A stretch of DNA of 64,000 bases. Origin: an uncultured Alphaproteobacteria bacterium (lineage in GTDB: Bacteria > Pseudomonadota > Alphaproteobacteria > HIMB59 > GCA-002718135). Location of the stretch: positions 1,212 to 65,211 of the forward strand of contig CACIBE010000002.1 of assembly GCA_902584805.1 (NCBI GenBank), in the 5' to 3' direction. Of the stretch, positions 1 to 64,000 are shown piece after piece (position 1 is the stretch's first letter; every line of letters begins with the position of its first letter). The notes under the pieces are model-generated. The model saw only the letters and a program-made list of their open reading frames with translations. It did not search any database and was not told where the DNA came from. The position numbers were made by a program, and so were the translations under genes.

Positions 1-126
1 ATTGATATTTCTTATGGAAGAGGAGTTGGTTATTCATTTACAGAACATGATTTAGGAAAAGAAATACATGATATCTCGGCAACAAAAATTAGAAATGAAA
101 TGAGAGTTAAAGGGGAATTAAAATAA
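1..126 (+). CDS. 3' end of a cytidylyltransferase-like (HIGH nucleotidyltransferase superfamily) protein, partial
   Basis: Frame 1 is open from the window edge: IDISYGRGVGYSFTEHDLGKEIHDISATKIRNEMRVKGELK*. ISATKIR is a typical C-terminal motif of this superfamily. Confidence 0.55.
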   Translation: MDISYGRGVGYSFTEHDLGKEIHDISATKIRNEMRVKGELK

Positions 127-127
127 G

Positions 128-1447
128 CTAAATTTTTTCTCCTGCTGGTTTTCCATATCCAACATTTTTTTTCCCATATCTTCTCACTCTAACGTTACAT
201 TGTTCAGCGTGACCAATAAATCCTTCAAGGTGTGAAAGTCTAGATCCATATTCTCCAATAAGTGTAGCTGCTTCATCGGTTGTAATCTTTTGATAAGTGT
301 GGGTTTTAATGAACTTACCAGCCCACAAACCACCAGTATATCTTCCAGCTTTTTTAGTAGGAAGAGTATGGTTAGTGCCTATAACTTTATCACCATTAGC
401 AACATTAGTTCTAGGACCCAAAAATAAAGCACCATAAGATGTCATTTTTTCTAAAAACCAATCATCTTTTTTTGTCATAACTTGAACATGCTCTGAAGCT
501 ATTTCATTTGCTTTAGATAACATCTCCTCATAGGTATCACATAAAATTATTTCTCCATAATCTCTCCAGCTTGTACTTGCTGTTTCTTTAGTAGGTAAAA
601 TTTCTAAAATTCTATCAATTTCTTTAAATGTTTCTTCTGCAAGTTTTCTTGAGTTTGTTATCATCACAGCAGGAGAATTATATCCATGTTCAGCTTGCCC
701 TAATAAGTCTGTTGCACATATTTCACCATCAACAGTTTCATCTGCAATTACCATTGTTTCAGTTGGACCAGCAAATAAATCGATACCAACTTTGCCATAC
801 AATTGTCTTTTCGCTTCAGCAACAAATGCATTGCCAGGTCCAACAAGCATATCTACAGGTCTAATAGTTTCTGTACCAATAGCCATAGCACCAACTCCTT
901 GCATTCCTCCCAAAACATAAATTTCGTGAGCACCACCCATTTTCATTGCTGTAACGACAGCTGGATTTGGCTTACCTTTAAAAGGTGGTGTAGTAGCAAC
1001 AATTCTTGGAACCCCAGCAACAGAGGCAGTAACAACTGACATATGAGCAGAAGCTACCATTGGGAATTTACCAGCAGGTACATAACATCCTACTGCTTGT
1101 ACTGGTATATTTTTATGACCAAGAATCACACCTGGATGCGTTTCTACTTCTAATTCACTTAAAGTTTTAAGTTGTGCTTCCGCAAATGATCGCACTTGTT
1201 TTTGAGCAAACTTAATATCTTCTTTGTCATCATCAGAGATTTCACTCATTAATTGATGAATTTGATCTTCACTTAATCTAAAACTATCTGGAGAATAGTT
1301 ATCAAATTTTTGAGATAACTCTCTAATATGTTTATCGCCTTCTGATTCAATTTTACTTAACGTTTCCTCAACAATTTTTTTTACTTTATCATTATCTTCA
1401 ATTCTTTGTTTTTCGTCTAAACCTTTTTTTAAATATTCTATTGTCAT
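128..1447 (-). CDS. Histidinol dehydrogenase-fold protein, HpsN (sulfopropanediol 3-dehydrogenase)-like paralog
   Basis: HisD motifs [11 protein letters not shown], GIDxxAGPTE, QAEH, EH and GTNHTLPT. It has GDK rather than the HisD GDY, plus WRDYGE and YGALFLG as in HpsN. It is not in a his operon. Confidence 0.8.
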
Positions 1448-1449
1448 AA

Positions 1450-2547
1450 TTATTTTTTATGAATTAATTTAAAGATATCAATGTCTATTTGATCTAATAT
1501 GTGTGCTATATCGATTGGTACCCAATTTTCTCTAATTAATCCTTCATGATGTAAATAAAAATCCATAACTCTCATTGTTATTTTTTTTTGAGTAGGTTTA
1601 TATCCTAGCCAATCACTTGATCCATGAACACACTGAATACTATGCCAACCACCAGTCATAGAATAATTTCCATCTCCAATTTCAATATAATGACCGATTT
1701 TCCAATAATCTCTGTCCTTGAATGTAAGTCTAAATGGGAGTTGATGATGATCAACAAAACCATCTAAACCTCTAGCTGTACCTATACCACTTGGCCCATA
1801 CCACATCATTTTTGGATGCCAATAATCTTGTTGAGGATGATTAATTAATTTCTCCCTTATTTGATCTTTTGATAGACCTGGCTCAGTCTCGGGTTTAATA
1901 TTTAAACTTCTTTGCATGGTTAAATCTTGATTCAAAGATCGAAGAGACAGTTCCTTATCTAAATTTTGATTATTTTCTCCATCACCTGTGATTGGACTAG
2001 GCCACATCCCTTCTACCCCAAGAGATTTATTTATAGGCCAATATCCAGCCTGACGGATAAAATCTACAGTATCAATTAATGTATAGGATTTTATTATTTT
2101 ATTATTTGTAATCTGATGTGCTTCACATGTTCTAAGATAAATTGTTTTGTTAGTCGGCTTTACGCCCAACCACTCATCTTTAAAAGTTCCAGTTAAATGA
2201 CTAATAAATGAAACAAAAACTTTATCTCTAAATGCTCCTCCAATAATTAGATTATTTCTTCTTTCGAGATCGGGGAATGCCTTCTTTAGAGGGATTAAAT
2301 ATTTATTTTTTATTTCTTCAATTCCTTTAATTTCATTAATTGGATGAAATCCATTAAACTCAGCATCTACGTGATATAAATTTTCAAGATTTTTTTCTAA
2401 ATTATCTAAAGAGCACTCGGCAATTTTTTTTAATAAATTTTTAAAATATATTTTGTTTTCAATATTTATCTTTGGATCAAGATCTAAATGAATTATGTTT
2501 GAGTTATCTTTCTCACCTGTATCAAAGTTTTGTATTTTATTTGCCAT
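1450..2547 (-). CDS. Tandem SnoaL-like/NTF2-fold (ester cyclase family) protein, type A
   Basis: Domain 1 has AFPDLERR...WLGVKPT; domain 2 has [14 protein letters not shown]...MRVMDFY...IRENWV. Confidence 0.75.
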
Positions 2548-2585
2548 AATAATTTAATAACACTATTGTTAAATAATAATTGATT

Positions 2586-2623
2586 TATTCATTATTTTGA
2601 ATAATATTCAAAAAAAATGAATA
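2586..2623. promoter_or_regulatory. Putative operator: TATTCA-N6-TGAATA followed by TATTCA-N7-TGAATA
   Basis: Palindromes at 2586-2603 and 2605-2623 in a divergent spacer; the same motif occurs at 6788 and 9435. Confidence 0.65.
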
Positions 2624-2638
2624 AAAGATCATTACAAT

Positions 2639-3610
2639 ATGTCAATTAATATTACATCTAGATTAGCCAAATTCGATGAACTTATTCCTAGTAATATACC
2701 ATTTGTTGAGGGAAAACTAAAAGGTCATCAAGATAGGAAAAATTATTCAGTTATAGGACCTGGTGTAAGTGAAGATGCTAAACAAAATGTTAAAATAGCT
2801 GAAGAACATGGCTTTAATATTGGTGCTGTCAGTGCTGCGCCGATGAATGGCTCTGGATTACATAGTCACACAACAGCAGAAGTTTTTATAATTCACTCAG
2901 GTGCCTGGCGTTTTTATTGGGGTGTTGATGGCACAGAAGGAGAAGTAATACTAAAAAAAGGTGACATCGCTTCTTTTCCCACAAACATGTTCAGAGGTTT
3001 TCAAAATGTAAGTGATGAAGAAGCTTTAATGTTTGTTGTGTTAGGTGAAAATGATCCAGGTGTTATTACTTGGACACCTAAACTTTTAAAAGATGCAAAA
3101 GAATCTGGAATGGTATTAATGAATGATAATTCTTTAATCGACACAGAGAAACAGAAAATAACAGATGAAACTAAAATTATTCAGCCACTAGAAGATAATG
3201 AATTAGAGAGTTTCGATCATTACTCTTCAGAAGACATAGAAAAGTTTGTTATTCGATTTAATGATAAAGATAAATATTTTGTCGATGATGATCACTATCA
3301 ATCTAATAAAATTATCAACTACATTGATCAGTTTCAAATTCATGATAAATCTTTTACCCCTAATATACCGCATGCAACAGGTTTTAGCCTTTCACTTCTC
3401 AACGGCAAGAGTGCTCATATACATGAATACAAACTGGAGAAATCAGAAGTGTATCATTGTTTATCTGGTGAATGGGAAATAAATTGTGATGGAGACAAAG
3501 TTGTAATTAAAGAAAAAGATACTTTTTCTGTTCCAAAAAATTCACTTCGTTCAATAAGACAGATAAGTGATCATGATGGTAATTTATTTATAATACGACA
3601 AACTAATTAA
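2639..3610 (+). CDS. Bicupin-domain protein
   Basis: LHSHTTAEVFIIHSG (HxHx3E) then GDIASFP; a second, degenerate cupin EVYHCLSGEW...DTFSVPKN. Confidence 0.8.
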   Translation: MSINITSRLAKFDELIPSNIPFVEGKLKGHQDRKNYSVIGPGVSEDAKQNVKIAEEHGFNIGAVSAAPMNGSGLHSHTTAEVFIIHSGAWRFYWGVDGTEGEVILKKGDIASFPTNMFRGFQNVSDEEALMFVVLGENDPGVITWTPKLLKDAKESGMVLMNDNSLIDTEKQKITDETKIIQPLEDNELESFDHYSSEDIEKFVIRFNDKDKYFVDDDHYQSNKIINYIDQFQIHDKSFTPNIPHATGFSLSLLNGKSAHIHEYKLEKSEVYHCLSGEWEINCDGDKVVIKEKDTFSVPKNSLRSIRQISDHDGNLFIIRQTN

Positions 3611-3621
3611 ATATTAATTAT

Positions 3622-4614
3622 ATGAAAGGATTTGATTCACAATTCAAAGATTTTCCTGATTATATTTTAAAGATCACATATCAAATTTGGGAAAAAAACG
3701 ATGTTGAAGCAATAAGAGATTATTATGCTGATACTCCAAATGTAAGCCTCCCCACACCTACAAGATCTCCATCTGGAGTAATTTATGGTGCAGACCCAGT
3801 AATTGAAAGTACCTATGCTAGTAAAAAACTATTTCCCGATAGAACACTTTTAGGTGAAGATGTAATTTGGACAGGAAATGATGATGAGGGATATTTTTCA
3901 TCGCATCGCATTTTATCAACCTCAACTCATTCTGTTAATGGGATGTATGGGAAAGCAACAGGCAAAAAACTATATTACCGAACTATCGCTGATTGTGCAT
4001 GCATGAATAATCAAGTTTATGATGAGTGGCTTGTGAGAGATCAAGGAGCAATTGTGAGACAAATTGGAATTGACCCCAAGAAATTTGCAAGCAATCTTAT
4101 TAAAGATGAGGGTGGTCCTGAAAAAGCTAGTAAACCCTTTGATGAAAATACACCTGTTAAATCAATTTATAAATCTCCTATTTTAGCATCTGGTAACATT
4201 GGAGAATTATATGCAAATATTTTAACCTCTATTATGAATATCAATTTAGAGAAAACAATAAATGATAGTTATGACAGAGCCATACAACAATTTCAACCAG
4301 GGGGAAATACTCACTATGGTAGAGATGAGGTAATAAAATTTTGGAAACAATTAAGAGATGCTTTTCCTAACGCATTGTTCTCAGTTGAGCACATTGCTTT
4401 TAAAGAAGAAAAATATGAACCTAAAAAAGCTTCAGTTCGATGGTCTATGGTAGGTAAACATGAAGGAGATGGTCTTTTTGGGAAAGCTTCTAATTCGAAA
4501 ATTTATATAATGGGAATTAATCATGTTGAATTTGGAGAAAGAGGTATTAAAAATGAATGGGTTCTCTATGATGAAACTATGATCTGGAAACAGATTTTAT
4601 TAAAAACAGGTTAA
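3622..4614 (+). CDS. Tandem SnoaL-like/NTF2-fold protein, type B
   Basis: DYILKITYQIWE, FPD...EDVIW, SSHR, IADC, EWLVRD; second domain AFPNA...VRW...H.GDGLFG...EWVLYDE. Confidence 0.75.
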   Translation: MKGFDSQFKDFPDYILKITYQIWEKNDVEAIRDYYADTPNVSLPTPTRSPSGVIYGADPVIESTYASKKLFPDRTLLGEDVIWTGNDDEGYFSSHRILSTSTHSVNGMYGKATGKKLYYRTIADCACMNNQVYDEWLVRDQGAIVRQIGIDPKKFASNLIKDEGGPEKASKPFDENTPVKSIYKSPILASGNIGELYANILTSIMNINLEKTINDSYDRAIQQFQPGGNTHYGRDEVIKFWKQLRDAFPNALFSVEHIAFKEEKYEPKKASVRWSMVGKHEGDGLFGKASNSKIYIMGINHVEFGERGIKNEWVLYDETMIWKQILLKTG

Positions 4615-4618
4615 TTTA

Positions 4619-5746
4619 ATGTCTAATATTTTAACAACACATGTTGGAAGCCTTCCTAGATCAAAAGAACTTTCAGAATTTTTATTTGCAAAAGATAAAG
4701 GAGAGAAAATCAGTCAAAGTAGTTTTGATGAAGTATTAAAAAATAACGTGGAAAGTGTTGTTAAGAGTCAACTTGATGTTGGAATTGATTTTGTCAGTGA
4801 TGGGGAGATGAGTAAAATTAGTTATGCTACATATATTAAAGACAGAATTGATGGGTTTTCAGGTGAAAGCGAAAGAAGAGCACCTGCTGATCTTGATGAT
4901 TTTCCAGAATACAAAGAAAAGATTGCTAAAAGTGGTGGCACGCCAACTTATACCAGACCATGTTGTACAAATGAATTAAAAGTAAAAGATGAAACTTCTC
5001 TTCTACAGGATATAAATAATTTTAAAAATTCACTTGATAAACTTAATCACCGACATGCATTTATGAACTCAGCATCACCTGGCGTCATAAATGTTTTTAT
5101 GCCAAATAAATTTTATAGTACCGAAGATGAATATTTGGATAAATTATCTAATATTATGGCTAAAGAATATGAGCTAATAACAAAATCAGATATCCAAGTT
5201 CAATTAGATTGCCCAGACCTTGCTTTAGCAAGACATATGAATTTTAAAAATTTATCTGAAGATGAGTTTATTAAACGTGCAGAACTACAAATTGAATGCC
5301 TAAACTCAGCATTATCTAATGTAGATTTCGAGCAAACTAGAATGCATATATGTTGGGGCAATTATGAGGGACCCCACACACACGATATTGCTCTAGAGAA
5401 AATATTACCTATAATTTTGAAATCAAAGGTAAAATACTTTCTCATTGAATCTTCTAATCCTAGGCACGCACATGAATGGAAAGTTTTTCAAGATATAAAG
5501 TTACCAAAAGATAAAGTCTTAGTACCTGGCGTAATCGACTCAACCTCTAATTTTGTTGAACATCCAGAAGTTGTTGCAGATAGATTAATTCAGTTTTCTA
5601 CAGTCATTCCAAAAGATCAATTAATGGCAGGGACAGATTGTGGTTTTAGTACATTTGCTGGTTTTGGAAAAATTGATGAAAAAATTTGTTATGAAAAGCT
5701 TCATGCATTAGTTGAGGGTACTAAACTTGCCTCAAAAGTTATCTAA
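4619..5746 (+). CDS. Cobalamin-independent methionine synthase II / epoxyalkane:CoM transferase-like Zn enzyme (single barrel)
   Basis: TTHVGSLPR, SDGE, MHICWGNYEGPH and TDCGF Zn-ligand motifs; the N-terminal MetE barrel is absent. Confidence 0.85.
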   Translation: MSNILTTHVGSLPRSKELSEFLFAKDKGEKISQSSFDEVLKNNVESVVKSQLDVGIDFVSDGEMSKISYATYIKDRIDGFSGESERRAPADLDDFPEYKEKIAKSGGTPTYTRPCCTNELKVKDETSLLQDINNFKNSLDKLNHRHAFMNSASPGVINVFMPNKFYSTEDEYLDKLSNIMAKEYELITKSDIQVQLDCPDLALARHMNFKNLSEDEFIKRAELQIECLNSALSNVDFEQTRMHICWGNYEGPHTHDIALEKILPIILKSKVKYFLIESSNPRHAHEWKVFQDIKLPKDKVLVPGVIDSTSNFVEHPEVVADRLIQFSTVIPKDQLMAGTDCGFSTFAGFGKIDEKICYEKLHALVEGTKLASKVI

Positions 5747-6751
5747 TTACTGATTTAAAAATTTTGCTCTTTCTAAAAGATCCACTCCTAGTTTTTTTAA
5801 AAAATGTAAATGATCAATAAAGATCCAGTTTTCAGCTAGTTTATCTCCATCTCTTCGATATAAATCTACAACTCTCATTTCTGATTCAATATCACTTGCA
5901 TTTGTTAATCCTAAATATTCTCCTTTAGGTTTCATAATTAAATTTGGCCAACCAAACCAACCACCCAGATCATCTTCAGAGCTACTAAGTATGTGTCCAT
6001 TGAAACGAACAAACTCTAAGCCATCTTGAAATGGTTTTGTGTGACCTTTTTGATAACCATCAATAGTATATGAAGCTCCTATTCCTCCCGGCCCCCACCA
6101 AATCATGTCATCATGCCAATCTAATTCTAATTCTTCTTTATAAGATTGCATTTTAGATCCTTTTACAAGTCGATCACGCATTCTATGAATTAAATCTAAT
6201 GTTTTTTGACTTTCACTTTTATTAGAAATATCAAATTTTAGACCTTTATGATTCATTGGTCCTGGCGTTACACAAACAAGACCTGTAGATTCAGGAATTA
6301 TAGAAAGACCTAGTTGCTGCATTAAATTCATTACATCTAAAAAAATCGCTCCTTCAGTAATTTTATTATTCTCCACTTTATAAAATTCAGCAAATCTTAA
6401 TAAAATAGATTTATAATTTGGTTTAAGACCTACAAACGGTTTATTGAAAACACCCATGAAATGACCCATACTGGAGATCCATTTCCCTTTATTTTTATCT
6501 AGTGAATTTATCCCAGCATAAAATATATCTAATCGACGTTGTATAGGTGAAAATGAATTTTTAATTGGTTTCCAAAGTTCATTAGCAACAAGATCTATAC
6601 TGCCTAATTCGTTAAATGGATGTGTGCATTTCATACTAAAATCTTCTGATGTGTATTTGGATATCACTTCAGATAATGAATTAATGTTGCAACTATCTAT
6701 TTCATTGAAATAATCTAATACTAATTTTTTTTCTGCTTGGAGATCAGTCAT
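5747..6751 (-). CDS. Tandem SnoaL-like/NTF2-fold protein, type A
   Basis: HPFNEL, QRRLDIF, WHDDMIWWGPGGIG, MRVVDLYRRDGDKLAENW; paralogous to 1450..2547. Confidence 0.75.
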   Translation of the reverse strand: MTDLQAEKKLVLDYFNEIDSCNINSLSEVISKYTSEDFSMKCTHPFNELGSIDLVANELWKPIKNSFSPIQRRLDIFYAGINSLDKNKGKWISSMGHFMGVFNKPFVGLKPNYKSILLRFAEFYKVENNKITEGAIFLDVMNLMQQLGLSIIPESTGLVCVTPGPMNHKGLKFDISNKSESQKTLDLIHRMRDRLVKGSKMQSYKEELELDWHDDMIWWGPGGIGASYTIDGYQKGHTKPFQDGLEFVRFNGHILSSSEDDLGGWFGWPNLIMKPKGEYLGLTNASDIESEMRVVDLYRRDGDKLAENWIFIDHLHFLKKLGVDLLERAKFLNQ

Positions 6752-6787
6752 TCCATTTTGATTATATTAATAAACTAAAAAAGACAA

Positions 6788-6825
6788 TATTCATTTTTTT
6801 GAATAAAATTTCATTGCTTTGAAAT
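6788..6825. promoter_or_regulatory. Putative operator: TATTCA-N6-TGAATA plus ATTTCA-N6-TGAAAT
   Basis: Palindromes at 6788-6805 and 6808-6825 in a divergent spacer. Confidence 0.65.
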
Positions 6826-6858
6826 ATTTTTAAATGTATCTCATTACAAATACAAATT

Positions 6859-7998
6859 ATGAAATTTAATAAAATTACAGATAAAAGACCAGAAGCTCTT
6901 CAAGACAATCATATGCCTAAGAGTTATGATATTTCATTAAAAGCATATGGAGGTGGAGGAACAGCTAAATCATTAAATCCAAAACCCAAAAAACTTAAAC
7001 ATCAATCAATGAAGGGGTTTGAGGATCAGTATAAAAATATAATCGATTATATTGTAAGGATTACGTATCAAATATGGGAAGAAAAAAATATTGGCTACAT
7101 CTATGACACCTACAGTAAAGATTGCAGAGTTTGGGATGAATTTGGTTTACAATCTGGATCTGAAAAAATTGTAGCTGATACTGTACATACAAACAACGCT
7201 TTTCCAGATATTCGATTATTTGCAGATGAAGTTATTTGGGCAGGGGATGAAAATGCAAGTTTTCATACTTCGCATAGAACAATTATTACCGGAACAAATA
7301 CGGGATTTAGTAAATTTTCTAAACCAACTAATAAAAAAGTAAGATTATTTTGTATTGCAAATTGTGTAGCAAAAAATAATGAAATTTATTACGAAAATGT
7401 TGTTTACGATACAGCAGGCTTAATTAAACAACTCGGATTAGATTTAAATCAAGTTGCAAAGCAACTTGTTGATGAGGGAATTGCAGGGCCCTATGCTCCT
7501 CATTTTAAAAACTCTAGACCAACAAGAAATATTACTAAATTAAAACCAATTAGTTTTGATATTCCAGATAAAATCAAAAATGTAAGAAAGTTTGTTCATG
7601 CAGTTTATGATACAATTTGGAATAGACGAAACTTTTCTGCAATAAATAAAGTATACTCTAGTAATGTAGAATTTGAAGGTTCAACTGGCCGTAAATTTAA
7701 AGGAGTTTTGCAATTAAGAAAATTTATAATATCACTTTTAGCTTCATTTCCTGATCTTGCACTCAGTATTGAAGATTTATACTGGATGGGAAATACAAAA
7801 GATGGTTACTTAGTATCGGTTCGTTGGGGCGCAGTAGGAACGCATAAAGGTAATGGTTCATATGGCCAACCAACTAATAGAGAAGTGTATTTGTGGGGAA
7901 TCACTCAATGGGAAATTAAAAATAATAAAATTATTAAAGAGTGGACTGGTTTTAATGAGCTTGCAATTCTAATGCAAATTTTAGGAGATAAAAAATGA
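6859..7998 (+). CDS. Tandem SnoaL-like/NTF2-fold protein, type B
   Basis: MKGFEDQY...DYIVRITYQIWE, AFPD...DEVIW, TSHR, IANC; paralogous to 3622..4614. Confidence 0.75.
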   Translation: MKFNKITDKRPEALQDNHMPKSYDISLKAYGGGGTAKSLNPKPKKLKHQSMKGFEDQYKNIIDYIVRITYQIWEEKNIGYIYDTYSKDCRVWDEFGLQSGSEKIVADTVHTNNAFPDIRLFADEVIWAGDENASFHTSHRTIITGTNTGFSKFSKPTNKKVRLFCIANCVAKNNEIYYENVVYDTAGLIKQLGLDLNQVAKQLVDEGIAGPYAPHFKNSRPTRNITKLKPISFDIPDKIKNVRKFVHAVYDTIWNRRNFSAINKVYSSNVEFEGSTGRKFKGVLQLRKFIISLLASFPDLALSIEDLYWMGNTKDGYLVSVRWGAVGTHKGNGSYGQPTNREVYLWGITQWEIKNNKIIKEWTGFNELAILMQILGDKK

Positions 7999-8414
7999 CT
8001 CTAGATGAAAGTAAAAAATTATTAGCTGATATGTATGATGCACTTAATGCTCAAGATCTAGAAGCACAACATAAGTACTGGCATGATGATATGGTTTGGC
8101 ACGGTCCCCCAGGTTTTGGTGATATCCATGGTATAGAAAATTTTAAATATAAAGTTCTAAAACCTTTTTATGAAGCATTTCCAGATTATCATGTAAAAAA
8201 TGATATTGTGGTTGCTGAAGGTGAGTGGATTAGTGCAACGGGATTTCTAACAGGCACACACAGTGGAACATATCTTGGAGTGGAGCCAACAGGTAAATCT
8301 ATCAAAATGCAATTTTCAGATTTTTGGACCATTAAAGATGGAAAATTTTTAGATAATTACGTTATGGTAGATAATCATGGTGTCTTTGAACAGATGGGAT
8401 TAAAATTTAAGTAA
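7995..8414 (+). CDS. Single-domain SnoaL-like ester cyclase family protein
   Basis: WHDDMVWHGPPG, AFPD, GTHSGTYLGVEPTGK, DFWTIKDGK; ATGA overlap with the upstream gene. Confidence 0.85.
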   Translation: MTLDESKKLLADMYDALNAQDLEAQHKYWHDDMVWHGPPGFGDIHGIENFKYKVLKPFYEAFPDYHVKNDIVVAEGEWISATGFLTGTHSGTYLGVEPTGKSIKMQFSDFWTIKDGKFLDNYVMVDNHGVFEQMGLKFK

Positions 8415-8415
8415 A

Positions 8416-9414
8416 TTATTTTGTAGTTTTTCTTTTTATAAGTCTTCCCTGTACAATATGATTTATAGGTTCAAAATCTGGATCTTTAATATATTCATTT
8501 ATTAACTGAGTTGCTATTTTTGACATTTGTCTAATAGGTTGTCTTACAGTTGTAAGGTTATATGATTCCCAAGCTGACATTGATATATCGTCATAACCAA
8601 TAATTTCTAATTGAGAAGGTGTTTTTAATGAAGTATTTTTTTTAATATAATCTAAACATCCAAATGCCATTGTGTCATCAGCACAAAATATTGCACTTAT
8701 CTTTTTATTGAAAATTTTTTCTGTTGCTTGATATCCACCTTCATAAGTGAAAAAACCTTTTTCAATATTTAATTTAATTTTTTTATTATTTTTAAGATAA
8801 TTTTTAAAACCTTTGCATCGCTCATCGCTAACAAAAGATCCTTTTGGTCCTTCAATGAGGCCAATATTTTTATGATTTTTCTTTGTAAAATATTCTGCAA
8901 CTAATTCTCCTCCATTACGATGATCACATGCAACAGAACTTATCGTTGGTATATTCCAACTTCTATTATAAGCAATAAATTGTATTCTTTTTTGATTGCA
9001 ATCTTCGACAAATTTATCAGTGGGTTTTGTTGCTGATATTATTGCAATGAGTTTTTCTTTTAAGTATGGCTGTATTAATTTTTCATCTAATTCCTCTCCA
9101 TCATCAGTTGTAATTAATAAAATTCTAAACCCCCCATTCCTTAGTGCTTCATGTAATTCTATTAAAACTTCTGGATAATATCTGCTTGTAACGTAAGGTA
9201 AAATGACAGCAACTAATCCGCTATCGTCATTAGATATTGAATTAGAAGATATATTAGGTGCTTTATATTGTAATTTCCTAGCTGCTTCCAAGACTCTCAA
9301 TTTTGTTCTACTAGAAATGCTAGCACCTTTTGTAAAACATCTAGAAACAGCTGATTGGGATACCCCTGCTAGTTTTGCTACGTCCTGTGATGTCGCAGTT
9401 TTCTTAAAACTCAT
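8416..9414 (-). CDS. LacI-family transcriptional regulator
   Basis: HTH TSQDVAKLAGVSQSAVSRCF; C-terminal AIFCADDTMA, IIGYDD, LTTVRQP. Confidence 0.92.
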   Translation of the reverse strand: MSFKKTATSQDVAKLAGVSQSAVSRCFTKGASISSRTKLRVLEAARKLQYKAPNISSNSISNDDSGLVAVILPYVTSRYYPEVLIELHEALRNGGFRILLITTDDGEELDEKLIQPYLKEKLIAIISATKPTDKFVEDCNQKRIQFIAYNRSWNIPTISSVACDHRNGGELVAEYFTKKNHKNIGLIEGPKGSFVSDERCKGFKNYLKNNKKIKLNIEKGFFTYEGGYQATEKIFNKKISAIFCADDTMAFGCLDYIKKNTSLKTPSQLEIIGYDDISMSAWESYNLTTVRQPIRQMSKIATQLINEYIKDPDFEPINHIVQGRLIKRKTTK

Positions 9415-9434
9415 GAATTATCCCCCCATTTCAA

Positions 9435-9472
9435 TATTCAAAATCTTGAATATCAATTCATATTATTGCATT
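9435..9472. promoter_or_regulatory. Putative operator: TATTCA-N6-TGAATA plus degenerate AATTCA-N6-TGCATT
   Basis: Sites at 9435-9452 and 9455-9472 between the LacI gene and the divergent ABC operon. Confidence 0.65.
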
Positions 9473-9543
9473 ATTTTCTAATACCAATATAAAGGATTTA
9501 TACTTAAATGTGAATTTCACACTTTATTAATAAGGGGAAATAT

Positions 9544-10779
9544 ATGAAAAAACTACTAATAGCTCTATTGTTCACATTTGTTAGCACAAGTGCATATGCT
9601 GGTGGGCACTCACCTTGTGGAGTAACAGATGGATCAATAAAGATTCTAGCAAACGAATTTACAACATACAGAATTTTCATGGATGAAGTAAAAAGTTGTG
9701 CAGGACCTGATGCAGATTTTTCTGTAACACATTCTGTTGATCATAATAAATTACAAGTTGCAGCACTTTCAGCTAACCCAGCTGAATTCTCTGCTAAACT
9801 TGTAACTAATGGTTCAATTACAACTTTAATGAATGATAACTTAATTCGTCCACTTGATGATTTAGTTGCTAAATACGGAAGTGCATTACAAGACAATCAA
9901 AAAATCGTGATTGATGGTAAAATTTATGCAGTAGCATTTATGGCTAATGCTCAACATCTTTGGTACAGAGAAAGTATTCTTAATGATTTAGGTATCGCAG
10001 TTCCTTCAACATATGAAGAGGTAATTGCGGCTGCAGAAAAAATTAAAGCTTCTGGTAAAATGGCTAACCCATATGCTGGTGCTTTCAAATCTGGATGGAA
10101 CTTAGGTCAAGAGTTTGTAAACATGTACCTAGGTCATGGAGGTGATTTCTTTAAAGCTGGAACAGCTGAAGTTAGTGTAAATAACGCTAAAGGTGTAGCT
10201 GCTCTTAATATGCTTAAAAGATTAACCGAAGTAAGTAACCCTGATTTCTTAACTCAAGATACAAATGCAGTTAAAGAAGAATGGGAGTCTGGTAATGTAG
10301 CATTAATGCATATCTGGAACTCAGGTGCAGCTTCATTGTTAGATGATGAAGGTGATCAAGCAATTAAAGCTGATACTAGATTAGCTCCTTCTCCATCTGT
10401 AGGTGGTGGAAGTAAACCAGCAACAACTCTATGGTGGGATGGATTTGGAATTGCAACAAACACTTCTGATGAAAATGCAGAAGCATCTTTTAGAGCTCTT
10501 TTAGGTGCAGCAACTTCAACAGAAATGGCAAATGCTAATCCAAATGCAACAATTTGGTTGATTGATGGTTATTCACCTGGAGATACAGCAGGACCAGTTG
10601 TTGACGCTGCTAATAGAGGTGCAACACCTTACCCAAGCTTACCATATATGAGTCTATTACATGGTGCTTTGAGTACAGAACTTGTTGAATTCCTTCAAGG
10701 AAATGAGTCTGCTGAAAAAGCATTAGCGGATGTAGAAGCTGCTTATGTAGCAAAAGCTACTGAGCAAGGTTTTCTATAA
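9544..10779 (+). CDS. Sugar ABC transporter substrate-binding protein (CUT1, family 1)
   Basis: Signal peptide ending AYA, IDGKIYAV, TLWWDG; followed by two MalF/MalG-type permeases; SD AAGGGG. Confidence 0.88.
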   Translation: MKKLLIALLFTFVSTSAYAGGHSPCGVTDGSIKILANEFTTYRIFMDEVKSCAGPDADFSVTHSVDHNKLQVAALSANPAEFSAKLVTNGSITTLMNDNLIRPLDDLVAKYGSALQDNQKIVIDGKIYAVAFMANAQHLWYRESILNDLGIAVPSTYEEVIAAAEKIKASGKMANPYAGAFKSGWNLGQEFVNMYLGHGGDFFKAGTAEVSVNNAKGVAALNMLKRLTEVSNPDFLTQDTNAVKEEWESGNVALMHIWNSGAASLLDDEGDQAIKADTRLAPSPSVGGGSKPATTLWWDGFGIATNTSDENAEASFRALLGAATSTEMANANPNATIWLIDGYSPGDTAGPVVDAANRGATPYPSLPYMSLLHGALSTELVEFLQGNESAEKALADVEAAYVAKATEQGFL

Positions 10780-10799
10780 ACCGTATAAATATTTATGAT

Positions 10800-10833
10800 A
10801 AAGTGGAACATTATTATGTTCCACTTTTTTTTT
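10800..10833 (+). terminator. Intrinsic terminator-like or mRNA-stabilising hairpin after the binding-protein gene
   Basis: AAAGTGGAACA-TTATTA-TGTTCCACTTT followed by a T tract. Confidence 0.8.
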
Positions 10834-10845
10834 AGTAAGAAATAG

Positions 10846-11874
10846 ATGCCCCACAGAACATTTTTTTGGTTCTTCTTTCCAAGTGGATTGGCGATGTTAT
10901 TATTTATTGGCCTTCCAATTATTTCTAGTTTTTTTCAATCTCTTCACATTGAGCCTGAACAAATTTTGATGGAAGTAGAAAAATGTGATCCATTTGGATG
11001 TAAAACAGAAACAAAAGTTGATATTGAAGCAACAACAAAATTACAAGAAGAACAACCTCTTGGAAGATTCAATGGTTTAGGAACATACGGCGATAGAAAC
11101 CATTTGGCTTTTGATGAAATTAAAGAGGCTTGGACTAATTCCTCATCCATAGCTGAGTTTACGGATATCTTACTAAATTTACCTTTTTACAAAGCACTTT
11201 TATTTACACTTACATTTTGTTTTGCCGTTACACCACCAGTTGTAGTTTTAGGTTTCATTGTTGCTTTAAGTGTAAACACAATTACAAAAAGTTTAAAAGG
11301 CCCAACCATTTTTGGTGTTATACTGCCAATGATTGTAACACCATTGATTGGATCTCTTGTTTTATTTTGGATGATAGATGCTAAAGGAATATTAGGTTCA
11401 TTTATTCAATTCTTATTTGATGATCCAAACCTATCACTAAAGTCCTCAAGTCAATTGACTTGGATTACTCTGATTATTTATGGGATATGGCACAATACAC
11501 CATTTGCTTTTGTTGTCTTTTATGCTGCATTACAAACTGTTCCTCAAGATCCAATTGAAGCAGCGATCATAGATGGCGCCTCAAGATATGAACGAGTCAG
11601 ACATATTGTTATTCCACATCTTTATCCGGTAGCAACATTTATTATATTAATTTGTCTAATGGATAATTTTAGGGTTCTTGAGCCAATAATTGGGTTCGCT
11701 GCTGAAGGAGTTGCTCAATCACTTTCTTGGATGATTTATAACGACTTAAGAAGTGAAAACAAAATGTTATTTGGGTCTGCAGGAGCAACATCTATGTTAA
11801 CTATCATTGGTGTAGCAATTCTACTAACACCAGTACTTATAAGAACATGGAGAGAATTTAGGACAGAAAGATAA
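10846..11874 (+). CDS. Sugar ABC permease (MalF-like)
   Basis: Multiple transmembrane segments; EAA loop EAAIIDGAS. Confidence 0.9.
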   Translation: MPHRTFFWFFFPSGLAMLLFIGLPIISSFFQSLHIEPEQILMEVEKCDPFGCKTETKVDIEATTKLQEEQPLGRFNGLGTYGDRNHLAFDEIKEAWTNSSSIAEFTDILLNLPFYKALLFTLTFCFAVTPPVVVLGFIVALSVNTITKSLKGPTIFGVILPMIVTPLIGSLVLFWMIDAKGILGSFIQFLFDDPNLSLKSSSQLTWITLIIYGIWHNTPFAFVVFYAALQTVPQDPIEAAIIDGASRYERVRHIVIPHLYPVATFIILICLMDNFRVLEPIIGFAAEGVAQSLSWMIYNDLRSENKMLFGSAGATSMLTIIGVAILLTPVLIRTWREFRTER

Positions 11875-11875
11875 T

Positions 11876-12757
11876 ATGGAATCAAAAATTAATAGATACT
11901 CAAAACAACTAATTTTAATAAATAGTTTTTTTATTCTTGCTTGGTTAATTATTTCTGTGTTTCCTTTTATATGGACTTTTTGGGGATCATTTAAAGTAAA
12001 AGCCGACTTTTTCTCAAGAGCTGATTGGATGTTTGCAGTCACAGGAGTTAATACTTTGATAGAAACAGGAGATACTTCTACAGTTAAGGCATATGTAGAG
12101 TCTTGGACTGAAGGTGAATTTTGGAAAGCAACAATGAATACAATTATTATCACTGTTTCAGTTGTTACGATCTCTTTATTTTTAGGAACATTGGGTGCTT
12201 ATGCCTTGTCTCGATCGACATATAAATATACTTTTTGGATTTTAATAGCTGCCTTGATTTTTAGAGCGATGCCACACATTACATTAGTTTCTGGTTATCT
12301 GTTTCCTTTCTTCCAATTGAATGTTTGGGGCATACTTCCAACTACCATAATTGTTTTAGTTGCAATCAATCAACCCTTTACATTATGGTTACTTTATTCC
12401 TTCTTTAAAACAGTTCCTAAAGAGTTAGATGAAAGTGCACTAATTGATGGCTGTTCATATTTTCAAGCGTTTCGCTTTGTTATAATGCCTGTTATGTGGC
12501 CTGGAGTTGTTACCGCAGGTTTATTCAGCATGATGTTAGCCTATAATGATTTTACAGTTACTTCACTTCTTTTAAATCAGCAGAATTATACTATGGTTCC
12601 TAAAATTAATGCTTATTTGGGCACAATTGAACATAGTGGAAATTATATGTGGGCAGTCTCAAGTGTTGTTTCAGCAACTGCACCACTTTTTATGATAATC
12701 ATGTTTTTCCAAAGACAATTAATAAGTGGTTTAACTGCTGGAGCAGTAAAAGGTTAA
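11876..12757 (+). CDS. Sugar ABC permease (MalG-like)
   Basis: Transmembrane segments; ELDESALIDGC; C-terminal GLTAGAVKG. Confidence 0.9.
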   Translation: MESKINRYSKQLILINSFFILAWLIISVFPFIWTFWGSFKVKADFFSRADWMFAVTGVNTLIETGDTSTVKAYVESWTEGEFWKATMNTIIITVSVVTISLFLGTLGAYALSRSTYKYTFWILIAALIFRAMPHITLVSGYLFPFFQLNVWGILPTTIIVLVAINQPFTLWLLYSFFKTVPKELDESALIDGCSYFQAFRFVIMPVMWPGVVTAGLFSMMLAYNDFTVTSLLLNQQNYTMVPKINAYLGTIEHSGNYMWAVSSVVSATAPLFMIIMFFQRQLISGLTAGAVKG

Positions 12758-12775
12758 TAATAAATTTCTAATCTT

Positions 12776-13435
12776 ATGAAATATAAAGCACTTATATTTG
12801 GATCTATCGGGACACTAATTGAATCTTCTAACATTCAACGTAACTCATTTAATGAAGCTTTTAAAGAAGCTGGACTTGATTGGTATTGGGATGAGCAAGA
12901 TTATAAAATTTTGTTAAAAAAATCTGGCGGGACAAAAAGGGTAGAAGATTTTGCTGAAAAAAATAATACTAATGTAAATGCTTCACAAATTAGAAATAGA
13001 AAAACAGAAATCTTTAGCTCATACATTATTCAGAATAAACAAAAATTAAGAAAGAGCGTTGGTGAAATAATTAAGTATACAAAAGATAATAATATTAAAC
13101 TTGCTTTCTCAACTTCTACAACTTTAAATAATGTCGATGCAGTATTTGAAAGTCTTTCGGGTCAAATTTCAAAAGAAGAATTTGAATTCATTGGTAATAA
13201 ATCATTTGTTAAAAATGAAAAACCACATCCAGAAATATACAAAGTCACATTAGATAAATTAAATTTACAGCCAGAAGATTGTCTTGCAATAGAGGATACT
13301 GAAGAAAGTAGTAATTCTGCTGTAAACGCTGGAATTAAATGCATTGGGTTCCCAGGTGATTACCATTTAGAAGATAGTTTTCAAATGTGTATTAAAAAAA
13401 TGAATTTATTAGATCAATCTATTTTTTCATTGTAA
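12776..13435 (+). CDS. HAD-IA superfamily, CbbY-like protein lacking the motif I aspartates
   Basis: FNEAF...LDWYWD, KPHPEIY and AIEDT match CbbY; motif I reads IFGSIGTL instead of FDxDGTL. Confidence 0.75.
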   Translation: MKYKALIFGSIGTLIESSNIQRNSFNEAFKEAGLDWYWDEQDYKILLKKSGGTKRVEDFAEKNNTNVNASQIRNRKTEIFSSYIIQNKQKLRKSVGEIIKYTKDNNIKLAFSTSTTLNNVDAVFESLSGQISKEEFEFIGNKSFVKNEKPHPEIYKVTLDKLNLQPEDCLAIEDTEESSNSAVNAGIKCIGFPGDYHLEDSFQMCIKKMNLLDQSIFSL

Positions 13436-13448
13436 ATAATCAGATCAA

Positions 13449-14216
13449 ATGTTTCTAAAAAATTTTAATGTAAAAAATAAGACTGCTCTTGTGACAGGGT
13501 CAGGCAAAGGCATAGGTAAAGCATGTGCTATAGCATTAGCAGAAGCAGGCGCAAATGTAATAATTCTTAGTCGTACAGAGAAAGATCTTTTAATTATTCA
13601 AAGCAAAATTAAAAAACTCAAAAAGAAATGTAGTTATTATGTGTGTGATGTAACTAATTTAAAAGAAATAAAAAAAATATTTTCTGAAATCAATAAATTA
13701 GACATATTAGTAAATAATGCTGGCACAAATAGACCTGAATATTTCACCAAAATTAAAAGAAAAGATATGAGTGAAGTGGTTGATCTTAATATTAAAGCAT
13801 CATTCGATATTGCTCAATTAGCTACAAAAGTTATGCTTAAATCAAAAAATAGAAAAAAAATTGGTGGATCAATAATAAATATCTCTTCTCAGTTAGGTAA
13901 AGTAGGAGCTCCTCTTAGAAGTGTTTATAATATGACTAAGTTTGGTGTTGAAGGTCTTACCAAAGGGATGGCTATTGATTTGGCTAAGCACAACATAAGA
14001 GTTAATTCCGTTTGTCCTACATTTGTGGAAACCCCAATGGTCAAAAAATTTTTCAAAGATAAAAGTTTTAAAAAATCTGTTATTGAAAACATACCTTTAG
14101 GAAAAGTAGCAACAGAAAGTGATATTGCTAGTGCAGTAGTGTATCTTGCTTCAGATGCCGCATCAATGATGACTGGCTCTTCGTTAGTAATTGATGGAGG
14201 ATGGACAGCTAAATAA
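13449..14216 (+). CDS. Short-chain dehydrogenase/reductase (SDR)
   Basis: TGSGKGIG, NNAG, catalytic YNMTK, IDGGW. Confidence 0.92.
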   Translation: MFLKNFNVKNKTALVTGSGKGIGKACAIALAEAGANVIILSRTEKDLLIIQSKIKKLKKKCSYYVCDVTNLKEIKKIFSEINKLDILVNNAGTNRPEYFTKIKRKDMSEVVDLNIKASFDIAQLATKVMLKSKNRKKIGGSIINISSQLGKVGAPLRSVYNMTKFGVEGLTKGMAIDLAKHNIRVNSVCPTFVETPMVKKFFKDKSFKKSVIENIPLGKVATESDIASAVVYLASDAASMMTGSSLVIDGGWTAK

Positions 14217-14223
14217 TCAAAAT

Positions 14224-15081
14224 TTAATTTTCTTTATTTATAAAATAAGTTGCTACAATTACAATTATACCACCAATAAAAGTAATTAAAGTTGGTATTT
14301 CATAAAAAATTATAAATGTTAACAACACACCAAATACAGGAAATAAAGCGTAAAATGGAAATACTCTATTAACAGGATACATCCTATATAAATAGAACAT
14401 CGACATGTGAGCAGCGATTGAAACAAAGATCCCTGAATGCAATATTAATAACCATGACTGCAAACTAATATTTTTTATTTCATTTAATGTTTGTCCTTCA
14501 AATATTGATGATGAAATAATTAGTAATACAAATCCAACTAGTCCCATTACTGCATTTGTGAGAGTGACTTCTAAATCTTTTAGGTACCTGGAAAATACTT
14601 GTGCACTAGCATAGAAGAATGCCATTAACGTAATTAAGAATAATGCAAAAATTTCATTTCTTATTAAAGGATCAAAGCCTAACAAAATAATTCCAAAAAA
14701 AGAAATAAATATAAGCACCCATTTTTTAATACTTACTTTCTCTTTTAAAAAAAATGAGCTTAATAATATTGCAAATGGTACAGCCAATTGAGAACCAATA
14801 ATGATTGGAGAAACTATATTTGCTTCATTTAAAGATAATGTCATAAAAACATTTGCTAAAAAACCCATAGAAATTGAAAAAAAGAGAAGTGGTAGCCAAT
14901 ATTTTTTTTCAGGAATTCTAAATCTCCAAAAGGGCAAAAGGCATATGAAAACTACTAACATTCTTAAACTTCCCATTAATAATGGAGGTACATTTTCATT
15001 AAAAATAACTTTCTGAACAGGGTAGGCACTTCCAAATAAAAAAGTGATTATTAAAATTAAAAAGTAATGTCTTAAAAGCAT
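14224..15081 (-). CDS. DMT/EamA family transporter
   Basis: About 10 hydrophobic segments; FLKEKVS and FYEIPT repeat ends. Confidence 0.85.
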   Translation of the reverse strand: MLLRHYFLILIITFLFGSAYPVQKVIFNENVPPLLMGSLRMLVVFICLLPFWRFRIPEKKYWLPLLFFSISMGFLANVFMTLSLNEANIVSPIIIGSQLAVPFAILLSSFFLKEKVSIKKWVLIFISFFGIILLGFDPLIRNEIFALFLITLMAFFYASAQVFSRYLKDLEVTLTNAVMGLVGFVLLIISSSIFEGQTLNEIKNISLQSWLLILHSGIFVSIAAHMSMFYLYRMYPVNRVFPFYALFPVFGVLLTFIIFYEIPTLITFIGGIIVIVATYFINKEN

Positions 15082-15104
15082 TCGAGCTAAAATTTATTTA
15101 CTAA

Positions 15105-16004
15105 TTAGTTATTTGCAGCAACTACAGCTGCCATAATTGATGCAAGTTTAGAATTTTTACTATCAGCTCTGCTAGGGACTACAACTGGTACTTTACCACC
15201 AATTACTATTCCCGCAGCACAAGCATTCATAAAATAAACCATTATTTTGGATAAAGAATTTCCAGTTTCTAAATTAGGCACTAATAGTATATCAGCATCA
15301 CCAGCAACATCATTTTTGATTCCTTTTATTGTAGCCGCTTCCTCAGAAACAGCATTATCAAAAGCAAGTGGTCCATGAATAAAAGCATTAATTTTTTCTT
15401 CTAACGCAAGTTCCATAACTTTTTTGGCATCAACTGAGCTTGGCATACTGTCAATTGGATCTTCTGTGCCTGATAAAATTGCAACTTTTGGTTTACTAAT
15501 ATTTAATTTATTACAAAATTGAACAGCATTTTTAAGAATTTGTAATTTTATATCAACTCTTGGTAAAACATTTAAGGCGCCATCAGTAATAAAAAGAGGT
15601 TTTTTAAGCTGTGATGTAGTCATATGCCAAATATGACTTAATCTTTTACCATCAAGTAAATTAAATTCTTTTTTTAAATAAGAGCGCATTAAAATATCAG
15701 TATGAAGATTCCCTTTAATTATGATTTTACTTTTATTTTCATTAGAAATTTGGCAAGCAATTGAAGCACTATCCTCTTCATCTTTAGCCTCTACAATATT
15801 AAAATTAGAAATATCCAAACTTAATTTTTTCGCTGTTTCAGCAATTAAACTTTTATTTCCAATTAAAGTTGGATCGATGAGGTTCATATTTTTACCTTCA
15901 ATTACAGCTGATAATATGCTTTCTTGATTGGGGCACACAACTGCTGCTGGTATGTTGGGAGTCTCTAAAGCTTTACTTTTAAGATCTTCTGGTAATGTGC
16001 TCAT
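15105..16004 (-). CDS. pta: Phosphate acetyl/butyryltransferase
   Basis: KGNLHT, ITDGALN, GPLAFDNA, ADILLVPNLETGN, SRAD. Confidence 0.88.
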   Translation of the reverse strand: MSTLPEDLKSKALETPNIPAAVVCPNQESILSAVIEGKNMNLIDPTLIGNKSLIAETAKKLSLDISNFNIVEAKDEEDSASIACQISNENKSKIIIKGNLHTDILMRSYLKKEFNLLDGKRLSHIWHMTTSQLKKPLFITDGALNVLPRVDIKLQILKNAVQFCNKLNISKPKVAILSGTEDPIDSMPSSVDAKKVMELALEEKINAFIHGPLAFDNAVSEEAATIKGIKNDVAGDADILLVPNLETGNSLSKIMVYFMNACAAGIVIGGKVPVVVPSRADSKNSKLASIMAAVVAANN

Positions 16005-16122
16005 ATTTGGTATTCTCTCTATACCACTGCTACAATTTTTCCTATGATATTTCTTTATTGTGTAAGAAATATTCTTTGATTTATCGATAATTTCATATAC
16101 TCAATCTCTATTAAGGAAAAAA

Positions 16123-17463
16123 ATGGACTTAGAAAAAAGAACTGAAATACCTAATTCATTAGAAGAACATTGGATGCCATTTACATCTAATAGAGACTAT
16201 AAAAATAGTCCAAGATTAATGGTTAAGGCAGAAGGTGTTTATTACACTGATCATTATGGAAATAAATTAATTGATGCTAGCTCAGGATTATTTTGTAGTC
16301 CAGCGGGTCATTCAAGACCAGAAATAAGAGAAGCAGTATCAAAACAATTGGAGCAATTAGATTATGTTCAACCATTTCAACAAGGTTTTGGCGGTTCATT
16401 TGATTTAGCTAGAAAAGTTTCAAAACATACGCCCGAAGATTTAAATAAAATATTTTTTACTATTTGTGGTTCATCAGCTGTTGAAACAGCAATTAAAACA
16501 GCCATAGCATATTTTAAAGCAAAAGGAGAAGGTCATAGATCTCATATAGTAGGAAGAGAAAGAGGTTATCATGGAATGAATATTGGAGGAATTTCTGTTG
16601 GCGGAATGATTGCTAACAGAAAAACTTTTTCAAATATTCTCATGCCAAATGTACATCATCTAAGACATACTCATTTACCTGAAAATTTATTTGTAAAAGG
16701 CGAACCTGAAACAGGTGCTGATCTAGCAGATGATCTTGAAAGAATTGCTGGTAACATAGGTGCTGAAAATATTGCAGCATGTATTGTTGAGCCAGTAGCA
16801 GGATCAACAGGAACTTTAGTTCCTCCAAAAGGATATTTAAAAAGACTAAGAGAAATTTGTGACAAACACGGAATTCTTTTAATTTTTGATGAAGTTATTA
16901 CTGGCTGGGGAAGAATGGGCGCTCCATTTGCAGCTCAAGCTTTTGATGTATGTCCTGATATTATGACAATGGCTAAAGCAATTACTAATGGTGTCGTACC
17001 TTTAGGAGCAGTAGCTTCACGTGATCATATCTATGACACTATTGTTGATGCTTCACCTACAGGGGCTATAGAATTTTTTCATGGTTATACTTATTCTGCT
17101 ATACCTGTTTCAATGGCAGCAGGTTTAGCAATGCAAGATATAATCGAGAAAGAAGATTTATTTAATAGAGCAAAAGATATGTCTCCATATTTCTTAGATG
17201 GTTTATTTACTTTGAAAGACTTAGATATCATTACTGATATAAGAGGATATGGAATGATGGGAGGAATTGATATTAAAATGGATGAGCGTTTAGGCAAAGC
17301 TGGATATGCTTGTTTTAAAAAATTATTTGAAGCAGGCTTAAGCTTGAAAGCAACAGGTGATTGTTTAATCGTTGCACCTCCATTTACTTGTGAAAAAAAA
17401 CATATTGATGAGATAATTGAAAAATTAAGAACAGGTATCTCAAACTATATGCATGACAGATAA
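16123..17463 (+). CDS. Class III PLP aminotransferase, omega-amino acid (beta-alanine/taurine):pyruvate type
   Basis: HWMPFT, RGYHG, VEPVAGSTG, FDEVITGWGR, MAKAITNG, HGYTYS. Confidence 0.88.
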   Translation: MDLEKRTEIPNSLEEHWMPFTSNRDYKNSPRLMVKAEGVYYTDHYGNKLIDASSGLFCSPAGHSRPEIREAVSKQLEQLDYVQPFQQGFGGSFDLARKVSKHTPEDLNKIFFTICGSSAVETAIKTAIAYFKAKGEGHRSHIVGRERGYHGMNIGGISVGGMIANRKTFSNILMPNVHHLRHTHLPENLFVKGEPETGADLADDLERIAGNIGAENIAACIVEPVAGSTGTLVPPKGYLKRLREICDKHGILLIFDEVITGWGRMGAPFAAQAFDVCPDIMTMAKAITNGVVPLGAVASRDHIYDTIVDASPTGAIEFFHGYTYSAIPVSMAAGLAMQDIIEKEDLFNRAKDMSPYFLDGLFTLKDLDIITDIRGYGMMGGIDIKMDERLGKAGYACFKKLFEAGLSLKATGDCLIVAPPFTCEKKHIDEIIEKLRTGISNYMHDR

Positions 17464-18578
17464 TGAAAATAGGTGTTCCCTCTGAGATTAAGGCTCAGGA
17501 GTCTAGGGTTGGGCTTACCCCACAAAGTGTTAAAGAATTAGTAAAGAATAAACATACAGTACTAATTCAAAAAGATGCCGGTGTTGGTGCTGGATTTTCA
17601 AATAGTGATTATGAATTATCAGGTGCAAAAATTGTAAATTCAGCTGAAGATATTTTCAATGATTCTGAAATGATTGTAAAAGTAAAAGAACCTCTAATGA
17701 ATGAAGTATCAATGATAAGAGAAAACCAAATTTTGTTTACTTACTTACATCTTTCAGCAGCTCCAGAATTGACAAAGGGTTTAATTGATTCAAATTCAAT
17801 TTGTATAGCTTATGAAACAGTAAGTGATCATAATAATAAATTACCACTTCTTGCACCTATGAGTGCTGTAGCCGGTAGAATGTCGATACAAGCCGGAGCT
17901 TATTCTCTTGAAAAACATAAGGGTGGAAGTGGTTTACTTTTAGGTGGTGCGCCTGGAGTTCAACCTGGAAATGTCTTAATTTTAGGCGGAGGTGTTGTAG
18001 GTGAAAATGCAGCAATAATTGCTACAGGTATGCAAGCAAAAGTTTTCATTGTTGATAAATCAGAAAAAAGATTAGAAGAATTACAAGAAAAATTTGGTGA
18101 TAAAATAGAACCACTACACAGCGATAAAATAAATCTAAAAGATTATATTTCTGAATGTGATTTACTAATTGGTGGCGTACTTGTTCCAGGCTCTAATGCT
18201 CCAAAGATTATAACTAAGGACATGATAAAAGAGATGAAAAGTGGATCTGTAATTGTTGATGTTTCAATTGATCAAGGTGGTTGTGTTGAAACTAGTAAAC
18301 CAACAACTCATGCAAACCCTACATATGTTGTTGATGATGTTGTTCATTATTGTGTTGCAAATATGCCAGGGGGGGTTCCTAGAACCTCCACTCTTGCTTT
18401 AAATGCAGTCACTTTGCCATTTATTCAAAACTTAGCTTCTAATGGTTTTAAAGATGCTTTAAAAAATGATAAAAATTTTATGAATGGTTTAAATATTTTT
18501 AAAGGTGCCGTTACATATAAAGCTATTGCTGATGATTTAAATTATGATTATGCTAATCCAGAAACTTTAGTCCACTAA
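17463..18578 (+). CDS. ald: Alanine dehydrogenase
   Basis: MKIGVPSEIK, KVKEP, FTYLHL, LLAPMS.VAGR, IDQGGC, HYCVANMPG. Confidence 0.95.
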   Translation: MKIGVPSEIKAQESRVGLTPQSVKELVKNKHTVLIQKDAGVGAGFSNSDYELSGAKIVNSAEDIFNDSEMIVKVKEPLMNEVSMIRENQILFTYLHLSAAPELTKGLIDSNSICIAYETVSDHNNKLPLLAPMSAVAGRMSIQAGAYSLEKHKGGSGLLLGGAPGVQPGNVLILGGGVVGENAAIIATGMQAKVFIVDKSEKRLEELQEKFGDKIEPLHSDKINLKDYISECDLLIGGVLVPGSNAPKIITKDMIKEMKSGSVIVDVSIDQGGCVETSKPTTHANPTYVVDDVVHYCVANMPGGVPRTSTLALNAVTLPFIQNLASNGFKDALKNDKNFMNGLNIFKGAVTYKAIADDLNYDYANPETLVH

Positions 18579-19624
18579 AAACTATTAGAAGCTTCCACCA
18601 TTATTTTTAATTTTATTTTTGCCAAATCTCTAGGTAAGTGGCCAAGGCCGCAATCAGGAGCAACAATTAATTGTTCCCTATCAATAAACTCTAATGCATC
18701 ATTTATTCTTGAGACAATTTCTTTTTTAGTCTCAACTTGAGAGCTTGCTATTTTTACTAGACCAAAAATAACTTTTGTTTGTTTAAAATCTTTTAAAAAA
18801 TTTAAATCATTATATCGATGAGCATCTTCTATAGAAACTGTATCTATAATTGATTCATCTAAAGCTTTACTAATTTTACTGTAAGAATCTAAAGGCGCTT
18901 TTGGATAATCTACTGCATCTAATTTATCAGGATAGCCACAACAAATATGAGTAATTTTTTCAATACTTTGATTATTAATATCCTTAAAACATCTCTCTAA
19001 ATTTTTGATTCCAAAATTAAGAGCATTTTCTGGTTTTCTAGCAAACAACGGTTCATCGACTTGAATATATTTACATCCTGCATCAACTAATCTTTTAATT
19101 TCTACATTAATAGCATCAGCTAAGTCTTCACCCATATGTTCATCTGAATCATAAAATATATTTGCTATGGTATCTGTTATAGTCATTGGTCCAGGAATAG
19201 TAATTTTTAAATCTTTATTTGTTAAACTCTGATTTTTTTTCCACTCTTCGACTAAAAAAGATTCTTTTGCTTTAACTTTTGCAGTTATTGTTGGTAACCA
19301 GCATTTATAATTCCCTGTCCTTGCAACTTTTTCTGTCAGATTTGCAAAATCAATTCCCTCTAAATATCTACAATGATAGTGAATATAATTTTCTCTTCTA
19401 ACTTCACCATCTGTCAGGATATCAATACCGCATTCTTCCTGATCACTAATTATTTCTTTGGTAGCTTTATTAAATAACTCTTCAACATTATCGCCCATCT
19501 TATTTATTTCATCTTCGTAAAATTTAGTTGGATATTCAGTATCTGTACCACCAGAAGCATTAAACCAATCAGTTATTTTTAAATAACTTGGTTTTGGGTA
19601 GGCGCCTATAACAGTTGTTAACAT
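18575..19624 (-). CDS. Second cobalamin-independent methionine synthase II-like Zn enzyme
   Basis: TTVIGAYPKP, TDGE.RR, PGPMT, QVDEP, HICCGYP, PDCGL. Confidence 0.85.
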   Translation of the reverse strand: MLTTVIGAYPKPSYLKITDWFNASGGTDTEYPTKFYEDEINKMGDNVEELFNKATKEIISDQEECGIDILTDGEVRRENYIHYHCRYLEGIDFANLTEKVARTGNYKCWLPTITAKVKAKESFLVEEWKKNQSLTNKDLKITIPGPMTITDTIANIFYDSDEHMGEDLADAINVEIKRLVDAGCKYIQVDEPLFARKPENALNFGIKNLERCFKDINNQSIEKITHICCGYPDKLDAVDYPKAPLDSYSKISKALDESIIDTVSIEDAHRYNDLNFLKDFKQTKVIFGLVKIASSQVETKKEIVSRINDALEFIDREQLIVAPDCGLGHLPRDLAKIKLKIMVEASNSF

Positions 19625-19631
19625 AAATTAA

Positions 19632-21167
19632 TTATCCCATTTTTCTGCTAGCTGGTCCAGATTTTGTTTTAACCCCTGAGCTAGAAAGTTTTGTATTAGA
19701 TAACTGTCTTTCCTGATGAATCATTCGGTGACTTAATAGTTTTGATACTAAATCATTTTTAATGTCTTGAAATTCTTTTACTCTAGATAAATCATTAATT
19801 TCATTAGGATCATTTTCTAAATCAAACAATAAACATGGCAATGAAGGGAAATGAACATATTTCCATTTATTATTTCTAATAACTGATAGATTGCATTGCT
19901 CGGGTGCTAATTTTTTATCTTTAACAAATTCAGTGCTTTCTCTAAAATCATAATCAAAAACAACAAATTCTTTATTAGGTGATTTTTCATATTGATCGTA
20001 AATATTATGCATCAGTGACTGACCATTCCAATCAATGGGGATTTCACCACCAAGCCATTCTAAAATTGTAGGGGCAACATCTACCGATTCTGTTAAGTGG
20101 TTAATTTTTTTTGGATTGTTTTGAGGTACATATATGAATAATGGAATTCTATAAGAGGAGTCCCACCAACCTAATTTTCCCCATAAATTATTTTCATTTA
20201 ACATTTCTCCATGATCACTGGTAAATATTATCATTGTATTCTCTTCTTGCCCTGATTCTTTCAGAGCATTTAAAATTTTACCAATATTAAAATCAACCTC
20301 TGCACACATAGCAAAATAGACACTCATAATATTTTTGATGTCTTGATCTTTTAAAAGATCATAATTAATTTCAGAGAAATTTTCTTTTAATAAAAATTTT
20401 TTGCATAACTCTTCAAGTAGAGGATGTTTTTTTGATAATTCTTTAAGTGAAATATTATTTTTAGATAAATTAATATTATCTGGATTAAATTTACTAAACC
20501 ATGGATCAGCTATATGAAAGGGCGGGTGTGGTTTTAAAAAAGATACATGCATAAAAAATGAATCTTTGACTTTTTTTAAATCGTTAACAACTTTGTCTGC
20601 TAAAAATGCGGTGTCTGAAAATTCAGTTGGAATATAATATGGTTCATAAATATACGCTTGATCATCTTTAGGCTTTCTTCCTTTGTACAAATCTTCTGCT
20701 TTATTAATTTCAAAACCATTTTGATTTAGATGGTTAGCCCAAAGCTCCGGTTTTCCTCCTGGTAAAACACAACCATCATCAAACCCTTCCATTGGTGATT
20801 CATAGGTAAAATTTTTTTTATCTTTTGGATCCAAGTATCTTGGATCCCAAGAAGTATCAGTGTATCCGTAAAGTCTTGGATTAAAATCTAATTTTCGAGC
20901 TTCTTTAGCAATATTTGTAAATCTTTTATCAAGTGGAGCACCATTATATACTGAACGATGTATAAATGGATATAAACCAGTGAGCATTGTAGTTCTCGAA
21001 GGACCACATGGAACAATACCTGCAAAGTGTGATTTAAAAATAACACTTTTTTTTGCTAGTTTATCCAAATTAGGAGTGAGAGCATATTCATGATTTAAAA
21101 AACTAAAGCAATCGAAGCGCCACTGATCAGCACATATAAAAAGTACAGATTTTTTGATTTTCTTCAT
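19632..21167 (-). CDS. Sulfatase/alkaline phosphatase superfamily, phosphonate monoester hydrolase (PehA)-like
   Basis: ADQWR, formylglycine motif VPCGPSRTTMLTG, YGYTDT..DPR, PHPP, SDHGE; no signal peptide. Confidence 0.82.
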   Translation of the reverse strand: MKKIKKSVLFICADQWRFDCFSFLNHEYALTPNLDKLAKKSVIFKSHFAGIVPCGPSRTTMLTGLYPFIHRSVYNGAPLDKRFTNIAKEARKLDFNPRLYGYTDTSWDPRYLDPKDKKNFTYESPMEGFDDGCVLPGGKPELWANHLNQNGFEINKAEDLYKGRKPKDDQAYIYEPYYIPTEFSDTAFLADKVVNDLKKVKDSFFMHVSFLKPHPPFHIADPWFSKFNPDNINLSKNNISLKELSKKHPLLEELCKKFLLKENFSEINYDLLKDQDIKNIMSVYFAMCAEVDFNIGKILNALKESGQEENTMIIFTSDHGEMLNENNLWGKLGWWDSSYRIPLFIYVPQNNPKKINHLTESVDVAPTILEWLGGEIPIDWNGQSLMHNIYDQYEKSPNKEFVVFDYDFRESTEFVKDKKLAPEQCNLSVIRNNKWKYVHFPSLPCLLFDLENDPNEINDLSRVKEFQDIKNDLVSKLLSHRMIHQERQLSNTKLSSSGVKTKSGPASRKMG

Positions 21168-21311
21168 ATTCTACAAAATACTAAAGTAATTAAAAAGAAA
21201 TACACAATTTTTTAAAAAAAAACGTAATAAATTTGTCAATTATTTTTGCTAAAAGCTCAAATATGTATAAAAAAAATACATACGATAAATTTATCTTATA
21301 GGAGAAAATAT

Positions 21312-23366
21312 ATGTTAAAAAAAATACTCGTAGCATTGGTATTTTCTTCCGCAATGTTTGTATGGAGTGGAAGCTCTTTTGCAGGCGGTCATTGCGTAGG
21401 CTCAACCATGAGCGATGCATATACTGGCGGAAAATATCCACAGCAATATGAGTTATCAGAATACGAAAGTGCAGCTAGTTGTACGATGAAGTTTTCAGAG
21501 AATCCAAGTATTGCAAGTATTAATGCAACAATTCAAGGGAACCCAGGAAGCCTACCTCCGGTTGAGGACAGATTACCTGATGAACCACTTGTTGTAGTGC
21601 CATATGAATCAATTGGTAAATATGGAAACACTATTAATTTCTTATCTAATGCAACTGAAGCTGGTACTTCAGACATGCTTTCTACTCGACATGTTAACTT
21701 AGTTCGTTTTGCTGATGACTTGTCAACTGTAGTTCCAAATGTTGCAAAAGATTATGAATGGAATGATGATTTCACTACTTTAACATTCATGTTGCGAAAA
21801 GGTCACAAGTGGTCAAATGGTGAACCTTTTGTAGCCAGAGATGTAGAGTTTTGGTACGAAGACTTGATGATGAATCCAAAGATTCGTGAAAAACCATATC
21901 CATACCTATTAGTTGGTGGTGAGCCAATGACTGTTGATGTAATTGATGATCAAACAGTAAGATTTAACTTACCATCTCCGTTTCCTGGTTTACTTGCTAC
22001 TTTAGCTACATCTTATAACCAAGCTTTTATGCCTTCACATTTCCTAGAACAATTCCATCCGGAAATTGATTCAAATGCTGATGCGAATGCACAAGCTTTA
22101 GGTTTCGCAGATGGCTGGGATGCTTTAGCGGCTTATTATGGTAACTCAGGTTGGACTGATACTCCAACTCCGTTATTAAGAAATCCAGAGTTAGTAGATG
22201 GTTTACCATATGCTGCTTATCCTTCTTTAGAAGCTTACATGACTATTGAAGATACTACTGAAGGTAGAGTATATGCTGCAAACCCATACTTTTTCCAAGT
22301 TGATACAGCTGGGAATCAATTACCATACATTGATTATCAAAATGAGAGATATATCAATGAAAATGAAATAAGATTATTGAAACTTGTTAATGGTGAAGTT
22401 GATTACAAATCTCAATCTGTACAACTTGAGTCTGCACCTCAATTATTAGATGGAGCAGAGTCTGGAGGCTATAATATTCAAATTAACCCTGGTTGTGGAG
22501 CAGCACTATTTAGCTTCAACGTCACTCACCCAGACTTAGAAAAACGTAAAGTTTACGGTGATATTCGTTTCCGTCAAGCAATGTCAATTGCTCTAGATAG
22601 AAATGAAATTAACGATGTTGCTTACTATGGTATGGGTGTTGTAGAGCAGTTCACAGGTATGTCACCAGCTCCTGATTTCGTACGTGAAGATATGAAAATG
22701 TATATGACTCAATATGATCCAGATGGTGCTAAAGCACTTCTAGACGAAGTTGGTCTTAAGGACGTTGACGGTGATGGCTTTAGAGAACTCCCTAACGGAG
22801 AGCCTTTTGCTATGAACATTGACTATGCTACTCAAGGTATAGGTGGTGTAGAAGTTGAGTTAGTTGCTCGTATGTGGAACGATGTAGGAGTTAAAACTTC
22901 TTTTAAAGAGGTAACTCCTGATGAATATCGTGGTTCACAATCTTCAAATGCATTAGATGTCCATGCATGGGATAAAGGTCAACCATTAGCAATTATTGCA
23001 GGTGATCCTGAAACATTCAAAGCGCCTTTTGGAAACTACTTTAACCATACGCAAGGAATGTTGTGGGCAGCTTACATTGATAGTAACGGTGATGAAGGTG
23101 TAGAACCTCCTCAATGGGTTTACGATTTAAGTGATGGTATTGATAAATTTCAATCATATGCTTTAGGTACACCTGAATCAAATGAGTGGGGTGAAAAAAT
23201 TACAACAATGTTAACAGAGCAAACTTTGTTAATTGGAACTGTAAAAGCACCTTTCCCAACATATCATAGAAATGCTTTGAAAAACTTTACACAATTCAAA
23301 ACAACTTCTTATGAATATTATAGAACTTATCCATATTTAGCTACTCAGTGGTGGTTAGACGAATAA
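21312..23366 (+). CDS. Opp/Dpp-type (family 5) ABC substrate-binding protein, probably for a sugar or glycoside
   Basis: Start moved to the ATG at 21312 behind SD AGGAG; signal peptide ending SFA; LPPVEDRLP, KWSNG, ANPYFFQVD..GNQLPYID, FRQAMS. Confidence 0.88.
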   Translation: MLKKILVALVFSSAMFVWSGSSFAGGHCVGSTMSDAYTGGKYPQQYELSEYESAASCTMKFSENPSIASINATIQGNPGSLPPVEDRLPDEPLVVVPYESIGKYGNTINFLSNATEAGTSDMLSTRHVNLVRFADDLSTVVPNVAKDYEWNDDFTTLTFMLRKGHKWSNGEPFVARDVEFWYEDLMMNPKIREKPYPYLLVGGEPMTVDVIDDQTVRFNLPSPFPGLLATLATSYNQAFMPSHFLEQFHPEIDSNADANAQALGFADGWDALAAYYGNSGWTDTPTPLLRNPELVDGLPYAAYPSLEAYMTIEDTTEGRVYAANPYFFQVDTAGNQLPYIDYQNERYINENEIRLLKLVNGEVDYKSQSVQLESAPQLLDGAESGGYNIQINPGCGAALFSFNVTHPDLEKRKVYGDIRFRQAMSIALDRNEINDVAYYGMGVVEQFTGMSPAPDFVREDMKMYMTQYDPDGAKALLDEVGLKDVDGDGFRELPNGEPFAMNIDYATQGIGGVEVELVARMWNDVGVKTSFKEVTPDEYRGSQSSNALDVHAWDKGQPLAIIAGDPETFKAPFGNYFNHTQGMLWAAYIDSNGDEGVEPPQWVYDLSDGIDKFQSYALGTPESNEWGEKITTMLTEQTLLIGTVKAPFPTYHRNALKNFTQFKTTSYEYYRTYPYLATQWWLDE

Positions 23367-23385
23367 GTCAACTATAAATATACTT

Positions 23386-23420
23386 AAAAGCGGCAATTTT
23401 TTATTGCCGCTTTTCTTTTT
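23386..23420 (+). terminator. Intrinsic terminator-like hairpin after the binding-protein gene
   Basis: AAAAGCGGCAAT...ATTGCCGCTTTT followed by CTTTTT. Confidence 0.8.
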
Positions 23421-23458
23421 TCTACTATTCTTAAAAATCAATTAAGTGAAATCATGCT

Positions 23459-24472
23459 ATGATTAATTTTGTTCAGTTTACATTTACAAGAGCATTTTTA
23501 GCTATTGTAACTTTATTAATTGTTTGTTTCATAGTTTTTTCTTTAATGGAATTAGTACCTGGAACGTGTGCTGAAAGATATTTAGCTTTTAAAAATACTC
23601 AGGGCTCTCAAATTACTTATGAAGATATTGAAGCAGAAAAAATTCGCTTAGGCTTAGATAAACCATTCCTTTATAGATATGGAAAGTGGATTTCTGACAT
23701 TGTTATCAATCAAGATTTTGGTGATAGTTGTATTCTAAGAATGAATATTAATGAATTATTAAGTGGAAGATTTACTTTATCTCTAACCATATGTTTAGTA
23801 GCATTAATATTTTCATATTTAATTGCTATCCCCGTAGGAATTATTTCAGCCACGACAAAATATGCATCATTAGATAACACTCTAAAGTTTGTTAGTTACC
23901 TTGGCATAGCATTGCCAAATTTTTTAGTAGCACTTTGTATAATGCTTTTTATGACAATCTATTATGGAGATACGATGACAGGATTATTTTCTCAAGAATA
24001 TGAAAATGAACCATGGTCATCAGCAAAGTTAATGGATTTTTTAGGTAGAGCATGGCTGCCTATTTTTGTTTTAGGATGGAATGCAACTGCCTTTGCATTG
24101 CAAACTGTTAGAGCTTTAATGTTAGATGAAAATGACAAGTTATATGTAATGGCGGCAAGGGCAAGAGGTGTATCAGGGATGAGTTTGCTTTGGCGATATC
24201 CAGCAAAGCATTCTTTAGGACCTGTAATAAATTCAATAGGATTTGATTTAAATAGAATTTTTAGTGCACTTCCAATAGTTGCTCTGATTTTAATTTTGAC
24301 TGAGGCAGGAGCTTTGTTAATAGAAGCTTTGGCTAGATCAAATGATCAGCAACTAGCTGGAGCAATAATATTTTTACTTACAGCAACAATCGTTTTTGTT
24401 AATTTTGTTACAGATATAATTTTAGCAATAATGGATCCAAGAATAAGAAAAGGAGTTATGGGTGGAGGTTAG
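23459..24472 (+). CDS. Opp/Dpp ABC permease (OppB-like)
   Basis: LGLDKP..YRY..W, DFGDS, AARARG, DPRIR. Confidence 0.88.
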   Translation: MINFVQFTFTRAFLAIVTLLIVCFIVFSLMELVPGTCAERYLAFKNTQGSQITYEDIEAEKIRLGLDKPFLYRYGKWISDIVINQDFGDSCILRMNINELLSGRFTLSLTICLVALIFSYLIAIPVGIISATTKYASLDNTLKFVSYLGIALPNFLVALCIMLFMTIYYGDTMTGLFSQEYENEPWSSAKLMDFLGRAWLPIFVLGWNATAFALQTVRALMLDENDKLYVMAARARGVSGMSLLWRYPAKHSLGPVINSIGFDLNRIFSALPIVALILILTEAGALLIEALARSNDQQLAGAIIFLLTATIVFVNFVTDIILAIMDPRIRKGVMGGG

Positions 24473-25622
24473 TAATCAAAAAAAAGAAGCTTATTATACA
24501 GCTACACAGATGCAATTAGTAAGAACACGCTTTTTTGGAAATAGATCGGCAATGATTGCAGGTTCAATATTACTTTTCATGATTGTTTGCAGTCTATTCT
24601 CAGATTTTTTATCTCCATATGATCCTACTATTAATGGTCGCGACAAAGATTATGAAAATGGAGCACCTCAGGTTCCGATGTTTTGGGATGAAAATGGTTT
24701 TTCACCAAGGCCGTTTTTACACACTTTAACAAAATATAGAGGAGCTGATACTAATTTTAGATGGGTCTATAAAACTGATACAGAAAAAAGAAGATATGTA
24801 TATTTTTTTGTTGAAGGTTGGGAGTATAAAGTTTTTGATTTTAATATAAATCTTCCAGGAAAAATTTTAGATTTTAAAATTCCAGGTTTTACATTCAATA
24901 CTCATTTATTTGGAGTTGAAGAAGGTGGTATTCATTTATTTGGAACAGATAAGGCAGGAAAAGATTTATTTAGCAGAACCTTGAGTGCAATTTATATTTC
25001 ACTAGCTGTAGGGACACTTGGTGTTTTTATATCATTTTTACTATCCCTAATTATAGGTGGAATATCAGGTTATTATGGTGGATGGATTGATAGTGTATTG
25101 CAAATGTTTACTGATGCAATTCGAACGGTTCCACCAATACCTCTGTTTATGTGTCTTGCTGCCTTTGCGCCGTTAGAATGGAGTTCTGAATTACGGTTCT
25201 TTTTTATTTCCTGTTTACTTGGATTAATTTCATGGCCAACACTTGCTAGAAGAGTAAGAACGCATCTACTTAGTGAAAGAAGCCAAGAATATATTCTTGC
25301 TGCAAAACTTTGTGGAGCATCATCCACTCATATTATTGTAAGACACTTATTACCAAGTTTTACGAGTTATATTATTGTCGATTTAGTCATTAGTTTCCCA
25401 TACATGTTATTATCTGAAACAGCTTTAAGTTTTATAGGACTTGGTTTGAGAGAACCGGTAAATTCTCTTGGTGTTCTTTTGCAAAATGCAACAAAGGCCG
25501 ACGTACTTTTAAACTACCAATGGTATTTCATACCTGTGTTTTTCTTAGTCGTATTAATTTTAACATTCGTCTATGTAGGGGATGGGTTACGTGATGCAGC
25601 AGATCCTCATAAGGTAAAGTAA
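24462..25622 (+). CDS. Opp/Dpp ABC permease (OppC-like)
   Basis: FGTDKAGKDLFSR, EYILAAKLCGA, GDGLRDAADP; GTG start. Confidence 0.88.
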   Translation: MEVSNQKKEAYYTATQMQLVRTRFFGNRSAMIAGSILLFMIVCSLFSDFLSPYDPTINGRDKDYENGAPQVPMFWDENGFSPRPFLHTLTKYRGADTNFRWVYKTDTEKRRYVYFFVEGWEYKVFDFNINLPGKILDFKIPGFTFNTHLFGVEEGGIHLFGTDKAGKDLFSRTLSAIYISLAVGTLGVFISFLLSLIIGGISGYYGGWIDSVLQMFTDAIRTVPPIPLFMCLAAFAPLEWSSELRFFFISCLLGLISWPTLARRVRTHLLSERSQEYILAAKLCGASSTHIIVRHLLPSFTSYIIVDLVISFPYMLLSETALSFIGLGLREPVNSLGVLLQNATKADVLLNYQWYFIPVFFLVVLILTFVYVGDGLRDAADPHKVK

Positions 25623-25623
25623 T

Positions 25624-26613
25624 ATGAGCCATTTATTAGAAGTAAAAAATTTGGATGTAAAATTTGATACTGATGAAGGTAGAATTACTGCAGTTGAAAA
25701 TATCTCTCTTTCTGTAGATCAAGGTGAAGTACTTGGTATAGTTGGTGAATCCGGGTCAGGTAAATCTGTGACTGCTAAATCGATTATGAAATTAAATCCA
25801 GGTAATACTTCTTATAATGAAGACGCAGAAATAATTTTAGATAACGAAAATGTTCTTCAATTTACCTCTAAGCAAGACTTAAAAAAAATTAGAGGTGGTA
25901 AAGTATCAATGATTTTTCAGGAGCCTATGGCAAGTTTTGCTCCAGCAATAAAAATTGGCGCACAAATGGTTGAGCAATTACTAATTCATAAAAATATTAA
26001 TAAAGAGGAAGCAAAATCAATATCCATAAACATGCTAAAAAGAGTAGGCATAGCAGATGCAGAAAAACGGTTTAATCAATATGCATTTGAATTATCTGGG
26101 GGAATGCGTCAAAGAGCAATGATAGCTATGGCACTATCAACAATGCCTAAACTTTTATTAGCAGATGAGCCAACAACTGCTTTAGATGTAACAATTCAAG
26201 CTCAAGTAATTAACCTAATTAAAGATATTATTAAAGAATATCAAATGGGAGTAATATTTATTACTCACGATCTAGGTGTTATTGCACAGGTAGCTGATCA
26301 TGTAGCTGTTATGTATTTGGGTAGTGTAGTTGAGAAAGGTCCAGTAAATGAGATCCTTAAAAACCCAAAACATCCTTATACAAAAGGGCTATTACAAGCT
26401 TTACCTGACATAAATAACTTAGACGCACCGTTATCTCCAATACCTGGAAATATTCCAAGTCCATTAGATAGACCAACAGGGTGTGTATTTAGAACTAGAT
26501 GCCCCCATCATAATCCAGAAGGAAAAGATGGTAAAATAGAAATGAAATTAATTGAAGTTGAACCAGGTCACTGGGTTGATCAATGTGGAATTAAGTGTGG
26601 TCAAAATGGGTGA
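25624..26613 (+). CDS. Opp/Dpp ABC ATPase (OppD-like)
   Basis: GESGSGKS, LSGGMRQR, DEPTTALD, HPYT, Cys-rich tail. Confidence 0.92.
   Translation: MSHLLEVKNLDVKFDTDEGRITAVENISLSVDQGEVLGIVGESGSGKSVTAKSIMKLNPGNTSYNEDAEIILDNENVLQFTSKQDLKKIRGGKVSMIFQEPMASFAPAIKIGAQMVEQLLIHKNINKEEAKSISINMLKRVGIADAEKRFNQYAFELSGGMRQRAMIAMALSTMPKLLLADEPTTALDVTIQAQVINLIKDIIKEYQMGVIFITHDLGVIAQVADHVAVMYLGSVVEKGPVNEILKNPKHPYTKGLLQALPDINNLDAPLSPIPGNIPSPLDRPTGCVFRTRCPHHNPEGKDGKIEMKLIEVEPGHWVDQCGIKCGQNG
26551..26586 (+). repeat. 36-bp direct repeat shared with 27545..27580 (3' ends of the two ATPase genes)
   Basis: ATTGAAGTTGAACCAGGTCACTGGGTyGATCArTGT, 34 of 36 bases identical. Confidence 0.85.
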
Positions 26614-27592
26614 TAATTTAATTTCAGTAAATAATGTTTCAGTAAATTTTGATTATCAAGAAAATTTTATTTCAAAAAAACAAAAAATACATGCTGTAAA
26701 CAATATCAATATCAAAATTAAAAAAGGATCTTTTTTTGGTTTAGTTGGTGAATCTGGTTCAGGAAAAACTACTCTTGGTAGAGCAATACTTGGAGCTAAT
26801 AAAATTAGTTCTGGAAATGTTATTTTTCATGACGAAGAAAGAGATTATGATTTAACAGATATGAACAAACAAGATTTAAAAGAATATAGAAAAAAAGCTC
26901 AATTAATTTTTCAAGATCCTTATGCTGCTTTAAGTCCAAGAATGACAGTGAGGGATATTATTGCAGAGCCTTTAGAAGTGATGAAAATAACAAACTCAAG
27001 ACAAGAAACTGATGAAAGAGTAAGAGACATTGCTTCAAAATGTAGATTAAATATTGAGCATTTAAGAAGATTTCCTCATGCATTTTCTGGAGGACAAAGA
27101 CAAAGAATATCAATTGCAAGAGCCTTAGTAAGTAATCCAAAATTTATAGTAGCAGATGAAAGTGTTGCTGCTTTAGATGTATCAATACAAGCAGATATAT
27201 TAAATCTTTTAAAACAACTTCAAACCGAGCTTAATCTAACTTATTTATTCATCAGTCATGATTTAAGTGTAGTAGCTCATGTATGTGATATTGTTGCAGT
27301 TATGTATTTGGGGCACATAGTTGAAATGGGACCCTCAAGAGAATTATTTAAGAACCCAAAACATTCTTACACAAAGGCACTATTATCTTCTATTCCATCA
27401 ATTGATCCAGAGAAAAGATCTGAAGCTATAGAACTAAAGGGAGAAATTCCTAGTGCATTAAATCCACCTCCAGGTTGTGTGTTTAGAACCAGATGTCCTA
27501 ATCCTGGAGTAGATTGCAAAGGTGGAGAAATAAAAATGGGCCTTATTGAAGTTGAACCAGGTCACTGGGTCGATCAGTGTTGTGCTCTATAA
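26606..27592 (+). CDS. Opp/Dpp ABC ATPase (OppF-like)
   Basis: Start moved to the ATG at 26606; GESGSGKT, FSGGQRQR, ADE..ALD, Cys-rich tail. Confidence 0.92.
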   Translation: MGDNLISVNNVSVNFDYQENFISKKQKIHAVNNINIKIKKGSFFGLVGESGSGKTTLGRAILGANKISSGNVIFHDEERDYDLTDMNKQDLKEYRKKAQLIFQDPYAALSPRMTVRDIIAEPLEVMKITNSRQETDERVRDIASKCRLNIEHLRRFPHAFSGGQRQRISIARALVSNPKFIVADESVAALDVSIQADILNLLKQLQTELNLTYLFISHDLSVVAHVCDIVAVMYLGHIVEMGPSRELFKNPKHSYTKALLSSIPSIDPEKRSEAIELKGEIPSALNPPPGCVFRTRCPNPGVDCKGGEIKMGLIEVEPGHWVDQCCAL

Positions 27593-27610
27593 GTAGTTTT
27601 TGTAACTGTA

Positions 27611-28600
27611 ATGAAAAATATAGCATTTATTGGAACCTCTCATATTCATACACCAAATTTTATTTCTAAGGTAATTTCAAACATTAAAATTAATTGTATT
27701 GGTGTTTGGGACAAAGACAAGAATAGGTCAAAAATTGACTCTGATAAACTGCAATGTAAGAATTATGATAACTATGTTGATTTATTGAAAGAACCTAATT
27801 TAGATGGTGTTATAGTATGTTCAGAAACTAATTTGCACTATGAATTAGTTAAAAAAATTACCGAGAATAAAAAACACTGTTTTATAGAAAAACCTTTGGG
27901 GATAGGAAAAAAAGACTCTTTTAAAATGGCAAATCTTATTGAGTCTTCAAAAATTATTTTTCAAACTGGATATTTCATGAGAAGCAATCCTGTTTACATA
28001 AAGCTTAAACAATTAATTACTGATAATTATTTTGGCGAAATTTCAAGAATTAGACTCATTAATTGTCACGATGGTATTATGAGGGATATTTTCAAAAACT
28101 ATCAATGGATGACAGATCCTAAAGTTGCAGGAGTTGGAGCTTTTGGTGATTTAGGAACACATGTTTTAGATCTTCTTTTATGGTTTTTTTCTGATGTTGA
28201 GTCAGTGAGCGCAACCTTTACAAAAGTATATAATCAATATCCAGATTGTGAAGAAAGTGGAGAAGCTTTAATAAAATTTAAAAGCGGGTTGATAGCTAGT
28301 ATTGCTGCGGGATGGATAGATATAGCGCAGCCTTATACTATTTTTGTAAGTGGAACGAAAGCTCACGCAAGAACAACGAATGAGCAATTAATTATAAACG
28401 AAAATATGGAAGGTAAAAAAATAGAAAGAATAGAAGAAAATTTACCAGAAACATTGCCTCATGCATTTGATTTGTTTCTCAATTCATTAATTGATAACAA
28501 TACAAAAAATCTAGTTACTCCTACAGAAGCAGCATTGAGAAGTAGTATAATGGGATCAATTTACAAATCAGAAAAAGAAAAAAAATGGATAAATATCTAA
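27611..28600 (+). CDS. Gfo/Idh/MocA oxidoreductase
   Basis: EKP motif; GAFGDLGTHVLD. Confidence 0.88.
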   Translation: MKNIAFIGTSHIHTPNFISKVISNIKINCIGVWDKDKNRSKIDSDKLQCKNYDNYVDLLKEPNLDGVIVCSETNLHYELVKKITENKKHCFIEKPLGIGKKDSFKMANLIESSKIIFQTGYFMRSNPVYIKLKQLITDNYFGEISRIRLINCHDGIMRDIFKNYQWMTDPKVAGVGAFGDLGTHVLDLLLWFFSDVESVSATFTKVYNQYPDCEESGEALIKFKSGLIASIAAGWIDIAQPYTIFVSGTKAHARTTNEQLIINENMEGKKIERIEENLPETLPHAFDLFLNSLIDNNTKNLVTPTEAALRSSIMGSIYKSEKEKKWINI

Positions 28601-28616
28601 GTTAAAAAATATAAAT

Positions 28617-29675
28617 ATGAGTAAAATAAAAGTTGGCATTATTGGCGTCGGGGGTATTGCAAAGTTACATGTACCTGGTTGGCGCATGTCAGAACATGCA
28701 GAATTAATAGCAGGTTCCGATATAAATAATTCTATTCTTGAAGATTGGGGCAATATAAATCAAATAAATAAATTATATCTTGATCCTTTAGATATGATTA
28801 ATGATCCAGATATAGATGTAATAGATATTTGTGCGCCTAATAACTATCATTGTGATTTAGCAATTAAAGCAATGCAAGCAGGCAAAGATGTTTTATGTGA
28901 AAAACCCTTAGCTCCAAATGCCTCACAAATAAAAAAAATGATTGAAGTAAGAGATCGAACGAAAAAAAAATTAATGTGTGCTCAACACTTTAGATTCAGA
29001 AAAGATTCTCAATTAATAAAAGATCAATCCAAATCAATTGGTTCGATATATCATGCACGTTCTTGGATGCTTAGAAGAAATTTTTTACCAGTCTCACTTG
29101 GTTTTTTAAAAAAAGAAAATTCAGGAGGAGGGCCTTGTATTGATATAGGGGTGCACGTATTAGATTTAACTCTTTGGTTTATGAACAATCCAGAACCACT
29201 TTCTGTGACAGGTGTTTCAAAAACAGAATTAGCAAAGCAGCCAAATTCTTTTAGTTACAATGGTGAGTACGATAAGGAAGCAATGAACGTTGAAGATTTT
29301 GCAGCTGCGTTTGTTAGGTTTAAAAATGGTGCAACCTTGATGCTTGAAGTATCATGGATGCTTCATCATAAACTACCAGATGATAAAATAGAAGATATGC
29401 AGGTATGGCTATACGGAAGAGAAGCTGGTTTGCATTGGCCTAATTGTGAGATTATAAAAAATGATATCAATTCTCAAACTCAGATAACTAAAAAAATTGA
29501 AGGAAATTTAAAAGACACTATTGAACCTCATGCCAAAGAATGTATCGAGTTTGCAGAGTTTGTTGCAAACGATCAACCAGTTACTATTCCGGCTGAACAC
29601 TCTCTACAAGTAATGAAAATTTTAGATGGAATTTATAAAAGTCAAGAAGTAGGAAAAGAAATTATTTTAGAATAA
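28617..29675 (+). CDS. Gfo/Idh/MocA oxidoreductase
   Basis: GVGGIA, CEKP, GGGPCIDIGVHVLD. Confidence 0.9.
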   Translation: MSKIKVGIIGVGGIAKLHVPGWRMSEHAELIAGSDINNSILEDWGNINQINKLYLDPLDMINDPDIDVIDICAPNNYHCDLAIKAMQAGKDVLCEKPLAPNASQIKKMIEVRDRTKKKLMCAQHFRFRKDSQLIKDQSKSIGSIYHARSWMLRRNFLPVSLGFLKKENSGGGPCIDIGVHVLDLTLWFMNNPEPLSVTGVSKTELAKQPNSFSYNGEYDKEAMNVEDFAAAFVRFKNGATLMLEVSWMLHHKLPDDKIEDMQVWLYGREAGLHWPNCEIIKNDINSQTQITKKIEGNLKDTIEPHAKECIEFAEFVANDQPVTIPAEHSLQVMKILDGIYKSQEVGKEIILE

Positions 29676-29688
29676 TAGATTATGATTA

Positions 29689-30588
29689 ATGAAAAATAAT
29701 TTATTTTTAGCTGTTATATTATCACTTTCAGGTTTGTTTTTATTGGATTGTATGGGGATTGCGATAAAGTTTTTACGAAACGAATATCCAGCAGCTCAAC
29801 TTTCTGTTTTTAGAAATTTATTTGGAATGATCCCATGTGTTATTGCTTTATATTTTTCACATGATTGGCATCAAAACGGTAGACAAATAAAAATAACGCA
29901 ATGGAAGTTAGGATTATTTCGAGGGGTATTTGTAGCGCTGGCTCAATTGTGTTTGTACACTTCTTATGCCTACCTTCCTTTTGCTTTAGTTGCTACCATG
30001 GAATACACTGGACCCATGATGGTTACCCTTCTTGCTATTCCTACATTAGGTGAAAAATTTGGTTGGTATAAAATGAGTGCAGTAATTTCTGGTTTTGCAG
30101 GTATCGTTTTAATTATGCAACCTTGGTCATCAGACTTTAATTATATGTTATTACTTCCTATCCTTGCTGCTTTTGGATATTCATTAGCAAGGGTAACATC
30201 CTTAAGTTTTGAGGATCATGTTCCTTCACCACTTATCAACTTGTATGGTCAAACAGGGACAATCATAGTTGCATGTATGTTAGTGGTATTTTTTGGTATG
30301 TGGGAAAATTTCAAAAGTATAAATGATTTCTTAGTAGTTTGTATAATGGGGATTGCAGGAGGATCTGGAACTTTATTATTAATATATGGCGCAAGAAAAG
30401 CAGAACTTAGTAAAATTATGCCATTTGATTATATCGAGATATTTTTTGCACTTATTTTAGGTTGGATATTTTTTGCAGAATGGCCAGTTGATCAACTCTT
30501 CCCAGGTGCTTTTTTCATAGTTTTAGGTGGATTAATCATTTATCTTCAACAAAGAAAAAATAATTTTCAAAGATTAAGGAAAACATAA
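29689..30588 (+). CDS. DMT/EamA family transporter
   Basis: Hydrophobic throughout; LGEKFG, PFDY, FFAEWP. Confidence 0.85.
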   Translation: MKNNLFLAVILSLSGLFLLDCMGIAIKFLRNEYPAAQLSVFRNLFGMIPCVIALYFSHDWHQNGRQIKITQWKLGLFRGVFVALAQLCLYTSYAYLPFALVATMEYTGPMMVTLLAIPTLGEKFGWYKMSAVISGFAGIVLIMQPWSSDFNYMLLLPILAAFGYSLARVTSLSFEDHVPSPLINLYGQTGTIIVACMLVVFFGMWENFKSINDFLVVCIMGIAGGSGTLLLIYGARKAELSKIMPFDYIEIFFALILGWIFFAEWPVDQLFPGAFFIVLGGLIIYLQQRKNNFQRLRKT

Positions 30589-31640
30589 TGGAATATAAAA
30601 TTGACAAACTTCAAAATGATAAAGGTTTAGATATAAACATAGTTAATATTATTAACTCAAACAATTATAGTTTTAGTTTTTATACATATGGCGGCTATAT
30701 GAGTGAAGTTTGTATTCCAACTTCTTCAAATGTTTCTGAAACAGAGGATGTATTATTAGGCTATGGTAATTTAGAAGATTGTCTGGAAGCTCATGGATAT
30801 TTTAATTCAATTATTGGAAGAGTTTGTAATAGAATAGGACAAAGTAAATTTACTCTTAATGGGGAAGAATATAATTTATATTCTAATACCGAACCTGATC
30901 ATCTTCATGGTGGAGAGGTAGGTTTCAATAAAAAGATTTGGAAAATAGCCGATATTAAAAAAACAAGCCAAAGTATAAAAGTAGAGCTCACTTACCACTC
31001 TCAACATTTAGAAGAAAATTATCCCGGTAACTTAAATTGTAAAACTATTTACGAACTTAATAACAATAACGAAATTCTAATTTCCTTCAATGCTACTACA
31101 GATCAAGATACTATTGTTAATATGACTAATCATAACTATTGGAATTTCCATGGCCATAAAGATAATTATAAAAATATTACTGATCATGTTGTCAGAATAT
31201 CATCTAATCAAATTTGCGAAACTGATGAGGGGTCAATTCCTACTGGTAAATTATTCGATGTAGTTGATACAAAATATGATCTTAATAATTCATTTGAAAT
31301 AAATAATTCTTTTTTAGAAGGCGGTGGTATTGATCACAATTATGTACTCAAAGATCACTCTATTGATCAATCTATAGCTTCCATCTACAGTAACATTACT
31401 GGCATGGGGGTTGAATACTCGACTGATCAACCTGGAATACAATTCTATACTGGTAATATGATGAAAGATTCATATCATGGCAAACATAATCGAAATTATG
31501 GATTACAATATGGTATGTGTCTAGAGACGCAAATTTTTCCAGATGCTATTAATCAACCAAATTTTCCATCAACTATATTAAAAAAAGGCGAAACATATAA
31601 TTCAAATACAAAAATAAAATTAAGAAATGATTTTAAATAA
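30588..31640 (+). CDS. galM: Aldose 1-epimerase (mutarotase)
   Basis: GRVCNRI, HLHGG, NMTNHNYWN, DHNY, QFYTGN, CLETQ. Confidence 0.9.
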   Translation: MEYKIDKLQNDKGLDINIVNIINSNNYSFSFYTYGGYMSEVCIPTSSNVSETEDVLLGYGNLEDCLEAHGYFNSIIGRVCNRIGQSKFTLNGEEYNLYSNTEPDHLHGGEVGFNKKIWKIADIKKTSQSIKVELTYHSQHLEENYPGNLNCKTIYELNNNNEILISFNATTDQDTIVNMTNHNYWNFHGHKDNYKNITDHVVRISSNQICETDEGSIPTGKLFDVVDTKYDLNNSFEINNSFLEGGGIDHNYVLKDHSIDQSIASIYSNITGMGVEYSTDQPGIQFYTGNMMKDSYHGKHNRNYGLQYGMCLETQIFPDAINQPNFPSTILKKGETYNSNTKIKLRNDFK

Positions 31641-31686
31641 ATTAATTTATTGTTTTATAATTTTATATCTATAGACATCCGCATAA

Positions 31687-32187
31687 ATGAAAATCAGTAA
31701 AAAAATCATAGATAATTTAAAAAAAGGGGGAGTAGATTTTTACTTAAGTGTTCCTTGTAAGTTATTAGCCAACATGATTGCTATTCTTGAAAATGATAAA
31801 GATGTTTATTATTCGGCTGTACCAAGAGAGGAAGAAGGTATGGGTATTTGTGCTGGAGCTTATTTAGGAAATAAATTCCCGTGTATAATGATGCAGAATA
31901 CAGGGATTGGAAATTCAGTGAATGCAATTGTTTCTCTATTACAATTATATCAAATGCCTGTTGTTTTTCTAATTAGTTACAGAGGTACACCAGGTGAGCC
32001 AGTAGGGGCACAAGGTGGAATGGCTAAAATAACTGAAGATATTTTACAAACTTTAAGAATACCTATGTTGCATTGTTCTTCAGAAAAAGATCTTGAGAAA
32101 ATTTCAACATTTAGCAAACATGCAAAAGTTGTTGAGTCCCCAGTTGCTATATTGTGTGATTTCAATTTAATGAAAGATGATACATGA
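31687..32187 (+). CDS. comD: Sulfopyruvate decarboxylase subunit alpha
   Basis: SVPC, REEEGMGICAGAYL, MQNTGIGNSVNAI.SL, ISYRG closely follow methanogen ComD as recalled. Confidence 0.82.
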   Translation: MKISKKIIDNLKKGGVDFYLSVPCKLLANMIAILENDKDVYYSAVPREEEGMGICAGAYLGNKFPCIMMQNTGIGNSVNAIVSLLQLYQMPVVFLISYRGTPGEPVGAQGGMAKITEDILQTLRIPMLHCSSEKDLEKISTFSKHAKVVESPVAILCDFNLMKDDT

Positions 32188-32753
32188 ACCGTTTTGACCT
32201 ATTAAATAAAATACAAAATATTCTTAAAGATAACTTAGTTATTTGTAATATAGGTCTTCCATCTCAAGAATTATATAAAATTAACGATCAACCAAACTTT
32301 TTTTATATGTTAGGCAGTATGGGCTTGTCCTCTTCTATTGGTTTAGGCTTGGCACTATCGCAAAATAAACACGTTATTAGTATAGATGGTGATGGATCAG
32401 TTTTAATGAATATGAATACCCTAGCAACAATAGGTAATAGAGCGCCATCAAACTATAGTTTATTAATAATTGATAATGGATCATATGGATCAACAGGAGA
32501 TCAACGAACTTTTACTGATGAAAATACTTCTTTAAAAGATGTTGCAATAGGCGCTGGTTGTAAAAATGTAGTTGAATGTTCTGGAGATGAAACAGTAAAT
32601 GCATTGAACAAAGCCATTGATGATAAAGATAATTCATATGTAATAATTTCAAAGATCAATTCTGGGAATGTTAAAATTGATCCTATTCCAATCAATCCTA
32701 TAACTATAAGAGATAGGTTTAGAAAGTTTATCGGTATAGTTAAATACCTTTAA
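32184..32753 (+). CDS. comE: Sulfopyruvate decarboxylase subunit beta
   Basis: NIGLPSQELY, FYMLGSMGLSSSIGLGLAL, TPP motif DGDGSVLMN...DNGSYGSTG.Q; ATGA overlap with comD. Confidence 0.82.
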   Translation: MNRFDLLNKIQNILKDNLVICNIGLPSQELYKINDQPNFFYMLGSMGLSSSIGLGLALSQNKHVISIDGDGSVLMNMNTLATIGNRAPSNYSLLIIDNGSYGSTGDQRTFTDENTSLKDVAIGAGCKNVVECSGDETVNALNKAIDDKDNSYVIISKINSGNVKIDPIPINPITIRDRFRKFIGIVKYL

Positions 32754-32763
32754 TTAATATTTT

Positions 32764-33672
32764 ATGATCATTTGTGCAGGATCAATATTTACAGATTACA
32801 TAAGTAGGATAGATAAATTTCCAAAAAAACCAATTAAAGTTTTATCTAGAGGTATTGATAAAAGATTAGGTGGTTCAGCAGCAATATCTGCATTTACTGC
32901 AAAAATTTTGGGCTCTGAATCAAAATTCATAGGAAAATTTGGAAATGATGATTCATCAGTCTTTTTAAAAAATGAATTAAAAAAATTTTCTATTAATACT
33001 AGTAAATCAATTTTTATTAAAAAATGTCAGTCTTCGCAAAGCTTTGTAATTGAGGATACAAAAGGTGAAAGATTACTAGCAGCATACAATGATCCAAAAT
33101 TACTTGATTATAAGAAAATACCCAAATTAAATTTTAAAAAAAAGGATATTTATTCAATAGATATGAGATGGATAGATATAGCCTCTTATATTGCTATTAA
33201 TACCAATAAAAAAAATATTAAATGTGTTGCTGATCTAGATAATTTTAAAAATTCTAATAAAATTTCTGAAATTGTTCACAAAGCTTCGCACCCTATATTT
33301 TCTGAAGAAGGTTTGAAAACTTATAAAAAAAACATCAATATGCAAAAGGCTCTTTTTCAAATATTCAATGAAACAAATAAATTTGTTGCAGTTACTTTGG
33401 GATCAAAAGGTGTTTATTGGGTTGAAAATAACTCATTATATCATTGTAATGTTCCAAAAGTAAAAACGGTTGAAACGAATTGTGCAGGAGATGTTTTTCA
33501 TGGTGCTTTTGCAACAGCTCTATCATTAAATAAGTCAAACTCTCAAAGTATTCAATTGGCAGCAGCTACTGCAACTTTAAAATGCATGAAAGCTGGAGGC
33601 ATATATTCAATACCAAATTTAAACAACGTAAAAAAGTTTTTAAAAAAATTAAAAATTAAAAAAATTAAATGA
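32764..33672 (+). CDS. PfkB-family kinase, sulfofructose kinase (YihV)-like
   Basis: AGDVFHGA anion-hole motif plus YihV-like SSQS...DTKGER, DMRW, FSEEGL. Confidence 0.72.
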   Translation: MIICAGSIFTDYISRIDKFPKKPIKVLSRGIDKRLGGSAAISAFTAKILGSESKFIGKFGNDDSSVFLKNELKKFSINTSKSIFIKKCQSSQSFVIEDTKGERLLAAYNDPKLLDYKKIPKLNFKKKDIYSIDMRWIDIASYIAINTNKKNIKCVADLDNFKNSNKISEIVHKASHPIFSEEGLKTYKKNINMQKALFQIFNETNKFVAVTLGSKGVYWVENNSLYHCNVPKVKTVETNCAGDVFHGAFATALSLNKSNSQSIQLAAATATLKCMKAGGIYSIPNLNNVKKFLKKLKIKKIK

Positions 33673-34604
33673 CAAAAATTTTAATTACAGAATTTATAGA
33701 TTCACAATCATTGCAAAATATAGATAAAAAATTTGATGTAATTTATAAAAAAGATGCCTGGCAAAATAAAGATTTTTTAGAGAGAGAAATTCAGAAATTT
33801 GATGGCATCATCGTAAGGAATAAAACAAGTTTAGATAAGAAAATTTTAATAAATGCGTCAAATTTAAAGTTTATAGGAAGATTAGGTGTTGGTCTTGATA
33901 ATATAGATACAGAATACTGTAAAAAAAATAATATTATTGTTCAGCCAGCAACAGGTATGAATTCTGACTCTGTTGCAGAATACGTTGTGAATTCTTCTCT
34001 TACATTATTAAAAAAAACTCACATTATTAAAGAACAAACTCTACAAGGAAAATGGCCAAGGACATCAATTGTTACAAAAGAACTTAAAGGAAAGACTCTT
34101 GGTCTAATAGGTTTTGGGGATATTTCAAAAAAAGTTTTAAATCTTGTAAATGTTTTTGATGTTAGCTGTATTGCATATGATCCTTTTATAACTTCGAAAC
34201 AAATGGAGGCAGAAAATGTTAGGAAAGTTTCATTCGATGAAATTCTTAATTTGGCCGACATAATTTCTATTCATGTCCCATTAAATAATGAAACAAAGTA
34301 TCTATTTGACAGACAAGCTTTTATTAAAATGAAAAAACAACCAATTATAATCAATTCTTCTAGGGGTGGCGTAATCAATGAGAAAGACTTAATTGATGCT
34401 TATAAAAATAAATATATCTCTGGTTTCGCATTAGATGTTTTTGAAAATGAACCAGTAAATGAAGCATTTTATAACAATATTACAAATGATATGAATTGCA
34501 TCTTAACACCTCATATTGCAGGTGTAACTGCTGAATCAAACGTTAGAGTAAGTAATTTTATAATTGATAAAACAAATAAATTTTTTGAAAATTTTAAAGA
34601 TTAA
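33669..34604 (+). CDS. slcC: D-2-hydroxyacid dehydrogenase, (S)-sulfolactate dehydrogenase SlcC-like
   Basis: ILITEF.D, IVRN.T, GRLGVGLDNID, PATG.N..SVAEYV, WPR, PHIAGVT.ESN resemble SlcC; same operon as comDE. Confidence 0.7.
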   Translation: MTKILITEFIDSQSLQNIDKKFDVIYKKDAWQNKDFLEREIQKFDGIIVRNKTSLDKKILINASNLKFIGRLGVGLDNIDTEYCKKNNIIVQPATGMNSDSVAEYVVNSSLTLLKKTHIIKEQTLQGKWPRTSIVTKELKGKTLGLIGFGDISKKVLNLVNVFDVSCIAYDPFITSKQMEAENVRKVSFDEILNLADIISIHVPLNNETKYLFDRQAFIKMKKQPIIINSSRGGVINEKDLIDAYKNKYISGFALDVFENEPVNEAFYNNITNDMNCILTPHIAGVTAESNVRVSNFIIDKTNKFFENFKD

Positions 34605-35682
34605 ATTCACTCATCTTAACCACACGATTTTCTTTTATTGATTTCTCTGCTGCTTCTCCAATAGCCACTGCATGAAGACCATCATTTATAGAAACTTGTG
34701 GTTTTAAATTATTATTAATTGCTTTAATAAATTCTAAATGTTGATAATAAGTCGATCCATGATGTTGCCCAGCTGATAAAATTTTTTTATCTACCTCAAC
34801 TAATTCTTTAATTGCATTTTTAGAGTTTCTTAAACCTATTCTAACTTCTGAAGAGTTTTTTCCAGATGCATCAGCTGGCACACCTGTTTCTATTTTACCC
34901 TTATCTCCAACAACACATAACTCTTCTTGCATTTCTGAATTTTCTGCAAACATACAAAGTTCTAAAGAACTTCTTATTCCATTTTTAAAATCTAAAATTA
35001 CAAATGCATTGTCCAATATATCAGGAACTTTTCCATTATAATTTTCATTAAGATGATTTACACTTTGGTCACCACTTGCATATACCTGTGTAACTTCACT
35101 ATTTGTAATTAGGCGCATTAAATCAAAAAAATGACAGCATTTTTCTACTAATGTTCCACCGGTGTTTATTTGGAATCTATTCCAATCGTCTACTTTTTTG
35201 AGAAATGGAAATCTATGTTCACGAATTGAAAGCATTTTAAGCTTACCAATTTTATTACTATCTATTTCTTGGATCATTTTTTGAACAGGTGGCATGTACC
35301 TATACTCCATAGCCACCCATATTACTGATGGATATGAAGTTGATAATTTTTTAATTTCAAGACAATCTTCTAATTTTGTACATAAGGGTTTTTCAATTAA
35401 TAAATTTTTTTTTGTTTTTAATGCTTCTTTAATAATATCATGATGGGTAAAATTGGGAGTCGAAATAATAAAAGCATCCACTTCATTATTTTTAAAAATT
35501 TCATTATTATTTGAATAGATTTTAATATCATTTGAGATAAGATTTTTAGCTTTATTTATTGAATTTTCATTACTGTCTGAGATGGCAACTACTTCAGCTG
35601 AATCTATAAGATTAATATTTGAAATATGTTCACAACCCATTAGTCCACTTCCAACAATTCCATATTTAATTTTCGTTTTCAT
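34594..35682 (-). CDS. Gfo/Idh/MocA-fold protein, probable NAD+-dependent sulfoquinovosidase (GH188/SqgA-like)
   Basis: Subfamily motifs EYRYMPP, IREHRFPFL.KV.DWNRF, GGTLVEKCCHFFDLM, LCMFAE, HHGS; sulfonate gene context. Confidence 0.68.
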   Translation of the reverse strand: MKTKIKYGIVGSGLMGCEHISNINLIDSAEVVAISDSNENSINKAKNLISNDIKIYSNNNEIFKNNEVDAFIISTPNFTHHDIIKEALKTKKNLLIEKPLCTKLEDCLEIKKLSTSYPSVIWVAMEYRYMPPVQKMIQEIDSNKIGKLKMLSIREHRFPFLKKVDDWNRFQINTGGTLVEKCCHFFDLMRLITNSEVTQVYASGDQSVNHLNENYNGKVPDILDNAFVILDFKNGIRSSLELCMFAENSEMQEELCVVGDKGKIETGVPADASGKNSSEVRIGLRNSKNAIKELVEVDKKILSAGQHHGSTYYQHLEFIKAINNNLKPQVSINDGLHAVAIGEAAEKSIKENRVVKMSEFNL

Positions 35683-37052
35683 GTTGTGTAAATTGGAATA
35701 TTTAATTGCGCACTTAGTTTTTTTATTTCTGAATATACATCTCCATATGTGAATGCTAGATGATGTTCGATACCAGACGTGAATAATCTAACTAATTTTT
35801 GATAGGTATTTGTTTGAAATCTCACAACACCCGAAGTACCTGAAAATGAATTTTTTTTATCTAAAACTTCACCTTTAATAACAATAAATTTTAATTTATT
35901 TTCTGATTTTGAAACTCTAAATATTGTTATTTTTCCAGGTCTAAATGCAAAATCATGAAGCAATGCTTTCCTTCTATTAGAATGTACAGTTGCACTTGCT
36001 GTATTTTTTTTTGCCATACTAATTGGTGCTAATCCACAATGCCAAAAAACTAAAGTATCAGTTTTGGGATCACAATCAACAACATCTACTAAAAGTGACG
36101 GTCTGTTATTTATCTTATTTAAAATATCGCAACTTATACTTCCTAATACATCAGCTTCACATGCACTGCTAACTCCCTTTTCATTCATCATAGCCATTGG
36201 ACCACATGATGCACATCCAAATTGAGTAAACATTTCAGGCCAACACTTAATTGCAAAAGTATCAATTTTGTTATCATTTTTTATTTTTTCTAACCCATGA
36301 AAAATTGAAATACTTTTATTTAATTCATTTGCATTCAACTTAGAGACTAATTTCAAATCTTTTTTTATTTGATTTTTAGTTTTTGTAATATCTTTAGTGC
36401 TAACATTTTTAGAAATATTAAACAAAGTTTCTAATTTAATTTTCTTAAGACTATAATTTAATTTTTTTTCTATTTCTCTATTATCATAATCACAGGTAAA
36501 AAATCCATCTGGTCTTTTTCCAACAAGTCCTAAATTCTTTTTTTTTGAAAAAATAATGTCATCTTTCTTTTTAGAATTTTTTATTTTTTTCAATGTATTA
36601 TTTTTTAAAATTTTTTTATTTTTGAAAAAATTATTAATTTTTTCCATTTCGAATAATTTATTATTAATAAATATTGAAAATTCTGGCTTATATTTTAATT
36701 TGATTAAAGAATGCATCGCAAGATTTACACCACATAAAGAGTTCAATCTTAACCGCTTACCTGATCTCGGCTCTTTAAAACTTATTAAATGTATTGGTTT
36801 ATTAAATGTTTTAGCAAAACTTGTTATAAATTTTGCATCAGTGAAAGTTGTTTGAGCAATGATATATTTGCTACAATTTAGTTTTTTAAAATATCTAATA
36901 GCTTTTTTTCCTGTTTCATCATCTGTAATTAATTCTTTAAAATGTGAGTATTTAATGTCTAAAATATCTATAAATTTTTCAAACCTTTTTTTATTATCTA
37001 AAGCATAATTTATATCAAATGTATCTCTTGCTAATGCTAAATAACCAATCAT
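35679..37052 (-). CDS. L-fucose/L-arabinose isomerase-fold protein, sulfoquinovose isomerase (SqvD)-like
   Basis: AR.TFD, RLRLNSLCG.N, AIKCWPE, CEADVLG, FWHCG.AP, FSGTSG, EHH; cotranscribed with the GH188-like gene. Confidence 0.68.
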   Translation of the reverse strand: MIGYLALARDTFDINYALDNKKRFEKFIDILDIKYSHFKELITDDETGKKAIRYFKKLNCSKYIIAQTTFTDAKFITSFAKTFNKPIHLISFKEPRSGKRLRLNSLCGVNLAMHSLIKLKYKPEFSIFINNKLFEMEKINNFFKNKKILKNNTLKKIKNSKKKDDIIFSKKKNLGLVGKRPDGFFTCDYDNREIEKKLNYSLKKIKLETLFNISKNVSTKDITKTKNQIKKDLKLVSKLNANELNKSISIFHGLEKIKNDNKIDTFAIKCWPEMFTQFGCASCGPMAMMNEKGVSSACEADVLGSISCDILNKINNRPSLLVDVVDCDPKTDTLVFWHCGLAPISMAKKNTASATVHSNRRKALLHDFAFRPGKITIFRVSKSENKLKFIVIKGEVLDKKNSFSGTSGVVRFQTNTYQKLVRLFTSGIEHHLAFTYGDVYSEIKKLSAQLNIPIYTT

Positions 37053-37187
37053 TGAATTTTGATATGTTTATAATATTTTTTAACAAAATATTATTATTTA
37101 ATTTCAAAATTTGCCATTATTTCTAGGTTTTTATTACTTGTATATAATAATTTAATATGTTTTAGTCTAAAAAAAATTGGAGGATAA

Positions 37188-38468
37188 ATGATGAACTTTA
37201 AGTTTATTTTAAAAGCAATATCTGTAGCTTTAGTTTCATTCTCATTAACTTTAATTTCTGCAGTTTCTTTTGCTGCCACAGATGTACGTATTATGTGGTA
37301 TGGAGATGGAGACAAAGAAAATGTGCCAATTGCAGCACAAATTGATGAGTTTAATGCAGCTAATCCAGATATAAATGTAATTTTAGATATTGTACCATAT
37401 GATGCAATAATGAACACTCTACCTATTCAGCTTGCTGCTGGTGAGGGTCCTGACATTGCTCGTGTTACTGATCTTGGTGGATTAAACAAATATTATGCTG
37501 ATATTACGCCTTATGTAGCTGATCCAAGTTACTATGAAAAAAGCTTCGGTCCTTTTTTAAATTGGTATCGTAAGCCTGGAGATACAACTTCAATTCATGG
37601 TTTCCATTCTACAATGACCGTTACTGGTCCATATGTAAATAAAACTCTATTTGAACAAGCTGGTGTAGATCTATTAGGCCCTGGTGCAACTTGGGAAGAA
37701 TGGGCAGCAGCTTCAATTGAAGTAGCAGAAAAAACAGGTACTCCTATACCAATGGCTTGGGATAGATCAGGTCACCGTGTATCAGGTCCTGCGATTTCTA
37801 TGGGTGCGAAATATTTTGATTCAAATGGTGATCCAAAATTAGTCGATGATGGATTAAAAGCTATGACTCAAATGCTTTATGACTGGCACCAAGCAGGTAC
37901 AATGAGTAAAGATCTTTGGGGATCAGTTTCAGGATCTAAATATCATGCTCCAAATGATTGGTGGAATGCTGCTGAGGTAGTTTTCATGATGAGTGGTTCA
38001 TGGCAAATTGGAAGATTTGCAAATGAAGTAGGAGATGATTTTGATTGGTGGGCTGTACCAGCTCCATGTGGTCCTGCTGCATGTACTGGAATGCCAGGTG
38101 GAAATGCATTATTAGCATTCAATGCTAATCCAGCTGTTGGAAAGGTAATGGATTATCTTTCTAGTAAAGAACAACTAAGTAGTTTTATTGGTCAAGTTCT
38201 TGCTATCCCAGGACACTTAGATCTACAAGTTGACTATCAAACTGATGATCCAAACGCAAAACATGCATTAAACACTTTTGCTGGCGCAGTGCCAACTATT
38301 GATCAAGTCGCTTTTGATCTTCAGGCACACGTTGACAACCGTATAATGTTTAACGCAATTATCTCAAGATTAGGACAAGCTATTGTTGGTGAAATGACAA
38401 TGGAAGAAGCTTGGACGCGTATGGATGAAGATGTTGAAAAACAACTTAAAGAAAAATACGGCGGATAA
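37188..38468 (+). CDS. Sugar ABC substrate-binding protein (CUT1), digalacturonate-binding AguE-like
   Basis: SD GGAGG, signal peptide, LPIQLAAGEGPDIARVTDLGG, TVTGPYVNKTLFEQAG, DRSGHR, SGSWQI; uronate gene context. Confidence 0.75.
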   Translation: MMNFKFILKAISVALVSFSLTLISAVSFAATDVRIMWYGDGDKENVPIAAQIDEFNAANPDINVILDIVPYDAIMNTLPIQLAAGEGPDIARVTDLGGLNKYYADITPYVADPSYYEKSFGPFLNWYRKPGDTTSIHGFHSTMTVTGPYVNKTLFEQAGVDLLGPGATWEEWAAASIEVAEKTGTPIPMAWDRSGHRVSGPAISMGAKYFDSNGDPKLVDDGLKAMTQMLYDWHQAGTMSKDLWGSVSGSKYHAPNDWWNAAEVVFMMSGSWQIGRFANEVGDDFDWWAVPAPCGPAACTGMPGGNALLAFNANPAVGKVMDYLSSKEQLSSFIGQVLAIPGHLDLQVDYQTDDPNAKHALNTFAGAVPTIDQVAFDLQAHVDNRIMFNAIISRLGQAIVGEMTMEEAWTRMDEDVEKQLKEKYGG

Positions 38469-38492
38469 TTACATCCAAAATAATAATAATAT

Positions 38493-38522
38493 AAAGCTGC
38501 TCATTTTGAGCAGCTTTTTTTC
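38493..38522 (+). terminator. Intrinsic terminator-like hairpin after the binding-protein gene
   Basis: AAAGCTGCTCA-TTT-TGAGCAGCTTT followed by a T tract. Confidence 0.8.
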
Positions 38523-38533
38523 GAAATAAATTA

Positions 38534-39565
38534 ATGGAAAATATTAGAAATCAAACAAAAATTTTTTTCCTTAGAATTTTAAACATTCCCTTTGCATTTT
38601 TAATGCATGCTATTGATTTAATCATGTGGCCAATTCAAAAAATTATTGGTGTAAGAAATATGCCATATATTTTTTTGCTTCCAAATTTAATTTTTTTTGG
38701 ATTATTTGTAATAATCCCTCTTGGTGCAAACTTTTTCTTTTCATTATCATCTGGTGACGATCTGTTATTTGCTGAGAGAGAACTTCCTACAACAAAACAA
38801 TATGATCAGTTATTTGATTGTGAGAGTTATTTAAACCCAAATACATGTACAGAAGATTTTTTTTGGAGAGGAGTTTATAACACTATATTCTTTGTTGTTT
38901 TTCAAGTTGGCTTAATGATTTTCTTTTCAGTTTTGACTGCCGTGATATTAAATAAGAAAATTATTGGCAGAGGCTTTTTTAGATCGGTATTTTTTTTCCC
39001 TGTTTTATTGTCACCAGTTGTTGTTGGTTTGATTTGGCAATGGATACTGCTAAAAAATGGAGCTTTCAATGCTATAATTGAGTCTTATGGTGGAGACAAA
39101 GTATCATTTTTAACGGATCCATCATGGGCTATGGCATCTGTAATCTTTGTATCAATATGGGCCCATATGGGTTTTTACACTCTGATTGTATTAGCAGGTC
39201 TTCAAGCAATACCTCCAAATTTATATGAGGCAGCCGAAATGGATGGAACTAGCCGAGAAAGAATTTTCTTTCGAATAACTCTACCTCTTCTAATGCCAAA
39301 TTTATTAGTTGTATTTATTCTTGCCTCAATAAAAGGTGTTCAAACATTTGATGAAATATATGTTTTAACTGGTGGTGGCCCTGGAACATCTACATCATTG
39401 ATTGTTCAATATATTTTTACCACAGGATTTGCTTCATCTGGATCTGTTCAAAATTTTGGTCTTGCAGCCGCCGCATCTATGGTTCTCGGTGTGGTACTTT
39501 TATTTTTAACACTTATGCAATTATATTTCAGTCGAAATAAAGAAAGTAAACATCAAGAAATCTAA
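38534..39565 (+). CDS. Sugar ABC permease (MalF-like)
   Basis: LYEAAEMDG; FDEIYVLTGGGP. Confidence 0.9.
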   Translation: MENIRNQTKIFFLRILNIPFAFLMHAIDLIMWPIQKIIGVRNMPYIFLLPNLIFFGLFVIIPLGANFFFSLSSGDDLLFAERELPTTKQYDQLFDCESYLNPNTCTEDFFWRGVYNTIFFVVFQVGLMIFFSVLTAVILNKKIIGRGFFRSVFFFPVLLSPVVVGLIWQWILLKNGAFNAIIESYGGDKVSFLTDPSWAMASVIFVSIWAHMGFYTLIVLAGLQAIPPNLYEAAEMDGTSRERIFFRITLPLLMPNLLVVFILASIKGVQTFDEIYVLTGGGPGTSTSLIVQYIFTTGFASSGSVQNFGLAAAASMVLGVVLLFLTLMQLYFSRNKESKHQEI

Positions 39566-39566
39566 T

Positions 39567-40631
39567 ATGCCTGAAACAACTTCAAGAATAATAAAAATTG
39601 CTACAAAAAAAAGATATAAAAATAAATATCATTGGACAGATTATTTTTCTTATTTTTATTTATTTCTAGGTGTTCTTTTAATGTTTGGTCCTGTTGTGTG
39701 GTTAGGATTATCTTCATTAAAGACATTAGCAGGTATACAAGAATATCCTCCAACAATTTTGCCACTTTCTCAAATTCAAGTTGATGTTGAAGGATACGAT
39801 AAACCCTTACCAATTTTTAATGTGACACAAGAAGATGGGTCAGTAAAGCAGTTAGCACAAATTAAAAGAATTGGAATTAATGCTAAAATGGTTGATCCTC
39901 TAAACCCAGGAGAAACAGTAAAAGTACCGATTGATAAAAGAGAAAAAATTAGAGAATTTAAAATTCAGTGGCAAAACTATGTTGATCCTTTAAGAAAGTA
40001 TGATTTTTTACTTTATTTCAAAAACTCAACTTTCATTACTGTTGTAGCAACAATAATAACGCTAATAATAAATTCAATGGCAGCATATGCACTTTCTATA
40101 TATGAGTTTAGAGGGAAAAATTTTGCACTTGTTTTTGTTATAGGTACATTATTAATTCCATTAACGATAATTTTGGTTCCAGTTTTTTATGTTGTTGCAA
40201 ACTTTGGAATGATAAATTCATTATGGGGTGTAATTCTTCCAGGTGCTGCAACACCAACAGGAGTTTTTTTACTTCGTCAATATATGCTTACATTGCCTAG
40301 AGAGCTTATAGAAGCAGCAAGAATGGATCACGCAAGTGAATGGGCAATTTATTGGCGAGTTGTCCTACCTTTATCTATACCTGCTATTGCAGTTTTAGCA
40401 ATTTTTTCCATAATGTGGAGATGGAATGATTTCTTATGGCCTTTAATAGTTTTATCAAAAAGTGAAGTTTATACATTGCAAATTGGATTAAACGCATTTC
40501 ACGGAGAACTTACTAGTCAGTGGAATTATGTATTATCAATGACTATGGTAACTTTATTACCTATAGCAATTATATTTGCTTACTTACAAAAATTTATAAC
40601 AACAGGAATAGCAAGTACAGGTATGAAGTAA
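39567..40631 (+). CDS. Sugar ABC permease (MalG-like)
   Basis: ELIEAARMD; WNDFLWPL. Confidence 0.9.
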   Translation: MPETTSRIIKIATKKRYKNKYHWTDYFSYFYLFLGVLLMFGPVVWLGLSSLKTLAGIQEYPPTILPLSQIQVDVEGYDKPLPIFNVTQEDGSVKQLAQIKRIGINAKMVDPLNPGETVKVPIDKREKIREFKIQWQNYVDPLRKYDFLLYFKNSTFITVVATIITLIINSMAAYALSIYEFRGKNFALVFVIGTLLIPLTIILVPVFYVVANFGMINSLWGVILPGAATPTGVFLLRQYMLTLPRELIEAARMDHASEWAIYWRVVLPLSIPAIAVLAIFSIMWRWNDFLWPLIVLSKSEVYTLQIGLNAFHGELTSQWNYVLSMTMVTLLPIAIIFAYLQKFITTGIASTGMK

Positions 40632-41644
40632 TGCAAGACAAACCTCTAATTTTTTTTGATCCTTATCCAAGAAATGAAGAAATGGTTTTTACCAATGATG
40701 TTAAAACTGAATTAGAAAAAATATCTAATTTAATCTATCACTTTGGTAGTCGAGCTCCTGATGAACTTGTAGATAAAAATATTGAAGAAATTGAAATATT
40801 AGTCGGACAGACTGCTATGCCCAAAGAACGTTTAGATAAATCAAAAAAAATTAAAGCAATTATAAATGTCAAAGCAAATTGGGAACCGAATATTGATTAT
40901 CATGAAGCACATAGAAGAGGTATTTATGTTTTATCAGCTGCACCTGCCATGGCTCCTGCTGTTGCTGAAGCTTGTATAGGTTACGCAATTTCACTTTCTA
41001 GAAATGTTTTGGGAGTTTACAAAAAATTTTTAAATTCTGAAGAGCAATATGGAATTAAAGAAAATAAATTTGCTTACACACTTTTTAACTCAAATGTTGG
41101 GTTAATTGGGTTTGGAAATTTAGCAAAAAGTTTACTTCCTTTGTTAAAACCATTTAATTGTAAAATTTCAGTATTTGATCCATGGTTATCTGATGAATAC
41201 TTAGAAAGCCAAGGAGTAAACCCTGTATCGATTGATGATTTATTATCTAACAATAAATTTATATTCATATTAGCTGGAGTTACTACTGAAAATGAAGGAT
41301 TTATTAGTAAAGATAAATTAAAATTAATTAAAAAAAATAGTTCAGTAGTTCTAGTCAGTAGAGCGGAGGTAGTTGATTTTGACGAATTTATTGAACTTGC
41401 TGAAAATGAATATTTTAGAGCAGCTATAGATGTATATCCAGTCGAGCCTGTGCCAGCAGATTCAACTTTTAGAAAAAAATCTAATATTTTATTTACTTCA
41501 CATGTTGCAGGTGCTTTAGATTATTCATATAAAAATATAAGAGATATGATGATGAATGATATAAAAAAAATCTTGAATGGGATGCCGCCTATACACTTAC
41601 AACATGCTGACCCTGACAAAGCAATCATGAGAAGAGATAGATGA
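40631..41644 (+). CDS. D-2-hydroxyacid dehydrogenase family protein
   Basis: Start moved to the ATG at 40631 (TAATG overlap); GFGNLA, SRA, DVYPVEP, SHVAG. Confidence 0.82.
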   Translation: MQDKPLIFFDPYPRNEEMVFTNDVKTELEKISNLIYHFGSRAPDELVDKNIEEIEILVGQTAMPKERLDKSKKIKAIINVKANWEPNIDYHEAHRRGIYVLSAAPAMAPAVAEACIGYAISLSRNVLGVYKKFLNSEEQYGIKENKFAYTLFNSNVGLIGFGNLAKSLLPLLKPFNCKISVFDPWLSDEYLESQGVNPVSIDDLLSNNKFIFILAGVTTENEGFISKDKLKLIKKNSSVVLVSRAEVVDFDEFIELAENEYFRAAIDVYPVEPVPADSTFRKKSNILFTSHVAGALDYSYKNIRDMMMNDIKKILNGMPPIHLQHADPDKAIMRRDR

Positions 41645-42723
41645 CTGAAATCATATTAAAGGACATTTTTAAAAGTTATGATCAAACAGAAGTAATTCAT
41701 GGAGTTGATTTGAAAGTTGAAAGTGGAAAATTTCTAGTTTTAGTTGGCCCCTCTGGATGTGGTAAGTCAACATTATTAAGAATTATTGCTGGATTAGAAA
41801 GAATTACATCAGGAGAAATTTTAATCGACGGAAATGAAGTAAGCAATATACCCGCTTCAGAAAGAGGTTTGGCTATGGTTTTTCAATCATATGCTTTGTA
41901 TCCTCACATGTCTGTTTTTAAAAATATGGCCTTTGCATTGGAAAATCTAAAAATTGATAAAAAAACAATTGAAGAAAAAGTTAATAGCGCAGCTAAACTT
42001 TTACAAATTGAAGAGTATCTTCAAAGAAAACCAAAAGCACTTTCTGGTGGTCAAAGACAAAGAGTAGCTATTGGCAGAGCAATAGTTAGAGATCCAAAAG
42101 CTTTTTTGTTTGATGAGCCCTTATCTAATCTTGATGCTGAGTTAAGAGTAACAATGAGAAAAGAATTATCAGCACTTCATGAAAAAATCGGTGGTACAAT
42201 GATTTATGTTACACATGATCAAGTTGAAGCAATGACATTGGCTGATCAAATAGTAGTTTTAAATAATGGTTATGTTGCACAAGCAGGAGCACCACTTGAT
42301 TTATATAATAATCCCAGTGATATTTTTGTAGCTGGTTTCATTGGTTCTCCAAAAATGAATTTTATAAAAGTTAATGCAATTGATAAGTCTGGTTCATTTA
42401 ATTTAGTTTCAGATGCATTGAATTTACAAACAAATCATAAAAATTTACAAAATAATACACCTTATTCTCTTGGGATAAGGCCTGAACATATAGAAGTTTG
42501 TGAACAGCAAAATTCAGATTTGAAAGTACATGTTGATTTTACTGAACAGCTCGGAAGTGAAACTTATTTTTATTGTAAGGGTGAAGGAATAAAACAATTA
42601 ATTGTTCATCATACCGGTCAATATCAAATAAATAAGGGAGAAGAATTATATCTTCATTTTAAAAGAGATTCAGTTCATCTTTTTGAAGAGAATGGCATGT
42701 CTGTATCAAAAAAAAATAATTAA
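41641..42723 (+). CDS. Sugar ABC ATPase (MalK/MsmX-like)
   Basis: GPSGCGKST, FQSYALYPHM, LSGGQRQR, DEPLSNLD, GIRPE. Confidence 0.93.
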   Translation: MTEIILKDIFKSYDQTEVIHGVDLKVESGKFLVLVGPSGCGKSTLLRIIAGLERITSGEILIDGNEVSNIPASERGLAMVFQSYALYPHMSVFKNMAFALENLKIDKKTIEEKVNSAAKLLQIEEYLQRKPKALSGGQRQRVAIGRAIVRDPKAFLFDEPLSNLDAELRVTMRKELSALHEKIGGTMIYVTHDQVEAMTLADQIVVLNNGYVAQAGAPLDLYNNPSDIFVAGFIGSPKMNFIKVNAIDKSGSFNLVSDALNLQTNHKNLQNNTPYSLGIRPEHIEVCEQQNSDLKVHVDFTEQLGSETYFYCKGEGIKQLIVHHTGQYQINKGEELYLHFKRDSVHLFEENGMSVSKKNN

Positions 42724-43751
42724 TGAGTTCTAAAAAAATTGGACTTGCCATTATTGGTACGGGTATGGCTGCAAAACCCCATGCCTTGGCTTTAAATGAA
42801 TTAAAGGACGATATTAATGTAGTTGGAGTTTTTTCTCGAAATAAGGAAAAAAGAGAAAATTTTTCTAAAAATTATAATTTTAATTCATTTCAAGACATTG
42901 ATAGTATTTATGATAATCCTGAAGTTGACATGGTGGATATCATCACCCCTCCAAATCAACGCTTAGAACTAGTAGAGCAATTTAGTAAACATGGAAAACA
43001 TATCTTAATGGAAAAACCAATTGAACGAACTTTAGAAAATGCAAAAAGTATAGTCTCAATTTGTGAAAATAATAAAGTTAACCTCGGTATAGTTTTTCAA
43101 CACAGATTTAGAAAATCCTCAATTAAATTAAAATCATTAATAAATGAGAATAAATTTGGTCAAATTTTTTCAGCTCAAATCAATATTCCATGGTGGCGAG
43201 AACAGTCCTATTATGATGAACCAGGTAGAGGAACATACAAGAGAGATGGTGGAGGAGTTCTTATAAGCCAAGCTATTCATACACTTGATCTTGCTATCTG
43301 TCTTTTAGGGGATGTTAAAGACGTGATGGTAATGGCGGAAACTACAAAGTTTCATAAAATGGAGTCAGAAAATTTTGTAACTGGTGGTATTAAATTTAAA
43401 AATAGCGTAATTGCATCTTTATTCGCTTCAACGAGTGTTTTTCCAGGCTCATCAGAGTCAATTGTTCTTCATTGTGAAAATGCAACAGTCAAACTTGAAG
43501 CAGGAACACTTATTATTAATTGGAGGAATGGTAAAAAAGAAGAGTTCGGAGAGGAATCTGGAACTGGCGGTAGTGCTGATCCTATGGCCTTTCCATTTGA
43601 TTGGCATAAAGATCTTATACTTAATTTTACAAAATCAATTAATACAAATAAAAAATTTGAAATTACTGGAAAAGAAGCATTGAAAGTTCATTATCTAATT
43701 GATGCAATGATAGAATCATCTAAAAAAAATAAACTAATTACAATGGAGTAA
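42723..43751 (+). CDS. Gfo/Idh/MocA oxidoreductase
   Basis: GTGMA, MEKP, DGGGVLISQAIHTLD. Confidence 0.9.
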   Translation: MSSKKIGLAIIGTGMAAKPHALALNELKDDINVVGVFSRNKEKRENFSKNYNFNSFQDIDSIYDNPEVDMVDIITPPNQRLELVEQFSKHGKHILMEKPIERTLENAKSIVSICENNKVNLGIVFQHRFRKSSIKLKSLINENKFGQIFSAQINIPWWREQSYYDEPGRGTYKRDGGGVLISQAIHTLDLAICLLGDVKDVMVMAETTKFHKMESENFVTGGIKFKNSVIASLFASTSVFPGSSESIVLHCENATVKLEAGTLIINWRNGKKEEFGEESGTGGSADPMAFPFDWHKDLILNFTKSINTNKKFEITGKEALKVHYLIDAMIESSKKNKLITME

Positions 43752-43762
43752 AATATTTAATC

Positions 43763-44779
43763 ATGAGAAAAATTAAAGTTGCTGCAATGGGTGTTGAGCA
43801 TAGACACATTTTTGGACAATTAAATGGTATGTTAAATTTGGGATGCGAATGTGTTGGCTGGTGGAATGAAACGGATAATAAAATTACAAAAGATTTTAAT
43901 GAAAAACATCCTGATATACCTCGCTTTACAAATAAAGAGGATTTATTAAAAAATAAAGAAATTGAATTAGTATTGATAGCAGACATTCCAGTTAAAAGAG
44001 CAGCTTTAGCTATTGAGTGTATGAATGCTGGAAAAGATGTAATGTTAGATAAACCTGGTTGTACAACTTTAGAACAACTTAAAGAAATTGAAAATACTGC
44101 AAAAAAAACAGGAAAAATTTTTTCAATTGATTTTTCTGAAAGATTTGAAGTGCCGTCAGTTCAAGCTGCCTATGATTTAATTCAAGCGGGTGAAATTGGA
44201 GATGTTGTTCAAACAATTGGAATGGGACCTCACCGATTGAATATCCAAACTAGACCTGATTGGTTTTTTGATTACGATCAATATGGCGGTATTTTATGTG
44301 ATATTGCTTCACATCAAATAGATCAGTTTTTATTTTTTACTGGATCTAAAAATGTAGAAATTATAAATTCTTCAACAGGTAATTTTTCAAATCCTGAACA
44401 TAATAAGTTTGAAGATTTTGGTGAAATTTTAATTCATGGAGATAAGGGTAGAGGTTACATTAGGGTAGACTGGTACACTCCTGATGCTTTACCTAATTGG
44501 GGTGATGGCAGATTGACTATTTTAGGTACAAAAGGATACATTGAATTAAGAAAGTATGTCGATCTTGTTGGTAGAGAGGGTACAGATCACCTTTTTTTTG
44601 TTAATAATAAAAAATATGAATATAAAAATGCTTCTAAAGAACCCCTAACATATTTTAAGAGATTAATGGGTGATGTTATAAACAGAACTAGTACTGCAAT
44701 GGATCAATCACATTGTTTAAAAGTTATGGAATTGGCAATCAAAGCTCAAAAAAAAGCGATTAGGCTTGGCAATATATAA
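43763..44779 (+). CDS. Gfo/Idh/MocA oxidoreductase
   Basis: H.HIFG, DKPG, GPHR, GGILCDIASHQIDQF, WGDGR. Confidence 0.88.
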   Translation: MRKIKVAAMGVEHRHIFGQLNGMLNLGCECVGWWNETDNKITKDFNEKHPDIPRFTNKEDLLKNKEIELVLIADIPVKRAALAIECMNAGKDVMLDKPGCTTLEQLKEIENTAKKTGKIFSIDFSERFEVPSVQAAYDLIQAGEIGDVVQTIGMGPHRLNIQTRPDWFFDYDQYGGILCDIASHQIDQFLFFTGSKNVEIINSSTGNFSNPEHNKFEDFGEILIHGDKGRGYIRVDWYTPDALPNWGDGRLTILGTKGYIELRKYVDLVGREGTDHLFFVNNKKYEYKNASKEPLTYFKRLMGDVINRTSTAMDQSHCLKVMELAIKAQKKAIRLGNI

Positions 44780-45994
44780 GTGATGAATATGTCTAATCAG
44801 GAATTATCCGATACTTTAGAAGACGTTATTAATAATACAAAAATTTTTGATATTCATACGCATTTATTTCCATCTGCCTTTAAAAGTCATTCTCTTTTTG
44901 GTTTTATTAATTTATTAAACTATCATTATTTAATTGCAGAATTATTAACCAATGCAAATATAAGTGCAGAAAAATTTTACTCTCTGGATGACGTAAATAA
45001 AGCAAAACTTATCTGGGAAGAATTATTTCAAAATAGAACACCAATTTCTGAAGCGTGTAAAGGCGTACTAACTGTACTTCAAAAATTAGATATTAATTAT
45101 AATAATAAAACTTTTGAAGAACTAAACAATGAATATGAAAATAAATCTCTTACAGACGAAAAAATTTTAAAATTATCAAACGTTTCTTCTTTAGTCATGA
45201 CAAATAATCCATTTGATATTGATGAATGGAATTTATATAAAGATAATGATTGGGATAGAAATATATTTCAATCATCATTAAGACTGGATGATTTAATTAT
45301 TAACAATTCCCAAGCAACTGAGGTTGCAAAAAATCAAACTAAGATAAATCAAAAAGCAGATGATATTGTAATAAATTATTTAGATAGTTGTTTTTTAGTA
45401 TCAAATCCAGTGTATGCAGCTATTTCAGCAAATTCAGATAATTTTAAAGAAATCTTAAATGATCCTCTTTGGAAATTAATTTTATCATGGTTAAATAAAA
45501 AAAATATCCCATTGTCTTTAATGTTAGGTGTTAAACGAGCTGTAAATAGTAGTTTTGGTTTAGCTGGAGACGGGATTGGTGATATTAATCTCAAAGAACT
45601 AAGTAAATTATGTAATTCTTTTCCGGAAAACAAATTTCTTGTAACTTGTTTATCTTTAAATGATCAGCACGAATTAACTGTCTTAGCTCGTAAACATCCT
45701 AATTTAAAAATATTTGGTTTTTGGTGGTTTATGAACCAGCCAAGTATTATAAAAATTGTTCTAAAAATGAGGATTGATATGCTAGGTCTTTCATTTATAC
45801 CTCAGCATTCCGATGCAAGAGTTACAGATCAACTTATATATAAATGGTCTCATTTCAAAAATATCTTACATGAAATTTTATATGAATATTATAAAGATCT
45901 TTCTAAGAAAAATTTCGAGTTATCAAAATTTATAATAGAAAGGGATATTAATAATTTATTAAATCAAAACGCAAAAAGTTTTTTTCTTAAGTAA
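44780..45994 (+). CDS. uxaC: Uronate (glucuronate/galacturonate) isomerase, divergent BH0493-type
   Basis: DIHTHL, LLNYHYL.AE, SEAC.GV, MTNNPF, GFWWF, PQHSDAR. Confidence 0.8.
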   Translation: MMNMSNQELSDTLEDVINNTKIFDIHTHLFPSAFKSHSLFGFINLLNYHYLIAELLTNANISAEKFYSLDDVNKAKLIWEELFQNRTPISEACKGVLTVLQKLDINYNNKTFEELNNEYENKSLTDEKILKLSNVSSLVMTNNPFDIDEWNLYKDNDWDRNIFQSSLRLDDLIINNSQATEVAKNQTKINQKADDIVINYLDSCFLVSNPVYAAISANSDNFKEILNDPLWKLILSWLNKKNIPLSLMLGVKRAVNSSFGLAGDGIGDINLKELSKLCNSFPENKFLVTCLSLNDQHELTVLARKHPNLKIFGFWWFMNQPSIIKIVLKMRIDMLGLSFIPQHSDARVTDQLIYKWSHFKNILHEILYEYYKDLSKKNFELSKFIIERDINNLLNQNAKSFFLK

Positions 45995-46757
45995 CTGCAT
46001 ATTTTACTAAATTATTATAGCTAATCCGAAGTGAATCAAAAGGATCGCCATTACATTCATCTTGTTCAACAATAAACCACATACAACCTGAATCTGTTGC
46101 TGTTTTAACAATATTTTTGATATCTAAATTACCTAAGCCAACCTCTGCAAAAAAACTTTCTTGATCATTTATCATTATAAAATCTTTTAAATGTAATAAT
46201 GGCATTCGTTGATCTAATTTTTTACACCACATTAATGGATTTTGACCACCTTTTTGTATCCAATAAATATCTGGCTCTCCTTGTATGAATCTACTATCTG
46301 TATTTTTATAAATTCTTTCTAAAATTATTTCATTTTGAACTTTTTGGAATTCAAGTGCATGATTATGGTAGCATAACACCTTTCCTTCTGCATGAAACTT
46401 GGAGCCAGCGATATTAATATCTTCTATGAATTTATCAATTTCTTCTAAGTTTTTCATATCTACATTTAATGGATAAGGAAGAGCGGAATATTCGCAATTA
46501 AAAATATTTAGCTTATTAATAACTTCATCAGTATTATTTATAATTTGTTCATTTGGTTCATGTGTAGCGCATATAACTAACCTCAAATCTTCACACATGC
46601 TTTTTATTGTTTTAGGATTAATTAAACCAACACCACTGATTTGAATGCTACTATATCCAATATTTTTAATTTTTTTTAGACTTTCAAATAAATCTTTTTC
46701 ATTTTGGCAAAAATCTCTAACGGTATAAAGAGTTACTGCAATTTGATTAATTTTCAT
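45987..46757 (-). CDS. Sugar phosphate isomerase/epimerase (xylose isomerase-like TIM barrel, AP endonuclease 2 family)
   Basis: LYTVRD, YHNH..EF, E.D.YW, HLKD, EVG.G, VEQD. Confidence 0.85.
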   Translation of the reverse strand: MKINQIAVTLYTVRDFCQNEKDLFESLKKIKNIGYSSIQISGVGLINPKTIKSMCEDLRLVICATHEPNEQIINNTDEVINKLNIFNCEYSALPYPLNVDMKNLEEIDKFIEDINIAGSKFHAEGKVLCYHNHALEFQKVQNEIILERIYKNTDSRFIQGEPDIYWIQKGGQNPLMWCKKLDQRMPLLHLKDFIMINDQESFFAEVGLGNLDIKNIVKTATDSGCMWFIVEQDECNGDPFDSLRISYNNLVKYAVT

Positions 46758-47857
46758 CTTGATTTACTTATCATTTCTTCTAATTTTTGTTCATATTTAA
46801 TCTCATCTAAAGGAAGCTCAATTTTTTTTTCCTCTAATCCCGATAGAACCATCGCATTAATTAATTCAACTGAATTTAAACCATCTTTTCCATTCACTAA
46901 CAGTTTTTCTTTTCCTAGGAGGAAGTTTGTAAAGTTTTGAATAAGTCTTTGATGCTCAATATGTTGATCCAAATCAGCCTTAAAATTAAAATTAATTTTT
47001 TCTTTTTTAGGCATTCCAAAAAGTGTTTTAGAGTTTTTAATAAATTCAGTAGATGAATCTATTTTTTCCCATGTAACATTATTATCCTGAATTGTAATTA
47101 AACCCTTATCTGATGCAATTTCCAACCTGTTTACACCAGGAGCTTCACCTGTTGTTGTAATAAATACACCTTTTAATCCATTTTTATATTTAAAGATTGA
47201 AGTCACTTCATCTTCAACTTCTATCTCATGAAAGCGACCTAATCCCAAATCAGTATATACACTATCAGGCATACCAAATAACCACTGACACAAATCAAGT
47301 TGGTGAATACTCTGATTTATTAAAACGCCTCCACCTTCACTTTCCCATTTAGCTCTCCAATTAGACGTCTGATAATAATAGTTTGTTCTAAACCAATTAG
47401 TTATTGTCCATTGAAAACGGTAAACTTTACCTAGTTCGTTTCCATTAATTAGTTCCTTTATCTTAACATAAACAGGATTAGTCCTTTGATTTAGCATAAC
47501 AGTAAAAAATGCTTTAAAACTTTGTGAAATATTAATAAATTCTCGACACTTTTTACTAGTTATTGCTAAGGGTTTTTCAATTATAACATTAATATTATTT
47601 TCGAGAGCTTTTTTTGCTAGATCTATGTGTGATTTATGAGGTGTAGCAATGATTGCCGCATCTATAATTTTATTATCAAAAAAATTATCAGTATTTTCAA
47701 AAAAAGTAATATTTTCATATTTATTTTTATATTCTACATTTGAATCAGCAACTGCGGCTAAGATGGCATTTTCTATTTTATTCTCTTGTAATTTTTGAGC
47801 ATGATTTGCTCCCATACCTCCTATGCCAATAACACCATATCTGACAGGTTTTTCCAT
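46754..47857 (-). CDS. Gfo/Idh/MocA oxidoreductase
   Basis: GIGGMG, EKP, NQR, WRAKW.SEGGGVLINQSIHQLD. Confidence 0.9.
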   Translation of the reverse strand: MEKPVRYGVIGIGGMGANHAQKLQENKIENAILAAVADSNVEYKNKYENITFFENTDNFFDNKIIDAAIIATPHKSHIDLAKKALENNINVIIEKPLAITSKKCREFINISQSFKAFFTVMLNQRTNPVYVKIKELINGNELGKVYRFQWTITNWFRTNYYYQTSNWRAKWESEGGGVLINQSIHQLDLCQWLFGMPDSVYTDLGLGRFHEIEVEDEVTSIFKYKNGLKGVFITTTGEAPGVNRLEIASDKGLITIQDNNVTWEKIDSSTEFIKNSKTLFGMPKKEKINFNFKADLDQHIEHQRLIQNFTNFLLGKEKLLVNGKDGLNSVELINAMVLSGLEEKKIELPLDEIKYEQKLEEMISKSR

Positions 47858-47898
47858 AATTAATTTTATTATATTAAAATAAAAAATATTTAATTAAT

Positions 47899-48651
47899 TT
47901 ATGAAAGTATTGGATCTTTTACTGGAATAATCGGCACTCCGCCTGGGGATTGTTCTGTGCCAGAAATTTCAATAGTGCTAATATTGCTTCGCCATCTAAC
48001 ACTTACTGCAAACATAATAGCATCAGCAATATCTTTTGGCTCGAGAAGAGTAAAACCAGACATAAATTTTTTAGCTTTATTTTTATCTGTAAATGCAGCT
48101 TTACCAAAATTTGTTTTAGTTCTTCCAGGACATATTTCAGAAACTTTAACTCTTGAACCGCTAAGTTCAATTCTTAAGCTTTGTGCGATTCTATGGATAG
48201 CACCTTTTTGACCGCCATAAACAGTACTCATTTGTGGGTATAGACCTGCAAGAGACCCCATTAAAACTACATGTCCTTTTCTTCTTTTTATCATTCCTGG
48301 AACAATAGCTTTTAAAGTATGAAGATAAGACTCGACATTTAATCTTGTAGATAATTCAATATCTTGCCTTGACGCTTTTAATATACCTTCAGCCCCTCTT
48401 CCAATGCCTGCATTACAAACTACAATATCAACTTTTACTTTGGAGAGTTTTTTATAAATTTGATCCGTGTCAAAGAGATCAATTTGAATGATTTCAAATT
48501 TATGTTTTTTTTTCAATTTCTCTAATATTGAAACGTCTTTATCAAGAGCATAAACTTTTACATTTTCTTTTAAAAATCTTTTAAGTGTTTCTAAGCCAAT
48601 ACCACTTGATGCACCAGTTATAAGCACACTTTTATATATTTTATTGATCAT
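47899..48651 (-). CDS. Short-chain dehydrogenase/reductase (SDR)
   Basis: TGASSGIG, NAG, YGGQK. Confidence 0.88.
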   Translation of the reverse strand: MINKIYKSVLITGASSGIGLETLKRFLKENVKVYALDKDVSILEKLKKKHKFEIIQIDLFDTDQIYKKLSKVKVDIVVCNAGIGRGAEGILKASRQDIELSTRLNVESYLHTLKAIVPGMIKRRKGHVVLMGSLAGLYPQMSTVYGGQKGAIHRIAQSLRIELSGSRVKVSEICPGRTKTNFGKAAFTDKNKAKKFMSGFTLLEPKDIADAIMFAVSVRWRSNISTIEISGTEQSPGGVPIIPVKDPILS

Positions 48652-48681
48652 CTTCTGTTTAAGTATATTTTAATTATTAAT

Positions 48682-50112
48682 ATGCAATTAAATAAAAACA
48701 TAAATAGAAATCTTTTAAAAGAACAATCATTTCCAAGTTATAATATTAATAATAATGAAGATTGCATACTTCATTTCGGTATTGGTAATTTTCATAGAGC
48801 TCACCAAGCACTATATATTCATGAAATATTAGAAAATAATAAAAACATTTCCATAATTGGGGTCAATTTAAGGTCTGAAGAAACAAATAATAAAATGCAG
48901 TTGCAAGACTACTTGTATTCTTTGGTAAGGATATCAAATAATTACAAAAAAGTTGATATTTTAAATCCAATTAAAAAAGTTTTATTTGGTTTAAAACACA
49001 AGAATGAAATAAGAAATTTAATTGTATCTGAAAAAATTAAATTAATTACAATTACTGTTACAGAAAAGGGATATCATTTTGATAAAAATAAAAAATTAAA
49101 TTTTTCGAATCAAATTATTAATGATCTAGAGGATAAAGAGTTATTAACTTTGATAGGTCATCTAAGTTTTGGAATAATAGAAAGATATAAGAAAAACAAA
49201 AAAAAATTAATCGTTTTAAGTTGCGATAATTTGTCTGAAAATGGAACAATTTTAAAAAATTTAGTTAAACAATTTATAGAAAAAAAATATCCAAAGTGTT
49301 TAGATTGGTTTGATAATAATATTGAGTTCCCATTATCTATGGTTGATGGAATTGTTCCAAATAATAATAAACAATCTGAATATTTTAACTTGCCATATAA
49401 TGATAATACAATTGTGGTTACTGAACCTTATAGAGATTGGTATATTCAATCAAATAATGATGAGCTAAAAAATATTTTATCAAATAATAAAATAAAATTT
49501 GTTGAAGATGTAAAATTTTATGAAAATAATAAACTTAAAATACTGAATGCTTCCCACTCAGCTGTAGCATACATTGGTCATTTGTGTGGGTATACATATG
49601 TTCATGAAGCAATAAAGGATAAAAATATTTACAATTTTATTTTAAATTTTTTAGACCAAGAAGTGTTACCCACTTTAGAAACTAAAGATGACTTTAATAT
49701 TAATGAGTACAAAATGAAAATTTTAGAAAGATTTAAAAATACCTACATAGAGGATAAATTGTTAAGAATTGCTATGGATGGTTCTTTAAAAATACCTATA
49801 AGAATACTTGATACCTACAATAATAATAAAGGAGCAACTAAATATATTCAATTTATCATAGCCTCTTGGTTATTTTTCTTATTTCAAATTATTGAAGAAG
49901 ACCAAAATAGACTGGATGATGGAAATAAAGAATACTTTTACAGTGTTTACAAAAATAATAAGGATAATTTTTTTGAAGAAATAATTAATAATAAAAATAT
50001 TTTTAATCTTTCAGAAAGTAAAAAAGAAGAAATGTTAACAGCAGTCAAAAAAAATCTAAATTTAATGAAAGAAAATCCTTTAAAATCATTATTAAAAGAA
50101 ATAATTTCATAA
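48682..50112 (+). CDS. uxuB: Mannitol dehydrogenase family, fructuronate reductase-like
   Basis: HFGIGNFHRAHQA, TVTEKGY, LSCDNL, SMVD.IVP, KLKILNASHS, RIAMDGS.KIP. Confidence 0.78.
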   Translation: MQLNKNINRNLLKEQSFPSYNINNNEDCILHFGIGNFHRAHQALYIHEILENNKNISIIGVNLRSEETNNKMQLQDYLYSLVRISNNYKKVDILNPIKKVLFGLKHKNEIRNLIVSEKIKLITITVTEKGYHFDKNKKLNFSNQIINDLEDKELLTLIGHLSFGIIERYKKNKKKLIVLSCDNLSENGTILKNLVKQFIEKKYPKCLDWFDNNIEFPLSMVDGIVPNNNKQSEYFNLPYNDNTIVVTEPYRDWYIQSNNDELKNILSNNKIKFVEDVKFYENNKLKILNASHSAVAYIGHLCGYTYVHEAIKDKNIYNFILNFLDQEVLPTLETKDDFNINEYKMKILERFKNTYIEDKLLRIAMDGSLKIPIRILDTYNNNKGATKYIQFIIASWLFFLFQIIEEDQNRLDDGNKEYFYSVYKNNKDNFFEEIINNKNIFNLSESKKEEMLTAVKKNLNLMKENPLKSLLKEIIS

Positions 50113-50113
50113 G

Positions 50114-51163
50114 ATGAAAATTTTACCCAACAAAATAAATAAATTTTTTGATAGCATTTTATCAAAACTATCTGTTCCAAAAAAAGATAGAAATTTACTT
50201 ATTAAATCACTTTTAGATTCTTCTATTAGAGGCGTGGACAGTCATGGTATTAGATTATTTTCTCATTATGTAAAATGTATTGAAAACGGAAGAATAAAAG
50301 CAAAACCTAAAATGAAGCTTATAAAAAAAAATAGAGGTGTAGCTGTCTATGATGCTGATGATGGCTTAGGGCATGTAGCAGCTTTAAAGGCATCAGCAAT
50401 AGTATCATCTATGGCAAAGAAGAATGGCATTGCTTCGATTGGCATAATAAACTCCTCACATTATGGTGCTGCAGGTGTATATTCTATGGATATTGCACAA
50501 AACGACTGTGTTGGTTTTTCATTTACACACTCAGATGCTTTTGCAATACCGTATAATGGTAAGAAACCTTTTCACGGGACTAATCCTTATTCTTTTACAG
50601 CACCAATAGGTAACAAAGACTTTTTACATGCAGATTTTTCTTCAACTTCCATAGCATGGAATAAAGTTATGAGAGCTAGAGCAAATTTTACTAAATTAAA
50701 TTCTGAAATTGCACTTGATAAATCCGGCAACTACACGACTAACCCTTATAACGCTGTTTCTTTGGCTCCACTTGGAGGTAAAGAATATGGGTATAAAGGT
50801 TTTGGATTATCTTCCTCTGTAGAAATAATGTGTGGACCACTTATAGGTATGGCTCATGGATATCGTTTATTATCAATGATTGGGCCAGATTTTAGTACCC
50901 CAAGAAAACTAGGACATTTCTTAATCGCAATTTCATTAAAAGCTTTCACAACAAAAAAACAATATTTTAACGGTATGAAAAACTATATGAGTGATTTAAA
51001 AAAACAAAAACCAAAAAATAATAATAATCCAATATTATATCCAGGAGAAAAAGAAAAAATTACTACAAAGAAAAGATTGAAATCAGGTATTCCAATTGAC
51101 AAAGAATTAAAAAATGATTTTTTATATTTAGCAGATAAATATAAAATAAAAATTAATTTATAG
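50114..51163 (+). CDS. Ldh_2 family (AllD/ComC/YiaK-type) 2-hydroxyacid oxidoreductase
   Basis: RGVDSHG, SSHYGA, GTNP, YKGFGL, YPGE. Confidence 0.85.
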   Translation: MKILPNKINKFFDSILSKLSVPKKDRNLLIKSLLDSSIRGVDSHGIRLFSHYVKCIENGRIKAKPKMKLIKKNRGVAVYDADDGLGHVAALKASAIVSSMAKKNGIASIGIINSSHYGAAGVYSMDIAQNDCVGFSFTHSDAFAIPYNGKKPFHGTNPYSFTAPIGNKDFLHADFSSTSIAWNKVMRARANFTKLNSEIALDKSGNYTTNPYNAVSLAPLGGKEYGYKGFGLSSSVEIMCGPLIGMAHGYRLLSMIGPDFSTPRKLGHFLIAISLKAFTTKKQYFNGMKNYMSDLKKQKPKNNNNPILYPGEKEKITTKKRLKSGIPIDKELKNDFLYLADKYKIKINL

Positions 51164-52340
51164 CTTTGATAACCCCTTTAAGTTGATCTAGCCCTTTCAT
51201 TCTTCCTAATAATGAATATCCAGGTATAACTGAATTAAATTGGTCATGGAGTATTGTATGTCCATGATCAGGTCTCATAGGAATTTGCTTAATAGGGTGA
51301 TTATTTTTTTTCCTCTTATTTTCTTCTTTTAATATTGCCTTGATAATAGATACCATGTCCAGGCTTCCATTAAGATGGTCATCTTCATAAAAATCAAGAG
51401 ATTTTGGAATATGTCTTATATTTCTTAAATGAATAAAATTTATATAAGAGCCATATTTTTTAATTATATTTACTAAGTTATTTTTTTTATTAACACCAAG
51501 GGATCCTGTACAAAAAGTTAAACCTATGTTTGTATCTTTTTTTATATTCACAATAAAATTAATATCTTTCTCATTAGAAACAATTCTTGGTAATCCGTAA
51601 ACATTATATGGAGGATCATCCGGATGAATATTGTAATGAATATTATATTTTTTTATGATTGGATAAATTTCTTCTATAAAATCTTTTAAATTATTTTGTA
51701 GATCACTATGATTTAATTCTGCAAATTGATCAATCTCATAATTTAAATCTTTTATTGTATATTTTCTATCGTTTGCAGCTAAACCCCCAAGTAAAGACAT
51801 TTTAAGTTTTTTTAAATCACTAGAATTCATTTTTTGTAATATTTTTTTTGAAGTATGGATATCTTTGGAAGAGTATCTCTTTTTTGCCGTTTTAGATTTC
51901 AAAATAAAATTTTCAAATGCACAGACATGAAGATGATTATATTTTAGAGCAAATGCTCCATTTGGAAGTTGATGATTTAAATCTGTTCTCACCCAATCAA
52001 TCAATGGCATAAAATTGTAACAAATATTTTTAATCTTATTCTTTCCTAAATTTATCAATGACTCTTTGTATTGATCTATGTAATATTTATATTTCCCTGA
52101 TCTCTTTTTTATATCATTATGAACGGGAAGACTTTCAACAACACTCCAAGTTAAATTTTTATTTTTATTAATTTTGAAACTTTCAATAAATTTTTTTCTT
52201 TTTTTTATTTCGATTGCAGACCATTTTTCACCATATTTTATTTGTGCTAGTGAGGATACGATTCCTTCTACTCCTATCTGCCGAATTTGATCTAATTTTG
52301 AAGGATCATTATGACCAAACCATCTAAATGAGTACTGCAT
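51153..52340 (-). CDS. uxuA: Mannonate dehydratase
   Basis: FRWFG, VVESLPVH, CYNFMP..DW.RT, HPDDPP, CTGS, MRPDHGH. Confidence 0.93.
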   Translation of the reverse strand: MQYSFRWFGHNDPSKLDQIRQIGVEGIVSSLAQIKYGEKWSAIEIKKRKKFIESFKINKNKNLTWSVVESLPVHNDIKKRSGKYKYYIDQYKESLINLGKNKIKNICYNFMPLIDWVRTDLNHQLPNGAFALKYNHLHVCAFENFILKSKTAKKRYSSKDIHTSKKILQKMNSSDLKKLKMSLLGGLAANDRKYTIKDLNYEIDQFAELNHSDLQNNLKDFIEEIYPIIKKYNIHYNIHPDDPPYNVYGLPRIVSNEKDINFIVNIKKDTNIGLTFCTGSLGVNKKNNLVNIIKKYGSYINFIHLRNIRHIPKSLDFYEDDHLNGSLDMVSIIKAILKEENKRKKNNHPIKQIPMRPDHGHTILHDQFNSVIPGYSLLGRMKGLDQLKGVIKAIN

Positions 52341-52444
52341 TAAATGATAGTATAATCAATAGTGTTATAAATAAATACTTTATTTTATTTTTGTTGATTT
52401 AAGTTCTAAATCTGAATACATTAAAAAAAATTTAAGGAGGAATA

Positions 52445-53473
52445 ATGAAAAAATTTATAATATTTTTAACTTCTTTTTTTGCTTTACTAGCATCACCTGT
52501 TTTTGCAGGTGGTCATGGTGTTACTAAAGTAGCTCTAGTCCCTGGTGGTCCCCACCCTTATTTTGCTGCGTGGGAACAAGCAGGTTTAGATGCTGTAGAA
52601 GACTTTGGTTTAGGAAAAGCAGATTACAGAGTTCCTGCAGAGTGGGATCTAAGTCAACAAAACGAGTTAATTGAAAGTTTAGTTGGTCAAGGTTACAATG
52701 CAGTACTTGTATTTCCTGGTGATGCAGTTGGTACAAATAAAATTTTAGGTGAACTAGATGATGCTGGTATACCAACAGCTGCTTTAGCAGGATGTGTTGA
52801 ACAACCAACTCAAGCAAAATTTTGTTTTGGAACTGACACTGGTCACTCAGCTTATCTTGGTACAAAAGAATTAATTAAAGCTTTAGGTGGCAAAGGAAAA
52901 ATTGCTCACTTTACTGGTTTCTTAGTTGACCCAAATACAACTCTAAGAATCAATGCTGTTGAACAAGCTGTTTCAGAAGCAGGTGGTGGAGTAGAAATTA
53001 TTCAAGTTATTGCTGATATTGATGCTTATGAACCAGCTGATGAAAAAATTAATGCTTTCATGGCGGCTCAAGGAAGTGAAGTAGATGGTATTGTTACTAC
53101 TGCTTGGGTTCCTGCTGTTGTAGCAGCACAAGCTTTAACTAATATGGGTGATAAAAGAATTAAAATGGTTGGTATTGATCATGACGAAGTAGTTTTAAAA
53201 GCTATAAAAGATGGTTATGTTCATGGAACTATGCTTCAAAACCCATATGGACAAGGTTACATTGGTTCATATGTAATGGACAAAGTTAGACAAGGTTGTG
53301 AGTTCAAAGCTGATGCACCTTGGAAATCAACTGCACAAACTGATCAATTTATTGACTCAGGTACTGTATTTGTTGATATTAGCGATGTTGATACATACGT
53401 TATGGCTATGAGAGGAATTTCTCTAGAAATTTTAGAAACTTTTGATAGCACATATCTAAACTGTCCAAGTTAA
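52445..53473 (+). CDS. Monosaccharide ABC substrate-binding protein (RbsB/CUT2 type)
   Basis: SD AAGGAGG; signal peptide ending VFA; GPHPYF, MVGID, QNPYGQGY. Confidence 0.88.
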   Translation: MKKFIIFLTSFFALLASPVFAGGHGVTKVALVPGGPHPYFAAWEQAGLDAVEDFGLGKADYRVPAEWDLSQQNELIESLVGQGYNAVLVFPGDAVGTNKILGELDDAGIPTAALAGCVEQPTQAKFCFGTDTGHSAYLGTKELIKALGGKGKIAHFTGFLVDPNTTLRINAVEQAVSEAGGGVEIIQVIADIDAYEPADEKINAFMAAQGSEVDGIVTTAWVPAVVAAQALTNMGDKRIKMVGIDHDEVVLKAIKDGYVHGTMLQNPYGQGYIGSYVMDKVRQGCEFKADAPWKSTAQTDQFIDSGTVFVDISDVDTYVMAMRGISLEILETFDSTYLNCPS

Positions 53474-53481
53474 AATAATAT

Positions 53482-53505
53482 GGGGGCATTAAGCCCCCTT
53501 TTTTT
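53482..53505 (+). terminator. Intrinsic terminator-like hairpin abutting the next start codon
   Basis: GGGGGC-ATTAA-GCCCCC-TTTTTTT then ATG at 53506. Confidence 0.78.
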
Positions 53506-54492
53506 ATGAATAATAAAATTCCTAATTTTGTAAAAACTAATCAGTTTGGTTTACTTATATTGGTAATTGTATTTATTTGTATTTTCTCCTTTTCAACTGA
53601 TGGATTTACTTCAAGATTCAACATTTATGCACTCTCAAGAGTAGTTGCTCTGGATATAATGATTGGTTTAGCAATGATGGTAGTTATACTTACTGGAGGT
53701 TTAAATCTATCTCTAGGTGCTTTAGGTGTTTCTGCAGCAATGTTTGGTGGTTGGTGTATGGAAAGTATGGGAATTCCTATTTCTATTACAATCATTTTAG
53801 TTTTAGCTTTTGGATCATTTCTAGGTTGGATTAATGGATTTGTAACTGTTAGAACAGGTGTTCATAGTTTCATTGTTACACTGGCAACGATGAGTATTTA
53901 TTTTGGCTTCATGACCTTGCTTACTGAAGCAGAAGCTTTTAGAAAATTACCAGAGGCTTTTACTGATTTTGGAAGTTTAAAACTTTTCAATAAATATATT
54001 TCACCATTGCTAATTATTAGTGTGTTAACTTGTTTTGTACTTTACTACATTTTTAAATACACTGATATTGGACGAAAGCTTATTGCAGCTGGAGCGAATC
54101 CTGATGCTGCAGAATTATCAGGTATTTCTGTAGATAGAATGTTTATTTATTGTCATATGCTGTCAGGCTTTTTAGCAGCACTAGCTGGCATAATGTTAAC
54201 AGCAAGAATTGGTGCCGCAATTCCGTCTATGGCTGGTCATCTTGGATTTGATTGGTTATTACCTGCTTTTTTAGCTCCAGTATTGGGCGGAACACTTCTT
54301 TCTGGAGGTAAGGTTACAGTTTTTGGAACAATGCTAGGAGCAATTCTTGTTACATTAATAAATAATGGATTATACTTAATCGATGTAGGTGAATTCTGGG
54401 TAAGATTTTTTCTTGGTATCATATTATTAGGAGCTGTTCTTCTAGATAGAGCTAGGGAATATTTTACTGTTAAAAATTCAATTGTTTCATGA
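53506..54492 (+). CDS. Monosaccharide ABC permease (RbsC-like)
   Basis: GGLNLS.G, FIVTLAT, G.N..AAELSGI, VLGGT. Confidence 0.9.
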   Translation: MNNKIPNFVKTNQFGLLILVIVFICIFSFSTDGFTSRFNIYALSRVVALDIMIGLAMMVVILTGGLNLSLGALGVSAAMFGGWCMESMGIPISITIILVLAFGSFLGWINGFVTVRTGVHSFIVTLATMSIYFGFMTLLTEAEAFRKLPEAFTDFGSLKLFNKYISPLLIISVLTCFVLYYIFKYTDIGRKLIAAGANPDAAELSGISVDRMFIYCHMLSGFLAALAGIMLTARIGAAIPSMAGHLGFDWLLPAFLAPVLGGTLLSGGKVTVFGTMLGAILVTLINNGLYLIDVGEFWVRFFLGIILLGAVLLDRAREYFTVKNSIVS

Positions 54493-55457
54493 GCGCGCTT
54501 TTAAAAAAAGATTGGTTTGGACTGGGCTTAGTTTTAATTTTTGGTTCAATCTTAATTTCATTGTTTAAGCCTGCATTTATTTCCCCATTCAATTTATATG
54601 TTTTAATGCTGAGTGTTAGTTTGATGCTCGTTGTGGCAATGTCACAAATGATTATCATTGCAATTGGTCAAATGAACTTATCTGTCGGAGCAATTGGTGG
54701 CTTAGTTGCGATTTCATTTACTGGCTTAATGGAAGTTTATAGCATGTCTATTTTTCCTGCTGTTCTCATTGGATTATTAATTGGTCTTGCTTGTGGTTTT
54801 ATAAACGGATACATCACTGTTAAAACTGGCATATCAGCTTTTATTATTACCCTTGCTACACTTTACATTTTTAAAGGAATGAATTTAGGAATAACAGAGG
54901 CTCAACCTTTTTATGAAATTCCTGAGGCTGTTAAATTTTTTGGAAATGCAAAAATCTTTGGCCCTATACCTTACTTAGTTATTATACCAATTATTATAAC
55001 TGTGCTGATGTGGATTTTAATGAATAGAACATCACTTGGAAGGTATATGCTGGCATACGGGAATAATGTACAATCATCAGAACTAATAGGAATATCTTCA
55101 ACAAAAATAGTTATTTATGCTCATGTTATATCAGGCCTTTTAGCTGCTATCGGTGGAATGTTAGTGGTTTGTAGATTACAACTTGGGACACCCAATATAG
55201 GTGATTCTTGGCTATTACCTTCATTTGCTGCTCCGGTAATTGGAGGCGCTATACTTGCTGGTGGAAAAGTAGATGTTATTGCTACTGCTTTTGGTGTGAT
55301 ATTAGTTTCTATAATTTCTCAAGCTTTAGTAATTTTCAAAATTGATCCTTTTTTTGTTCAAATATTTTTAGGATTTATGATTTTATTAGCGGTATTTATA
55401 AATAGATACAGAGAATATAGAGAAGAGAGAAGAACAAAGGTTTTTTCAGATGAGTGA
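54489..55457 (+). CDS. Monosaccharide ABC permease (RbsC-like)
   Basis: MNLSVG, FIITLAT, PVIGG. Confidence 0.9.
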   Translation: MSALLKKDWFGLGLVLIFGSILISLFKPAFISPFNLYVLMLSVSLMLVVAMSQMIIIAIGQMNLSVGAIGGLVAISFTGLMEVYSMSIFPAVLIGLLIGLACGFINGYITVKTGISAFIITLATLYIFKGMNLGITEAQPFYEIPEAVKFFGNAKIFGPIPYLVIIPIIITVLMWILMNRTSLGRYMLAYGNNVQSSELIGISSTKIVIYAHVISGLLAAIGGMLVVCRLQLGTPNIGDSWLLPSFAAPVIGGAILAGGKVDVIATAFGVILVSIISQALVIFKIDPFFVQIFLGFMILLAVFINRYREYREERRTKVFSDE

Positions 55458-56958
55458 TTATATTTTAGAACTCAACAACATTACAAAAAATTTTCCTGGT
55501 GTTAAAGCTCTTGATAATGCAAACTTCAGACTCAAAAAAAAATCAATCCATGCACTTCTTGGTGAAAATGGAGCAGGAAAATCTACATTAATTAAAATAA
55601 TCACAGGAGTATATAATCAAAATGAAGGTAAGCTATTTTTAAATAATCAAGAGAAGTCTTTTTCTTCACCTAATGAAGCAATGAATGCTGGAATTTCAGT
55701 TGTGCACCAAGAAAGAAATTTAATTAGGAGGTTTTCAGTTGGTGAAAATTTAATGTTAACCAACCTTCCTAAAAATAATTTAGGTTTAATTGATTATAAT
55801 ACTGTTGCCAAAGAATCAAAAAAATGGCTCGATATTATGGAGCTGGATATAGATCCAAATACAATAGTATCAGATTTAACAGTTGCAAAAATGCAACTTT
55901 GTGAAATAGCTAAAGCCTTATCCTTAGAATCAAAAATACTATTATTAGATGAGCCAACTTCATCATTATCCCCACAAGATACAAAAAATTTATTTGCATT
56001 ACTTAAACGATTAGTTGCTGAACAAGATGTAAGTATAGTATTTGTTAGTCACAAATTAGAGGAAGTATTTGAAATTTGTGATGAAGTTACTGTTTTGAGA
56101 GATGGTAAAAATGCTTGTGAGTCTGAACAAATTACTAATCTTAATAGACAGAAACTTGTTAAATTAATGATTGGTAGAGATGAACAAATAATTAAATCTA
56201 AGAAAAATATTGATTTTACAGATGAAAGTTTACTAGATCTACAATCAATAAACACTGACCTTGGTCATAAAAATATTAATTTAAATTTAAAAAAAGGAGA
56301 AATACTTGGATTATACGGTTTAGTTGGCGCAGGAAGAACAGAATTAATAAAATGTGTACTTGGGTTAGATAAAATTAATTCTGGACAGATTTTACTCAAC
56401 AATAAAGAAATTAAAATTAAGTCTCCAAAAGATGCACTAGAAAAATATAAAATTGGATACATAAGTGAAGACAGAAAAAAAGAGGGATTAATTCTAATGC
56501 ATGATGTTTTATCCAATGCCGGAATAACAGTCTGGTCAAATTTGAAAAAAATATTATCCTTTTTAAATGACAGTATTGTTTACAATAAAGTAGATCCTTA
56601 TGTGAAACAACTTGAAGTAAAAACACCTTCATACCAACAAATCGTTTCTAACTTATCTGGAGGTAATCAGCAAAAAATTAGTGTAGCTAAATGGCTAGCT
56701 TCTGGAACTGATATATTATTTATTGATGAACCCACAGTTGGTATAGATATAAAAACAAAATCTTACCTTCATGAATTAATTATTGAACTATCTTTAAAAG
56801 GCACATCAATAATTTTAATTACCAGTGATATGCCTGAAATGATTAGCTTAGCAGATAGAATTATAACAATGAAAGATTTTAAGGTAGTCGGTGAAACTAT
56901 CAATAATCATAACTATGAAGAAATGAGTTCATCAATTATGGGAAATATTCATGAATAA
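55450..56958 (+). CDS. Monosaccharide ABC ATPase (RbsA-like, two domains)
   Basis: GENGAGKST, DEPT, GLVGAGRTE, EDRK.EG, LSGGNQQK. Confidence 0.93.
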   Translation: MSDYILELNNITKNFPGVKALDNANFRLKKKSIHALLGENGAGKSTLIKIITGVYNQNEGKLFLNNQEKSFSSPNEAMNAGISVVHQERNLIRRFSVGENLMLTNLPKNNLGLIDYNTVAKESKKWLDIMELDIDPNTIVSDLTVAKMQLCEIAKALSLESKILLLDEPTSSLSPQDTKNLFALLKRLVAEQDVSIVFVSHKLEEVFEICDEVTVLRDGKNACESEQITNLNRQKLVKLMIGRDEQIIKSKKNIDFTDESLLDLQSINTDLGHKNINLNLKKGEILGLYGLVGAGRTELIKCVLGLDKINSGQILLNNKEIKIKSPKDALEKYKIGYISEDRKKEGLILMHDVLSNAGITVWSNLKKILSFLNDSIVYNKVDPYVKQLEVKTPSYQQIVSNLSGGNQQKISVAKWLASGTDILFIDEPTVGIDIKTKSYLHELIIELSLKGTSIILITSDMPEMISLADRIITMKDFKVVGETINNHNYEEMSSSIMGNIHE

Positions 56959-57952
56959 AAGACAGCTTGGAAAAACTGATATAAACTTAACAGCTATTGG
57001 TTTTGGTGGAGCGCCCTTGGGCAATTTATTTGAAAATCTTGATGAACGTAATTGCTACGACATACTTGAAAAAAGCTATGAAAAAGGAATCAATATTTAT
57101 GATACATCACCTTTATATGGTTATGGATTAAGTGAACATAGATTAGGAAATTTTTTAAAAACTGTAGATGAGGATAGTTATTTTTTATCAACAAAAGTTG
57201 GAAGATATCTAACACCAGCAAAAAAAGATAATATAGATAGAGGGAGATTTGCAGGAAGTTTAAATTTTTCTCCTAATCTCGATTACTCTTATGACGGTGT
57301 GATGAGAGCATTTGAGCAATCATTACTAAGATTAGCTGTTTCAAAAGTAGATATTTGCTTAATTCATGATGTAGATCGATTTAATTTTGGTGACGAGGTT
57401 GATCATTATTTTAAATTAGCAATGGATGGCGCGTATAAAGCCGTACAAAAACTAAAAGAAGAAAAAGTTATCAAGGCTATTGGAGTAGGAGTAAATGACT
57501 CTGATATATGTGCACGATTTGCAAATGCAGGCGATTTTGATTGTATGGTTCTAGCAGGCAGATATTCATTATTGGATCAAAATGCTCTCAATGATTTTTT
57601 CCCTATTGCTGAAAAAAATAATATAGGAATTATTCTTGCAGGAATTTTTAATTCAGGAATTTTAGCTAAAGGTGTAGGTGAAAATATTACTTATTTTTAT
57701 GATAAAATTCCAGAAGAAGTTAAACAACGATACTTAAAAATTGCAAATATTTGTAAAAAATATGATGTGCCTGTCCCTGCAGCAGCAATACAATTTTGCT
57801 ATACAAATAAACTTGTTACTTCCATGATATTAGGTATGGATAGGCTTGATCAAGTGGAGCAAAACTTAGGATTTTTAAATTTTCCTATACCTGAAGATTT
57901 GTGGAAAGATTTACTTAATGAAAAACTAATTGATGAAAGATGTCCAATATGA
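56951..57952 (+). CDS. Aldo/keto reductase, D-threo-aldose (L-fucose) 1-dehydrogenase-like
   Basis: GGAPLGNL, DTSPLYG.GLSE.RLG, STKVGR, DYSYDG, LAGRY.LLDQ; fucose pathway context. Confidence 0.8.
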   Translation: MNKRQLGKTDINLTAIGFGGAPLGNLFENLDERNCYDILEKSYEKGINIYDTSPLYGYGLSEHRLGNFLKTVDEDSYFLSTKVGRYLTPAKKDNIDRGRFAGSLNFSPNLDYSYDGVMRAFEQSLLRLAVSKVDICLIHDVDRFNFGDEVDHYFKLAMDGAYKAVQKLKEEKVIKAIGVGVNDSDICARFANAGDFDCMVLAGRYSLLDQNALNDFFPIAEKNNIGIILAGIFNSGILAKGVGENITYFYDKIPEEVKQRYLKIANICKKYDVPVPAAAIQFCYTNKLVTSMILGMDRLDQVEQNLGFLNFPIPEDLWKDLLNEKLIDERCPI

Positions 57953-59235
57953 AAATAATTGATATTAAAACTCAGGATATTCGTTTTCCAACATCAAAAG
58001 ATAATTTGGGAACTGATGCTGTACATGTTGATTGTGATTATTCTGCAACTTATGTCACAATATTTACTGATCAAAAAGATCTAACCGGTATTGGATTAAC
58101 CTTTACTATTGGAAAAGGTAATGATCTTTGTTGTACTGTTATAGAATACTTTAAAGAATTTATTATTGGAAAAAATATTGAGGAAATAGAAAGGGATATT
58201 GCATCGATATGGGAAAAAATTACAAACCACAGTCAATTAAGATGGGTAGGGCCACAAAAAGGTGTAACGCATCTTGCAGCTGCAGCTTTTTTTAATGCAA
58301 TATGGGATTTAATTTCTAAATTTCATAAAAAACCTCTTTGGAGATACATAATAGAATTAGAAACAAGAGATTTATTAGATAAACTCTCTTTTTCTTATAT
58401 CGACGATGTAATTACTAAAGATGAAGCGGCTAAAATAATTGATCAAAAAAAACTAAGTTTGCCTTCAAACTTAGACGATTTAAATTCCACTATTTTTCCA
58501 GCATACACAACTGCAGCTGGTTGGTTGGGGTATTCAGATGAAAAAATGAAAAGACTAGTTGAAGAAAATTTAAGTAACGGTTGGACTCATTTTAAAATGA
58601 AAGTTGGTCAAGATATAGAAAGAGATATCCATCGCTGTAAATTAGTAAGAGAATTAATAGGTGATAATAATAAATTGATGGTAGATTCAAATCAAATCTG
58701 GAGTGTAAATGAGACTATAGAAAATATTGGAAAACTAAAACAGTTCGATATTTTATTCTATGAAGAACCAACCAACCCTGATGATGTTTTAGGTTTTAAA
58801 AAAATTAAAGATGCACATCCTGACATTAATCTTGCAACAGGAGAAATGATACAAAATAAAGTTATGTTTAAACAATTTATAGAACACAAATCTTTAGATT
58901 ATTGCCAAATTGATAGTTGTAGAATTGCAAGTATAAATGAAATTTTACCAGTTCTTTTAATAGCTAGTAAGTTTAATACCCCCGTTATTCCTCACGCAGG
59001 TGGCGTTGGTTTATGTGAATATGTTCAACATTTAAATCTAATCAACAAGTTTATAATTTCTAATCATGAATTATTATTAAGTGAATATGCAGAAAGCTGC
59101 TCTGAACATTTTGAAAATCCAGCAATAATTAAAGATGGTGGATATGTTACTCCTACAAATCCAGGATATTCTGTAAAAATTAAAGATAGTTCTCTTAATG
59201 AATTTGATTATAATAATGGTACTTATTGGAAATAA
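57949..59235 (+). CDS. fucD: L-fuconate dehydratase (enolase superfamily)
   Basis: DIRFPTS...DA...DYSA, FTIG.GN, QLRWVGP.KGV.H, AYTT.AGWLGYSD, KMK, PHAGGVGLCE; start probably at the ATGA overlap (57940 is an alternative). Confidence 0.88.
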   Translation: MKIIDIKTQDIRFPTSKDNLGTDAVHVDCDYSATYVTIFTDQKDLTGIGLTFTIGKGNDLCCTVIEYFKEFIIGKNIEEIERDIASIWEKITNHSQLRWVGPQKGVTHLAAAAFFNAIWDLISKFHKKPLWRYIIELETRDLLDKLSFSYIDDVITKDEAAKIIDQKKLSLPSNLDDLNSTIFPAYTTAAGWLGYSDEKMKRLVEENLSNGWTHFKMKVGQDIERDIHRCKLVRELIGDNNKLMVDSNQIWSVNETIENIGKLKQFDILFYEEPTNPDDVLGFKKIKDAHPDINLATGEMIQNKVMFKQFIEHKSLDYCQIDSCRIASINEILPVLLIASKFNTPVIPHAGGVGLCEYVQHLNLINKFIISNHELLLSEYAESCSEHFENPAIIKDGGYVTPTNPGYSVKIKDSSLNEFDYNNGTYWK

Positions 59236-60060
59236 ATGTACGTAGATAGTCATCAACATTTTTGGAAACTTTCAAGAGGAGATTACTCTTGGATGACCCC
59301 AGATATGAAAGTCTTATATAAAGATTTTTTTCCAGAAGATCTTGAGCCACTTATAAAACAAAAAAATATAACTAAAACAGTAATTGTCCAAGCTGCTGAC
59401 ACGGTTGCTGAAACAGAATTTACATTAAGTTTAGCATCAAAATATGAATTTATTGCAGGCGTGGTGGGTTGGGTTGATCTAGATAGTAACAATGCTAAAG
59501 ATGATATTGATAAACTTTGTGAGAGTAAATTTTTAAAAGGTTTTAGACCTATGATACACGATATTCAAGATGATGCTTGGATGTTAAATGATCACTTAAA
59601 AGAAAATATAAAATATTTAAATACAAAAAATTTAACTTTTGACGCTTTAGTTCGACCAAATCATCTTCAACATCTTATACAATTTGTTAAAAAATATGAT
59701 TTCCTTCCTATAGTTATTGATCATATTGCTAAGCCCGTGATTACTAAATCTGAAATTGACCAATGGAAAAAAGATATGACTGAACTATCAAATGCAAGTA
59801 ATGTTTATTGTAAATTCTCTGGAATTCTCACTGAAGTTGGTCCAGATTATACAAAAGAACAGCTTGATCCTTATATTGATTTTATTCTTAACACTTTTGG
59901 ATCTGATAAATTAATGTGGGGAAGTGATTGGCCTGTTTTAACAATGGCAGATAATTATTCAAATTGGTTTGATTTAGCAATGAATTATTGCAATTCTTTT
60001 TCTGAAGACGAAAAAAATAAAATATTTTCTCGAAATGCAACTCAATTTTATAGTCTTTAA
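59236..60060 (+). CDS. L-fucono-1,5-lactonase (amidohydrolase_2)
   Basis: DSHQHFW, VQA, GVVGWVD, DHIAKP, KFSG, WGSDWPV. Confidence 0.85.
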   Translation: MYVDSHQHFWKLSRGDYSWMTPDMKVLYKDFFPEDLEPLIKQKNITKTVIVQAADTVAETEFTLSLASKYEFIAGVVGWVDLDSNNAKDDIDKLCESKFLKGFRPMIHDIQDDAWMLNDHLKENIKYLNTKNLTFDALVRPNHLQHLIQFVKKYDFLPIVIDHIAKPVITKSEIDQWKKDMTELSNASNVYCKFSGILTEVGPDYTKEQLDPYIDFILNTFGSDKLMWGSDWPVLTMADNYSNWFDLAMNYCNSFSEDEKNKIFSRNATQFYSL

Positions 60061-60091
60061 AAGATTATATAAATTTAAATTTAATTAAGCG

Positions 60092-61552
60092 ATGAAACAA
60101 AACTATTTTGAGCCAACTTGGTCATCAATAAAACAACATCAAACACCAAATTGGTTTAAAAAAGCGAAGTTTGGTATTTATGCTCATTGGGGAATCTATT
60201 CTGTTCCAGCTGCTGGACCCAATGTGACCTGGTATCCTTATTGGATGTATAGACCACCTAGTCCTCAGTTTGATTATCATTGTAAACATTATGGTCATCC
60301 ATCTAAATTTGGATATAAAGATTTTATACCAATGTTTACTGCTGAAAAATTTAATGCAGAAGAGTGGGCAGATTTGTATTATCGATCTGGAGCAAAATTT
60401 GCTGGACCAGTAGCAGAGCATCATGATGGTTTTCCAATGTGGAATTGTTCTGATACTGAATGGTGTGCATCCAAGATGGGGCCAAAAAGAGATATTGTTG
60501 GAGAACTTGCTAAAGCAATTAGAAACAAAGGGATGAAATATATGGTAGCAATGCATCATGCTGAAAACTGGTTTTTTTTCCCACACTGGAATAATGATTT
60601 TGATACATCAAAAAAGGAATATGAAAGTTTATATGGTGAACTTCACAATTTAGATTTAATAGGAAATCAGGCTGTATATCCTGATCATTGGGGTAGAAAA
60701 AATGAACATCAAGACAAGCCTAGTAAAGCTTTTCATGATAGATGGTTAAATAGATTAAAAGAAGTAGTAGATAATTATAAACCAGACTATGTATGGTTTG
60801 ATTTTGGAATTAGATTTATTCATGAAAAGTATAAAAAAGATTTTCTTTCATATTATTATAACAAAGAAACTGAGTGGGGTAATGAAGTAGTTGTATCTTA
60901 TAAATGGCATGATCTTCCCCCCGGCTCTGGATTATTAGATCTTGAACAAGGAAGAGAGTCAGAATTAACCCACTATGATTGGATTACTGATACCACAGTC
61001 CACGATGGAAGTGCTTGGGCTTATATGAAGAATTCAAAATATAAAACTACGACAGATTTAGTTCACTACTTAATAGATAATGTTAGTAAAAATGGATACA
61101 TGCTCTTAAATATTGGGCCAAAACCTGATGGAACAATTCCAGAAGAAGATAAAAATCTTTTAGAAGGTATTGGAAATTGGCTTGATGTAAATGGAGAAGC
61201 AATATTTGAAACAGAAACATGGGATCAATATGGAGAAGGCCCAACTAAAATGAATGAAGCAGGACCTTTTTCAGATAATCGAGCAAAACTAATTTATACT
61301 GCTAAAGATTTTAGGTTCACTACAAAAGATAATTTTTTGTATGCAACTGCATTAGGATGGCCTAGCAAAGATTTTACTATAGAAAGTATATATAAACTTT
61401 TTGATAATGAAATTGAAAGGGTAGAATTATTAGGAAGTACTGATAAAGTAGAATGGAAACATACCAGAGATGGACTCCATATAACAAGACCAGATAATAA
61501 ACCATGTGAGCATGCATACAGTTTTAAAATAACAAGAAAGGAATATTTATAA
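60092..61552 (+). CDS. Alpha-L-fucosidase (GH29), no signal peptide
   Basis: WFKKAKFGIYAHWG.YSVP, EHHDGF, WFD nucleophile motif, VSKNGYMLLNIGP..DG, NGEAI. Confidence 0.9.
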   Translation: MKQNYFEPTWSSIKQHQTPNWFKKAKFGIYAHWGIYSVPAAGPNVTWYPYWMYRPPSPQFDYHCKHYGHPSKFGYKDFIPMFTAEKFNAEEWADLYYRSGAKFAGPVAEHHDGFPMWNCSDTEWCASKMGPKRDIVGELAKAIRNKGMKYMVAMHHAENWFFFPHWNNDFDTSKKEYESLYGELHNLDLIGNQAVYPDHWGRKNEHQDKPSKAFHDRWLNRLKEVVDNYKPDYVWFDFGIRFIHEKYKKDFLSYYYNKETEWGNEVVVSYKWHDLPPGSGLLDLEQGRESELTHYDWITDTTVHDGSAWAYMKNSKYKTTTDLVHYLIDNVSKNGYMLLNIGPKPDGTIPEEDKNLLEGIGNWLDVNGEAIFETETWDQYGEGPTKMNEAGPFSDNRAKLIYTAKDFRFTTKDNFLYATALGWPSKDFTIESIYKLFDNEIERVELLGSTDKVEWKHTRDGLHITRPDNKPCEHAYSFKITRKEYL

Positions 61553-61876
61553 ATGATTAGATTAGGTATGACTCTTGGAATTAAAGAGGAAAAAATAGAA
61601 GAATATAAAAAACTTCATGCAAATGTTTGGCCTGAAGTCTTAGAAAATTTAACAGAACTTAATTTTAAGAATTATTCTATATATTTGCATAAAAATACTC
61701 TTTTTGGATATGTTGAATATCACGGAGACAATCTTGATAGAGATAACAAGTTAATGGCTTCAAACCCTAAAGTTCAAGAGTGGTGGAGTGTTTGTGGACC
61801 ATGTCAAATTCCAGACCCAAATAGAAAAAAAGGAGAATGGTGGTCTAGTATGGAAGAAGTTTTTCATCACGACTAA
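61553..61876 (+). CDS. L-rhamnose mutarotase family protein (probably acting on L-fucose here)
   Basis: EYKKLH..VWPEV, NYSIY, WW, MEEVFHHD. Confidence 0.85.
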   Translation: MIRLGMTLGIKEEKIEEYKKLHANVWPEVLENLTELNFKNYSIYLHKNTLFGYVEYHGDNLDRDNKLMASNPKVQEWWSVCGPCQIPDPNRKKGEWWSSMEEVFHHD

Positions 61877-61884
61877 AGTTAATT

Positions 61885-62781
61885 ATGAAAATAAAAATTT
61901 GTTCAGTTGGTGAATGTATGATTGAAATTGCCAATACTAAGAATAATATTTTTCAACAATCATTTGCAGGTGATACGCTAAATTTTTGTAACTATATTGA
62001 TAAAAAATATTTTGATGTCTCTTTTTTTACAGCCATTGGTAAAACTAGTGTAAACAGATCAGTTTTGGAATTCATAAATTCTAAAAAAATTTCAACAAAA
62101 TTAATCAAGCAAGTTAATAGTCATGAAATTGGTTTATATTTAATTAAGAATAGAAATAACGGAGAAAAACAATTTTTTTATTGGAGAGATAATAGTGCAG
62201 CAAAATATTACTTTAATAAGATAGATTTTGTTTCATTATTTAAAAATTTGAAGAATTTTGATTATATCTATTTTTCTGGAATTACACTTTCAATTATTGA
62301 TCCATCTAAAATAAGTAATTTTGTTAATTTGTTAAAATTATTAAATAATAAAAAAGTAAAAATTATCTTTGATTTTAATATTAGAATTAATCGATGGACT
62401 AAAAAAAATTTAAACAATTTTTTGCATTCTATTTTAAATTTCGTTGATATTTGTTTTGTGTCAGGTGAAGATCTTCAATTTTGGAAAAATGATAATAGTT
62501 TAAGTAATTTTGAAAAATTAATAAATAAATACAAAATAGATCATGGTATATTTAGAAAAAATGCTAAATTAACTTACTCAATTCAAAATAAAAAAAAATA
62601 TACAATAAGAAATAAATTTATTAGAAAAGTAATTGATACTTCAGGAGCTGGAGATGGATTTAATGCTGCCTACGTATCAAATTTTATTATTCATAACGAT
62701 CCAGCTTTAGCTCTGAAAGAAGCCAGTCTTCTGGGCTCGAAGATAATCATGCAAAAAGGAGCAATAGTTGATGTTAAATAG
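61885..62781 (+). CDS. kdgK: 2-keto-3-deoxygluconate kinase (PfkB family)
   Basis: GECMIE, AGDTLN, GLY, F.YWR..SAA, SGITL, FD.NIR, DTSGAGDGFN. Confidence 0.85.
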   Translation: MKIKICSVGECMIEIANTKNNIFQQSFAGDTLNFCNYIDKKYFDVSFFTAIGKTSVNRSVLEFINSKKISTKLIKQVNSHEIGLYLIKNRNNGEKQFFYWRDNSAAKYYFNKIDFVSLFKNLKNFDYIYFSGITLSIIDPSKISNFVNLLKLLNNKKVKIIFDFNIRINRWTKKNLNNFLHSILNFVDICFVSGEDLQFWKNDNSLSNFEKLINKYKIDHGIFRKNAKLTYSIQNKKKYTIRNKFIRKVIDTSGAGDGFNAAYVSNFIIHNDPALALKEASLLGSKIIMQKGAIVDVK

Positions 62782-63331
62782 CGAATTACAATTAAAACTA
62801 AAAGAACAAAAAATTTTACCAATTCTTAATACTACAACTGTAAGCAATGATATTGATCGCTTAAGCAAATATTTAGAGAAAAATAGATCTATTCGATATA
62901 TTGAAGTAACACTGAGAGAAAATCAATCTTTTGATATAGCATTAGAATTACAAAAACATTTTACTAAACATAAATTTGGGTTGGGGTCAGTTTTAACAAA
63001 AGAAGATTTTATTAAAGGTCAAGATCATAATTTTAACTTTTTTGTTTCTCCTGGAATTGTTGATGAGGTTTTAGAAATTAATAATTTATTATATATTCCT
63101 GGAGCTGAAACAGTTAGTGAATTTATATATCTATATAAAAAAGGTTATAAAATAATTAAATTTTTTCCAGCAAATTTAAATGGAGAGCAAAAAAAATTAC
63201 AATCAATTGAAAATATTCTAAAGGATATAAAATTTATTCCAACAGGTGGAGTCAATAAAGATAATATTAATAAATATCTAGATTTAAAAAATGTTTTATG
63301 TGTTGGAGCTTCAAATTTCGAAGAGTTTTAA
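62771..63331 (+). CDS. eda: KDPG/KHG aldolase
   Basis: IEVTLR, G.GSV, FFVSPG, IPG, IKFFPA, FIPTGGV. Confidence 0.85.
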   Translation: MLNSELQLKLKEQKILPILNTTTVSNDIDRLSKYLEKNRSIRYIEVTLRENQSFDIALELQKHFTKHKFGLGSVLTKEDFIKGQDHNFNFFVSPGIVDEVLEINNLLYIPGAETVSEFIYLYKKGYKIIKFFPANLNGEQKKLQSIENILKDIKFIPTGGVNKDNINKYLDLKNVLCVGASNFEEF

Positions 63332-64000
63332 TTTACTTTTGTCATAGTACAAAGCATTTCAAAGGCAATTGTTGCTCCTACTAATGAAGTCATATTATTT
63401 ACATCAAATGGTGGTGATACCTCTACAACATCACCTCCTACAAAATTGATTTTGTTTAGTGCTCTTATAATAGTTTGTGCCTCTCTCACATTAAAACCTC
63501 CAACTTCTGGAGTGCCAGTACCTGGTGCAAAAGTTGGGTCTATTCCATCAATATCAAATGTAAAATAAGTATCTGTATGAACTAGAACTTCATAAATTTT
63601 TTCAATACATTTATTAAATCCCATTTCATAATAATCATCTATAGTAATAATAGTTACACCTTGTTCTCTAGCCCAACTTAAATCTTCAGGATCATATAAA
63701 GCTCCACGAAGACCAAGGATTACATATTTTTTTGGATCAATTAGATTTTCTTCTATAGCTCTTCTAAATGGTGTGCCATGAGTATATTTAAATCCTCCAA
63801 AATAAGTGTCCCAAGTATCAGAATGAGAATCAAACTGAAATAAACCGATTGGTTTTTCTTTTGCTATACCTCTAAGAATTGGTAGGCTAATTAAGTGATC
63901 ACCTCCAATTGATAATGGTATTGTTTTGGAATTATAAATATTTGAGTAAAATTTTTCTATTTTATCTAAACTATCATTTAGGTCTGCTGGATTTACCGGA
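63328..64000 (-). CDS. Ureohydrolase (agmatinase/guanidino-acid hydrolase), 5'-truncated by the window edge
   Basis: The frame stays open to the edge: PVNPADL...GGDHLI...FDSHSDTW...HGTPFRRA...TFDIDGIDP..APGTGTPEVGG. Confidence 0.88.
   Translation of the reverse strand, partial: PVNPADLNDSLDKIEKFYSNIYNSKTIPLSIGGDHLISLPILRGIAKEKPIGLFQFDSHSDTWDTYFGGFKYTHGTPFRRAIEENLIDPKKYVILGLRGALYDPEDLSWAREQGVTIITIDDYYEMGFNKCIEKIYEVLVHTDTYFTFDIDGIDPTFAPGTGTPEVGGFNVREAQTIIRALNKINFVGGDVVEVSPPFDVNNMTSLVGATIAFEMLCTMTKVN

What the first reader, a model, noticed from the sequence alone, without database searches (positions are those of the whole stretch)
128..14216. Uncharacterised LacI-linked catabolic system with five SnoaL/NTF2 proteins, an HpsN-like dehydrogenase, a bicupin and a MetE-like enzyme
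Seen: 14 contiguous genes in three divergent pairs of units sharing one operator motif. They encode nine SnoaL-like domains in five proteins, a HisD-fold oxidoreductase, a bicupin, a Zn thiol-activating MetE-like enzyme, a sugar-type ABC importer, a HAD-fold protein and an SDR. Known: SnoaL/NTF2 folds catalyse cyclisation, epoxide hydrolysis, isomerisation and C-C cleavage, mostly in secondary metabolism. There are no PKS/NRPS genes here, and the importer plus LacI point to catabolism. Inference: this is a dedicated pathway for an unidentified dissolved organic compound, possibly a cyclic or sulfur-containing polyol or algal metabolite. I know of no characterised pathway with this gene set, and five paralogs are costly for a streamlined genome.
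Basis: partly seen in the sequence, partly recalled or inferred. Interest (0 to 1): 0.85.

Follow-up and report, generated by a model that had tools for sequence, protein, structure and literature searches.

The report
Bacterial route for eating algal sunscreens
This common ocean bacterium carries a real 14-gene cluster of transporter and enzyme genes, likely run by one repressor, that likely imports and digests the UV-sunscreen molecules of algae and fungi (mycosporines), a breakdown route for which I found no genes in print.

Summary
In detail: 14 intact genes, nine SnoaL domains, and one operator at all three divergent promoters. The cluster is conserved in SAR11-like relatives, roseobacters, rhizobia, enterobacteria, Deinococcus and Priestia. 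It is not a DHPS pathway: the HisD-like enzyme lacks HpsN's sulfonate histidine. The scan met this cluster on other DNA before; several notes guessed mycosporine-like amino acids (MAAs).

Four new lines point to that substrate.
(1) Relatives add an esterase of the family found beside ligM, where the syringate methylesterase DesC is described, and a pyruvate aldolase (RraA or HpcH type).
(2) Some loci carry 3-oxo-tetronate kinase genes; 3-oxo-tetronate is exactly the product predicted from opening the gadusol ring.
(3) For 4-deoxygadusol the same steps give a C4 acid that is the carboxylate twin of DHPS, which explains an HpsN sister without the histidine.
(4) A second HisD paralog sits beside an amidase in 12 of 15 loci, fitting fungal mycosporine-glutaminol.

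All of this is inferred from gene context; nothing was assayed. This genome's cluster has no esterase, aldolase or ATPase gene. MAA/gadusol catabolism: about 0.72.

The parts
128..1447 (-). HisD-A: HisD/HpsN-family Zn/NAD+ four-electron dehydrogenase, sister clade of HpsN; predicted 3,4-dihydroxybutanoate to malate (or oxidation of the ring CH2OH)
   Evidence: PF00815; best PDB hit HpsN 8v35, E 1e-117; M130 in place of His126, with Q251, H254, E319, H320, D353, K354, H413 kept
1450..2547 (-). Sno1: tandem SnoaL/NTF2 protein (Sno1/Sno3 family); predicted C-N hydrolase
   Evidence: 2209 homologs, none of the best 120 with a tested function
2587..2610 (.). Operator 1 (ATTCA-N6-TGAAT-N3-ATTCA), likely bound by the LacI
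2639..3610 (+). Bicupin with H75/H77/E81 and an invariant R119 in place of the usual third His; predicted ring-opening dioxygenase
   Evidence: folds tied at the top: quercetinase Z 22.2 (rmsd 2.9, 233 aligned), YxaG 22.0, DR1152 21.5
3622..4614 (+). Sno2: tandem SnoaL (Sno2/Sno4 family, the common marine clade); predicted hydrolase giving deoxygadusol
4619..5746 (+). MetE-like single-barrel Zn enzyme (H243, C245, E277, C341); predicted methyl-scavenging thiol methyltransferase
   Evidence: 46% identical homolog in a ligM/metF/ligK locus
5747..6751 (-). Sno3: tandem SnoaL
6789..6813 (.). Operator 2
6859..7998 (+). Sno4: tandem SnoaL with a ~50-residue N-terminal extension
7995..8414 (+). Sno5: single-domain SnoaL
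   Evidence: NF033407 score 32, cut-off 200
8416..9414 (-). LacI-family repressor
   Evidence: operator present in 40 of 40 loci with LacI and 0 of 25 without
9436..9460 (.). Operator 3
9544..10779 (+). CUT1-type solute-binding protein; no close solved relative
   Evidence: PF01547; best PDB E 2e-11
10846..11874 (+). ABC permease 1
11876..12757 (+). ABC permease 2; the ATPase is not in the cluster (best match to relatives' cluster ATPase: G000 C10:25955, 66%)
12776..13435 (+). CbbY-like HAD-fold protein without the DxD nucleophile; accessory, role unexplained
13449..14216 (+). SDR, same family as the HisD-A-linked SDR of other clusters; predicted reductase of the C4 keto acid
   Evidence: 27% to HpsO, up to 48% to cluster SDRs

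Best explanation
[quoted passage not shown] Proposed route, every chemical step inferred: (1) The ABC importer takes up MAAs. (2) The five SnoaL proteins hydrolyse the ring C-N bonds, different paralogs for different amino substituents, freeing amino acids and 4-deoxygadusol. (3) The cupin cleaves the 2-methoxy-1,3-dione ring with O2, leaving a methyl ester of 4-hydroxy-4-(hydroxymethyl)-2-oxoadipate. (4) The methyl group is removed by a DesC-like esterase (most genomes) or passed to a thiol by the MetE-like enzyme (this genome). (5) A class II aldolase (RraA or HpcH; here probably the unlinked HpcH on contig C3) splits off pyruvate, leaving 4-hydroxy-3-oxobutanoate. (6) The SDR reduces this to 3,4-dihydroxybutanoate, the carboxylate twin of DHPS, and HisD-A oxidises it to malate. 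For gadusol the C4 product is 3-oxo-tetronate, handled by OtnK/OtnC. An alternative order, with SDR and HisD-A oxidising the ring CH2OH first so that the route ends in pyruvate plus oxaloacetate, is not excluded.
For: Shown: the core recurs across phyla. Of 17 named cupin loci tallied, 17 have the alpha/beta hydrolase, 17 an aldolase, 15 the SDR, 13 HisD-A and 13 SnoaL genes. Of 50 unnamed +/-10 kb loci, the counts are 33, 32, 35, 35 and 41 (one housekeeping HisD removed by its motif). Two unrelated aldolase families fill the same slot. The cluster-esterase HMM scores the hydrolase beside ligM/metF in Croceicoccus at 172 bits; the lowest members score 115-199 and other hits in my loci 39 or less. 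desC is described in such a position (bioRxiv 160747). The MetE-like homolog lies within 9 kb of that hydrolase and ligM in 5 sphingomonad strains. In Vibrio pelagius WXL662 the cupin, aldolase and esterase follow otnK-otnC-otnI, all above NCBIfam cut-offs; that plasmid has no HisD-like or LtnD-family gene. The same operon is in Salinivibrio, and otnK lies near the cupin in a second V. pelagius plasmid. G629 has aldolase-esterase-EamA-Sno2-otnK in a row. G619 has a broken otnK after cupin-esterase-RraA. Atom balances close. HisD-A keeps the HpsN catalytic set without His126 and also appears without cupin or SnoaL genes in 5 of 5 other loci viewed, as a portable downstream enzyme would. A second paralog, HisD-B, has an amidase or nitrilase in 12 of 15 loci, mostly with its own SnoaL clade (15 rows, support 100); this fits the amino alcohol and amide of fungal mycosporine-glutaminol (named in PMC3083659). 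Mycosporine-glycine hydrolyses to deoxygadusol plus glycine, and V. harveyi was suggested to strip Ser/Thr from shinorine and porphyra-334.
Against: No experiment links any gene to an MAA. I know no SnoaL enzyme that hydrolyses a C-N bond; the nearest folds are epoxide hydrolases and polyketide cyclases. The cupin fold does not separate dioxygenase from decarboxylase, isomerase or hydrolase. This genome has no RraA and no true member of the esterase family (best 67 bits). Its HpcH is unlinked and has no operator match. The otn link rests on three lineages (Vibrionaceae plasmids, G629, G619), one of them a pseudogene; only 3 of 17 and 2 of 50 tallied loci show it, and one of the 3 (L102) belongs to a separate module. 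MAA-derived 4-deoxygadusol would not give 3-oxo-tetronate, so V. pelagius needs gadusol itself or chromosomal genes I did not search. The Croceicoccus hydrolase is DesC by position only. HisD-B lacks an amidase in 3 of 15 loci, and 5 of the 12 positives are close enterobacterial kin. In 4 of 76 relatives a different HisD-like gene (47% identical) fills the HisD-A slot. The SDR is only 27-40% identical to HpsO, and HpsO was reported to oxidise the primary alcohol. No MAA biosynthesis gene was annotated beside the named clusters.
Confidence: 0.72

Rival explanations
1. The same chemistry acts on another O-methylated, branched, non-aromatic compound: an unknown C7 (amino)cyclitol, a branched sugar acid or its N-conjugate. 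The SnoaL proteins would be dehydratases, isomerases or lactone/epoxide hydrolases.
For: Gene context fixes the product classes (methyl ester, pyruvate, C4 ketone) better than it fixes the parent compound. The nearest SnoaL folds are epoxide hydrolases. The esterase's best named family is PcaD lactonase. An Amidohydro_2 lactonase-like gene appears in some loci.
Against: Gadusol and deoxygadusol are the natural methoxy C7 rings I know that give these products (own knowledge). The HisD-B plus amidase module fits a known mycosporine substituent.
Confidence: 0.17
2. Catabolism of a sulfonate (DHPS or a larger sulfonated conjugate), with HisD-A acting as HpsN.
For: HisD-A is about 45% identical to HpsN and keeps Lys353. 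The LacI-HisD-SDR-TRAP layout resembles hpsRKLMNO. This genome has Xsc on another contig and pta/aminotransferase/ald genes just downstream. SAR11 HpsN homologs were called promiscuous.
Against: The G-R-Y-A/S-H motif is absent from every HisD-A row. No hpsP, comDE, suyAB or cuyA is annotated in the named clusters. The SuyB family was not found here. The reading leaves the cupin, esterase, aldolase and SnoaL genes unexplained.
Confidence: 0.05
3. Catabolism of methoxy-aromatics by a syringate-like route, with the cupin in place of LigAB.
For: The esterase, the MetE-like enzyme and (distantly) the aldolase have relatives in lig loci. A four-gene core lies beside aromatic genes in R. wittichii RW1.
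Against: No O-demethylase, LigAB, LigU or LigJ is annotated in the named clusters. Import is by sugar-type ABC, TRAP or MFS. OtnK, HisD-A and HisD-B would have no role.
Confidence: 0.04
4. A biosynthetic or tailoring cluster, as the 'ester cyclase' annotation suggests.
For: SnoaL folds are mostly known from polyketide pathways.
Against: There is no PKS/NRPS; an importer, a LacI repressor and an aldolase are present; SnoaL equivalog scores are far below cut-off.
Confidence: 0.02

Closest known systems
Syringate lower pathway (LigAB/MgaAB ring cleavage to the methyl ester CHMOD; DesC/MgaC methylesterase; LigK CHA aldolase). bioRxiv 160747, PMC12314914, PMC8091115
   Same: Opening of a methoxy ring to a methyl ester, an alpha/beta esterase of the family found beside ligM, a pyruvate-releasing aldolase, and a MetE-like gene nearby.
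   Different: A cupin in place of LigAB; no ligM, ligU or ligJ; a predicted non-aromatic substrate; the cluster RraA is only distantly LigK-like (27 bits); an upstream SnoaL battery and sugar-type import.
DHPS catabolism hpsR-KLM-N-O-P (HpsN; PDB 8v35, 8wwe). PMC11382572, PMC11131964
   Same: LacI plus HisD-family dehydrogenase plus SDR; Zn and catalytic residues kept; the predicted substrate is the carboxylate analogue of DHPS.
   Different: No His126 motif, no HpsP, no sulfolyase in the cluster; the SDR is not clearly an HpsO ortholog.
Tetronate pathway OtnI/OtnK/OtnC (described in PMC13753588)
   Same: Genes above NCBIfam cut-offs joined to the cupin-aldolase-esterase operon in some genomes.
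   Different: No feeding threonate or erythronate dehydrogenase in those operons; OtnK was not found in this genome.
SnoaL/AclR/IdmH cyclases and the tandem epoxide hydrolases Lsd19 and MonBI/II
   Same: NTF2 fold and tandem architecture.
   Different: 9-24% identity, low whole-chain TM-score (0.3), catabolic context.
Bacterial MAA conversion by Vibrio harveyi (Dunlap and Shick, as cited in PMC3083659)
   Same: The reported removal of amino substituents is the reaction predicted for the SnoaL proteins.
   Different: No genes are named in the passage seen; V. harveyi genomes could not be searched here.

Membership tests
HpsN (R-DHPS 3-dehydrogenase) | G-R-Y-A/S-H motif with His126 | tested here: not met
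   G126-K-F-P-M130
HpsN (R-DHPS 3-dehydrogenase) | Zn and catalytic residues Gln248, His251, Glu318, His319, Asp352, His411 | tested here: met
   Q251, H254, E319, H320, D353, H413
HpsN (R-DHPS 3-dehydrogenase) | hpsO and hpsP neighbours | tested here: not met
   No MDR gene among the 14; SDR 27% to HpsO
HpsN (R-DHPS 3-dehydrogenase) | Downstream sulfolyase in the genome | tested here: inconclusive
   Xsc present, SuyB family not found, CuyA not searched; genome 85% complete
HpsN (R-DHPS 3-dehydrogenase) | NAD+-dependent oxidation of R-DHPS | not testable with these tools
   needs an assay
HisD (histidinol dehydrogenase) | HisD motif; role as the housekeeping his gene | tested here: not met
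   A separate HisD lies on C3 (34% identical) and branches apart; TIGR00069 passes anyway, which explains the mislabel
SnoaL/DnrD methyl ester cyclase | NF033407 cut-off and polyketide context | tested here: not met
   score 32 of 200 for Sno5, no hit for the others; no PKS
SnoaL/NTF2 superfamily | NTF2 fold | tested here: met
MetE / core methionine synthases | Zn ligands His-x-Cys, Glu, Cys | tested here: met
   H243, C245, E277, C341
MetE / core methionine synthases | NCBIfam equivalog score; folate-binding N-terminal barrel | tested here: not met
   best 106 of 406; single barrel of 375 aa
HAD phosphatase (CbbY type) | DxD nucleophile motif | tested here: not met
   absent in 51 of 51 relatives' copies and in the window
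DesC/MgaC methylesterase (relatives' esterase; not encoded in this window) | Homology to DesC and a Ser-Asp-His triad | tested here: inconclusive
   triad motifs conserved; 172 bits to a hydrolase at the desC position; DesC itself was not in hand
Cupin ring-cleaving dioxygenases (quercetinase, ARD, Dke1 types) | Three-His metal site; fold | tested here: inconclusive
   2-His-1-Glu plus invariant Arg; fold matches tied among enzymes of different function
OtnK/OtnC/OtnI (related loci only) | NCBIfam equivalog cut-offs | tested here: met
   569/350, 298/250, 337/325 in L103; 505/350 and 297/250 in G629

The most novel reading that the evidence does not exclude
This is the missing catabolic pathway for mycosporine-like amino acids and gadusols. 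It would use a new class of NTF2-fold C-N hydrolases, a cupin that opens a methoxy-1,3-dione ring, a MetE-like enzyme that takes a methyl group straight from a methyl ester into methionine, and an HpsN sister that makes malate. It is spread through abundant surface-ocean bacteria, with a fungal-mycosporine version in leaf and soil bacteria, and part of the 'hpsN' signal in ocean surveys would come from it.
Probability: 0.6. Interest if true: 0.9.

Novelty: new variant of a known kind. Interest (0 to 1): 0.78.

Why it matters
MAAs are made by algae, cyanobacteria, corals and fungi, yet I found no gene for their breakdown. A marker set would let their turnover be tracked in ocean and leaf-surface metagenomes. 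The cupin was found in 27 of 401 Pseudomonadota genomes, including 16 of 28 in one family. Sno4 orthologs are in 31 of 60 relatives, and seawater RNA libraries hold the region. The route makes cheap, sharp predictions: MAAs absorb UV, so turnover is easy to follow, and each enzyme has a named substrate. It also matters for sulfur-cycle surveys: HisD-A scores about 370 bits against an HpsN, far above the 167-bit cut-off used on Tara data, so it would probably be counted as hpsN. It bears as well on the biodegradability of MAA sunscreens.

Tried and rejected
Literature. Ten searches found no description of this gene set or of MAA catabolic genes: searches (0 papers; 6; 3; 17; 0; 6; 4; none of the 30 listed of 1218 holds SnoaL or ester cyclase; 0), 128 (37). 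The library lacks most subscription papers. I opened no supplements; bioRxiv ones are closed, and PMC transcriptome tables could hide an induction result.

Recalled leads that failed. My recollection that desD is MetE-like was wrong: it is a glutathione S-transferase. A recalled cupin that hydrolyses dihydrophloroglucinol could not be checked, so hydrolytic ring opening stays open.

Searches with nothing useful. PDB sequence searches gave no close relative for the binding protein, MetE-like enzyme, cupin, SDR or RraA. The ESM Atlas gave only unnamed cupin clusters. A 14-bp PWM scan of the genome was swamped by AT-rich hits and found no regulon member elsewhere. The single genome-collection scan returned only close relatives.

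RNA. Contig depth was highest over the binding-protein gene in all four runs, but contigs cannot rank genes, so I use only that all 30 bins are covered.

Loci left out. G792 lacks HisD-A and has otn genes, but they form a normal threonate operon elsewhere, so it was not counted. Dropped before the tally: L099, L101 and L155-L163 (distant cupins in other settings), L152 (broken cupin), and L011, L013, L095 (no cupin in view). G1005 was left out of the HisD-B count (not extended; near-identical to G859). Loci L189-L206 came later and are not in that tally.

No complex prediction was run, because no binding between proteins is claimed.

Full report
OBSERVATION. The 14 genes are present and intact at 128-14216 in a 30%-GC genome of 1.37 Mb, 85% complete. 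Its closest named relatives are marine single-cell genomes, among them 'Pelagibacteraceae bacterium AG-337-I02'. From memory this is the HIMB59/AEGEAN-169 (SAR11 clade V) lineage; no call names it. ATTCA-N6-TGAAT sits once in each divergent promoter (3 found, 0.65 expected). Among 65 related loci with the core genes, 40 of 40 that keep the LacI have the site and 0 of 25 that lost it do. These are mainly two lineages, so the count is not a statistical test. Distant clusters carry a related 14-bp palindrome with a central CG.

CONSERVATION. Sno4 orthologs (78% identity or more) are in 31 of 60 relatives. The cupin is in 37 of 401 Alphaproteobacteria at 1e-15 (some are distant paralogs), 27 of 401 Pseudomonadota at 1e-30, 12 of 401 Gammaproteobacteria and 56 plasmids. 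Named loci show two modules. A lower module (LacI, HisD-A, SDR, cupin, alpha/beta hydrolase, aldolase) occurs without SnoaL genes in Klebsiella and in part in R. wittichii. An upper module (SnoaL genes plus importer) occurs alone in Phaeobacter, Ruegeria conchae and V. pelagius loci. Full sets occur in Octadecabacter, Paracoccus, Ruegeria AD91A, Roseibium, Pantoea and Deinococcus. Of 17 named cupin loci, 17 have the hydrolase and 17 an aldolase; of 50 unnamed 20-kb loci, several cut by contig ends, 33 and 32. In those 50, the MetE-like gene occurs with the hydrolase in 19 and alone in 9; the hydrolase occurs alone in 14; 8 have neither. In the 76 close-relative loci an RraA gene is in 28 and the hydrolase in 2. 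This window has neither.

WHAT THE LOWER MODULE SAYS. First, the hydrolase keeps Ser-Asp-His motifs. Its family HMM scores the hydrolase between ligM and metF of Croceicoccus at 172 bits, inside the members' range and far above other hits. The syringate methylesterase desC is described in a cluster with ligM and metF (bioRxiv 10.1101/160747, passages), and Pseudomonas MgaC is an alpha/beta hydrolase needed for the same step (PMC12314914, passages). The window's MetE-like enzyme has a 46% identical homolog in that locus, and hydrolase, ligM and MetE-like gene lie within 9 kb in five sphingomonad strains. Inference: a methoxy ring is opened to a methyl ester. Second, RraA and HpcH aldolases alternate in one slot; both are pyruvate-releasing class II families (established knowledge), and the RraA is distantly LigK-like. 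Third, the other product. In V. pelagius and Salinivibrio the cupin, aldolase and hydrolase follow otnK-otnC-otnI, enzymes that turn 3-oxo-tetronate into DHAP (PMC13753588, passages). The WXL662 plasmid has no HisD-like or LtnD-family gene; its chromosomes were not searched. G629 has Sno2 directly before otnK, and G619 has a broken otnK behind RraA. Pyruvate plus 3-oxo-tetronate plus a methyl group is what oxidative opening of gadusol gives, and 4-deoxygadusol gives pyruvate plus 4-hydroxy-3-oxobutanoate (structures from my own knowledge; atom balance).

THE HisD-LIKE ENZYME. It is closest to HpsN and keeps the Zn and catalytic residues, but has Met at the sulfonate-binding His126 that defines HpsN (PMC11382572, passages). 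Reducing 4-hydroxy-3-oxobutanoate gives 3,4-dihydroxybutanoate, which is DHPS with carboxylate in place of sulfonate, and an HpsN-type four-electron oxidation of it gives malate. HisD-like matches at 60-80% identity occur on 119 plasmids against 56 for the cupin. The five such loci I viewed lack cupin and SnoaL genes and hold other small-molecule catabolic genes. That favours a small shared substrate. Against a neat parallel: the SDR is not close to HpsO, and HpsO was reported to act on the primary alcohol (PMC11131964, passages). The two enzymes could therefore instead oxidise the ring CH2OH.

WHAT THE UPPER MODULE SAYS. Leaf, soil, freshwater and some marine strains carry a second paralog, HisD-B. 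It is accompanied by an amidase or nitrilase in 7 of 7 named and 5 of 8 unnamed loci; among loci without HisD-B such a gene was seen twice. Most of these clusters have only one or two SnoaL genes, from a distinct clade; Deinococcus has three or four. Mycosporine-glutaminol, known from terrestrial fungi and cyanobacteria (PMC3083659 and PMC7828830, passages), has one C-N bond, an amino alcohol like histidinol, and an amide. Marine MAAs carry two, varied substituents (PMC6165330, passages), which would explain four or five paralogs and the choline-dehydrogenase-like GMC gene in some marine clusters. The first hydrolysis steps are chemically easy, and one was suggested for V. harveyi (the original was not seen).

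WEAK POINTS. Everything is inferred from context. SnoaL C-N hydrolysis has no precedent I can cite. The cupin model is confident (pLDDT 94) but its fold matches are tied among dioxygenases, oxalate decarboxylase and others. This genome lacks RraA, OtnK and a true esterase-family member, and must borrow an ATPase and probably the HpcH at C3:2419-3216, which scores 264 bits against the cluster HpcH profile. The otn link is rare. The HAD protein is unexplained and confined to this lineage among the loci seen.

LITERATURE AND EARLIER NOTES. Ten searches found no gene-level account (listed under Tried and rejected). I read passages only, of eleven papers; PMC12904256, PMC12710314 and PMC8091115 added little. 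The scan has seen this cluster on other DNA: seven notes call the substrate unknown and six guess MAAs. I wrote the MAA idea down, before reading them. They are not independent support. One of them named the syringate lower pathway as closest.

VERDICT. A real, widespread, undescribed catabolic regulon. It works like a hybrid of the syringate lower pathway and the HpsN step, and is a member of neither. MAA/gadusol catabolism 0.72; another methoxy C7 compound 0.17; sulfonate 0.05; aromatic 0.04; biosynthetic 0.02. Interest 0.78.

Noticed in passing
L039, L044, L070, L087 (HisD position): In 4 of 76 relatives the HisD-A slot holds a different HisD/HpsN-like gene (47% identical, motif GRYNN): a displacement within the same cluster.
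   Followed up: partly
L020, L045-L048, L050, L076, L080, L086, after the SDR: A sixth SnoaL-like gene (about 31% to Sno1) follows the SDR in 9 of 76 relatives.
   Followed up: no
L053-L091 (second family): The sister family has lost the LacI and the operator but keeps the cluster, with an RraA gene inserted; expression is probably constitutive.
   Followed up: partly
window 14224-18578: EamA, phosphotransacylase, omega-aminotransferase (AptA above cut-off) and alanine dehydrogenase follow the cluster. With Xsc on contig C33 this looks like taurine or beta-alanine use; a link to mycosporine-taurine was not tested.
   Followed up: no
window 18575-19624 and G000 C4:80543-81619: Two further MetE-like single-barrel genes, 49% identical to each other and 22% to the cluster's.
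   Followed up: no
window 1-124 and contig C2:21-1337: Upstream neighbours look like CysQ, APS-kinase and nucleotidyltransferase genes; many relatives have cysD/cysN-like genes there (read from the sequences, not scanned).
   Followed up: no
L130 and L169 (G629 C9, C10): A second, split cluster with asparaginase and aspartase-like genes beside the cupin and otnC. It suggests an asparagine-type substituent that I cannot match to a known mycosporine.
   Followed up: partly
L219:9001-10131: An uncharacterised MetE-like gene sits in sphingomonad ligM-metF loci; it may recycle methyl groups from lignin O-demethylation.
   Followed up: partly
L184-L188: HisD-A also occurs with AtuA, a sugar-acid dehydratase plus RraA, a TPP enzyme, or Fe-ADH plus CoA-acylating ALDH: several orphan pathways that may converge on one small diol acid.
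   Followed up: partly
L167:18951-19553, L118: A class I SAM methyltransferase lies between the cupin and the MetE-like gene in two roseobacter-type clusters.
   Followed up: no
L095:483-5725: Sarcosine oxidase and purU genes flank the V. pelagius SnoaL module.
   Followed up: no
window 19632-21167: PehA-like sulfatase/phosphonate ester hydrolase, below cut-off; unrelated to the cluster as far as seen.
   Followed up: no

Follow-up and report, generated by a model that had tools for sequence, protein, structure and literature searches.

Can a small-genome marine bacterium take sulfoquinovose (SQ) down to sulfite when the enzyme that should split the sulfonated hexose is missing from its SQ gene cluster? 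The question is raised by a 64,000-nucleotide stretch of DNA (the window), in which a first-pass annotation had read a mosaic pathway running from SQ glycosides to sulfoacetaldehyde. The two convergent gene runs on which that reading was built are confirmed in position, carry the enzyme set attributed to them, and have all seven genes intact (Table 1). Full breakdown of sulfoquinovosyl-glycerol to sulfite in one cell, with a borrowed aldolase encoded elsewhere in the genome, is the reading favoured here, with a probability of about 0.55.

The host was taken to be SAR11-like, which holds only loosely. It is likely a small-genome marine bacterium of the HIMB59/AEGEAN-169 group rather than a true SAR11 (Pelagibacterales): L001 and L003, whose isomerase is 99% identical to that of the window, are recorded under family GCA-002718135 of the order HIMB59, and a GC content of about 29% fits this family.

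Table 1. Position and predicted identity of features in the window
Feature	Position	Strand	Description
phosphate acetyltransferase-family gene (pta)	15105..16004	-	outside the cluster
Opp-type ABC system, two Gfo/Idh/MocA genes, DMT gene	21246..30588	+	upstream of galM-comDE
galM	30588-31640	+	GalM-type aldose 1-epimerase, PF01263
comD	31687-32187	+	ComD, sulfopyruvate decarboxylase alpha
comE	32184-32753	+	ComE, sulfopyruvate decarboxylase beta
PfkB kinase	32764-33672	+	YihV-like sulfofructose kinase, predicted; 302 aa
SlcC-like D-2-hydroxyacid dehydrogenase	33669-34604	+	predicted (S)-sulfolactate dehydrogenase; 311 aa, PF00389/PF02826
GH188 enzyme (SqgA)	34594-35682	-	predicted NAD+-dependent sulfoquinovosidase; 362 aa
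SqvD/SftI-like aldose-ketose isomerase	35679-37052	-	FucI/AraA fold, predicted; 457 aa, PF02952
135-bp gap	37053..37187		place of the class I (LacD/YihT-type) aldolase gene in relatives
divergent sugar ABC system	37188..42723	+	SBP (PF01547), two permeases, ATPase, internal second 2-hydroxyacid dehydrogenase

Enzymes of the two convergent runs

Junctions between the cluster genes measure -11 to +46 bp, the isomerase and GH188 genes are translationally coupled, and the plus-strand run extends upstream through the DMT, Gfo/Idh/MocA and Opp-type ABC genes. The isomerase, GH188, SlcC-like, kinase, comD and comE genes co-occur in 45 of 79 related loci in addition to the window, so that the cluster is not a product of chance.

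The sulfoquinovosidase is the firmest of the SQ assignments. Its best PDB match is 8QC2 (E 5.7e-107; the next, unrelated chain reaches 6.9e-29), and all eight catalytic and sulfonate-binding residues of ArSqgA are kept. With the numbering offset derived from the alignment, K98, Y127, R157, L161, K163, E180, H184 and H307 correspond to K107, Y136, R166, L170, K172, E189, H193 and H321 of ArSqgA, which include its sulfonate triad (Arg166/Leu170/Lys172) and its catalytic Lys107, Tyr136, Glu189, His193 and His321. The published GH188 list contains a 362-aa member from MarineAlpha5_Bin5 whose locus tag adjoins that of P0076, a relative of the window isomerase. The GH188 family call is strong, and NAD+-dependent cleavage of SQ glycosides is predicted.

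The isomerase is moderately predicted to be SqvD-like, as annotated, but not to be SftI itself. Its predicted model (pLDDT 95.7) matches AraA/FucI structures. The sole NCBIfam match, NF048012 (SftI), scores 281.6 bits where 700 are required; this model is narrow, since only one of 100 relatives scanned passes it and a Zymomonas protein encoded beside SqiA scores 288. The protein is 29% identical to P0167, which does pass. In a quick tree of 75 selected rows, built without a characterised outgroup, it groups with the isomerases of hybrid sulfo-EMP clusters (39 rows, support 99) as sister to, and not nested inside, a 21-row clade that contains SftI and P0167. RLRLN and HxNR motifs are common to the isomerase and SftI and absent from the relatives' paralogous fucose-isomerase-like protein. 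In a sample of 401 genomes, kinase, aldolase and isomerase genes are adjacent in all seven other Alphaproteobacteria with this isomerase subfamily, and in six of these a gene for GH188 or GH31 lies no more than 1.5 kb away.

YihV (7AG6) is the closest solved relative of the kinase (E 9.7e-46; next 7.4e-27), which is 35% identical to the E. coli protein. Six of seven listed YihV residues are kept (D13, K27, S95, R138, D162 and D244), but N109 is replaced by Ala, leaving two of the three ligands of the Lys27-Asn109-Arg138 sulfonate pocket; R138 is also absent from kinases of the Thioglobus group. A YihV-like sulfofructose kinase is moderately predicted.

The SlcC-like dehydrogenase shares about 40% identity with dehydrogenases of Paracoccus whose genes adjoin comC-, suyAB- or hps-like genes. 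In a tree without the characterised Chromohalobacter protein, its clade is their sister, with a support of only 85, and stands apart from the six other family members of the genome. The family call holds moderately, and an (S)-sulfolactate dehydrogenase role is predicted. Across loci this gene follows the SQ genes rather than comDE.

ComD and ComE, encoded by split, adjacent genes, are strongly borne out: ComD reaches 161.4 bits against the TIGR03845 cut-off of 147.95, and ComE passes that of TIGR03846 marginally (221.8 against 221.5). The mutarotase is indeed a GalM-type epimerase, but falls under the cut-off of TIGR02636 (256.7 bits), with 22% identity to E. coli YihR and 34% to the epimerase of a Zymomonas cluster. 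At eight of eight loci examined for this, comDE stands without the SQ genes, and galM is retained in seven of the eight; the upstream Opp-type ABC, Gfo/Idh/MocA and DMT genes are likewise kept in genomes without SQ genes. Among 103 same-genus species genomes, which are incomplete, comE is found in 84 and the kinase in 67. Together, galM-comDE and these upstream genes are a near-core operon of the lineage. Because this operon persists without SQ genes, neither the mutarotase nor comDE is SQ-specific by context, and a non-specific role of the epimerase as SQ mutarotase is possible.

The SBP family of the divergent ABC system adjoins the isomerase in 47 of the 79 loci, Thioglobus included, and a different SBP family does so in six. 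The system is probably a candidate importer of SQ or sulfoquinovosyl-glycerol; the SBP has no PDB match at E 1e-8, hence no demonstrated link to SmoF. The pta gene, said to be nearby, lies 14.6 kb away on the opposite strand, in a pta/omega-aminotransferase/alanine dehydrogenase context. It is the sole one found in the source genome, and its product could accept acetyl phosphate formed by Xsc.

The missing aldolase

What the first-pass annotation overlooked is that there is no sulfofructose-1-phosphate (SFP) aldolase. Neither a class I YihT nor a class II SqiA enzyme is found in the cluster or in the source genome (85% complete), where tblastn and HMM searches give no YihT/LacD-type match. The only PF01791 member there has the length of DeoC, and the same is true of the only member in the six genomes whose completeness is 90% or more. 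In the 115 genomes of the family the aldolase is present in nine and the kinase in 68; the aldolase accompanies the kinase in eight of these 68 and is absent from 60. At 22 of the 79 loci an aldolase gene lies directly upstream of the isomerase. Remnants of it are found in L038 and G034, and none in the 135-bp gap of the window. Both the scars left by deletion and the tree indicate that the gene was lost more than once.

Two class II aldolases are encoded on other contigs of the source genome, an IolJ-like protein (G000:C7:11027-11857) and Fba (contig C6). At the positions of the 6-phosphate ligands Ser and Arg of Fba, the IolJ-like enzyme has Gly and Ile, and SqiA has Gly and Ala. These residues are accounted for by its natural substrate, which is likewise without a second phosphate. 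The protein is only 31% identical to the SqiA-like protein and lies in an iolC-iolB context; in G081, which has the kinase and is 90% complete, it was not found.

A proposed route with a borrowed aldolase, and its alternatives

The annotated chain from SQ glycoside to sulfoacetaldehyde stands as regards its enzyme families and gains a downstream Xsc, but lacks the aldolase that it requires. As we reconstruct it from the genes, the substrate would be imported, probably by the divergent ABC system, and GH188 would release SQ and glycerol from sulfoquinovosyl-glycerol, the glycerol passing to GlpK. The SqvD-like isomerase and then the YihV-like kinase would convert SQ to SFP, which a borrowed aldolase, in the first place the IolJ-like enzyme and then Fba, would cleave to DHAP and (S)-sulfolactaldehyde (SLA). 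GabD would oxidise the latter to (S)-sulfolactate, which could be oxidised directly by an (S)-specific SlcC, so that no racemisation would precede ComDE, unlike in SuyAB routes. ComDE and then Xsc would turn the sulfonated half into acetyl phosphate and sulfite.

The xsc, gabD and glpK genes lie on contigs other than that of the cluster. With 955.7 bits Xsc clears its cut-off of 676.4; matches to it occur in 28 of 35 genomes from the same genus and in none of 24 from the sister family. No SLA dehydrogenase or reductase is encoded in the cluster; GabD (contig C1) keeps R165, R283 and C289 with the spacing of R171/R289/C295 in the Rhizobium SLA dehydrogenase, its two proposed arginines being also common to ordinary succinate-semialdehyde dehydrogenases. 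Since SuyAB was not found in the genome, the route available for desulfonation is ComDE-Xsc. Searches for aprA and a Soe-type sulfite oxidase found neither.

As to its history, a module for SQ made up of kinase, slcC, GH188, isomerase and aldolase seems to have been added behind the older galM-comDE operon and to have shed its aldolase several times later. For the lineage as a whole we tentatively propose complete SQ mineralisation by carbon-cleaving sulfoglycolysis joined to ComDE-Xsc, the dedicated SFP aldolase having been dropped repeatedly and an inositol-pathway or other unrecognised aldolase substituting.

The same losses could also have left two useful halves around a broken middle. GH188 would then harvest glycerol from sulfoquinovosyl-glycerol, SlcC-ComDE-Xsc would use sulfolactate or related C3 sulfonates scavenged from outside the cell, and wherever the aldolase is gone the isomerase and kinase would be decaying or in a side role. 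Such an outcome, which we regard as unlikely, is consistent with the scars, with the survival of comDE without SQ genes, with G130, where comDE, slcC and GH188 are kept and kinase and isomerase are gone, with glpK in the source genome, and with glycerol kinase/GlpD-like genes that adjoin the Thioglobus-group clusters; slcC is moreover split in L039. In three of four groups the kinase has a slightly higher dN/dS where the aldolase is missing (0.19-0.21 vs 0.13), and an initial grouping with L049 among its members gave 0.33; isomerase values reach 0.28 in one two-locus group. However, in three groups without the aldolase the isomerase, GH188, slcC and kinase genes have dN/dS values of 0.08-0.21, far under 1 and near those of aldolase-bearing relatives (0.13-0.21; neighbouring enzymes, 0.075-0.16), and 68 kinase matches (50-100% identity), nearly all full length, have no internal stop. 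Kinase and isomerase are under purifying selection despite aldolase loss. A dead-end kinase would waste ATP, which counts for the full pathway.

Quite improbable is a shortcut in which a housekeeping TalC-type transaldolase, as in sulfo-TAL, or a transketolase cleaves sulfofructose and the kinase is secondary. The genome has a transketolase and a TalC/FSA-family gene that passes TIGR00875; SqvA is described as closely homologous to the transaldolase of the pentose-phosphate pathway, and sulfo-TAL and sulfo-TK usually have SqvD as their partner (PMC9594981). But the tal gene has priA and atp genes as neighbours, a housekeeping context, neither a dedicated SqvA nor a split SqwGH is in the cluster, no SqwGH-type transketolase was seen in the genome, and retention of the kinase under selection would go unexplained. 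That the upper enzymes use a related sugar (sulfofucose, sulfotagatose or a non-sulfonated one), GH188 merely feeding SQ to another route, is very improbable: the altered kinase pocket, the match of the relatives' aldolase to a 'tagatose 1,6-diphosphate aldolase' subfamily model (25-29% identity to YihT) and the EMP-like sulfofucose route considered in Paracoccus (PMC12421959) would fit, but the isomerase is coupled to a full-motif GH188, has the motifs shared with SftI, and belongs to the group whose Zymomonas member sits with SqiA.

Comparison with known systems

If the borrowed-aldolase reading is true, surveys that demand every core gene miss the pathway in most carriers; most of these genomes would be called negative by published screens in which the full set of core enzymes defines sulfo-EMP (PMC13372026). 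The cluster is a direct SQ-degradation candidate, its lineage has been described as abundant in surface water, and the missing aldolase poses a small question of enzymology that can be tested directly. The recent marine SQ literature searched makes no mention of the lineage, and the papers examined on the lineage contain in their main text no word beginning with 'sulfo'.

The first-pass annotation did not know the combination of enzymes from described pathways. Hybrid sulfo-EMP1/2 clusters are already known to pair SqvD-type isomerases with YihV-type kinases (Sharma et al. 2023, PMC10665668; Wei et al. 2022, PMC9594981; also Vibrio mediterranei, PMC13372026), but the joining of such a pair to SlcC-ComDE was not found in the literature searched. 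Like these, the window has the isomerase and kinase that mark sulfo-EMP in one cluster, together with a PF01263 mutarotase and an SQase. It differs in having neither an SFP aldolase nor an SLA dehydrogenase or reductase in the cluster, and in adding the SlcC-like and ComDE genes, with which the cell would not excrete the C3 sulfonate. Plasmid pZZM402 of Zymomonas mobilis carries the same upper gene set (33-48% identical gene by gene) plus SqiA (E 4.2e-136 to 8Q57), paired with the same isomerase group.

Actinobacterial GH188 Tyr-variant clusters, described by bioinformatics only (Backlund and Higgins 2024, PMC11465081), also bring together GH188, a fucose isomerase, a sulfofructose kinase, a PGDH-like dehydrogenase, an ABC transporter and a desulfonation enzyme, and their Y158 group is likewise without an SFP aldolase. 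Theirs, however, have SuyAB, an in-cluster SLA dehydrogenase and Tyr at L170, whereas the window keeps Leu, has ComDE-Xsc in place of SuyAB and belongs to a marine alphaproteobacterial host.

In the Xsc pathway of sulfolactate and DHPS degradation, SlcC/SlcD/ComC are followed by ComDE and Xsc (PMC11382572). The window's ComDE and the genome's Xsc pass the curated cut-offs and a SlcC-like dehydrogenase is adjacent, but described cases follow hpsNOP in secondary degraders, while here the genes join SQ-cleaving ones and xsc is on another contig. Paracoccus wurundjeri, with a tandem sulfofucolytic-sulfolactate sulfolyase pathway shown experimentally (PMC12421959), likewise combines sulfohexose cleavage with C3 desulfonation via SlcC in one cell; it does so for sulfofucose, by ED chemistry and SlcC/ComC-SuyAB, whereas the window's predicted route would serve SQ by EMP-type cleavage and ComDE-Xsc.

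Cluster layout and enzyme assignments

The cluster is real and conserved. The two convergent operons proposed in the first-pass annotation are borne out by the ORF list, with gene junctions of -11 to +46 bp, and the cluster GC content (0.28-0.30) is similar to that of the remaining window. Isomerase, GH188, SlcC-like dehydrogenase, kinase, comD and comE occur together in 45 of 79 isomerase-bearing loci fetched from one-genome-per-species contigs, in addition to the window. Another 14, mostly Thioglobus-like, have isomerase, GH188 and kinase without comE. A promoter and terminator scan did no better than chance, with 52 hits against 57.4 expected. Part of the stretch is contained in 14 seawater or aquatic metatranscriptome runs, and 23-29 of its 30 bins are covered by contigs from 4 runs, each from a different study; these contigs come without a silent control, so neither transcription nor its level follows. 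Recombination has made the island a mosaic within the genus: at G112:C2:280716-286498 and G026:C3:66000-86000, in two other genomes, the kinase is 92-94% identical to that of the window and the adjoining isomerase just 50-59%.

Coordinates of the features discussed (window positions unless a contig is named; G000, the window's genome)
Feature	Position	Strand	Source
HisD-family gene	128-1447	-	
Opp-type ABC system, two Gfo/Idh/MocA genes, DMT gene	upstream start of run	+	ORF list
Opp-type ABC-DMT-galM-comDE operon	21246-32753	+	
PfkB kinase	32764-33672	+	
SlcC-like dehydrogenase	33669-34604	+	
GH188 protein	34594-35682	-	
Isomerase	35679-37052	-	
Sugar ABC system	diverges from isomerase, 135 bp off	opposite to isomerase	ORF list
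ComC-like and CuyA-like genes	50114-51163; G000:C1:32753-33802; C1:39778-40776		

The GH188-like protein, already named as a sulfoquinovosidase, matches structure 8QC2 with E 5.7e-107 (next unrelated chain in the PDB match, 6.9e-29). The eight key residues that Kaur et al. (PMC10755693, in part) name, mapped through the 8QC2 alignment, are all kept in it; its activity is a prediction. The supplementary member list of that paper holds a MarineAlpha5_Bin5 protein of 362 aa, along with one protein from Ca. Thioglobus and one from Zymomonas. The likeness of the kinase to YihV largely holds, since the E. coli protein is its closest match and D13, K27, S95, R138, D162 and D244, among the residues named in part of PMC8006165, are kept, but N109 is replaced by Ala. 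Of the 62 locus kinases, 48 have Arg at position 138, 8 have Asn and 6 have His. In Thioglobus-like kinases (loci L041-L063), N109 is replaced by Val and R138 by Asn or His.

The isomerase has the proposed AraA/FucI fold and matches the SftI model alone, but at 281.6 bits against a cut-off of 700, which only 1 of 100 relatives scanned reaches; a PDB sequence search gave no match. A quick tree built on 75 selected rows places the marine isomerases in one clade (support 100), inside a 39-row group (support 99) to which the Zymomonas isomerase also belongs. The sister of this group holds the sole true SftI. The SlcC-like dehydrogenase shares about 40% identity with Paracoccus dehydrogenases adjoining comC-, suyAB- or hps-like genes and groups beside them with support 85 in a comparison set without a characterised SlcC; a homolog search with this protein returned no informative name. 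ComD and ComE both exceed their cut-offs, ComE narrowly. The mutarotase is of GalM type and only 22% identical to YihR. A CuyA-like gene on contig C1 (266.5 bits, cut-off 450) and two ComC-like genes (170 and 211 bits, cut-off 500) all score under the curated cut-offs and were left out of the pathway.

Probable losses of the aldolase

The first-pass annotation inferred a chain from sulfoquinovose (SQ) glycoside to sulfoacetaldehyde. Its named genes are present, but the sulfofructose-1-phosphate (SFP) aldolase needed after the kinase was found neither in the cluster nor in G000 (1.37 Mb, 85% complete): no dedicated enzyme was matched by a 23-sequence HMM or by tblastn queries comprising E. coli YihT and the aldolases of three relatives. 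In 22 of the 79 loci, the place of the window's 135-bp gap, immediately ahead of the isomerase, is taken by a class I aldolase (PF01791). Its identity to YihT is 25-29%, and one of its Lys residues aligns with the Schiff-base region of YihT. All 7 other Alphaproteobacteria having this isomerase in a 401-genome sample show the order kinase-aldolase-isomerase. A PF01791 match on contig C18, first read as yihT-slaB, is deoC adjoining an aldehyde dehydrogenase. Weak LacD-like matches in four genomes (G005, G008, G022, G027) were also rejected, the two loci examined being another cluster with a paralogous isomerase. These two loci, L146 and L147 (G022:C7, G008:C12), join the paralogous fucose-isomerase-like gene to LacD-like aldolase, DHA-kinase-like and epimerase-like genes in an uncharacterised rare-sugar cluster.

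Among 115 genomes of family GCA-002718135, the aldolase is found in 9, the kinase in 68 and both in 8, so that 60 of 68 kinase-positive genomes are without it. Incomplete assembly is ruled out as the cause, since among genomes at least 90% complete 6/11 have the kinase and 0/11 the aldolase; each of these six has one PF01791 member, of DeoC length. Remnants persist upstream of the isomerase, a gene start in locus L038 and a gene end in genome G034 (the scar of G061 is identical to that of L038, and the two were counted as one). In the quick isomerase tree, aldolase-bearing loci are nested among aldolase-less ones, and the sister is the aldolase-bearing Thioglobus group. Together, remnants, nesting and sister group point to several losses, the count of which is blurred by gene swapping inside the island.

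Isomerase, GH188, slcC and kinase are under purifying selection with or without the aldolase. Their pairwise NG86 dN/dS values, in that order, are 0.16/0.15/0.18/0.14, 0.17/0.08/0.14/0.19, 0.20/0.16/0.20/0.21 and 0.28/0.18/0.19/0.19 in four aldolase-less groups (2-3 loci in the last), compared with 0.13/0.16/0.21/0.13 where the aldolase is present (3-4 loci) and 0.075-0.16 for neighbouring enzymes. Since pairs are non-independent and GC3 is only 0.12-0.23, small differences carry little meaning.

Candidate stand-ins in G000 are Fba (contig C6), TalC (C5) and an IolJ-like class II aldolase with an iolC-iolB neighbourhood (C7). SqiA is described as missing the 6-phosphate ligands of FBP aldolases (PMC10665668, in part); these are missing in the C7 aldolase and kept in Fba. 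This makes the C7 enzyme a candidate for SFP cleavage, but the ligand evidence is just suggestive, because the protein is 31% identical to a SqiA-like Zymomonas protein, its type occurs in 80/115 family genomes irrespective of SQ genes, and it was not found in G081 in that survey.

Predicted downstream route, the comDE operon and host lineage

comE is present in 86 of the 115 family genomes. In all eight loci examined from comE-positive, kinase-negative genomes of the same genus, slcC is absent and unrelated genes come immediately after opp-DMT-(galM)-comDE. In another genus, G130 keeps comDE-slcC-GH188 without kinase or isomerase. Thus slcC goes with the SQ module, while galM and comDE form part of a seemingly older operon that has its own role. 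G024, G011, G105, G123, G001, G035, G071 and G097 retain the Opp-type operon in the absence of SQ genes, the G097 copy having no galM. At G130:C2:31000-48000, ABC-GH31-comD-comE-slcC faces GH188. Thioglobus-group carriers have aldolase and slcC, and comE is over the cut-off in 0/5 genomes of that group, so the ComDE link is not general among marine carriers.

The stereochemistry fits the proposed route. Sulfoglycolysis yields (S)-sulfolactaldehyde (SLA) and (S)-sulfolactate (SL), SlcC is an (S)-SL dehydrogenase, and ComDE followed by Xsc converts sulfopyruvate into acetyl phosphate and sulfite (PMC12421959, PMC11131964, PMC11382572, each in part). Here, (S)-SL would be oxidised by an (S)-specific SlcC and the product would follow the same two steps. 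Xsc scores 955.7 bits on contig C33, the window has one Pta-family gene and GlpK is above cut-off in G000. GabD (C1) matches 8C54 with E 4.5e-176, among other succinate-semialdehyde dehydrogenases; it keeps the arginine pair proposed for SLA dehydrogenase (bioRxiv 2023.03.13.532361, in part), a pair common to ordinary SSADHs. No SuyAB, AprA or Soe-type molybdoenzyme was detected in G000, and the substrate-binding protein of the sugar ABC system had no match in a PDB sequence search. The HisD-family gene near the window start, which comes after several SnoaL-like genes, is a second hisD (the other is on C3); it is 47% identical to a Paracoccus versutus protein in an hpsNOP-like context and possibly an HpsN-like DHPS dehydrogenase.

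The host was taken to be SAR11-like. Loci L001 and L003, with isomerases 99% identical to that of the window, and several at 57-59% are listed under order HIMB59, family GCA-002718135 (supplement of PMC10734472), and this AEGEAN-169 group is set apart from SAR11 and described as using a wider range of sugars (PMC10308909, in part). The host is thus likely of the HIMB59 order, judged by its relatives' listing rather than by a marker tree. The SQ module is concentrated in one genus: the kinase is in 67/103 same-genus genomes versus 0/11 in the family's other genera, and the sister family has weak isomerase paralogs alone (9/24 genomes). Elsewhere, Thioglobus-like L041-L063 (SUP05/Thioglobus-group genomes) have aldolase-isomerase-GH188 plus kinase and slcC, frequently along with glycerol kinase/GlpD-like genes. 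In Caulobacterales/Steroidobacteraceae-type L066, L069, L072 and L076, kinase-aldolase-isomerase-GH31 is joined to suyAB-, comC- and slcC-like genes and a TonB-dependent receptor-like gene; labelled by likeness, these are a further candidate for one-cell SQ mineralisation.

Relation to known sulfoglycolytic systems

By its gene content the cluster appears to work like a hybrid sulfo-EMP pathway leading into an Xsc route; with no dedicated aldolase found, it is not a sulfo-EMP member by the usual definition. The mixture of SqvD-type and YihV-type enzymes, at first held unfamiliar, has precedents in described hybrid clusters (PMC10665668, PMC9594981, PMC12890257, PMC13372026, each in part). The wider claim of an undescribed combination survives for the joining of SQ genes to SlcC and ComDE. 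Neither this nor the lineage as an SQ consumer was found in the literature searched, with subscription papers and bioRxiv supplements outside its scope, nor by term search in the available parts of PMC12780224, PMC13372026 and their readable supplements. Complete single-organism catabolism outside oxygenase routes is not demonstrated, according to part of PMC13436972. Foremost among the new findings stand three: the lineage, the link to ComDE and the apparently repeated loss of the aldolase while other pathway genes stay under selection.

The Zymomonas plasmid pZZM402 bears a set of SqiA, epimerase, isomerase, GH188-like protein, GabD and kinase. On Zymomonas mobilis pZZM402 (locus L105), the hybrid sulfo-EMP cluster with SqiA, GH188-like and GabD genes lies at 128-11361 and 29853-33853; a D-cysteine desulfhydrase-family gene and a racemase gene there recall CuyAB. 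Actinobacteria (PMC11465081, in part) have comparable tandem clusters, but with SuyAB, and one group of them is without an aldolase.
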